DNA from: Candidatus Saccharimonadota bacterium
GTDB taxonomy: Bacteria > Patescibacteriota > Gracilibacteria > UBA1369 > 2-02-FULL-48-14
Reading direction: 5' to 3'
DNA: 32,000 nucleotides
Assembly (NCBI GenBank): GCA_041661045.1
Contig: JBAZVE010000001.1
Coordinates: 210,001-242,000, forward strand
In this document: piece by piece, positions 1 to 32,000 of the stretch
Layout of the letters: every line of letters starts with the position of its first letter
How positions within the stretch are numbered: position 1 is the stretch's first letter
Notes under the pieces: generated by a model
Database searches by the model: none
The model's input: the letters and a program-made list of their open reading frames with translations, nothing else
Told to the model about the DNA's origin: nothing
Made by a program: the position numbers and the translations under genes

Positions 1-671
1 CGAATCGGCCTCAAGTTGGGCGCAAAGAAAAGCCTTTTCCATTCTCTGTGCGGAATCCGCTTGGGCGTGTATTCGGGCAGTTTAAATAAAAAGGGAAATG
101 AGCAGAGGTAAACAAAGGGCAGAAGCCAAAATAGAATTTCAAACGACTCCAAATGGAAAACATACTCCGACAGATAGAAACTCGCCGTCGCGATCAAGGG
201 CGATAGAATCGAAAAAATCTGCGTGCCTAAGCTAACCATGGAAGAATAAAAGTCCCGATTTTTATCGGTGGTGGTCAACATTTCGTAACTGTGCACGCCC
301 ACCCAAAACATACCAAGCCCCAGCCCGTTGAAAGCTGCAAACAAAAGGAGGTGACTGAAGTCTCGTGGGAAAAAGAGGAGCAATAAAAAGGAAACCGTAT
401 AAATAGTGAAGGCGCGTAAATAGTTGTAGCGAAGCGAGATCTGCCGCTGCGCCACCATGTATCCCCACCCCGAAAATCCCAAAGCCACAAAAAAGAAGAA
501 GACTAGGTTGTAAAGCGCCAAGCTGAATAAAGATTGAGTGAGCTCGAATACAAAAATATTTATAAAAAGCCCGACAATGATTTGAGAGAACTCGTAGATC
601 CAATACAAATACACCATCGCCCGAGTGGAATCGGGTAAGACGCGAAAACGATGAAGAGTTTTAGTGAGCAT
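1..671 (-). CDS. Polytopic membrane protein, MFS-transporter-like, N-terminal ~223 aa (3' end runs off the left edge)
   Basis: Absent from the ORF track because no stop lies inside the window. My own reverse-complement translation from ATG 671-669 gives MLTKTLHRFRVLPDSTRAMVYLYWIYEFSQIIVGLFINIFVFELTQSLFSLALYNLVFFFFVALGFSGWGYMVAQRQISLRYNYLRAFTIYTVSFLLLLFFPRDFSHLLLFAAFNGLGLGMFWVGVHSYEMLTTTDKNRDFYSSMVSLGTQIFSILSPLIATASFYLSEYVFHLESFEILFWLLPFVYLCSFPFLFKLPEYTPKRIPHREWKRLFFAPNLRPI. It stays open to base 1 and has at least five hydrophobic helices with short charged loops. The MFS call is by resemblance only. It starts 8 nt after the uvrA stop on the same strand. Track ORFs 262-603 and 275-490 are out-of-frame shadows of it. 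Confidence 0.55.
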   Translation of the reverse strand, partial: MLTKTLHRFRVLPDSTRAMVYLYWIYEFSQIIVGLFINIFVFELTQSLFSLALYNLVFFFFVALGFSGWGYMVAQRQISLRYNYLRAFTIYTVSFLLLLFFPRDFSHLLLFAAFNGLGLGMFWVGVHSYEMLTTTDKNRDFYSSMVSLGTQIFSILSPLIATASFYLSEYVFHLESFEILFWLLPFVYLCSFPFLFKLPEYTPKRIPHREWKRLFFAPNLRPI

Positions 672-679
672 GCTTTCCT

Positions 680-3538
680 TTAAATCCCCATCTTCTTGAG
701 CCATTTGCCGGTGTAGGAGCTTTTGTGTTTGGCGACTTCTTCGGGAGTTCCGCAGGCCACCACCTCTCCTCCCCCATTTCCGCCATCCGGACCCATATCG
801 ATCACATGATCGGAGCATTTAATAAGATCGAGGTTGTGTTCAATCACAATCACGGTGTTCCCGGTGTCCACGAGTTGCTGCAGCACTTCCACCAGTTTTT
901 TAACATCATCAAAATGCAGACCGGTGGTGGGTTCATCCAAGATATAGAGTGTTTTTCCCGTGGAGCGCTTGGAAAGTTCAGTGGAGAGTTTGATCCGTTG
1001 CGCCTCTCCCCCGGAAAGGGTGGTTGCGGACTGGCCCAAGTGGATATAACCCAAGCCTACTTTTGAAAGCGTTTCCAGTTTGGTCTTAATGGCGGGGATG
1101 GCATCGAAAAATTCTAAACACTCATCCACTGTCATGTCCAAAACATCCGCGATGTTTTTGCCGCGGTAGGACACTTCCAAAGCTTCACGATTGTAACGAC
1201 GGCCCTTGCAGGATTCGCAGGGCACATAAATGTCCGCCAAAAAGTGCATCTCAATTTTCTTGAGCCCGTCTCCTTCACACACTTCACAACGGCCTCCCTT
1301 CACATTAAAAGAGAATCGGCCCGCCTTGTATCCACGAAGGCGCGCTTCTCCGGTTTGTGCAAAGAGCTCACGAATTTCCGTGAAGACTCCGGTGTAGGTT
1401 GCGGGATTGGAGCGAGGGGTGCGGCCAATGGGAGACTGATCAATGTTGATGATTTTATCGAGTTGTTCAATCCCACGAATTTCACGGTGAGCTCCGGCCA
1501 AAGCCTTGTTTCTATTGATCACCGCCGCCACTTTTTTAACCAAGATTTCATTCACCAAAGTGGATTTTCCGGACCCGGAAACTCCCGTCACGGTTGTGAA
1601 AGTTCCCAGGGGGAATTTTACATCGATGTTTTTTAAATTGTGTTCGCTGGCTCCAAGAATTTCCAATGATTTTCCGTTTCCTTTTCTGCGTGTTTTTGGG
1701 AGTGGAATTTCTTTTTTCCCGGAAAGATATTGCCCCGTCATGGAATTTTTGTTGGCCATGATTTCTTTTGGGGTTCCGGCGGCCACCACTTCTCCTCCGT
1801 GCTTCCCTGCCCCCGGTCCAATATCCAAAATATAATCGGCACTCAGCATGGTATCAATATCATGTTCCACCACAATCACGGTGTTTCCGATGTCCCTTAA
1901 AGTGATGAGTGTTTGGATGAGTTTTTCGTTGTCGTTTTGGTGAAGTCCAATGGAAGGTTCATCGAGTACATAGAGCACTCCCACCAAGCGGGATCCAATT
2001 TGGGTGGCCAAGCGAATGCGTTGAGCTTCTCCCCCGGAAAGGGTGTTGGCGGCACGATCCAAGGTGAGATAAGAAACTCCCACATGATTCAAAAATCCGA
2101 GCCGAGAATAGACTTCCCTCAATATGGGTTCCGCAATCATTTTTTGCATTGAGGAGAGTTTGAGCTCCTTAAAAAAAGCTTCGGCCTCCGCAATGGAAAG
2201 ATTGGTGACATCGGCGATAGACTGTTCTTGAATGGTCACGGCGAGCATTTCGGGCTTGAGCCGTTTCCCCTCGCAAGAAGGACAAGGCAAGATCCTCATG
2301 AATTGTTCAATTTTCCCACGGACATAGTCGGAATCCGTTTCCAAAAATCGTCGTTCCAAGTTGGGGATTACTCCTTCAAACTTGGTTTGGAATTCTCCTT
2401 TGGAAAGGCCATCTCCGGAATTCATTTTTACCGTGTAACGATCCTCTCCCGTTCCGTACATCACTTTTTGGATCTGTCCTTCGGTGAGCTCTTCCACGGG
2501 AACATCCACAGAAAATCGATATTTTTTTGCCACTTCTTCCAAAATGTTGTTGTACCACGAGAGATGTGAACTTGTGGCGGACCATGGCAAAATGGCACCT
2601 TCCGAAAGGCTGAGTTTTTTATTGGGGATCACCAGTTCCGCGTCGATTTCCAGTTTGGTTCCGAGTCCGTGACACTCTTCACATGCTCCGTGTGGGCTGT
2701 TGAATGAAAAGTTTCTGGGTTCAATTTCCGTGATGCTCACTTCGGGGTGATCTTCACAAGAAAAAGTTTCGGAGAACTTTTGTACTTCTCCCGTCTCGTT
2801 GTCCAAAATCATCATCACCCCCTCCCCGTGCCGTAAGGACATTTCCACGGAATCGGCAAGACGGGTGAGATCGGGGTTGGGACCCTCTGTTTTTTCAAAT
2901 TTTTTAACGGCGAGGCGGTCCACCACAATTTCAATGTCGTGCGGCTTGTTTTTATCGAGCTCCGGAAGTTCCACAATGGAGTGCACTTCTCCATCCACTC
3001 GCACACGCACAAAGCCTTCCTTTTTAATCTTATCAAAAACGGCGGTGTGCTCGCCTTTTCGTCCATGCATCACGGGAGCGAGCAAAAGCACTCTGCGCCC
3101 CTCACCCATTGTAACCACATGATCCACGATTTGGCTGGAGGTTTGCCTCACAATGGGTTTTTTGCATTTGGGACAATGCGGAGTTCCCACTCGTGCGAAT
3201 AAAAGTCTGAGGTGATCATAAATTTCCGTCACGGTTCCCACGGTTGAGCGCGGGTTGCGAGGCGCTGTTTTTTGATCAATGGAAATGGCGGGGGAAAGTC
3301 CTTCAATGGACTCCACATCGGGTTTTTCCATCACTCCCAAAAATTGCCGTGCGTAGGTGGATAAAGATTCCACATAACGCCTTTGTCCTTCCGCATAAAT
3401 AGTGTCAAAAGCCAGGGTGGATTTTCCTGAACCCGAAAGGCCGGTGATCACCGTGAGTTTATCGCGCGGGATCTCCACACTGATGTTCTTCAAATTGTGC
3501 ATCTTCGCTCCTTTGACTTTGATGCTTGTTGCTTGCAT
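680..3538 (-). CDS. uvrA: Excinuclease ABC subunit A (UvrA)
   Basis: 952-aa ORF with two Walker A motifs ([20 protein letters not shown]) and two ABC signatures ([22 protein letters not shown]). Cys-rich zinc modules are present ([28 protein letters not shown]). Length and motif order are typical of UvrA. Confidence 0.98.
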
Positions 3539-3630
3539 AGGAAAAAACCTGATTATATATAAATCTCGGCCGAAGGAGTTTAACAGTCAAAATAGATTAA
3601 CGCAAGGTTCATGTTGGTGACTGCTCACAG

Positions 3631-3719
3631 ACACTGCAGATTTGAGAGGGCCGGGTGTCTTTCAGACAACGGGAGCCCTTATGTTGTCTTCAAAACACCC
3701 GGCCCTCCACTCCCAGTGT
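3631..3719. repeat. 89-nt three-tier imperfect inverted repeat (long hairpin); possible terminator or structured RNA between the PrsW-like gene and uvrA
   Basis: Outer arms are acactg (3631-3636) / cagtgt (3714-3719). Middle arms are gagggccgggtgt (3646-3658) / acacccggccctc (3695-3707), 13 bp perfect. Inner arms are agacaac (3664-3670) / gttgtct (3683-3689), with a 12-nt apical loop. That gives 26 paired positions. The element starts 9 nt after the stop of the upstream minus-strand gene, and no U-tract follows on either strand. Confidence 0.6.
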
Positions 3720-3727
3720 TGTGAATG

Positions 3728-4591
3728 TCACAAACCTGAGTGGTGAACTTTTCTGAGAGCTTCTGAGTTTTCTCCCACCAAATGACCGTAAGCCTTTAAA
3801 TTCTCTTTTTGTTTGAAGAGGTAATCGAGGAAGGAATATCCGAAAACCAAGAAAGGGATCATGAAGAAAGTGAGATTCATTTCGAGCATGATGTTGAACG
3901 CTCCGTGAAGCACCACGGCAATGAGGAGCCCTTCGGTCACCTTTTCAGTGGCAAAAACTCGATTGGCTTTAAAATGAAGGATGCGGTGAATGGCGCGGAC
4001 AAACCAAGTTCGATTCTTCCGTTGTTCCTCGGACCAAATGGGCTCCGCAAAGTAGGCGACTCCATAAAAGTATCCGAAAATTCCCGAGAATAGAATGTGG
4101 GCGAAGGTAGAAAAGATGGCACGGAAAACAAAAGACACTATCAAAATTTCCGTTCCTTGATAAGTCCAAATGTAATAGAAATAAAGAATGTTCTCCACAA
4201 AGGCGAACCCAAGCGCGGAAATAATTGAAAATTCAATCGCGTCGTCAATGTTGCGGAAAAATCCATGATCCGCGTGCCGTACTACAAGGTTTTTCATGTA
4301 TTCCTCAATCACCCCCACAAACATGAATGCCAAAAGAGTGCCTACCGGTAAATAGAGGTAAGGCGTGAAATCAAAAAGGTCCGCTTGAAAGTTGTTGGTG
4401 TAGTTGAAAACATTGATTTGCGGCAGATACTGCCAACTCCATTTATAAAGCAAAATGGGCACTACGGCCGTCATCCCCAAAAGGAAAGTCTGTCTGGCTT
4501 TTGGCCTATACACGGGGTCTTTTCGGTAGAAAATAAAGCCCCAAATGATGGCGGGAAAGGCGGCAAGCAAGATGGTAACCAAGAGACGCAT
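3728..4591 (-). CDS. PrsW-family intramembrane protease-like protein
   Basis: 287-aa polytopic membrane ORF carrying the motifs I associate with the PrsW family: VIEEYMK (EExxK), FAFVEN, FAHILFSGIFGYFYG and HGAFN. Confidence 0.7.
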   Translation of the reverse strand: MRLLVTILLAAFPAIIWGFIFYRKDPVYRPKARQTFLLGMTAVVPILLYKWSWQYLPQINVFNYTNNFQADLFDFTPYLYLPVGTLLAFMFVGVIEEYMKNLVVRHADHGFFRNIDDAIEFSIISALGFAFVENILYFYYIWTYQGTEILIVSFVFRAIFSTFAHILFSGIFGYFYGVAYFAEPIWSEEQRKNRTWFVRAIHRILHFKANRVFATEKVTEGLLIAVVLHGAFNIMLEMNLTFFMIPFLVFGYSFLDYLFKQKENLKAYGHLVGENSEALRKVHHSGL

Positions 4592-4622
4592 CAGGTTTAA
4601 TTAGGGCTCAATTCATCTCTTT

Positions 4623-4651
4623 ATTATACCATATATTCTCCTATGCATCAA
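4623..4651 (-). promoter_or_regulatory. Sigma70-like promoter for the PrsW-like gene (TTGATG-17-TATAAT)
   Basis: On the minus strand: -35 TTGATG (4651-4646), 17-nt spacer, perfect -10 TATAAT (4628-4623). The -10 ends 31 nt upstream of ATG 4591. Sequence match only. Confidence 0.45.
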
Positions 4652-4671
4652 GCTGTTAGTGGCCCGTTCCC

Positions 4672-4699
4672 TTGTTTTGTCTCCTTGTTTTATTAAAAT
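4672..4699 (+). promoter_or_regulatory. Possible promoter for the CBS/permease pair (TTGTTT-16-TAAAAT)
   Basis: -35-like TTGTTT (4672-4677), 16-nt spacer, -10-like TAAAAT (4694-4699), 25 nt upstream of ATG 4725. Weak consensus match only. Confidence 0.25.
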
Positions 4700-4724
4700 T
4701 CCCACATCCTATTTCCCGCTCACC

Positions 4725-5189
4725 ATGAAAAAATTTCTCGTTAAAGACTACATGAAAAGCAAGGTGGTTTCTTTGAAGCCCGAACAAACCGTCAAGGAGG
4801 CCCTTAAAACCATGATTCAGCATAAAACCAACGGTTTGGTGGTGGTGGATAAAAAGAATAAAGTCGTTGGGATTTTGTCCAGTTGGGATATTATTGCTTA
4901 TCTTGTTCCGGACTATCTGGAGGCCGATAAGCATCTTGCCTCTTTTGAATCGGGAGATGTTTTTGCAGAACGCGTTCAAGAGATTAAAGCCGACCCCGTG
5001 AAAAAATTCATGTCAAAGCATGTTCACACTATTCGAACCGAACACAGTTTGATGGAGGCCGCTACACTGCTTTCTGAATTTCAAATTCGTCAATTGCCGG
5101 TGGTTGATGACAAAGGCTACCTCATCGGTTACTTAAACCGCACCGACATCAAAAAGGCGATGGGTGAGGTTCTTCATTTAAAAAAATAA
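4725..5189 (+). CDS. CBS-domain pair protein
   Basis: The track ORF 4659-5189 is trimmed to the internal ATG at 4725 (MKKFLVKDYMKSKVVSL...). Two CBS-like modules are visible (DYM..VVSL...A...M......LVVVD...VVGILSSWDI and KFMSKHVHTI.......EAATLL.....RQLPVVDDKGYLIGYLNRTDI). The stop lies 8 nt before the permease start. Confidence 0.85.
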   Translation: MKKFLVKDYMKSKVVSLKPEQTVKEALKTMIQHKTNGLVVVDKKNKVVGILSSWDIIAYLVPDYLEADKHLASFESGDVFAERVQEIKADPVKKFMSKHVHTIRTEHSLMEAATLLSEFQIRQLPVVDDKGYLIGYLNRTDIKKAMGEVLHLKK

Positions 5190-5197
5190 CACCCATC

Positions 5198-6472
5198 ATG
5201 AATTCAACTCTACTCATCGCTGTCCTTGTCTTCGTCACTACTTATGTGCTCATCATCTCCGAGAAAGTGCATCGAACGGTGCTCGCCTTGGCTGGTGCTA
5301 TTTTGATGATCTTACTCGGGGTTGTGAATCAGGAGGAGGCCCTGCATGGAGTGGATTTTAATACTTTGGGATTGCTTATTGGGATGATGGTGATCGTAGG
5401 AATTGCGAAAGATTGTGGGATGTTTCAGTTTGTGGCCATCTGGGCATCCAAGGTCGGGAGGGGTAAACCTTTGCCCATCTTTATTTTGCTGGGACTGATC
5501 ACTGCTGTGTTTTCCGCTTTCTTGGATAATGTGACGACTGTTCTTTTGATGGTTCCCGTGACTTTTGTGGTGGCCAACAACTTGAAGATAAACCCCATGC
5601 CCTATCTTATTTCGACCATTCTTTTGTCGAACATTGGAGGGACGGCCACGCTGATTGGAGACCCTCCCAATATTTTGATTGGAAGCGCGGCTAAAATCCC
5701 TTTCAATGATTTCTTGATCCACTTGGGGCCGGTGGTTGTGATCGTTGCCGTGGTTACCATTGGCCTTTTGGTGCTTTGGTATCGAAAATCCTTGGTTGCC
5801 ACCAAAGAAGCTCAGGCGAGCATCATGCAATTTGTGCCCAAAGAGGCTTTGACCGATCGCCCGCTTCTCATCAAATCTTTGTTTGTTTTGGCCCTGGTCT
5901 TGCTTGGATTTTTCACCCACAGCATCACGCACTTGGAGGGTGCCACCATCGCGCTCGGAGGTGCCGCCTTGCTTTTGCTTTTAACCATGAATGACCCGGA
6001 GCATCATTTGAGAGATGTGGAGTGGACAACCATCTTCTTCTTTATTGGACTTTTTGTACTGGTGAGCGGTCTGGAATCTGTTGGCGCTATTGAATATCTT
6101 GCCGGACTGTTGATTGAAGTCACGGGAGGTGAACCCGTTCCCCTCACTCTTTCGGTGCTCTGGGGTTCTGCGGTGTTCTCTGCCGCTATCGACAATATTC
6201 CTTTTGTGGCCACCATGATCCCTCTTATTCAAAATATTGGTGAGATTTCCACGGTGGACACCGGACCTCTCTGGTGGGCACTGGCTCTTGGGGCCGACAT
6301 CGGAGGAAATGCGACCATTGTGGGAGCGTCCGCCAATGTGGTGGTGAGTGGAATGGCCGGAAAACATGGTCATCGCATCGGCTTTGTGCCCTACATGAAA
6401 GTGGCCATGCCCATGACTTTTGTGGCTTTGGTCATTTGTACGATTTACATCAGCCTGCGTTACCTCAGTTAG
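5198..6472 (+). CDS. ArsB/NhaD-superfamily (YbiR/P-protein-like) ion permease
   Basis: 424-aa polytopic ORF with the duplicated hairpin-loop motifs of this superfamily (GGTATLIGDPPNILIG and GGNATIVGASANVVV). It is adjacent to and co-directional with the CBS protein. Confidence 0.8.
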   Translation: MNSTLLIAVLVFVTTYVLIISEKVHRTVLALAGAILMILLGVVNQEEALHGVDFNTLGLLIGMMVIVGIAKDCGMFQFVAIWASKVGRGKPLPIFILLGLITAVFSAFLDNVTTVLLMVPVTFVVANNLKINPMPYLISTILLSNIGGTATLIGDPPNILIGSAAKIPFNDFLIHLGPVVVIVAVVTIGLLVLWYRKSLVATKEAQASIMQFVPKEALTDRPLLIKSLFVLALVLLGFFTHSITHLEGATIALGGAALLLLLTMNDPEHHLRDVEWTTIFFFIGLFVLVSGLESVGAIEYLAGLLIEVTGGEPVPLTLSVLWGSAVFSAAIDNIPFVATMIPLIQNIGEISTVDTGPLWWALALGADIGGNATIVGASANVVVSGMAGKHGHRIGFVPYMKVAMPMTFVALVICTIYISLRYLS

Positions 6473-7541
6473 TCGCACGGCTGAGCTCGCCTTCTTCCAC
6501 TCGGTACACCTGAATGTGAGGCAGGTTTTTGAGGTGTTCCAACGAAGTGGTGGTGAGGATGCATTGGTAGCTTTGCAGGAGTTCACCAAGCTTTTCTTGG
6601 CGCTTTTGATCGAGCTCGGAGAACACATCGTCCAAGAGCAGAAGGGGTTTTTCGCCTGTTTTTTCTTCGATGTAATGGAGCTCCGCGATTTTGAGCACCA
6701 GGACGGCGCTGCGTTGTTCCCCGCGGGAGCCGGAGTCGGCCAAGGGTTTTTCGTCTAAAAAGAGTGTGAAGTCGTCTCGATGCGGGCCAACGGAGGTGGA
6801 GCCGTTTTGGATATCGTTGCTGCGATGTGCGAGGAGCCTTTCTTCATAGCGGTCTTTGCTGCAATGGCTTTGGAGGGACAGTGTTTTTCCCGGACCCGCG
6901 ATGGAATGGTAATGCTGCTCCAAATCCTTTTTCAAAAAGTCTAAAAAGGCCTCGCGCTTTTCCCAAATTTTAAGGGCTTCTTCGGTGAGGCGAATGTCCC
7001 ACAAATCCAGTTCCCACTCCTGCGCTCGGCCCTGCGCCGTGCGTTTGAGCAGGGCGTTACGGTGATTCAAAATGCGTTGATAGTGTGTGAGCGCCTCGAC
7101 ATAGTCTTTGTCCACTTGAATAAGCATCCGGTCGAGGTATTGGCGCCGTGCATGTGGGCTGCCCGTGACCAAATCCAAGTGATCCGGCGTGAACAGCACG
7201 GCTCTCAGTGAACCGAGGAAGTTTTTGGGGGCCACCCACTTGGATTGTTTTTTTACTTTTTTGGCTTCAGGGTCGCGTTGTAAAAATACTTCGAGTTGGG
7301 TTTCCTTGCCCTTGCGTTCGATGCAGGCGCGAATGCGGCCGTGCGGGCGATCCCACTTGAGGGTTTCCAGGGCTTTTACCGCACGGAAAGATTTCCCAAG
7401 TGCAAGAAAGGCGATGCTCTCCAGGAGGTTGGTTTTGCCCTGAGCATTGAGGCCCACCAGAGCGGTGACGGGCGCATCCAAGTTCAGCTCCAGATCGTCG
7501 TAATTGCGAAAATGTTCCAGCTTAAGCCATTTGAGTTTCAT
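6465..7541 (-). CDS. recF: DNA replication and repair protein RecF
   Basis: Walker A GLNAQGKTNLLES, signature SRGEQRS, Walker B LLLDDVFSELD. I prefer ATG 7541 (MKLKWLKLEHFRNY, the canonical RecF N-terminus) over the track start at 7604. The 3' end overlaps the permease 3' end by 8 bp. Confidence 0.93.
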   Translation of the reverse strand: MKLKWLKLEHFRNYDDLELNLDAPVTALVGLNAQGKTNLLESIAFLALGKSFRAVKALETLKWDRPHGRIRACIERKGKETQLEVFLQRDPEAKKVKKQSKWVAPKNFLGSLRAVLFTPDHLDLVTGSPHARRQYLDRMLIQVDKDYVEALTHYQRILNHRNALLKRTAQGRAQEWELDLWDIRLTEEALKIWEKREAFLDFLKKDLEQHYHSIAGPGKTLSLQSHCSKDRYEERLLAHRSNDIQNGSTSVGPHRDDFTLFLDEKPLADSGSRGEQRSAVLVLKIAELHYIEEKTGEKPLLLLDDVFSELDQKRQEKLGELLQSYQCILTTTSLEHLKNLPHIQVYRVEEGELSRATN

Positions 7542-7585
7542 CGTTGGCAGTTTAGGGAGTTTCGCGCGTTTGCACAACAATCTAT

Positions 7586-7615
7586 TTGACGGATCAAGCC
7601 CCACTCGATTAGTCT
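7586..7615 (+). promoter_or_regulatory. Possible thrS promoter (TTGACG-18-TAGTCT)
   Basis: -35 TTGACG (7586-7591), 18-nt spacer, -10-like TAGTCT (7610-7615), 24 nt upstream of ATG 7640. Consensus match only. Confidence 0.25.
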
Positions 7616-7639
7616 AAGCCCACTTATTTAGCCTTTTCT

Positions 7640-9415
7640 ATGAATCAAGAAGAACTCTCTCATATGCGGCACTCTTTGGCCCACCTTTTGGCCGCGGCCG
7701 TTATGGAATTGTGGCCGGACACCAAACGCACCATTGGGCCCGCCATCGACAATGGGTTTTACTTTGATTTTGAATTCAGCCAGCCCATTACTCCTGAAGA
7801 CTTGCCAAAGATCGAGAAGAAAATGCGACAAATTTTGCCCACTTGGACCTCGTTTGAGCGACATGAACTCAGCCCGGAAGACGCTAAAAAGGAATATCCG
7901 GGGAACGAGTTTAAGCACGAACTGATTGATGAATTTTCGGGTGAAGGGCAGTCGTTGTCGTTCTACAAATCGGGGGACTACTGGGATCTTTGCCGAGGAG
8001 GACATGTGGAAAACATGAAAGCGGATATCGACCCCAAATCTTTCAAACTGCACAAAATTGCGGGCGCTTACTGGCGTGGAAGCGAAAAGAATCCTCAGCT
8101 CACTCGTATTTACGGGCTTGCCTTTGAAACGGAGCAAGAGCTGGCCGACTACCTCGCAATGATGGCGGAGGCAGAAAAACGCGACCACCGAAAACTTGGG
8201 AAGGAGCTTGAGATTTTTATGCTGAGTGAAGAGGTTGGCGCCGGACTTCCGCTCTGGCTGCCCAACGGAGCGATTATTGTGGAAGAACTCGAAAAACTGG
8301 CGAAGCAGGTGGAGTTTGATGGCGGATACAGCCGTGTGCGCACCCCCCACATCACCAAGGGCACGCTCTACCACAAATCCGGGCACTTGCCTTACTATGC
8401 GGAGACCATGTTCCCGCCGATGGTGATGGACAATGAAGAATATTATTTGAAGCCGATGAACTGCCCGCACCACCATCTTATTTATGGCAACAAGACGCGC
8501 TCGTACCGGGATCTCCCCATTCGTCTTGCCGAGTATGGACACTGCTACCGTTATGAAGACAGCGGGGCTCTGTTTGGACTGATGCGTGTGCGATCCTTGT
8601 GCATGAACGATGCGCACATCTACTGCCGCCCGGATCAATTTGAAAGCGAATTCATTAAAGTGATGGAGCTCTACAAAAATTACTCCAAAATTTTCGGCAT
8701 CAAAAAAATGGTGATGCGTCTTTCTTTGCATGATAAAGAAGGTCTTGGAAAGAAATATGTGAATGAGCCGGAACTGTGGATCCAAACGGAGGAACAGGTA
8801 CGCCAAGCCATGCTTAAAACAGGTATCGAATTTGTGGAAGCTCCCGGCGAGGCTGCGTTCTACGGGCCCAAGATTGATGTGGAGGTGTGGTCTGCGATTG
8901 GTCGCGAATTCACGCTCGCCACAAACCAACTGGATTTTGCCGTGCCCAAGCGCTTTGACCTGACTTATGTGGACAGCGATGGACAAGAAAAAACACCGCT
9001 TTGTGTCCACCGCGCTCCTTTGGGAACGCACGAACGCTTCGTTGGATTTTTGATTGAACATTTTGCGGGAGCTTTTCCCACTTGGCTCTCACCCGTACAG
9101 GCTATTGTGCTTCCGGTTTCCGATAAATTTTTGGACTACGCGAAGGAAGTGGAAGCGGCCCTTAAGGCTGCGAATGTGCGCGCCGAAACCGATGACAGTG
9201 CCGAGAGTTTGGGTAAAAAGATCCGAGGTGCCGAGAAGCGAAAAATTCCTTGGCTTTTGGTGGTTGGCGAAGCCGAAGTGGCTGCCCGCACCGTGGCGGC
9301 GCGAAGCACTCACACTAAAAAACAAGAAAACTTTGCCTTGGACACTTTCGTAAAACAGATCGCCCACGAAATCGCGGACCGCGCACTCCCTCCCGAACCG
9401 GAAGAGGCCGCTTAG
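7640..9415 (+). CDS. thrS: Threonine--tRNA ligase (ThrRS), lacking the N-terminal TGS domain
   Basis: 591 aa. It starts directly in the editing/SAD region (HSLAHLLAAAV). It has the catalytic zinc-site region YLKPMNCPHHH, class II motifs (FRDLPIRLAEYGHCYRYE; GLMRVRSLCMNDAHIY; HRAPLGTHERF) and an anticodon-binding domain (KIPWLLVVGEAE). An in-frame TAG at 7610-7612 rules out an N-terminal extension. Confidence 0.97.
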   Translation: MNQEELSHMRHSLAHLLAAAVMELWPDTKRTIGPAIDNGFYFDFEFSQPITPEDLPKIEKKMRQILPTWTSFERHELSPEDAKKEYPGNEFKHELIDEFSGEGQSLSFYKSGDYWDLCRGGHVENMKADIDPKSFKLHKIAGAYWRGSEKNPQLTRIYGLAFETEQELADYLAMMAEAEKRDHRKLGKELEIFMLSEEVGAGLPLWLPNGAIIVEELEKLAKQVEFDGGYSRVRTPHITKGTLYHKSGHLPYYAETMFPPMVMDNEEYYLKPMNCPHHHLIYGNKTRSYRDLPIRLAEYGHCYRYEDSGALFGLMRVRSLCMNDAHIYCRPDQFESEFIKVMELYKNYSKIFGIKKMVMRLSLHDKEGLGKKYVNEPELWIQTEEQVRQAMLKTGIEFVEAPGEAAFYGPKIDVEVWSAIGREFTLATNQLDFAVPKRFDLTYVDSDGQEKTPLCVHRAPLGTHERFVGFLIEHFAGAFPTWLSPVQAIVLPVSDKFLDYAKEVEAALKAANVRAETDDSAESLGKKIRGAEKRKIPWLLVVGEAEVAARTVAARSTHTKKQENFALDTFVKQIAHEIADRALPPEPEEAA

Positions 9416-12400
9416 TGGTGACCACCACCACTTTCTCCACCGCCGCCCCCTTCTGCAGGTTTCTTATGTGGCCTGTTGTCCACATCCACTCCCTGCGCGC
9501 GTTCGAGTGCGGAGGCGCGAACATGATCGGCCTCGTGCTCGGCATCGTGAAGCGCCTTGGTGTAGTCCGCGAATACGGCTCCCTTAGCTTTGGCTTTTGC
9601 CTGGGCTTTGGCAATGTTTTCGCGGTGGTCTTGTTGGAGTTTTGCCACCATGGCTCCCAAATTATCTTCCTTGGTTTGGTTCACCGCATACTCCAAATAA
9701 GGAGCTATTCTTTTGTATAAATCATCAATGCCCTTTGGTGGATCTCCATTCCAAATTCCATACTGGCTTTCCAAGGCATTTATAATTGCCTTCGCATCGT
9801 CATCGGTCCGAATTTCATCATTGACCATTTTTTTGATCAAGGGATAGCTGGAATCGAAATCCAACATAGTCAAATAATCCGCTACTCCCTTCACAATGGC
9901 TCCGGTTCCTTTTTCCTCCCGGGCAAATACCTTGCTGTAAATTCCGCTTGTTCGTGGCGGCTTTGCGGCATCCGAGGGTTCCAGACGGAACATTTCTGCC
10001 CCCTTGTAAGCCCTTCTGTTCAAGACTCCTTCGTAGGTTAAGAACTGAGACGCAAAACGAACCATCTCCAGTTTATTTTGTTTTGGCTCCCTCCCTGCGT
10101 AAAGCTCCCCGTACATGTCGAGCCAAAATTCATTTCCCGTGGCCAAACTCATCAAACCGGTCTTAGGCATACCGTAACCTCCCTGGGTCTTTTGAGTGAG
10201 CATATCTTTCACTCGTTCTATGCCGAGGTAACCCGCGAGCATCGGCGCGTCATCGTGATCCACACGGTGGGATCCTTGAGACAAGGTCTTTTCAAACCGT
10301 TCTTGAACCGTGGTGTTGTACATCACGGATTTGTGCATGTAGTAGTCCCATGTCGTTTCGTTTTTTGCATAGGCCGCCGCTTCCTTAATGTCATCGATGG
10401 TGGGTCTATCTCCACGGCCAACCCCCGAATCAAACCAGTCGAAAGGTGGGTAGGTGTTGTTGGTATCAGTGGTGTTCACTCCACGGTCGAAAGGCAAAAG
10501 GCCACTGGAGATACCCAAAACCAGGAATCTCATACGAGCCTCCCCTTTCATCTTTCCTTGAGCCACTGCATAACGGATGATGGACTCAAATTTAATGGGG
10601 TCCGCGGTGGAAAAGTGCTTACCGGCATGGTGGTCGGCCTCATACTGGTCCAGGATCCGTTGAGCCTCATTCACCAAGGCCCCGGGTTCGGCGGCGATGC
10701 CTCCCCAGTTTTTCTCGTACTCTTTCATTTTGCTCTCGTACGAAGAAGCATTGGTGTTTTTGAGCGACTTGAAGGCTTCAGAATCCCTGTAAATATAGAT
10801 ATAGGCCTGACGCATCTTTTCTTCGGAAGAAGTGAGGTTCTTTTGGTGCCAGTATCTGTCTTCCGAAATTTTGACGGTTTTTTGCCAGCGATTGAGCTGT
10901 TTGAAGAGCCAGGGTGCATAAAAATCCACACGCCCTCGTTTGGCCAAAATATTCAAACAGGCTTTGAATTCAAAGCGGTCGATGGTTTCCGCCGCCAAGT
11001 GCATCAAGTGCTCGGTGTTGAAACTGTCGTATCCTTTTTCAATATCCCCCACACGACCGTGTTCCGCGTGCTCCGCCTCTTGCGCTCCATTCGGATGCAA
11101 TTCCGTGAGCGACTTGATCATCTGATTGTTGGTCGGATTTGGAATATGGGTGAGGATTTTTGTGGCATCTCTTTGCCAGTATCCCGCTCCTCGCTTGGCT
11201 TCCGTCTCCACATTTCCCTTCACCGTTTCCGTAACGGAGTGCCAGAAATGTCCCAGCGTTTCGAAGGGGTTGATCATGACGACATCTCGCGTGGGTCGCC
11301 CCGTTCCCTCATTTAGGCTCGTCCTAAAGAGACGCATGTTCTCAAGCGTTTCTGTGAGTTGGACTTCCCCAAAATCCTTGTAACTCATGATCTTTTCTCC
11401 CACTCCCTTCATCCCCTCCAGGAGAGTGCGGGCGACGGCGCGGCGTTCCGCCGTGGACATGGGGGCTTTTTTCAAAAATTCCAATTGCCCTTTGAGTCCC
11501 CGTGGGACAACCATTTCCCCTCCCTTCGGGCCAAAGGTGACCACCCCTCCAATGCTATCAGGCTTATCCGTTTCAATTCCTTCCTCACTAAAGAAAGCAT
11601 CTCTAATGGCGGCCTTGATGTCTTCGTGCTTCTCCAATTCCCCGATCTGTTCCTCCACGGTCTTGAGCTGATCCTCCCACCACTTGCGCTCTTGATCCTT
11701 GGTGCTTTTGATCTTGCGTTCTATTTCTGTTTTTAAACTGGCGGCTTCCGTTTTTACCTGGCCGACGATGGCTTTAAATTTGTCGATCTCTGCATCGTTC
11801 ATGTCCCGTGCTATTTGGCCCTGCAATTTCGTGAACTCCTCTTCCAATTTTGCATCGGTGAGGTCCACAAAGTCTCCGTCTGCATTCACCTCTTTCCCTT
11901 CCCCAAATCTCACGAAATCTTTGTAGGAATCTTCGATGTTGTTCGCCATGTTCCACCACTTATTGGCGTCTTCGAAAAGCACCTTTGCGGGAGACTCTCC
12001 GTTCGGGAATTCCAAACTCCCGTCATCGATGTCTGCAAGGTTTTTCTCCTTGAGCTGTTCCGTGGCCGTGGTGATGTACTCTATCCACGAGTCCCGTACA
12101 TCTTTATAACCATTGGGAGGATTGTCCAGCCACTGTTTTTTGATGTGATTGAGTCGAGCCGTGAGGTTCTCTTTTATTGTGGCATCCATCAACTCTGCTT
12201 GAGCTTTTCTTTCCGCCACAAGTCTGGCGATCATGTCGTCCACTTCTTTTATGGCTTTGCCTCTGTCGAGATTGGCCTCGTTTTTTTCTTCTTCACGAAG
12301 CCTTTGCTTGACACTCTGTTCCATCCCCGGCAACTGCTCTGCAACCTCGAGCAGTGTTTTGTATTTCTGCCTGAGCTTGAAATGGTAGCGATTCTTCTTA

Positions 12401-12768
12401 AAATCCGCTCTATTCCAGTTTTTATCGTTCCCAAGCTCTTTGCGTTCCTTCACCAAATCCTGGAGGGCGTTTTGGGTTCCATTGTAATCGCGCAGCAAGG
12501 CCACCCAGTCGGCGTGAATTTCCCACCGTTTATCGGGGTCGTAGGGCATTTCCCCCGGAAGGATAGTCCTTAATTTTTTTGAAATAGTCCCTTCGGTTTC
12601 TTCACCGGACTCTGTGGGCTCACCCGGACCTTTTGGAGTGGCAAAGCACAACAGTTCTCTTCCGAGGAATGGATTTTTTTTGTACGGAACCGAGTTGTGT
12701 AGGCTACAGATTCTCATGGGGGTGGGGTGATGCTGCCCTCTCGTGGGCGAGAGGAGGGAGTAGCTCAA
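9412..12768 (-). CDS. Large soluble hypothetical protein (up to 1118 aa), K/E/D-rich, C-terminal Gly/His tail; last gene of the orphan operon
   Basis: Uninterrupted 3.36-kb ORF. I see no TM segment and recognise no catalytic motif. The N-terminal third has long charged helical stretches and the C-terminus is ...KKPAEGGGGGESGGGHH. The track start at 12768 is a TTG, and the first ATG is 12717 (MRICSLHN...), so the start is uncertain. The stop overlaps the thrS stop (cTTAGt). Confidence 0.8.
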   Translation of the reverse strand: MSYSLLSPTRGQHHPTPMRICSLHNSVPYKKNPFLGRELLCFATPKGPGEPTESGEETEGTISKKLRTILPGEMPYDPDKRWEIHADWVALLRDYNGTQNALQDLVKERKELGNDKNWNRADFKKNRYHFKLRQKYKTLLEVAEQLPGMEQSVKQRLREEEKNEANLDRGKAIKEVDDMIARLVAERKAQAELMDATIKENLTARLNHIKKQWLDNPPNGYKDVRDSWIEYITTATEQLKEKNLADIDDGSLEFPNGESPAKVLFEDANKWWNMANNIEDSYKDFVRFGEGKEVNADGDFVDLTDAKLEEEFTKLQGQIARDMNDAEIDKFKAIVGQVKTEAASLKTEIERKIKSTKDQERKWWEDQLKTVEEQIGELEKHEDIKAAIRDAFFSEEGIETDKPDSIGGVVTFGPKGGEMVVPRGLKGQLEFLKKAPMSTAERRAVARTLLEGMKGVGEKIMSYKDFGEVQLTETLENMRLFRTSLNEGTGRPTRDVVMINPFETLGHFWHSVTETVKGNVETEAKRGAGYWQRDATKILTHIPNPTNNQMIKSLTELHPNGAQEAEHAEHGRVGDIEKGYDSFNTEHLMHLAAETIDRFEFKACLNILAKRGRVDFYAPWLFKQLNRWQKTVKISEDRYWHQKNLTSSEEKMRQAYIYIYRDSEAFKSLKNTNASSYESKMKEYEKNWGGIAAEPGALVNEAQRILDQYEADHHAGKHFSTADPIKFESIIRYAVAQGKMKGEARMRFLVLGISSGLLPFDRGVNTTDTNNTYPPFDWFDSGVGRGDRPTIDDIKEAAAYAKNETTWDYYMHKSVMYNTTVQERFEKTLSQGSHRVDHDDAPMLAGYLGIERVKDMLTQKTQGGYGMPKTGLMSLATGNEFWLDMYGELYAGREPKQNKLEMVRFASQFLTYEGVLNRRAYKGAEMFRLEPSDAAKPPRTSGIYSKVFAREEKGTGAIVKGVADYLTMLDFDSSYPLIKKMVNDEIRTDDDAKAIINALESQYGIWNGDPPKGIDDLYKRIAPYLEYAVNQTKEDNLGAMVAKLQQDHRENIAKAQAKAKAKGAVFADYTKALHDAEHEADHVRASALERAQGVDVDNRPHKKPAEGGGGGESGGGHH

Positions 12769-12791
12769 CTTCTTGAGCGGACTCTCCCCTC

Positions 12792-12834
12792 ACAATCACC
12801 GTCCATGGTTTTCCGACCGTAGGAGGGTGATTGT
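12792..12834 (-). repeat. Intercistronic hairpin between the 752-aa and 1118-aa genes
   Basis: acaatcacc (12792-12800) pairs with ggtgattgt (12826-12834): 9-bp stem, 25-nt loop. A second small hairpin, cctctcg-tggg-cgagagg (12737-12754), lies between TTG 12768 and ATG 12717. Confidence 0.4.
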
Positions 12835-12871
12835 AGCATCTGTTTTTATTTTTGTAAAGTTAGGTGTTTAT

Positions 12872-15130
12872 TTATAGTCTTATAGCGTTGAGTTGCCTTT
12901 GCATTTCTTCCAATTGAGTGACGGCTGTGTTCACCCGCGCAAGCAGGGCTGCATTGGCTGCGACTGCCGGGTCTCTTCGCAAATCTATGGCATTGGTCAC
13001 AGCTGTGTTCACTGCGTTTCTTGCTGTGGTTAAGCTTTGATTGTCCTGATTGGTTTGAAGGGTTGTTGTTGCGTTTCTTGCCGCAGTTACATTTCCATTC
13101 AGAGTGGTTACGGCTGCATTTCCCGGAAGCGCAGCAACCAGTGCGGCCACTTCTGTGCTCAATGACGCGGTGGTGGGTACAATAAGGTTCACTACCGCAG
13201 GAATGGCGGCGGCCCCTTGTGCAGCGCCCGCTTGGCTCTGTTGTCCGGGAGCGTTGGTGCGGTTCAATCCCACTGTGCTGCCGTCCAGCCTATTCAAAAT
13301 GGCATCCATGGCGGGTTTGTTTTCGAATCCAAGTTGCTCGGCAGTGAAGCCGCTGTTTTGTAAGAGGTCACGGATTTGAGTCAAATTGAATCCGGCGAGT
13401 GTCCTTGCATCCCCACTCGTGAGGTTACTTTGAAGATTTTGAAGACCTCTATCCATTCTGGTTTTTGCGTTGTTGTCTTTGGAGCTTCTCACGATGTTTC
13501 TGAGTTGGCTCAAAAGATCGTGAGTTTGAGTGTAATCGATATCTTGGCCACTGGTGATGATGGCTCTTGCCGTGTTGTAGCTGGCGGCGGGGTTTGTGTT
13601 TTCCACACGGCCCAGCGGATTCATTGGGATCCCAAAGAAGGTGGCATCTTGGGGTAAATTGTTGAGCTGGTTTGTGAGTAAGATATCGTTGTTCACAAGG
13701 TTCATGGCATTGCTGAGTCCCATTTTAATGGCTCCAGCAGAAACTTTGGTTTCCGCGTCTTCTCCCGCAACAGAGATGGGAACGGTGGGAAGAACGGTGG
13801 GCAGTTTGATGAGGAAGTCTTTGACCTGGCCTCCAAAGCTTTCGATGCCGGAGACGATGCCTTGAGCGTAAGTTTCGTTGGCGGCGGCGAAGACTCCGGT
13901 CCACACAATAACGATGCTGGCGAGGGCGATGATGAGTTGAGGAAGGTCGTTGATGCCGGAGATGAGGAATTCTGTGGAAATCACTTCGTCCACCTTAAAG
14001 CCTCCTCCGTCGAGGGCGGCGTTGCCGGTGAGTCCATCCCAAGCGGCGATCATGATGTAGCCCAAGCTCATGGTGGCTCCAATGATAATGGGGGCAATGA
14101 GGTGTTTGGTGACTTTTCCCACAAAGTCCCCTCCTCCTCCGGCCCATTCTTTGATTTGAGGAACCACATACACAAGCACTGCTAGCGGAGAAAGGGCCAA
14201 GGCGACCCACAGCACCACCAAACGAGTGAGCAGCACAATGCCGAGCACCAAGTATGAAACCGCGAAGACCGCGTACATAACAATGGAGAACATGATGCTG
14301 ATGGTGAGATCCGAGAAATCGGTGATGCCCTCCGGCTTGAGCAAAGAGAGGCTGCTGAGCCCACCCATGTTCACGGCCATCACTAGACCGATATTATTGG
14401 AGTTGAGATTTTGAAAATATTTTGCTTCCAGAACCCCGTCGAGACCGATGTAGTCTCCCGTTTCATCGTCCACGGCACAAAAGAGCTGGGTATGAATGGG
14501 GACATCTCCTATGTCTATGGCCGCGTTCCAGTAATCGGTTGGGGCTCCTGTGGTTTCGTCCACGGCTTTCCAACACACACTTCTTTCGAATTCATCTTTT
14601 ACTGCGCTGAAATCGTAAGGAGTTTCGTCGGAGGCGGCCAGTTCCGGCAGCGCGAATACGGCGGTGGTGGCCACATTGGTGAGATCCAAAACCACCTTTC
14701 CGGCGATGAAGGTGAAGTTGACCAAAACGAGTCCAAGCACAATTTTGGGCAGGGCGGTTTTGAGGGCCAAATCTCCCTCTCCTCCTCCAATTCCAAGCAC
14801 ATTGTAAACGGCCACGGCCAGGAGCACGAGCACAAAGGCAATGTTCACCAGGTCTCGCACGGGGATCCAAATGCCTTTGAGCCTATCTTCCATTCCGGGT
14901 CCCAAAATGAGGTCTGTGTCCATTAAATCTCCAATAATAAGGAGGAAGGGCCAGAGCAGCATGTTGATGAAATTCATTCCTATGGAAACCATTGACGCGA
15001 TGGATTGCTCCACCGTTCGTTGGACTTCACTTGCGTCCATGGCGTTTGTGGCTTGCGCGTGCTCAGGGAGGAGGGAGAATCCCACCACCACCAGAGCCAA
15101 AAGCAAGATTGGTTTTATAAATTTTTTCAT
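12872..15130 (-). CDS. Signal-peptide-bearing polytopic membrane protein (752 aa) with long N/T/A/Q-rich C-terminal domain; function unknown
   Basis: N-terminus MKKFIKPILLLALVVVGFSLLPEHAQA looks like a signal peptide. By eye there are about 7-8 hydrophobic helices between aa 44 and 418. A ~110-aa loop contains two Cys (SVCWKAVDE...QLFCAVDDE). The C-terminal ~330 aa is hydrophilic and ends in repetitive N/T/A-rich helices (NAVNTAVTNAIDL...VNTAVTQLEEMQRQLNAIRL). The start overlaps the upstream stop as ATGA. Confidence 0.85.
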   Translation of the reverse strand: MKKFIKPILLLALVVVGFSLLPEHAQATNAMDASEVQRTVEQSIASMVSIGMNFINMLLWPFLLIIGDLMDTDLILGPGMEDRLKGIWIPVRDLVNIAFVLVLLAVAVYNVLGIGGGEGDLALKTALPKIVLGLVLVNFTFIAGKVVLDLTNVATTAVFALPELAASDETPYDFSAVKDEFERSVCWKAVDETTGAPTDYWNAAIDIGDVPIHTQLFCAVDDETGDYIGLDGVLEAKYFQNLNSNNIGLVMAVNMGGLSSLSLLKPEGITDFSDLTISIMFSIVMYAVFAVSYLVLGIVLLTRLVVLWVALALSPLAVLVYVVPQIKEWAGGGGDFVGKVTKHLIAPIIIGATMSLGYIMIAAWDGLTGNAALDGGGFKVDEVISTEFLISGINDLPQLIIALASIVIVWTGVFAAANETYAQGIVSGIESFGGQVKDFLIKLPTVLPTVPISVAGEDAETKVSAGAIKMGLSNAMNLVNNDILLTNQLNNLPQDATFFGIPMNPLGRVENTNPAASYNTARAIITSGQDIDYTQTHDLLSQLRNIVRSSKDNNAKTRMDRGLQNLQSNLTSGDARTLAGFNLTQIRDLLQNSGFTAEQLGFENKPAMDAILNRLDGSTVGLNRTNAPGQQSQAGAAQGAAAIPAVVNLIVPTTASLSTEVAALVAALPGNAAVTTLNGNVTAARNATTTLQTNQDNQSLTTARNAVNTAVTNAIDLRRDPAVAANAALLARVNTAVTQLEEMQRQLNAIRL

Positions 15131-16401
15131 GAAAAGAGGGTGAGATGGGTGACAAAGGCGCTTGATCCGGCAAGACCGGCGAAGGCCGCTCCCGTGATTC
15201 CGGCAGCGAGGCCGGCACCTTTGGCAATGGATTTCTGATCGGCGGTCCAGCGGTCTTTTTTGGCTTGCTCGGCTTTTTGAGTTTTTTTCTTTTGAAATTG
15301 CTCGGCCGCTTGGAGTATGGCGAATTGTTTGTACCTCTCCAGTTCTCGCTCTTGCGCTTTTTTTCGTTCCTCGTTTTGTCGGGCAAAATGCGCGGCGGCG
15401 GCAGCTTGAGTCACCGTGGCGGAGGCTTGTACCCCTTGAGGGGCGCTGGCTTTTGCATGGGTGAGGGCCGCCGCTTCTTTCGCTTGTTCTTCTTGAGACA
15501 AGGCCTCCAACTGAGACAAGGTGTCTAAGATGCCAAGAGCGCCGATGGCCACTGCCGCTTCTTTGGCGGCCTGGGCTTTGGAGGGATCCTCTCCTTCCAC
15601 AGAAGAGATTTTTTGCATCTCTGTGAATTCGGGTTTTGCTTCTCCATATTTCTCGGGGAGCTGAGTCTCCGGGATGCGCTCGCTTCGCTCGCGCCCACCT
15701 TTGTTGATCTGCTCATACACCAAGGGCAGAGCGGGATCTTGATCTACCTCCACTTCCACCGAGAATCGGGAACTGTCGTCTTCCAAGGCCGTTCCATTTC
15801 GGGCGACCTCTATATGCACCACTCCCTTTTCTATCGTGGCATTTTCCACTCGCCACAGCTGTTTCTCGGATTGATTTTGTACACTGAAACTTTCTTTCAA
15901 AACTTTTACGCTGTGCAAAAGGGTTTGCCCCTCGATCACTTCACTGAGCTTCATGCTGGAGCTTACGAGGGTTGGGGACAGGATGGTGGTGTGCAAAGGA
16001 GAAGCCTCTCTGGCCTCTTTTAGGGTGAGGAAGTGGTCGAACTTGGGCCCTCCGCTTCGCTCCGGGCCCTCGTCGCTACTCACCAAAAGCAGCTGTCCTC
16101 GTCGTGCCAGATTTTTTAATTGTTCCTTTTTCTCCTCGGTTTCAGGGCTTTGTTCCACCAAGTCGAGCAGTTTTTGCTCCACTTCCAGGGCCAAATCTTC
16201 GCTGATCCGCTCGGTTGCTTCTTCCGAAGTCCACAGAGCATTCTGGTTTTCCTCCTGCGATCGTCTCAAACGGTCGGCATAGACCGGGTCAAAACTTATG
16301 TTTTTCCCTTGGGCCGCGAGGTCCATTTGCTGGGCGAACTGTTTTTGTGAATCGAGATAGAGCATATAGAGTTGTTGCCGCTTACGCCGGCTTATATTCA
16401 A
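15127..16401 (-). CDS. Hypothetical charged/coiled-coil protein (424 aa) with C-terminal Gly/Ala-rich hydrophobic tail anchor
   Basis: Long ORF rich in E/K/Q, ending in KGAGLAAGITGAAFAGLAGSSAFVTHLTLFS (a single C-terminal hydrophobic segment). The track start at 16401 is a TTG overlapping the upstream gene by 20 nt. The alternative ATG at 16365 leaves a 16-nt gap. Confidence 0.75.
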   Translation of the reverse strand: MNISRRKRQQLYMLYLDSQKQFAQQMDLAAQGKNISFDPVYADRLRRSQEENQNALWTSEEATERISEDLALEVEQKLLDLVEQSPETEEKKEQLKNLARRGQLLLVSSDEGPERSGGPKFDHFLTLKEAREASPLHTTILSPTLVSSSMKLSEVIEGQTLLHSVKVLKESFSVQNQSEKQLWRVENATIEKGVVHIEVARNGTALEDDSSRFSVEVEVDQDPALPLVYEQINKGGRERSERIPETQLPEKYGEAKPEFTEMQKISSVEGEDPSKAQAAKEAAVAIGALGILDTLSQLEALSQEEQAKEAAALTHAKASAPQGVQASATVTQAAAAAHFARQNEERKKAQERELERYKQFAILQAAEQFQKKKTQKAEQAKKDRWTADQKSIAKGAGLAAGITGAAFAGLAGSSAFVTHLTLFS

Positions 16402-17977
16402 AAAATTCCAACGGAGTGAAGTTCAGCGCATTGAGGCCCTCTTCCTTCCGGAGGTCTTGGATGACCCCCCTCTGGAGATCGGGATTATCGGGCATTCGTC
16501 CGGCATTTTCACCTGCAGTTGAAGAAAAGTGCATGGCCCAATCTGCCATTTTTTCTTCCAAAAACTCTTGTTTCCCCCACAAATCTCTAAACTCGGGGGG
16601 GAGATCTTCTCGAGTTTTAATGCCGATGTCTGCAAAAGAAATGGGCACCCTTTTCTCCAAAGAAGCGGCCTTTTTGGCTTTGTAAACCTGCATGATCCGT
16701 TCTGCAAAGGTGCCGTAGAAGTGCATTTCACGGTAGTAGTGCGTGAGTTCTTTCTTAAAATCATCATCATAAGCACTGAGTCTGTCGTCTTTTGCCTCGT
16801 TTTTATCTCGAACCACTCGGGCAGCCATTTGTTCCGGTGTGGACACCATTCCTCCAAATCCTCCTGATGCCTGAAGTCCCACGCCCATCTCGGCGATACC
16901 GAGCCAGATCATGGGATTCAGCGGAATATTTGCAGGATCCGTGACATTCATGGCCACATTCATCCCCACGGTCATGGCTCCGTTTACGGTGAGCAAGGCG
17001 GACCCAATCCCCTTGAGGGTCAGGAGGGAGCGCGCATGATTTTTGTGCCCGTAACTGCTGTTTTCGTAGTGAGCGGCGGCGCGAATGGTTCTTTGTTTCG
17101 CTTGGTCTTCCTTGAAGGCTCCCATCTGTCGGCTGCTCACTTGGCTGAGTGCCGCCTCGAGGACTTCTCTGTCTTTTTTGTTCTTGGTGACGGCCAATTT
17201 CTCGTTCAAAACCGCTGCGGCTTGTACCGCACTGAGGAAGTCAGCCCCCACCATGGTGATGATCTGCTGTTCAAAATGTGGAAAATTCTTTTCCTGTGCC
17301 ATTTTTCTGGCCAGAGTCAGGTGATATTTTTTAGGAAGGGCGGCCATAACCAGCGACACATCGTTGTTTTCTCCCGGTTTGGCGTTTGCTTTCATGCTGC
17401 GGATTCTATCCAGGAGTAGTTTGAAGTCACCCTCTTCCGGTTCCTCCCCCTTGGACAGTCTTGTGAGCAAAGGCATGAGGTCGGGGGCAAAGCCTCGGCC
17501 CAATGCTTCGAGATAAGACTCCTTCATCTCCGGCGGAAGGGCTTGATACACCAGTTGTTGCACATCGATTCCCTCCACCATGCTCATGAGTTTTCCGAGC
17601 TGGGCCAATTCCACTGGTGTGGAAACCATTTTCTCTCCGGGATTCACGGCGGATTGGTGGACATCCGCCAGTTCCAGCATCAAGTAAGCTCGTTGTTGAA
17701 TAAAGTCCAGTACTTTTTTTTGCGTGTTGATTAAATCCAGCTTGTCTAAGCCAAGAATCTCGCCTCTCTGCCCCGAGTGGATGCTTTGAATTTCGTCGGT
17801 GAGCTGGCTGGTTTTTGATCCCAATACCGCCTTGATGCGGTTCTCCGCAGCCATGGCATATTCTTTGGATTTACGGGTAGACCATGCCATTTTCTCGTTC
17901 ACGGTTTGATCCAAGGCTTTTACAGCCTCTTTTTCGTTTTCTTTCAGTTCACCGGTGATGTTTTCTTTTCCTGGCAT
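16382..17977 (-). CDS. Hypothetical protein (531 aa), hydrophilic with one central hydrophobic helical hairpin
   Basis: ATG start 3 nt after the upstream stop. The protein is mostly charged and helical by composition. One hydrophobic region, aa ~317-378 (SLLTLKGIGSALLTVNGAMTVGMNVAMNV-TDPANIPLNP-MIWLGIAEMGVGLQASGGFGGMV), stands out. No family motif recognised. Confidence 0.8.
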   Translation of the reverse strand: MPGKENITGELKENEKEAVKALDQTVNEKMAWSTRKSKEYAMAAENRIKAVLGSKTSQLTDEIQSIHSGQRGEILGLDKLDLINTQKKVLDFIQQRAYLMLELADVHQSAVNPGEKMVSTPVELAQLGKLMSMVEGIDVQQLVYQALPPEMKESYLEALGRGFAPDLMPLLTRLSKGEEPEEGDFKLLLDRIRSMKANAKPGENNDVSLVMAALPKKYHLTLARKMAQEKNFPHFEQQIITMVGADFLSAVQAAAVLNEKLAVTKNKKDREVLEAALSQVSSRQMGAFKEDQAKQRTIRAAAHYENSSYGHKNHARSLLTLKGIGSALLTVNGAMTVGMNVAMNVTDPANIPLNPMIWLGIAEMGVGLQASGGFGGMVSTPEQMAARVVRDKNEAKDDRLSAYDDDFKKELTHYYREMHFYGTFAERIMQVYKAKKAASLEKRVPISFADIGIKTREDLPPEFRDLWGKQEFLEEKMADWAMHFSSTAGENAGRMPDNPDLQRGVIQDLRKEEGLNALNFTPLEFFEYKPA

Positions 17978-17980
17978 GGT

Positions 17981-18505
17981 TTAGTTGAGACGAAGAATAC
18001 GAACGATGGCATCCAAAAGTGAAAGCTCTTTGCTCTCCTGTTCTTGAACCTGAGTGGCCAGAAATTGGCGCACCAAGCTGGGGTTTACTCCCATGAGGGG
18101 GATCACCACTTCCGGTCGGGATTTTTTCTTGGTCATCAGGTGCAGTTCATCGGTGTGGGGAGGGTTGTGGAGCACCGCAAAACCCTTCAGAGCGCTGTAA
18201 GGCATGCGAAGCACTCCAAATTTTACCCCGTAAGGTGAGAGGATAACCTCCACAGCTTTTGGTTTTTTTCGGTGTTCCAAGATCAGAACCAGAGGCAGAA
18301 CCACAAAAACCACCATCATGCTGATGGAATGAGTCCAGTAACCGTACGCCACCAGGCTTGCACTGATGAGAATCAACAGGGTAAACCAGAGCCATCCTCG
18401 CGCATAGCGCACAAATTCCGGAGCCATCCACCCCAAAACCACTTCATCGAAGGCTTCTGGAGCAATAGGTTCATCGGACGGATTTTTATCCTTTTCGGTT
18501 GCCAT
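17981..18505 (-). CDS. Small membrane protein (174 aa): two TM helices plus a beta-rich C-terminal domain (bacterial PH/YdbS-like by resemblance)
   Basis: TM1 is WLWFTLLILISASLVAYGYW and TM2 is SISMMVVFVVLPLVLILEH. These are followed by VILSPYGVKFGVLRMPYSALKGFAVLHNPP..ELHLMTKK..PEVVIPLMGVNPSLVRQFL. That architecture resembles 2-TM bPH-domain proteins, but the family call is low confidence. It is the first gene of the orphan operon. Confidence 0.75.
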   Translation of the reverse strand: MATEKDKNPSDEPIAPEAFDEVVLGWMAPEFVRYARGWLWFTLLILISASLVAYGYWTHSISMMVVFVVLPLVLILEHRKKPKAVEVILSPYGVKFGVLRMPYSALKGFAVLHNPPHTDELHLMTKKKSRPEVVIPLMGVNPSLVRQFLATQVQEQESKELSLLDAIVRILRLN

Positions 18506-18534
18506 ACGCGATTTGTTTTTATTTTTATCTAATT

Positions 18535-18563
18535 ATCTTAGCACAAAATCAGGTTTTTTACAA
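18535..18563 (-). promoter_or_regulatory. Possible promoter of the orphan operon (TTGTAA-17-TAAGAT), overlapping a weak rpsR-distal hairpin
   Basis: On the minus strand: -35 TTGTAA (18563-18558), 17-nt spacer, -10 TAAGAT (18540-18535), 29 nt upstream of ATG 18505. The same region can fold as CAGGTT-gtaaaa-AACCTG (18567-18550) followed by ATTTTGTG, a weak terminator-like element after rpsR. The two readings are not mutually exclusive. Confidence 0.35.
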
Positions 18564-18594
18564 CCTGCTGTGCCTGGAAGACCGTTTTGTGACT

Positions 18595-18813
18595 TTATCC
18601 TTTTCTCGTGTAGGGGATCAGCGCCATTTCTCGAGCGCGTTTAATGGCTGTGGACAGCTGTTTTTGCTGCTTTAAGCTCACTCCGGTGTAGTACCTTGGC
18701 ACGATGCGGCCAAACACGGAGAGGTAGGCTCGAAGTGTCGCGATGTCCTTGTAATCGATGTATGCAGGGAGCACCGGTCGAGGGGTCTTCTGAATTTTTA
18801 CTTTTTTAGTCAT
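18595..18813 (-). CDS. rpsR: 30S ribosomal protein S18
   Basis: 72 aa. [50 protein letters not shown] matches the conserved S18 core. Canonical rpsF-ssb-rpsR order. Confidence 0.95.
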
Positions 18814-18827
18814 TGGGTCGGTTTAGG

Positions 18828-19301
18828 TTAGAACATGTTATCGTCATCGATGCTGGCGGTGAGATCACCGGAAGCAGCCGGAGCGCTGCCCTCATCTGCG
18901 ATCATTTCAGGTTCGCCGGTCATCATTTGGTCTCCAGCTTCAGGCACAAAATCGTCTCCTTCCCCATCCTTGCGCTTTTCAAGAATAATCATGTCTTGGA
19001 GCACAATTTCTGTGCGGAAACGGCGAGTTCCATCTTCCATGTCCCAGCTTCGAGTTTTGAGGTACCCCTCAACATACACGAGCATTCCTTTTCGGAGATG
19101 ATCTCGGCAAATTTCAGCGAGCTTAGCCCAAGCCACACATTCGTGGAATTCGGCGGAGCTGCGTTTTTCACGGCTGCTGGTGGTCCATTGACGGTTGGTG
19201 GCAAGACCAAGGGTCACAATGGATTGACCACTGGTGGTGGTCTTGAGTTCGGGATCTCGAGTGAGATTTCCGATGAGAATCACTTTGTTTACACTTCGCA
19301 T
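18828..19301 (-). CDS. ssb: Single-stranded DNA-binding protein
   Basis: 157 aa. N-terminal OB fold signature (VNKVILIGNLTRDPELKTTTSGQSIVTLGLATNRQW), a flexible acidic C-terminus and a terminal IDDDNMF tip. Confidence 0.93.
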   Translation of the reverse strand: MRSVNKVILIGNLTRDPELKTTTSGQSIVTLGLATNRQWTTSSREKRSSAEFHECVAWAKLAEICRDHLRKGMLVYVEGYLKTRSWDMEDGTRRFRTEIVLQDMIILEKRKDGEGDDFVPEAGDQMMTGEPEMIADEGSAPAASGDLTASIDDDNMF

Positions 19302-19321
19302 AAAGCAAAATAAGGTTAAAA

Positions 19322-19864
19322 TTAAAGGTCTTTATCCTCAATGATCGCCTTGAGCGATTCATCGAGTTTCTCTGTTGAAGTTTCGGCAGATTCTGCGGGA
19401 GTCTCTGCACCTTGAGTCGCCTCTTTGTCCCCTGCACTTCGAGTCTTGCTGCGGGGCTTTTCGCTGCGGGTTTCATTGCGGCCCTGTCCCCCCACTTTTT
19501 TAGAAAGTTCCTCGGCAGGAGAGCTGAGTTTTGCAGATTTTCCGGTGGTCGCGAGTTGATCGTAACGCAAGAGGGTGTAATCGTCGGGCACTTTGCTCGC
19601 CATGAATCGAATCACCCCTGCTTGCAGGTTAAGATCCTTTTGGATGGTGGGAAGTCCTTCCGGTTCTCCTTCAAAATTCAGCACGGCATAGTAGGCCTTG
19701 CGGTTCCCTTTGATCGGATACGCCATTTCACGCATTCCCCATAAATCTTCGTCCACCACGGTAAAACCATTCTCCGTGAGAATGCCTTTGACTTCTTTTA
19801 GATTTTTTTCGATTTCTTTGTCCGTTTGTTTAGGACTCAGAATCACCATGAGTTCATATTTCAT
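19322..19864 (-). CDS. rpsF: 30S ribosomal protein S6 with ~75-aa charged C-terminal extension
   Basis: N-terminal ~100 aa (MKYELMVILSP...EKNLKEVKGILTENG..V...DLWGMREMAYPIKGNRKAYYAVLNFE) is typical S6. It is followed by a K/E/S/T-rich low-complexity tail. Confidence 0.93.
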   Translation of the reverse strand: MKYELMVILSPKQTDKEIEKNLKEVKGILTENGFTVVDEDLWGMREMAYPIKGNRKAYYAVLNFEGEPEGLPTIQKDLNLQAGVIRFMASKVPDDYTLLRYDQLATTGKSAKLSSPAEELSKKVGGQGRNETRSEKPRSKTRSAGDKEATQGAETPAESAETSTEKLDESLKAIIEDKDL

Positions 19865-19925
19865 CTGTTTGGATAGGTTACCTCAGGGCTACTGTAGACC
19901 CGGAGGACAAGATAAAAGCGGCTGG

Positions 19926-19954
19926 AGATTAACATGGGTTTTGGCCGGAGGCAA
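19926..19954 (-). promoter_or_regulatory. Possible rpsF operon promoter (TTGCCT-17-TAATCT)
   Basis: On the minus strand: -35 TTGCCT (19954-19949), 17-nt spacer, -10 TAATCT (19931-19926), leaving a ~55-60-nt leader before ATG 19864. Consensus match only. Confidence 0.3.
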
Positions 19955-20002
19955 GCGAATTTAATTGATCATGGAAGAGCAGTAGTTGGGAGAGGCCATG
20001 TA

Positions 20003-20830
20003 TTAGCGACTCTTCACCTCGTCAACTCCCGGCAAGCTGTCCCAGAGCATGTCCCAGAGGGCGCTGTGCATCTCAAAGATGTGGTGGTTTTCGATGATGA
20101 CGCCGATGAGGTCGTTCTCCACATAGGTCAGGTAGGAAACTTTGTCGTCGTAGATGTTCATTTCAATCGAGAAAAAGTGGGGCTTGGCACGAGGATCTTG
20201 AGCGGGCAGCCATTTGTAGCCTTTGTGGGATTTGGGCGAGTAGGACCCGCTTTCATAAACCTTGTGGGCAAAGGGCGTTTCCAGGAGCAGGGAGCGCTTG
20301 GTGAGATGGGGCTTCGTGGTGGTGACGAGTTTTTCGCGAGCGGCCACATATTCGTCGTTCACTTCTTTGATGTGCTCGAACATGGCGTCGATATTCGCAA
20401 AATCCTTGAGCTCGGTTTTGGAGGTGAGCGTGTCGAAGAGCACCTTGCGCACGCCTTCAATGCCACGAAAGAACTTCACACCCGGCAGATGCTTGTTGGA
20501 GCTCATCATGCTTTCCAGCTCCGGCAGAATTTTTTTGAGCGCGCCGAGGCTTTTTTTGGACTCGTTTTGCTGGCGAACGAGGCGGCTTTCTAGATTTAAA
20601 TAAAATTCCTCCGGGCTGACCGCGGTGTAGAGAGCGGTATTTTTTTCGAAGCGTTTGTGCACCATTTCCTCCTGTTCCAGCCGCAGCAAAATGTTTTGGA
20701 TGCTGGTGCGCGGTTGCGCCATCTGGTACGCCAGCACGCTGGCCTTCTGCTCCCCCGCTTGGAGAAGCCGCAAATAAACGGCAATTTCCTTATCGTCGAG
20801 TCCGAATGTTTTAAGAGTTTGGAGGAGCAT
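20003..20830 (-). CDS. TrmB-family winged-helix transcriptional regulator
   Basis: 275 aa. The N-terminus LKTFGLDDKEIAVYLRLLQAGEQKASVLAYQMAQPRTSIQNILLRLEQEEMVHK matches the TrmB-type wHTH pattern. The C-terminal ~170 aa is an uncharacterised effector-type domain. Confidence 0.75.
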   Translation of the reverse strand: MLLQTLKTFGLDDKEIAVYLRLLQAGEQKASVLAYQMAQPRTSIQNILLRLEQEEMVHKRFEKNTALYTAVSPEEFYLNLESRLVRQQNESKKSLGALKKILPELESMMSSNKHLPGVKFFRGIEGVRKVLFDTLTSKTELKDFANIDAMFEHIKEVNDEYVAAREKLVTTTKPHLTKRSLLLETPFAHKVYESGSYSPKSHKGYKWLPAQDPRAKPHFFSIEMNIYDDKVSYLTYVENDLIGVIIENHHIFEMHSALWDMLWDSLPGVDEVKSR

Positions 20831-20893
20831 GATGCTGCCAGTTTAGCAGTGGAGTGGCCCTTTCGCAAGCACTGCTGCCCATGAGTGGTGGGT

Positions 20894-20911
20894 AGATTTT
20901 GCATTAAATCT
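20894..20911. promoter_or_regulatory. Palindrome AGATTT-N6-AAATCT in the divergent TrmB/helicase intergenic region (candidate operator)
   Basis: agattt (20894-20899) / aaatct (20906-20911), perfect 6-bp arms with a 6-nt spacer. A second inverted repeat, agcagtg (20845-20851) / cactgct (20870-20876), lies next to the TrmB start. Confidence 0.45.
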
Positions 20912-20958
20912 AATCTGTTGTTTTTGCTCAGTACATAGCTACTAACAGTCAAGCGTGG

Positions 20959-20989
20959 ACAGTTATTTGACTCAATGTTACAGTTATTT
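20959..20989. repeat. Direct repeat acagttattt x2 spaced 21 bp, overlapping the likely helicase promoter
   Basis: Exact 10-mers at 20959-20968 and 20980-20989, two helical turns apart. A possible promoter, TTACAG(20978-20983)-17-TATGAT(21001-21006), lies just upstream of ATG 21024. Confidence 0.45.
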
Positions 20990-21023
20990 TCTGGCTTAAT
21001 TATGATTCACTATTCCCTCGATT

Positions 21024-23594
21024 ATGACTCCGAAAGTGCCACGATTGCGAGAAAATGCGGAAGTGTCTTTGTCGCCTTCTGTTCCCATGGTCGCTCGCCG
21101 GGAACTGCAAGAGGCTAAACAAACCATAGGCCGGCTTGCTCGACTGACTACGGGCGTTATGGAAATACAGGAGCGATTTCCCAGCATTCGTTTAAACCAA
21201 CTTCATGGTTTAAAGAAATTGATTGAGTTTTTAGAAGCTGGCAAAACGAAGGGATATTTTAGAATGCCGACTGGAGCGGGTAAAACGATCCTTTTTGGTT
21301 TAATCGCTCAAATGTTAGCGGAGCCCACCCTGATTTTAGTTCCCAATACCAATCTCTTACATTCTACTCAAGAGGAGCTTTTGGGCTTGGGCATCAATCC
21401 CAATAACATAGGTATTTTTGGCGATGGGCAGCGTGACGAAGGGAAACTGTTTACGGTCATGACCTATCAGAGCTTTTTAACGGAGGGTGCGCCAAAAGGG
21501 ACCTCTCTCTTTATTTGCGATGAGGTGCATCGTAGTTTAGGTGACCGAACTCGTGCTCGTATCGATCAAGCCATGGAGGAAGAGAGCTCCGATTACCCGA
21601 GTGAGGAAGAAGAGCAAGCTGAGGACGAGGTTCTTTCTCGATTGATGGAAGATGAGAGGCTCATCTTAGGGTTTACCGCCACCCCCCAACTGGGCCGCAA
21701 AACGGTTGAAGAACTCCACGGGGAGTTGATCGCAGAAACTTCCTATGCAGACTTAGTTGGTTCTGGAATTTTGAAATGGGTTGAAGTGCATCAAGTTGAA
21801 GGAGAGGTGGACCGTGAAACGGAAGGCAGCTACATGAGTAAGGAAAAAGAAGATAAATTGCTCAAAGCAGCAGGTATTTATGAAAAGGTTTTGTCGGACT
21901 TCAAGGCTTTTAAAGAGATGCATCAAGGTTATCCTTTGCGGACCGTGGTCTTTTGTCATTCTGTAAAGGCCTGTGAGGTGTTTAGCGTTTTGGCTAAAGA
22001 AGCAGGCTTAAAAGGTTTAGTGGTCACAGGCCAGGGTGGAGATCTAAAAAAAGCGGAGGCTGATCTTTTGCGTGGGGATTGTGACTTCATTATCACCGTG
22101 GATAAGTTGAAAGAAGGTTGGAATTTTCCTCCTGTAAATACTATTTTGTGGTTGAGAGGAACTTCTAGTCCTGCTTCTCTCATCCAAGGAGTGGGTAGAG
22201 GGATGAGAGCTTATTTGGAGGAGGGCACCACCTATCTTTTTGAGACAGATTGGAAAGTCTCAAGCACTACAGAAAGCCAGAAAATAGGCGGAACAGGTAC
22301 GGAACATCCACGAACGGCTCGAGAGGGTTTGGCTCCTTCCACTAAAGCTTTGACTTTCGCTCAGGCCTTGGCCCACTTAGGTGAAGATGTTAGTGCAATT
22401 GTAAGAAATGCGGAAGACTTAAACTATCTTTCTTATTTTGAAATGGATGAGAATGGAATTACAGAAATTCCTGAACTTGGAGAGGCTATTTCAATTGCTG
22501 CTTATGCTCGATATAGGGGGGTGGACTTCCAAACGCTTACTGGGTGGTTGAGTGCAAACGGGCTGTCTCCTCTGGGTGCCGTCCGAGGACGCTCCGGATC
22601 AAATTTGGTTCTTCTCTATTCAAAATCGGATGTGGATTTCGTTATTGGAAATAACCGTAGTGAGGAAGTATTCGACCTGAATGACAATGGCACCGTGGAA
22701 GTGGCAGGCTTTGGCTCTTTGTGTGGGATTTCCGCTTATGCGGCAGCTAGACAATTACACAATGGACATGTCAAAAGATGGGTGGACGAGGCGGGACTTG
22801 TCCCGATTCCAGGAATACAAGGGCGCTCTTTCCGTCGCATCTTTTCTCTGTATCGAACAGAAGAAGTTGCGAGAGCGATCGCATGTAAGCGTGCAGCAAA
22901 AACAGTTCAGTTGGGTGAAGACGGTACCACTGAGCTGGAAGGTATTGGCGTGGTGTGTGGGCTTCCAAAATATGCAGAAGTTCGTGGCCTCGTTTTGGAG
23001 ACTCTTAAAGGTTGGGTGGCGGAAGCAAGTACAACCCCTATTGCAGGCCTAGAAACCTTATCAGGTACCCACGCCGTACCGATTTATCTAAAGAAAGATG
23101 TGGATGCAGTGATAAAAAGTAGAAAGGCGGGTGACTGGGTAACTCTAATGAATGGAATAGCGGAAGTGGCTGGGATAGGCGTCGTGTGCGGTATTAGTGC
23201 TTACAGTAGAACTCTTTTAGATCTTAGTCTTCCCACCCTAGTCAAATGGGTCGCCGTAGCTGGATTAACTCCCCTTAAAGGTATTACTGGGAAGTCTGGG
23301 CCTCAAATCAATGTCCCGCTTTACAAGAAAAGTGAAGTGGATGCAGTTATAAGAAGAGCTGGAATTGGCTTGACTGAAGAGGGGACTCAATTTGTTGAGG
23401 GGATTGGAAATGTTTGTGGCTTGAGTCGCTACGCTCGGTCCAAAGGAATCAGCCCTCAAACTCTGCCTGAATGGGTGACGGCGGCTGGCTTAGAACCAGT
23501 AAAGGATTTGCAGGGTAGGTCGGGTTCGCAAACCTTTCCTCTTTACCTTCAAACAGAAGTGGATCGGGTTATTACTCAAAGGAAAAGGGCTTAG
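21024..23594 (+). CDS. SF2 helicase (ResIII/DEAD-DEAH-like core) fused to five tandem C-terminal ~77-aa repeats
   Basis: Motif I MPTGAGKT, Ia ILVPNTNL, II FICDEVHR, III GFTATP, V IITVDKLKEGWNFPP, VI QGVGRGMR. There is an acidic insertion (EEESSDYPSEEEEQAEDE) between motifs II and III. The C-terminal 380 aa is repetitive. The start is uncertain (ATG 21024, 21087 or 21159). Confidence 0.9.
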   Translation: MTPKVPRLRENAEVSLSPSVPMVARRELQEAKQTIGRLARLTTGVMEIQERFPSIRLNQLHGLKKLIEFLEAGKTKGYFRMPTGAGKTILFGLIAQMLAEPTLILVPNTNLLHSTQEELLGLGINPNNIGIFGDGQRDEGKLFTVMTYQSFLTEGAPKGTSLFICDEVHRSLGDRTRARIDQAMEEESSDYPSEEEEQAEDEVLSRLMEDERLILGFTATPQLGRKTVEELHGELIAETSYADLVGSGILKWVEVHQVEGEVDRETEGSYMSKEKEDKLLKAAGIYEKVLSDFKAFKEMHQGYPLRTVVFCHSVKACEVFSVLAKEAGLKGLVVTGQGGDLKKAEADLLRGDCDFIITVDKLKEGWNFPPVNTILWLRGTSSPASLIQGVGRGMRAYLEEGTTYLFETDWKVSSTTESQKIGGTGTEHPRTAREGLAPSTKALTFAQALAHLGEDVSAIVRNAEDLNYLSYFEMDENGITEIPELGEAISIAAYARYRGVDFQTLTGWLSANGLSPLGAVRGRSGSNLVLLYSKSDVDFVIGNNRSEEVFDLNDNGTVEVAGFGSLCGISAYAAARQLHNGHVKRWVDEAGLVPIPGIQGRSFRRIFSLYRTEEVARAIACKRAAKTVQLGEDGTTELEGIGVVCGLPKYAEVRGLVLETLKGWVAEASTTPIAGLETLSGTHAVPIYLKKDVDAVIKSRKAGDWVTLMNGIAEVAGIGVVCGISAYSRTLLDLSLPTLVKWVAVAGLTPLKGITGKSGPQINVPLYKKSEVDAVIRRAGIGLTEEGTQFVEGIGNVCGLSRYARSKGISPQTLPEWVTAAGLEPVKDLQGRSGSQTFPLYLQTEVDRVITQRKRA
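22440..23582 (+). repeat. Five tandem protein-level repeats (~231 bp / ~77 aa each) inside the helicase gene
   Basis: Repeat units cover aa 473-543, 550-621, 628-700, 705-778 and 782-853. Their shared pattern is G-x-x-E-[VIL]-x-G-[IF]-G-x-[VL]-C-G-[IL]-S-x-Y-[AS], then TL-x-x-W-V-x-x-A-G-L-x-P, then G-[RK]-S-G, then [PL]-[LI]-Y, then [ED]-V-D-x-V-I. The DNA-level identity is low, which points to old duplications. Confidence 0.8.
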
Positions 23595-23645
23595 TCAGCG
23601 CCCCCGTACTGGTGGAGAAAATCTTGAAATCTTAACCCCTCATGC

Positions 23646-24275
23646 ATGACCACAGATCACCTCCCCGAACCAATAGTCCCCTTAGAGGGACCCCTGCTCG
23701 TCGTTGAAAATATGTTCTACTCAAGTTTAAGGATTAGCGCTGGCGTTCCTAAGGAGATCTTCTACCCTGCCAGAGCTGCTTTTAGACAAGCACTGGAAGG
23801 AATGAGTGCCACAGATCCTGATCTTCAAGAACTCGCCAGGCGTTTTGAAGCCCATGCAGGGACAGAACAAGCCAACTCCAGGACTCAAGCTGCATTTTTA
23901 GAGCTTGCAAGGAATGTCCGTGCCTTGGCTCAAATGGGCTCCATTACTGAGCCTATATCTCGGGAAAGCCATGACATTGAGGAGCTCACCCGTGCAGAGA
24001 ATGCTCGTATTTCTTGGCAAACCAAGTTTTTGTTATCCACTTTGCTTGCCGATATTCACCCCACGATAGACCTCTCACCTGATCAGTGTCGAGAAGTGAG
24101 ACGAGCTATCATTGCGGTTTTACAAGGACTCATTGTAAATACTGGGGCGTGTGAGAAATATGTTGATCGCGAGGCATTAGCGCATCAACTGGACGGTGCT
24201 GCTTTCTCGACTACCGATCCAAAGGCAGCGTCCACTCTATATGAAGTGAGTCGCGCCCTCCACAATGCTCGATAA
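23646..24275 (+). CDS. Hypothetical protein (209 aa), probably all-helical, no recognised motif
   Basis: ATG-initiated ORF 51 nt after the helicase stop on the same strand. No TM or signal peptide seen, and no competing ORF. Confidence 0.65.
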   Translation: MTTDHLPEPIVPLEGPLLVVENMFYSSLRISAGVPKEIFYPARAAFRQALEGMSATDPDLQELARRFEAHAGTEQANSRTQAAFLELARNVRALAQMGSITEPISRESHDIEELTRAENARISWQTKFLLSTLLADIHPTIDLSPDQCREVRRAIIAVLQGLIVNTGACEKYVDREALAHQLDGAAFSTTDPKAASTLYEVSRALHNAR

Positions 24276-24329
24276 AAATTTAAACATTGTGGATTGAAGG
24301 CGTTCGCGCCGGGATGCGGGCACTGCTTT

Positions 24330-25196
24330 TTAGTCCCGGGGTTTTGTCGGAGGAAGATCCTGATCCAAGCTAAACACCTTCCTCAGCAAATACTCCGTGC
24401 CTTCCGGGCCTTTGAGGTGGCGGCCTTTTGGGTCGAGGACCGGGAAGGGGTGGTTGGATTTGGTCAGTTTGCCCACGGAAAAGGGCACGCCATAGTTGCC
24501 GGAGAGGAGTTCTTCGTCGTTGCCGCCGGGCTGGGCTTGGTCGCCGACCACCAAGATGTCTTGCACGGCGATGCCGAGGTGTTTGGCCCACTTTTCAATG
24601 GCTTTACCTTTGCCACTGGCGGCGGGGATGATGAGGTTGCCGATGCCGGAATCTTCCACCATAAAGTGTTTGTCGTGGCCCATTTTTTTGAAGAGGGTTC
24701 GGATTTGATTGCCGGTGCGGTGGGACACGATGCTCACGAGGCGCGGAAAGACATAAAGCCAATCGTGAAAGCGCACCACCAAGGAGTGGGGGCGAAGCAC
24801 AAACTGCACATGCCAGCCGAATTTATCGCGGATGAAGGCCTCCATTGTCTCTTGCGTGAGCTCTTGGTCCGGCCAGGGCACTTCAAAAACCATCTCATAA
24901 TCTTTTTTGCGCGCGTTGTAGCGGTACAGCACTCCCCCATTTTCACAGATCAAAAACCAACGGCGTTTTTGCGCTTCGTCCAAAAATTGTCCGTCTAAAA
25001 TGTGCTCGAGCTTGGTGCGGGCGTAATCAAAAGAGCGGCCGCTGCAGATGGCGAGCGGAATGTTTATGGGGATGGAGCGCAGCGCTTCTTTGAGAGAGTC
25101 CGGCACAATCCATCGGGCAAAAGGCGTGAGCGTTCCGTCCACATCAAAGGCGGCGGCTTTGTACGAGTGTTTGAGTGCGGCGGCGAGAGACTTCAT
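24330..25196 (-). CDS. HAD-superfamily (type IIB, Cof/sucrose-phosphatase-like) phosphatase
   Basis: Motif I AAFDVDGTLT, motif II AICSGRS, motif III Lys region ASGKGKAIEKW, motif IV VVGDQAQPGGNDEEL. I prefer ATG 25196 (MKSLAAALKHSYKAAAFDVDGT) because the longer track start at 25289 would run through the strong divergent promoter at 25261-25290. Confidence 0.85.
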   Translation of the reverse strand: MKSLAAALKHSYKAAAFDVDGTLTPFARWIVPDSLKEALRSIPINIPLAICSGRSFDYARTKLEHILDGQFLDEAQKRRWFLICENGGVLYRYNARKKDYEMVFEVPWPDQELTQETMEAFIRDKFGWHVQFVLRPHSLVVRFHDWLYVFPRLVSIVSHRTGNQIRTLFKKMGHDKHFMVEDSGIGNLIIPAASGKGKAIEKWAKHLGIAVQDILVVGDQAQPGGNDEELLSGNYGVPFSVGKLTKSNHPFPVLDPKGRHLKGPEGTEYLLRKVFSLDQDLPPTKPRD

Positions 25197-25203
25197 TGCG
25201 GGC

Positions 25204-25232
25204 AGTATGCAGAAGATTTTTGTGGGAGGCAA
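25204..25232 (-). promoter_or_regulatory. Possible promoter giving a leaderless or near-leaderless HAD transcript (TTGCCT-17-CATACT)
   Basis: On the minus strand: -35 TTGCCT (25232-25227), 17-nt spacer, -10-like CATACT (25209-25204). Only 7 nt separate the -10 from ATG 25196. Confidence 0.3.
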
Positions 25233-25260
25233 GCTTGCGGGGCGACTGCGCCGATGACCA

Positions 25261-25290
25261 TTGACAAACTCTGAAGTGCTATCGTACAAT
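25261..25290 (+). promoter_or_regulatory. Near-consensus sigma70-type promoter (TTGACA-18-TACAAT) for the 415/805-aa gene pair
   Basis: Perfect -35 TTGACA (25261-25266), 18-nt spacer, -10 TACAAT (25285-25290), 26 nt upstream of ATG 25317. Confidence 0.5.
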
Positions 25291-25316
25291 CGCTCTCCGT
25301 AATCCTCATTTACTCT

Positions 25317-26564
25317 ATGACTGAAACTCCTACTGCACTCTTAGACATTCCCCGAGACTTGGCTCAACAAGAAGTGCGCGCCCCTTTTAATGCACAGGAG
25401 ATCCTTTTTTACTTGGATCACCTTGAGACCCTTCTTCAAACGCATGCCCCACTCTTTGAATCAAAACTTCCTTCTGCAGAGTGGCAGAGGGGTATAGGAG
25501 TTGTGAGGGCTGCACTACAAGATCAGTTTAAGGATTTGAGTGTGGCTTTACCGAGACCTAATCAGGTAGGAGTGAAACTGTCTGACCTTATTTGTACACC
25601 CATTGATCAGTCTGTGAGAGGTAGCCATGAAGAAGCCTTGGGGCAGTATTTAAGGGACCCTGCTGTTGTCCAAGTGAGGTGGTTCCTGCAACAGTATCTT
25701 GGGCTACGAAGAGGCGTGTTGAACCACTCTGGTTTTGATCAGGGCCTTCCCGTCTTACTAGAAAATTCTGTAGCGACTGTGGATATTAACATGTTGAGGA
25801 ATTCCTTCATGATCCCAAACTCAGGTCCCGCTATGCCCGATTCTACGATTAGCAGGATGCACAAGGTCTTTCCTAGCCTGCAATTATCTGATTTACGACC
25901 GATATTCACTGCTATGGGTCTTCAAGTTTTTGACCTGGTTCGAAGCAATGCTCTCCATGCAAGTGGTGCAGCTCCTGCAGCGCCAGCCCCGGCAACGGAA
26001 GTTCGCGTCGCCCCTAAAGCGATAGAAGCGGTGCCGGTCACCTCCGATTTGGCTCAAGGAGTTCAAGTGATGGGTCTGGGCTTTGAAGGGTCTTTTAATC
26101 GTGCGATAGAGGAACTCAGCTCCTTGGTGACTGGATTGAAAGATCAGCGTGCCCCGTTCGGAACTCTAAAAAATCCTGATGAGGTGGAGGCGCAGAAAGC
26201 TGAGGCTGAACGAGTTATTAGAGAGGCAGAAGCTGCGCTTGCTGCGTTCCAAGAGAGGAAAGCAACAACAATACAATCGCTGAATCAGCTGCTCCTAGAA
26301 ATCGGGCAGAGTGGGACCGGTTTGAATCCTGACGCTGAAAAGGCCTTTGATGAGAAAGAAAAAGGACTGACCGACACTCTTGAGAATGCCAGAAGGACAC
26401 TTGCGACTACAATACAAGAACTGGAGGGGCTCCGCGAACAATTCGAAGCCGCTGCGGCTCTCGACACCAAGATTCAAGATATTGAAGCAAGACTTTCCGG
26501 ACTCAGAGCTCTGTCCGCAGAAGTGTCTCAAATAAGAGTTAAAGCCCTTAGCCTTCTTCCCTAA
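25317..26564 (+). CDS. Hypothetical protein (415 aa) with Ala/Pro linker and C-terminal coiled-coil-like region
   Basis: ATG ORF with no TM and no recognised motif. It has a central ASGAAPAAPAPATE linker. The C-terminal ~130 aa is rich in E/A/L/K with heptad-like spacing (EVEAQKAEAERVIREAEAALAAFQERK...). The stop overlaps the next start (TAATG). Confidence 0.7.
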   Translation: MTETPTALLDIPRDLAQQEVRAPFNAQEILFYLDHLETLLQTHAPLFESKLPSAEWQRGIGVVRAALQDQFKDLSVALPRPNQVGVKLSDLICTPIDQSVRGSHEEALGQYLRDPAVVQVRWFLQQYLGLRRGVLNHSGFDQGLPVLLENSVATVDINMLRNSFMIPNSGPAMPDSTISRMHKVFPSLQLSDLRPIFTAMGLQVFDLVRSNALHASGAAPAAPAPATEVRVAPKAIEAVPVTSDLAQGVQVMGLGFEGSFNRAIEELSSLVTGLKDQRAPFGTLKNPDEVEAQKAEAERVIREAEAALAAFQERKATTIQSLNQLLLEIGQSGTGLNPDAEKAFDEKEKGLTDTLENARRTLATTIQELEGLREQFEAAAALDTKIQDIEARLSGLRALSAEVSQIRVKALSLLP

Positions 26565-28981
26565 TGAACGAACCCGCATCTACACCGTCAGCTCCGGAGA
26601 GCGTAACCAATCCTGAGTTCAAGTCAGACTATCTTCGTAAACTCTTTGAAAACAAGAATTGGCGTAGAATTCTGCAGTTGATGCAAGCCCATCCTCGAAA
26701 TGAAGCAACGGCTCATGGGTTAAGGGTAGAAACCGTGCAAGAAATTATTCGACAGGTGATAAATGAGGTCACTGGCCCTGGAGGTACGGCTTCGGAGGCA
26801 GACATCCCTCCCGAGTTGATCGGGGCACTCCGTAGGGCTGCTGAAGGGTCTTTGCAAGCGCTTAGTGCCTTCTCAACCAGTAAGCCGGGAAAGGATGTCT
26901 TGGATGTAAAGACGACAGGTGAAAAGACCTTGTTGAGAAGGAAACTGACGGATCCTGTCACCGAATCACGACCTATACGGGAAGTTTTGGACGGTGCAAA
27001 GAAATCAACCCGAGCCCAAAGTGTCCGGTTCGGTGGTTTGATTAAGGGCGCAGGAGACCGTGCCTGTGCCCTTCTTTTGGAAAAAGGTTTCGTGTTTCCG
27101 GATAAATCCATTTATCGCCTCCCTTCGATGTCCACGGAGTATGCTGGTTTCGATAGGATGGGAGCAGAGTTAATGAAGGAGGCTGAAGCTTCGACCTCTC
27201 TAACTCTTTCAAATTGGCTTCATGATGTTTCTTTGGCGGAAATCGGGCAGTTTTCTCCAAAAATGGTTTGTGATTTTATCGAAAAGGTTTATGCAAGGCC
27301 CATGGCTTATCCCGGCATGATCTCCCTCTTGGACAACCCAAGAGAAAAGGCCTGGCTGGACAGCGTGTATCAAATGGCCGATAGGCTAAGAAGGACTGAA
27401 GTAGCTTTGGTACAGATGTGGGTTAAACTTGATGACGAAGCGAAGGGGCTGTCTCAAGAGCCTGTGGTTCCAGCTGTGGAGCCTGTGGCTGCGGCTGAAG
27501 AGGTTGTAGCTCCAGTTGAAGAAGCTCTGGTTGTGACTGAAGAGATTGTGACTGTGGTTGTTGAGCCGGTGGCTGAGGTTGAAATGCCTGTCATTGAAGA
27601 GCTTGGGGCTCCAGTTGAAGAAGCTCCGGTTGCGATTGAGGAGCTTGAGATTCCAGTTGTAGTTGAAGAAGTTTTGCTTGGAGAGGTCCCAGCCGTGGAG
27701 TCTGCGGTTGTGGCCGAAGAGCCAGTGGCTCCAGTTGAAGAAGCTCCGGTGCAGGTGACCACTCGTGAACGACCTGCGGATATGCTCGCTTTTACGCAAA
27801 CCGTACTTTTGGAGCTGGCTCACCCAGGCAGTACGGGTGCAAGTATTGATGCGGATCTCCTTAAGAAAGTCTGGGCAAAGCTCAAGAGTGCTTCTGAACA
27901 AGATCCACAAACAATGTTTGCTGTTTTGCAAGAAAGTGTGGAAGCCTGGTTTAATGAAGCGGTTTCCTTAGCTCCGGTTCCCCCAATGGTGGAGGCCGGC
28001 CCTTTGGTGGTGGAAGCGGTACAAACTCCTGCTGTACAAGCTCCTGAAAGAGCACCGGTCTTGTTTTCTGCCGTGGTTCCTCCTGAACAGTTCGAGGCGC
28101 TTTGCCAAAAGGCTCAGACTCCAGCTCAGACCTTCTGGGAAACGCTCGGCGTTGAAGATCCCGAACAATTCACTTGGGAAGAGATGCAAGAAATTCTTCA
28201 GTCTATTCAAAGGGATCCCCATTTTAGGGACTTCCATAATGGAGTTCGATCTATCCTCATGGAACTGAGAAGCTACCTGCGTACGCCCGCCCCTCGAAAG
28301 GCGCGCTCGCTTCCAGTCCGTGTTGGGAAAGAAGCCTTTCCTGCGCTACATACGCTCCCTCGTCTTGGCCTCGCTCGTCGGGAACCCTTGGACTTAGACA
28401 TTATGGGGGCTCAAACAGGAGTCGTTGCCCATATGGGTTATATCCCCGGGGAAGGCGACCGTGAACGGTTACATGTGGTTTCGGTGGATCTTATGCTGGC
28501 GGTTTTGGTTGCTGCGGATTCTCAATTTTTTACGATGCATGGCGATGTGTGGAAAAATATAGATCCTAGCCGTTCTTTAACGCAATGGACGAGCTATCCT
28601 GATGGAATGAGCGCGAAACAGAAAGCTGCTCTTTGGAGGCAAGTGAAAGGTCCTTTTTCAGCTTTTGTTAGGGATTTACCTCCGCTAAGAAATCCGCAAC
28701 AGCATTGGGTTGTGATTGCGGGGGCGGGTGTGGGACCGGTGCTTCCTGTGAAAAGCTATGGAAATGGTCGGGAAACCCGCATCGAGACTGAGATTCGCCT
28801 TCTTGTTGAGGCTGAAGGGAAACAACACGAAGGTCGTCCTGAAGAATTGCTCCCCCTTTCCGCTCAACCTGATGGCCGCTTTTACAGCCGTGTCAGCGAT
28901 GAAGCCTTACGAAGTGCTTTGCGGGCGGCGGACTTTAGAGATGCCCTATTGAGCAATGTGGCAGGTAGAAAACCTGCTTAA
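26564..28981 (+). CDS. Hypothetical protein (805 aa) with internal acidic P/V/E repeat linker
   Basis: Long ORF translationally coupled to the 415-aa gene. No TM and no recognised catalytic motif. The ~100-aa V/E/P/A repeat region separates an N-terminal ~300-aa part from a C-terminal ~400-aa part. The stop overlaps the mutS stop (cTTAAa). Confidence 0.75.
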   Translation: MNEPASTPSAPESVTNPEFKSDYLRKLFENKNWRRILQLMQAHPRNEATAHGLRVETVQEIIRQVINEVTGPGGTASEADIPPELIGALRRAAEGSLQALSAFSTSKPGKDVLDVKTTGEKTLLRRKLTDPVTESRPIREVLDGAKKSTRAQSVRFGGLIKGAGDRACALLLEKGFVFPDKSIYRLPSMSTEYAGFDRMGAELMKEAEASTSLTLSNWLHDVSLAEIGQFSPKMVCDFIEKVYARPMAYPGMISLLDNPREKAWLDSVYQMADRLRRTEVALVQMWVKLDDEAKGLSQEPVVPAVEPVAAAEEVVAPVEEALVVTEEIVTVVVEPVAEVEMPVIEELGAPVEEAPVAIEELEIPVVVEEVLLGEVPAVESAVVAEEPVAPVEEAPVQVTTRERPADMLAFTQTVLLELAHPGSTGASIDADLLKKVWAKLKSASEQDPQTMFAVLQESVEAWFNEAVSLAPVPPMVEAGPLVVEAVQTPAVQAPERAPVLFSAVVPPEQFEALCQKAQTPAQTFWETLGVEDPEQFTWEEMQEILQSIQRDPHFRDFHNGVRSILMELRSYLRTPAPRKARSLPVRVGKEAFPALHTLPRLGLARREPLDLDIMGAQTGVVAHMGYIPGEGDRERLHVVSVDLMLAVLVAADSQFFTMHGDVWKNIDPSRSLTQWTSYPDGMSAKQKAALWRQVKGPFSAFVRDLPPLRNPQQHWVVIAGAGVGPVLPVKSYGNGRETRIETEIRLLVEAEGKQHEGRPEELLPLSAQPDGRFYSRVSDEALRSALRAADFRDALLSNVAGRKPA
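27461..27757 (+). repeat. Coding low-complexity repeat (APVEEAPV-type) with exact 19-23-nt DNA repeats
   Basis: gctccagttgaagaagctccggt occurs exactly at 27608-27630 and 27728-27750. Its first 19 nt also occur at 27509-27527. The region encodes VPAVEPVAAAEEVVAPVEEALVVTEEIVTVVVEPVAEVEMPVIEELGAPVEEAPVAIEELEIPVVVEEVLLGEVPAVESAVVAEEPVAPVEEAPVQV. Confidence 0.85.
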
Positions 28982-31542
28982 ATCTTCTTGAGCTCATTCA
29001 GCGCGTTTAGAGCCTCGAGGGGGGTCATTTGATTGAGGTTGAGGTTCTTGAGGCGCTCGAGGGCGGGATGGGTGAGTGTGCCGGGGTCGCGGACAAAAAG
29101 AGTGGGCTGATTGATGGGGATTTTGTGGGGGTCTTGAATTTTTTCATTTTCAAGAGTGTGCAAAAGGTCTTTGGCACGGTCGAGGATTGGGGAGGGAAGG
29201 CCGGCGAGACGGGCGACTTCGATGCCGTAACTCTTGTCGATGCCTCCGGCTTTAATCTGGTGGAGAAAGAGCACTTCTTTTTCGGTTTCTTGGACTAAAA
29301 CGCAGTGATTTTGGGCGCGGGGAAGTTCTTCGGCGAGTTTGATGAGCTCGTGGTAATGGGTGGCAAAGAGAGTGAAGCCGCGAATGCTTTCGTGCAGATG
29401 TTCGAAAATAGCCCAGGCCAAGCTGAGTCCATCGAAGGTGCTGGTTCCACGGCCCACTTCGTCCAAAATAATAAGGCTTTTGGGGGTGGCGCTCCGCAAA
29501 ATGGTGGCGGACTCCTGCATTTCCACCATAAAAGTGGATTGGCCGCGCATCAGGTTGTCGTTGGCGCCCACTCGCGTAAAAATACGGTCGAAGACGCGCA
29601 TGCGCACCGATTCGGCGGGGACAAAAGACCCAATTTGGGCCATGAGCACAATGAGGGCCACCTGGCGAAGATAAGTGGATTTTCCGCTCATGTTGGGCCC
29701 GGTGATGAGGTGGATTTCGTCTTCATCGGCCTTAAAAATGGCATCGTTTGGGGTGAATGCTTGCTCAAAACTCTGTTTTTCCACTACGGGATGGCGACCC
29801 TTTTTGATTTCGAGCACCGGCTCCCTCACCAGTTCGGGGCGGCAATAACGGGAGTGCCGCGCCCCTTTTGCAAAAGACAAAAGCACATCCAGTTCGGCCA
29901 GCACCGCCGCATTTTCCTTTATGGCGTGAATATTTTTGAGCGCTTCTTCCCGTAGGTTTAGAAAGAGCTCGTGTTCCAGCGCCTTGCTTCGCTCTTCCGC
30001 GGTGAGTACTTTTTCTTCGTATTCCTTGAGCTCCGGCGTGATGAACCGTTCGCCGTTCACCAAGGTTTGCTTGCGGATGTAATGCGGCGGCACTTGATCG
30101 AGCTTGCCCCGGCTGATTTCAATATAATAGCCAAACACTCGGTTAAAACTCACCTTCAGCGTGCTGATTCCGGTGGCGGCAATTTCCTCTTGTTCGATGC
30201 GGCGGAGCGCGGAGCGGGCATCTTTCATGAGTCCGTGGAGCTCATCGAGGCCCGGATGAAAACCGGTTTTTATAATTCCTCCTTCCGTGAGGCGGAGCGG
30301 CGGCGTGTCCACAATGGCGCTTTGAATGAGTGCCACGAGTTCATCCAGAGGCTTGAGCTTGCCTCGAAGTTCGGCGAGGAGCGGAGCCTGCGCTCCACCC
30401 AGGACGGCTTGAATTTTTGGGATCCGCCCTAGGGCTTGGGCCAGGCCCCCTAAATCTCGAGCATTTCCGGTGGCTCCGCTGAGGCGCCCCGTGAGTCTTT
30501 CTAAATCTCCCAATCCCTCTATGCCGTCTTCGAGCCCGGCACGGAGCTCTTCATCTTTCACCAAGTTTTCCACACTGCCCAAGCGCTCTTCAATGGCCTC
30601 TTTTTTGAGCAGCGGCCGTGCAATCCATTGGCGCAGCAGTCGCCCTCCCATTGAGGTCTGGGTTTGATCCAGAACTGAAAGCAGCGTTCCCTCCTCATGT
30701 TCCCCTCTCAACGGAGAAAAAAGCTCCAAATTGCGGATGGTTGCTTCGTCCAAAGGCATAAAAGACTCCCGATGATACGCTTGAATGCGGTCGATGTGGC
30801 TGAGCCCTTCCTTTTGGGTGTCGATGAGGTAGCGGAGCAAAATCCCGGAGGCCTGAATGGCAAAGGGCAAATTCGCGATCCCAAAGAGTTCCAGGGTTGT
30901 GATTTTAAAACTTCGGGTCAATAAAATGTGAGCTTCTTCATAAAAATTGCAGGAAGAAATGGGGGCTTCCCCGAGCTCCGCCAAGGCCGCCCGAAGTACC
31001 GGATCTTCATAATCTTCTCGCCTCAGCACTATTTCCGCCGGTTGGAGCCGCAAAAACTCTGTTCGCAGTGCCTCCTCCCCCTGAAATTCCGCCGCATAAA
31101 ATTCCCCCGTGCTCAAATCGGCAAAGGCCAATCCAAAATAATCTTTTTTGGGGAAAAGCGCGCAAATAAAACGACTCCGCTTGTTTTCCAAAACCTGCTC
31201 GCTGGTGGTGGTTCCCGGCGTGATGACGCGGATCACTTTTCGGTCCACAATTCCCGGCAAACTCGGGTCCGTCATCTGTTCACAAATCGCCACTTTTTTC
31301 CCCGCCTTGGTGAGCCGCGCGATGTAATTTTCCGCACTGTGATAAGGCACGCCGCACATGGGCAAAGGGTTTTCACTTTTTTTGTCCCGCGAGGTTAGCG
31401 TGATCTCCAAAATCTTGGATGCCTCGAGCGCGTCAGAGCCGAACATTTCGTAAAAATCCCCCAAACGAAAAAACAAAATCGCGCCCGGATACTGCGCCTT
31501 TATGGCTTGATACTGCTGCATCATGGGGGTCGCTTCGCTCAT
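28978..31542 (-). CDS. mutS: DNA mismatch repair protein MutS
   Basis: 854 aa. N-terminal mismatch-binding signature (TPMMQQYQAIKAQYPGAILFFRLGDFYEMF), Walker A GPNMSGKSTYLRQ, Walker B LILDEVGRGTSTFDG, and TLFATHYHEL. Confidence 0.98.
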   Translation of the reverse strand: MSEATPMMQQYQAIKAQYPGAILFFRLGDFYEMFGSDALEASKILEITLTSRDKKSENPLPMCGVPYHSAENYIARLTKAGKKVAICEQMTDPSLPGIVDRKVIRVITPGTTTSEQVLENKRSRFICALFPKKDYFGLAFADLSTGEFYAAEFQGEEALRTEFLRLQPAEIVLRREDYEDPVLRAALAELGEAPISSCNFYEEAHILLTRSFKITTLELFGIANLPFAIQASGILLRYLIDTQKEGLSHIDRIQAYHRESFMPLDEATIRNLELFSPLRGEHEEGTLLSVLDQTQTSMGGRLLRQWIARPLLKKEAIEERLGSVENLVKDEELRAGLEDGIEGLGDLERLTGRLSGATGNARDLGGLAQALGRIPKIQAVLGGAQAPLLAELRGKLKPLDELVALIQSAIVDTPPLRLTEGGIIKTGFHPGLDELHGLMKDARSALRRIEQEEIAATGISTLKVSFNRVFGYYIEISRGKLDQVPPHYIRKQTLVNGERFITPELKEYEEKVLTAEERSKALEHELFLNLREEALKNIHAIKENAAVLAELDVLLSFAKGARHSRYCRPELVREPVLEIKKGRHPVVEKQSFEQAFTPNDAIFKADEDEIHLITGPNMSGKSTYLRQVALIVLMAQIGSFVPAESVRMRVFDRIFTRVGANDNLMRGQSTFMVEMQESATILRSATPKSLIILDEVGRGTSTFDGLSLAWAIFEHLHESIRGFTLFATHYHELIKLAEELPRAQNHCVLVQETEKEVLFLHQIKAGGIDKSYGIEVARLAGLPSPILDRAKDLLHTLENEKIQDPHKIPINQPTLFVRDPGTLTHPALERLKNLNLNQMTPLEALNALNELKKI

Positions 31543-31551
31543 GTCCGCATG

Positions 31552-31977
31552 CTAGCGATGCTTGCGGGCGCGCGCAAGGCCACAAAAGGCTCCCAATCCC
31601 GCAAGAATTCCCGCGACTGCCCAAAAAACCGTGAAATCTTTTTGAACTTCCGGGGCTGGAGTCGCCTGGAGTCCCTCCAAAACTTCTTTATTTTCTTCGT
31701 ATAGTAGTGTGATCACTCCGCACGCCTGTCTCACCGAGGTGTAAAAATCCTCCCTTTTTTTAAGGAAAATAATATAGTCCTGATCATCTGTAATCACCAC
31801 ACCGTACTCGCAATCAGCGGTGAAACTTTCCACCCTAATGGGGTTCTCCGTGAGTTCTCCCTTAAAGATTTCTTTTGCCGTGATTTCTATGATCTGCGGG
31901 TATTCTTCTTTGCTTGCGTCGCTTCGCGTTCCCACAATAATCAAATCGCTGGCCTCCATGGTTTCCTCAAGGCCCAA
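31552..31977 (-). CDS. Hypothetical small protein with C-terminal TM anchor, immediately upstream of mutS (5' end uncertain, may extend past the window edge)
   Basis: ORF ending 9 nt before the mutS start. The C-terminus FTVFWAVAGILAGLGAFCGLARARKHR is a TM helix plus a basic tail. The track start at 31977 is a TTG and the first ATG is 31959. The frame has no stop between 31978 and the right edge, so the gene could be longer. Confidence 0.55.
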   Translation of the reverse strand: MGLEETMEASDLIIVGTRSDASKEEYPQIIEITAKEIFKGELTENPIRVESFTADCEYGVVITDDQDYIIFLKKREDFYTSVRQACGVITLLYEENKEVLEGLQATPAPEVQKDFTVFWAVAGILAGLGAFCGLARARKHR

Positions 31978-32000
31978 GACTCTATCCGTTGGGCACTCTT

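Follow-up and report, generated by a model that had tools for sequence, protein, structure and literature searches.

The window, i.e., the whole stretch of 32,000 nucleotides analyzed, carries a block of five genes (g1 to g5; Table 1) that probably encodes a lineage-specific cytoplasmic-membrane complex, with a core that bears only a faint likeness to VirB6, the channel subunit of type IV secretion systems (T4SS). Our tentative, preferred reading is that two adjacent transcription units encode a Peribacteria/Peregrinibacteria-specific membrane complex of undescribed families. More specifically, it is possible, and we suggest it with reserve, that g1-g4 form an ATPase-less cytoplasmic-membrane machine confined to Peribacteria/Peregrinibacteria, unrelated by descent to T4SS and made of four new families, with g5 as a cytoplasmic partner under a new class of structured leader. 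Peribacteria/Peregrinibacteria are uncultured and have small genomes, and their way of life has been inferred from genomes only. Judging from its conservation, a block of 9 kb that has held its place in most of the order as sampled must serve something central.

Gene order and transcription units

The five minus-strand ORFs described in a preliminary account of this DNA were all read in the sequence and the five-gene observation is real, with the starts of g3 and g5 revised. All five genes are annotated as "hypothetical". The contig carrying them is 1.32 Mb long and the genome is small, as that account had assumed. The order rpsF-ssb-rpsR-g1-g2-g3-g4-g5, followed by the convergent thrS, is kept in approximately 35 of 45 related species-level genome loci across a whole bacterial order and holds down to ~30% g4 identity. 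The loci were drawn from Peribacteria/Peregrinibacteria/"Gracilibacteria" MAGs, and the synteny set includes the complete Peregrinibacteria chromosome CP064962. Both gene order and gene sizes are retained in 33-38 positional orthologues per gene, so the arrangement of g1-g5 is more than chance.

The cluster is chromosomal and lies amid housekeeping genes, its neighbors across loci being rpsF/ssb/rpsR, thrS, trmB, a recF-like gene and purL. In one subclade the unrelated purL is inserted between rpsR and g1, leaving the cluster undisturbed; this ~790-aa gene had been considered as an adjacent ATPase and was rejected, as it encodes PurL. g1 is found alongside g4 in 34 of the 35 loci with enough upstream flank, and the two are linked even in the most distant loci (L039, L045, L047, and L048), where all flanking genes are different. 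g5 does not adjoin g4 in L039, L045, and L048, and L047 ends at g4; g2, g3, and g5 evolve fast and many of their orthologues escape tblastn detection. As previously proposed, the cluster has no ATPase of its own: none was found in or beside it at any locus examined, and the Walker A motif is absent from all five window proteins.

The start/stop junctions within g1-g4 measure 0-20 nt in nearly all relatives. In the window, the 3-nt gap between g1 and g2 (TAA-ACC-ATG) and the ATGA overlap of g3 and g4 at 15130-15127 were read as first reported, and of the two options left for g2/g3 the 16-nt gap applies and not the 20-nt overlap, with ATG 16365 as the start of g3. The g4-g5 spacer, formerly estimated at ~100 nt, amounts to 154 nt after the start of g5 was moved to ATG 12717, and it holds a promoter and a conserved structured leader.

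The promoter-like element noted earlier ahead of g1 agrees with the consensus at only 8/12 positions and did not appear in the promoter scan, but it is conserved in ~19 relatives as TTG(T/A)(A/G)A-17-TGnTAAAAT followed by an A-rich leader, which in the window runs to ATG 18505. Between rpsR and this promoter, many relatives have a GC hairpin with a T-run (terminator). The element ahead of g5 is the best promoter match of the region according to the scan (10/12). TTTACA with a TACAAT-like or TATACT-like second hexamer occurs in the same spacer of 20 related loci, and the g5 promoter is also present in five new metagenome instances (L050, L051, L056-L058). A canonical Shine-Dalgarno sequence is lacking in all five genes. 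Taken together, these features suggest two transcription units in the block, g1-g4 and g5. Given the own promoter of g1, the terminator after rpsR in relatives and the second promoter and leader of g5, it is not one operon appended to rpsF-ssb-rpsR, and the single five-gene operon of the preliminary description has to be abandoned, since g5 has a conserved promoter and structured leader of its own.

Table 1. Features of the cluster, in positions of the window.
Feature	Locus tag	Position	Strand	Description
g1-g4 promoter-like element		18535..18563	-	TTGTAA-17-TAAGAT, TG upstream
g1	WC777_01035	17981..18505	-	174 aa; W-x-A-P-E-[YF] N-terminus, membrane hairpin, beta-rich C-terminal domain
g2	WC777_01030	16382..17977	-	531 aa; hydrophilic N-part, Gly-rich hairpin, ~150-aa C-terminal domain
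g3	WC777_01025	15127..16365	-	412 aa; start set by orthologue N-termini
g4	WC777_01020	12872..15130	-	752 aa; signal-peptide-like N-terminus, seven helices, alpha/beta domain, variable tail
g5 promoter-like element		12830..12858	-	TTTACA-17-TACAAT, TG upstream
g5 structured 5' leader RNA		12718..12829	-	~112 nt; alignments A6, A8, RNAalifold, covariance model R1
g5	WC777_01015	9412..12717	-	1101 aa; start by orthologue N-termini; NCBI model also 1101 aa

The five proteins

Searches of g1-g5 against Pfam, NCBIfam, PHROGs, and PADLOC returned nothing at threshold (nothing below E 0.04 in PHROGs, no match to cluster proteins in PADLOC), and no family was found in PDB by sequence and profile. Judged by sequence, all five proteins are true orphans. 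The lack of any family signature noted at the outset thus holds at threshold in profile and PDB searches, but weak, recurrent type IV secretion hints have to be added. Confident AlphaFold models were obtained for the membrane domain of g4 and the all-alpha domain of g5, neither of which has a significant fold match in PDB or a fold that points to a function. Analogies with NfeD/flotillin, SpoIIIA, T7SS, and PilC/GspF, drawn from architecture, were dropped, as no model or fold match supported them. The membrane theme of the preliminary description applies to four of the five proteins, which bear membrane segments of four kinds; for g5, described there as soluble, a hydropathy scan from ATG 12549 on revealed no hydrophobic segment.

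The best-conserved member of the cluster is g4. Its signal-peptide-like N-terminus, with a conserved P..A.A site, its seven long hydrophobic helices, seen both in hydropathy and in the AlphaFold model, and its variable N/T/A/Q-rich tail of ~330 aa agree with what had been described. Residues 148-276 form an acidic alpha/beta domain of 125 aa with an invariant Cys pair (C186, C218), while the membrane domain has five invariant and ~60 near-invariant positions in 85 sequences. The model of residues 1-470 (pLDDT 80.8, pTM 0.74) had no Foldseek match in PDB at E ≤ 0.001. The family comprises 826 representatives (50%-identity clusters) at E ≤ 1e-30, and the members with an organism name are mostly hypothetical proteins of Candidatus Gracilibacteria or Peregrinibacteria bacterium; one is labeled Oceanicoccus sp. 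The parity of the helices that remain once the signal peptide is cleaved, and the distribution of K+R, would place the central domain and the tail of g4 in the cytoplasm; an outside location is favored by the Cys pair, which is invariant in proteins otherwise almost without Cys.

g1 consists of a short N-terminus, the motif of which was read in a 32-sequence alignment (A3), two hydrophobic helices at residues 35-79 according to hydropathy, and a conserved beta-rich domain of ~95 aa. Sub-threshold Pfam matches to DUF6232 were obtained for 13 of the 32 orthologues (best E 9e-5, 23.3 bits vs. a cut-off of 27.4), covering the hairpin or the first strands in a non-collinear register, and other orthologues gave sub-threshold matches to DUF3093, DUF5673, and bPH_7. 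The g1 of the window itself matched none of the DUF6232, DUF3093, DUF5673, and bPH models of Pfam. In g2, the N-terminal part is hydrophilic and helical by composition, and is followed by a hydrophobic Gly-rich hairpin at ~318-378, which contains the only near-invariant residue, N340, and which was seen from alignment and sequence; a simple hydropathy window did not flag it. The layout is the same in relatives ranging from 459 to 1114 aa; the N-terminal part varies from ~300 to ~900 aa, and the hairpin and C-terminal domain are retained. A Pfam scan of 37 g2 members gave scattered singletons and no coherent match, and no match to PDB and no similarity to TrwK/VirB4 were found.

For g3, the orthologue N-termini M-[FL]-L-[DT]-x-Q-[NK]-Q-F favor ATG 16365 over TTG 16401, which reduces the 424 aa given before to 412 aa; the NCBI model has 416 aa. 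A conserved N-terminal part of ~230 aa is followed by an A/Q/E-rich low-complexity linker and the Gly/Ala-rich hydrophobic C-terminal tail already described, which looks like a tail anchor. The g3 orthologues matched no Pfam family, only scattered singletons, and the comparison with PDB gave a low-complexity match of the Gly/Ala tail to prion protein and no family. A Walker-A-like AS.D.GKT occurs at a conserved position in 8 of 11 pattern-matching orthologues (n = 39); it was rejected as an ATPase motif, being missing from the g3 of the window and lacking P-loop context.

The common N-terminus of the g5 orthologues, M-R-I-C-x-L..S-V-P-Y-K-K-N-P-F-L-G-R-E-L, sets the start at ATG 12717 and rejects both TTG 12768, which corresponds to the 1118 aa first assigned, and ATG 12549 (1045 aa, Logan gene caller). 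A conserved N-terminal peptide, the K/E/D-rich N-terminal third, a conserved all-alpha domain (~500 aa) that carries an invariant D-H-D motif, and a tail rich in His and Gly follow each other, in accordance with the large K/E/D-rich soluble protein expected earlier. The stop codon overlaps that of the convergent thrS by 4 nt. The AlphaFold model of residues 396-1056 (340-1000 counted from ATG 12549) has a pLDDT of 74.9 and is confident and all helical at residues ~494-994 in the latter numbering; it rests on a shallow alignment, and a second homologue search with a 33-sequence profile gave the same 13 proteins. Neither sequence nor profile comparison of g5 with PDB gave a significant match, and Foldseek with the model gave none at E ≤ 0.001, only generic alpha-solenoids with TM < 0.25. 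A stand-alone g5-like gene was found in another lineage beside ftsZ-ftsA, a single case in convergent orientation.

The leader RNA of g5

In the leader RNA, helix P1 (GUGAU/AUCAC) closes around two elements, a long purine/pyrimidine helix that ends in a hairpin of variable length and a second hairpin, and the structure ends ~10 nt before the AUG. With covariance model R1, each locus yielded a single copy, invariably within the g4-g5 spacer (26 sources). In the alignment 96.5% of cells are paired and compensatory changes are present in 12 of 26 pairs, a level reached by none of 500 shuffles, while slid controls gave at most 4; the fold has a z of -2.2. The leader is better conserved than the flanking proteins. 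Rfam at gathering thresholds had no match anywhere in the window, and over 12500-13000 at E ≤ 5 only two chance-level matches were obtained. A pattern scan of metagenomes for the leader core returned 16 matches, of which nine were chance occurrences in unrelated contexts and seven true copies, two of the latter duplicating known loci. Anti-Shine-Dalgarno mimicry by the 5' end (AUCACCCUCCU) was considered and dropped, since the five genes have no canonical Shine-Dalgarno sequence. With its 26 copies, the leader is a compact covarying RNA suitable for Rfam submission and for a search for its ligand or protein partner.

Possible roles and comparison with known systems

According to the mechanism we propose, the conserved promoter ahead of g1 would drive g1-g4, and the 3-nt, 16-nt, and ATGA junctions would keep their translation in fixed proportion. 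g4, with its signal peptide and seven unusually long helices, would be the polytopic core and probably oligomerises into a platform or conduit, to which g1 (two-helix hairpin and small PH-like beta domain), g2 (re-entrant hairpin), and g3 (tail anchor) would attach hydrophilic, cytoplasmic and probably largely helical arms. g5, a large cytoplasmic all-alpha protein made separately under the second conserved promoter and the structured leader RNA, may dock onto the complex as a regulated partner. Having no NTPase of its own, the complex would act passively, as a scaffold or channel, or draw its power from a protein whose gene lies elsewhere. The analysis shows synteny and conservation, the junctions and promoters, the structure of the leader, the predicted folds and a lack of known families; we infer that the proteins associate physically, what each subunit does, and any transport. 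The preliminary description had joined all five proteins in one complex; for g1-g4 this is reasonable in view of start/stop coupling and co-conservation, whereas g5 is separable and has its own promoter. As g2, g3, and g5 evolve fast and the most distant relatives have g5 unlinked from g4, the "complex of five" may rather be one of four with a neighbor. The envelope or host-interface apparatus also proposed there is not supported, as the predicted topology assigns most of the mass to the cytoplasm: the g1 C-terminal domain, g2, g3, and g5 would be cytoplasmic, and for the central domain and tail of g4 the indications diverge.

It is doubtful, though worth weighing, that the cluster is the missing and extremely diverged inner-membrane platform of the Patescibacterial T4SS, with g4 of VirB6/TrbL type, g1 of VirB3/PrgI type, a VirB4 ATPase elsewhere in the genome and g2, g3, and g5 as lineage-specific accessories. 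When g4 relatives were compared with 24,736 Pfam models, the most frequent families were all T4SS membrane proteins at sub-threshold level, namely TraA (7/33), TrbL/VirB6 (3/33, E < 1; best E 0.0093), and TrbC/VirB2 (2/33); the g4 of the window itself has no match to TrbL (PF04610) at E ≤ 1 and does not reach the gathering score of the family. VirB3 (PF05101) matched 3 of 32 g1 relatives at E < 1 across the membrane hairpin (best E 0.0015, 19.2 bits vs. a cut-off of 23.9), again below the gathering score. In Foldseek the g4 model ranked an S-layer chain first (9gk2_G, prob 0.07), and the next four matches were TrwI/VirB6 of R388 (7o3v_F, 7o3v_J, 8rtd_L; TM 0.36-0.43 on target) and DotA, with E > 1. 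hhalign of the g4 alignment (A2) gave a probability of 0.1% with R388 TrwI alone and of 1.9% with an 8-sequence MPF-T VirB6 alignment (A9; pairwise P = 0.025, 80 aligned columns), pairing the most conserved hairpin of g4 (R303 ... S314-P315) with that of VirB6 (K ... invariant G180-P181). A 2025 survey also reported that no VirB6 homologues can be detected in class Gracilibacteria, "suggesting extreme sequence divergence", and that VirB3 and TrsD homologues of this class are encoded away from virB4 (PMC12102498). However, all type IV secretion signals are below membership level, and hydrophobic helices often cross-hit; g1 fits DUF6232/bPH-type models better than VirB3 and has no similarity to TrwM (hhalign probability 0.4%), g2 has none to VirB4, no VirB4-family ATPase or P-loop protein is present in the cluster, and no VirB4, VirD4, pilin array or hydrolase was found within 10 kb in any of the 45 loci. 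An anti-phage or mobile-element identity is at odds with the absence of PADLOC and PHROG matches and with a tblastn search of the g4 membrane domain, in which neither 72,556 plasmids nor 50,697 phages gave a match. g4 and g1 are candidates for the parts missed by the Gracilibacteria survey, in which VirB6 was not found and VirB3 and TrsD lay apart from virB4 (PMC12102498); should the T4SS link fail, the cluster would define new protein families, four or five in number, whose structures are predicted with confidence and whose folds have no known relatives.

We consider it improbable that the cluster serves cell division, morphogenesis or chromosome/membrane organization as a cytoplasmic-face scaffold in which g1 and g4 would organize the membrane-anchored helical g2, g3, and g5 in place of the divisome or cytoskeletal adaptors that Patescibacteria lack. 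Such a role would suit the almost entirely cytoplasmic mass predicted, the ruler- or spacer-like length variation of the g2 N-terminal part, the apparently vertical inheritance of the cluster among housekeeping genes throughout the sampled order, and the g5-like gene beside ftsZ-ftsA, but the last is a single convergent case, profile searches revealed no similarity to known divisome or cytoskeletal families, and a signal-peptide-bearing seven-helix g4 with an invariant Cys pair is unexpected in a purely cytoplasmic scaffold. Even more improbable is that there is no common machine and that operon inertia keeps five independent lineage-specific genes together, the genome being small and little rearranged. 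The equally syntenic flanking genes rpsF, ssb, thrS, and trmB, the two promoters, the separability of g5 and the purL insertion that left the cluster intact would agree with inertia, yet it does not account for the near-universal 0-20 nt junctions of g1-g4, for the linkage of g1 with g4 in the four most distant loci or for the membrane anchors borne by all of g1-g4.

Compared with known systems, g4 resembles VirB6/TrbL (PF04610; TrwI of R388, PDB 7O3V/8RTD) as a polytopic inner-membrane protein with long helices, the most conserved element of both being a helical hairpin in which a basic residue precedes a small residue and Pro, and in its variable C-terminal extension, since long extensions are also described for rickettsial VirB6 paralogues (PMC7648143). 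It differs in being about twice as large, in the inserted 125-aa alpha/beta domain with the Cys pair, and in being a chromosomal core gene off mobile elements and not beside VirB4, VirB3, VirB8 or pilin genes. g1 and VirB3/PrgI (PF05101) share a two-helix membrane hairpin, near the N-terminus in g1, but VirB3 is hairpin only, at ~100 aa, while g1 has the extra conserved beta-rich domain and is not followed by a VirB4 gene. The Patescibacterial chromosomal T4SS (VirB4, TrsD, PrgI/VirB3, VirB6, VirB2-like), the membrane components of which are reportedly dispersed or undetectable in class Gracilibacteria, is, like the cluster, chromosomal, non-conjugative and lineage-wide in small genomes (PMC12102498), although in the cluster no VirB4/TrsD is recognized, there is no pilin array and the link consists of sub-threshold signals. 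The bPH families, DUF6232, DUF3093, and DUF5673 have the same layout as g1, a two-helix hairpin and then a small beta-rich domain, although all matches of g1 orthologues are below the gathering score; as these families are without established function, the likeness explains little. Finally, the g5 leader differs from riboswitches and ribosomal-protein leaders in belonging to no Rfam family and in showing no evident terminator or Shine-Dalgarno sequestration, and shares with these cis-regulatory leaders its position between a conserved promoter and a start codon and a multi-helix fold backed by compensatory changes.

Gene order, gene starts and transcription units

The contig (1.32 Mb) belongs to an NCBI metagenome-assembled genome (MAG) labelled Candidatus Gracilibacteria bacterium, and relatives of the window carry Peribacteria or Peregrinibacteria labels. 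The window has a G+C content of approximately 0.50 and its ORFs are intact with the standard bacterial code. The five orphan genes, termed g1 to g5 in the order of transcription (locus tags from WC777_01035 for g1 to WC777_01015 for g5), are all annotated as 'hypothetical protein'. The cluster is flanked by ordinary housekeeping genes, with uvrA, prsW, a CitMHS transporter, a RecF-like gene and thrS on one side and rpsR, ssb, rpsF, a TrmB regulator, a helicase and mutS on the other. The convergent thrS is kept in most relatives; in the window its stop codon shares bases with that of g5 (TAA/TAG), leaving no space for a terminator between the two genes. The long F/R/H/V-rich ORFs antisense to thrS and g5 look like mechanical ORFs and not genes. 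A second co-directional run of genes without Pfam match was also observed, in which the two larger genes are coupled by an ATGA-type overlap and encode A/E/V/P-rich low-complexity sequence.

All five minus-strand ORFs of the preliminary description are present, and so are the TAA-ACC-ATG junction of g1 and g2 and the ATGA overlap of g3 and g4. At the g2/g3 junction, the N-termini of orthologues favor ATG 16365, which had been offered as an alternative with a 16-nt gap, over TTG 16401. The start of g5 had been placed at TTG 12768, but the N-terminal peptide common to its orthologues (M-R-I-C-x-L-..-S-V-P-Y-K-K-N-P-F-L-G-R-E-L) begins at ATG 12717, which results in 1101 aa, in agreement with the NCBI model. 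The gene caller's ATG 12549 is contradicted by this same peptide. A canonical GGAGG-type Shine-Dalgarno sequence is absent before all five starts, an absence that may be common throughout this genome.

With each GTDB species represented by one genome, a pattern scan located relatives of g4 at 45 loci, almost all of them in MAGs labelled Peribacteria, Peregrinibacteria, Gracilibacteria or 'Patescibacteria group' (two were otherwise labelled). According to tblastn and ORF maps, about 35 of them present the order rpsF-ssb-(rpsR)-g1-g2-g3-g4-g5 followed by convergent thrS, with sizes of 149-211 aa for g1, 459-570 for g2, 285-622 for g3, 654-887 for g4 and 926-1405 for g5. Order and sizes are kept at g4 identities down to approximately 30%, the complete chromosome CP064962 included. 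The conserved core consists of g1 and the membrane domain of g4; the rest, namely g2, g3, g5 and the tail of g4, diverges fast. At the most distant loci (L039, L045, L047 and L048) one or two large genes laid out like g2 still connect g1 with g4, and g5 was not found downstream of g4 where downstream sequence exists. A profile search over 1.84 billion representatives assigned 826 clusters to the g4 family at E<=1e-30 and 1845 at E<=1e-10; those checked members that bear a source name are hypothetical proteins, mostly from Gracilibacteria. One subclade (L026-L030, L033 and L037) carries purL (~790 aa, AIRS/FGAR-AT domains) between ssb/rpsR and g1, leaving the order g1-g5 undisturbed. In another lineage a g5-like gene (23% identity) stands alone, without g1-g4, next to dUTPase and convergent ftsZ-ftsA. 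A protein with SLH, PKD and Big_7 domains is encoded directly upstream of rpsF in one locus (L020), so that S-layer-homology surface proteins do occur near the cluster in these organisms.

The promoter proposed for g1 is a weak consensus match (8/12) that the promoter scan did not list, yet about 19 relatives share the element in the form TTG(T/A)(A/G)A-17-TGnTAAAAT, with an A-rich leader after it. In many relatives the stretch from rpsR to this promoter also includes a clear GC hairpin with a T-run; the window itself offers no more than a weak hairpin of 6 bp, which overlaps the -35 element. Given the conserved promoter and the hairpin in relatives, g1-g4 are a unit of their own and do not continue the rpsF operon. 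The best promoter match of the region, TTTACA-17-TACAAT with TG upstream, lies in the 154-nt spacer between g4 and g5, and at least 17 loci preserve it. The earlier observation is confirmed once the gene starts are corrected and the transcription layout is read as 4+1.

Coordinates of features in the window and in related loci
Feature	Locus	Coordinates	Strand	Remarks
g1 start	window	18505	-	
g2 start	window	17977	-	
g3 start	window	16365	-	
g4 start	window	15130	-	
g5 start	window	12717	-	1101 aa
Promoter of g1-g4	window	18535..18563	-	
Region with weak hairpin	window	18506-18594		
Promoter of g5	window	12830..12858	-	
Leader RNA of g5	window	12718-12829	-	
g5/thrS overlap	window	9412-9415		4 nt, tail to tail
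ORF opposite thrS	window	7628-9061	-	477 aa
ORF opposite g5	window	10078-11316	+	412 aa
Second orphan run	window	23646-28981	+	
First gene of run	window	23646-24275	+	209 aa
Second gene of run	window	25317-26564	+	415 aa
Third gene of run	window	26564-28981	+	805 aa
Inserted purL (example)	L027	3380-5785		
Stand-alone g5-like gene and neighbours	L066	619-5220 and 6197-8731		g5-like protein of 1533 aa
SLH protein	L020	8-5557		1849 aa
g3 with Walker-A pattern (example)	L009	8763-9917		residue 89

The leader RNA of g5

A structured RNA of ~112 nt lies 3' of the g5 promoter, and its core is almost invariant even among genomes with protein identities of only 40-60%. The RNAalifold fold comprises a closing helix (GUGAU/AUCAC) around two elements: a long purine/pyrimidine helix with a hairpin of variable length at its tip, and a second hairpin. 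Searches with a covariance model detected exactly one copy per locus, only in the g4-g5 spacer, in 26 sources including five new metagenome contigs. The deeper clades (L024-L048) lack the leader, which matches no Rfam family. In the alignment of 25 distinct sequences, which was fitted to the covariance model, 96.5% of cells pair and compensatory changes occur in 12 of the 26 pairs, while none of 500 shuffles matched the observed values and shifted registers gave at most 4 compensatory pairs. An unfitted alignment of 19 sequences presented 5 compensatory pairs, with a covariation score reached in 0/500 shuffles. This conserved leader stands as a separate finding.

Protein families, predicted folds and topology

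As the preliminary description had it, no family signature was recognized: none of g1-g5 reached threshold in Pfam, NCBIfam, PHROGs or PADLOC, nor in PDB sequence and profile searches. Orthologues of g1 gave sub-threshold matches to DUF6232 (13/32), DUF3093, DUF5673 and bPH_7, which would fit a layout of a hairpin plus a putative PH-like domain. Orthologues of g2 and g3 gave no coherent family signal. The AlphaFold model of g4 residues 1-470 (85 sequences; pLDDT 80.8, pTM 0.74) is confident; its helices are 30-40 residues long, a small alpha/beta element is inserted, and there is no significant PDB fold match. For the conserved part of g5 (13 sequences; pLDDT 74.9) approximately 500 residues form a confident all-alpha domain, in which an invariant D-H-D motif and E, R and K residues are kept across the family; against PDB folds it retrieved only generic solenoids (TM<0.25) and no enzyme fold. 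A motif scan found no Walker A in the five window proteins, in line with the earlier statement. The pattern occurs in 11 of 39 g3 orthologues, eight times as AS.D.GKT in a conserved loop (residues ~89-99), where the window g3 carries VSSDEGPERSGGPKF.

The proposed membrane theme holds for g1-g4, each of which has a hydrophobic element of a different kind: a two-helix hairpin in g1, a Gly-rich hairpin in g2 that is conserved and centred on the near-invariant N340, a Gly/Ala-rich C-terminal tail in g3, and in g4 an N-terminus resembling a signal peptide, where a P..A.A site is conserved, plus seven long hydrophobic helices. No hydrophobic segment was found in g5 from ATG 12549 on. Judging from the K-rich N-terminus and two helices, the C-terminal domain of g1 is probably cytoplasmic, and the same would apply to g2 (hairpin), g3 (tail anchor without signal peptide) and g5. 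For the 125-aa central domain and tail of g4, the sequence evidence conflicts. A cleaved signal peptide, seven spans and the K+R content of the short loops (means of 2.2 and 2.8 'inside' vs 0-1.2 'outside') would place both in the cytoplasm, but the central domain has exactly two Cys in 33/33 sequences examined, with none in g1-g3, which suggests a disulfide on the outside. Because of this conflict, and with the remaining parts presumably cytoplasmic, neither a function at the surface nor the contact with a host proposed as 'host-interface' is established.

Interpretation and comparison with type IV secretion systems

The earlier interpretation is supported in part: the orphan families and conserved order stand, the single rpsF-linked operon does not, and a host-interface role is not shown. 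Our tentative preference is for a complex of the cytoplasmic membrane that is specific to this lineage and made of new families, in which g4 would form the polytopic core and g5 would be a cytoplasmic partner under separate regulation. That g1-g5 are mere syntenic neighbours we regard as very improbable, and a division or morphogenesis scaffold as improbable.

A highly diverged platform of a type IV secretion system (T4SS) is a rather unlikely alternative to this membrane complex. The architecture of g4 suggested VirB6/TrbL before any search, and the idea was therefore tested directly. The commonest Pfam families among g4 relatives were TraA (7/33), TrbL/VirB6 (3/33, best E 0.0093) and TrbC (2/33), and VirB3 was matched by 3/32 g1 relatives, at best with 19.2 bits, under the cut-off of 23.9. 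Apart from a top-ranked S-layer chain, the highest-probability Foldseek matches of g4 were three TrwI/VirB6 chains and DotA, all with E>1. With a VirB6 alignment built from R388 and seven other MPF-T plasmids, hhalign gave a pairwise P of 0.025 and a probability of 1.9%, and it pairs the most conserved hairpin of each family (R303/S314-P315 of g4 with K/G180-P181 of VirB6). These signals agree in direction yet are weak. Single-sequence comparisons with TrwI, TrwM and TrwK gave no similarity, and no locus contains VirB4, a coupling protein or a pilin array within 10 kb. As none of the membership tests was positive, the cluster is not filed as a T4SS. In a 2025 survey of patescibacterial T4SS, no VirB6 could be detected in class Gracilibacteria, 'suggesting extreme sequence divergence', and VirB3 and TrsD homologues were not near virB4 (PMC12102498); this report of a missing VirB6 and dispersed VirB3 and TrsD gives the T4SS hypothesis a concrete motive.
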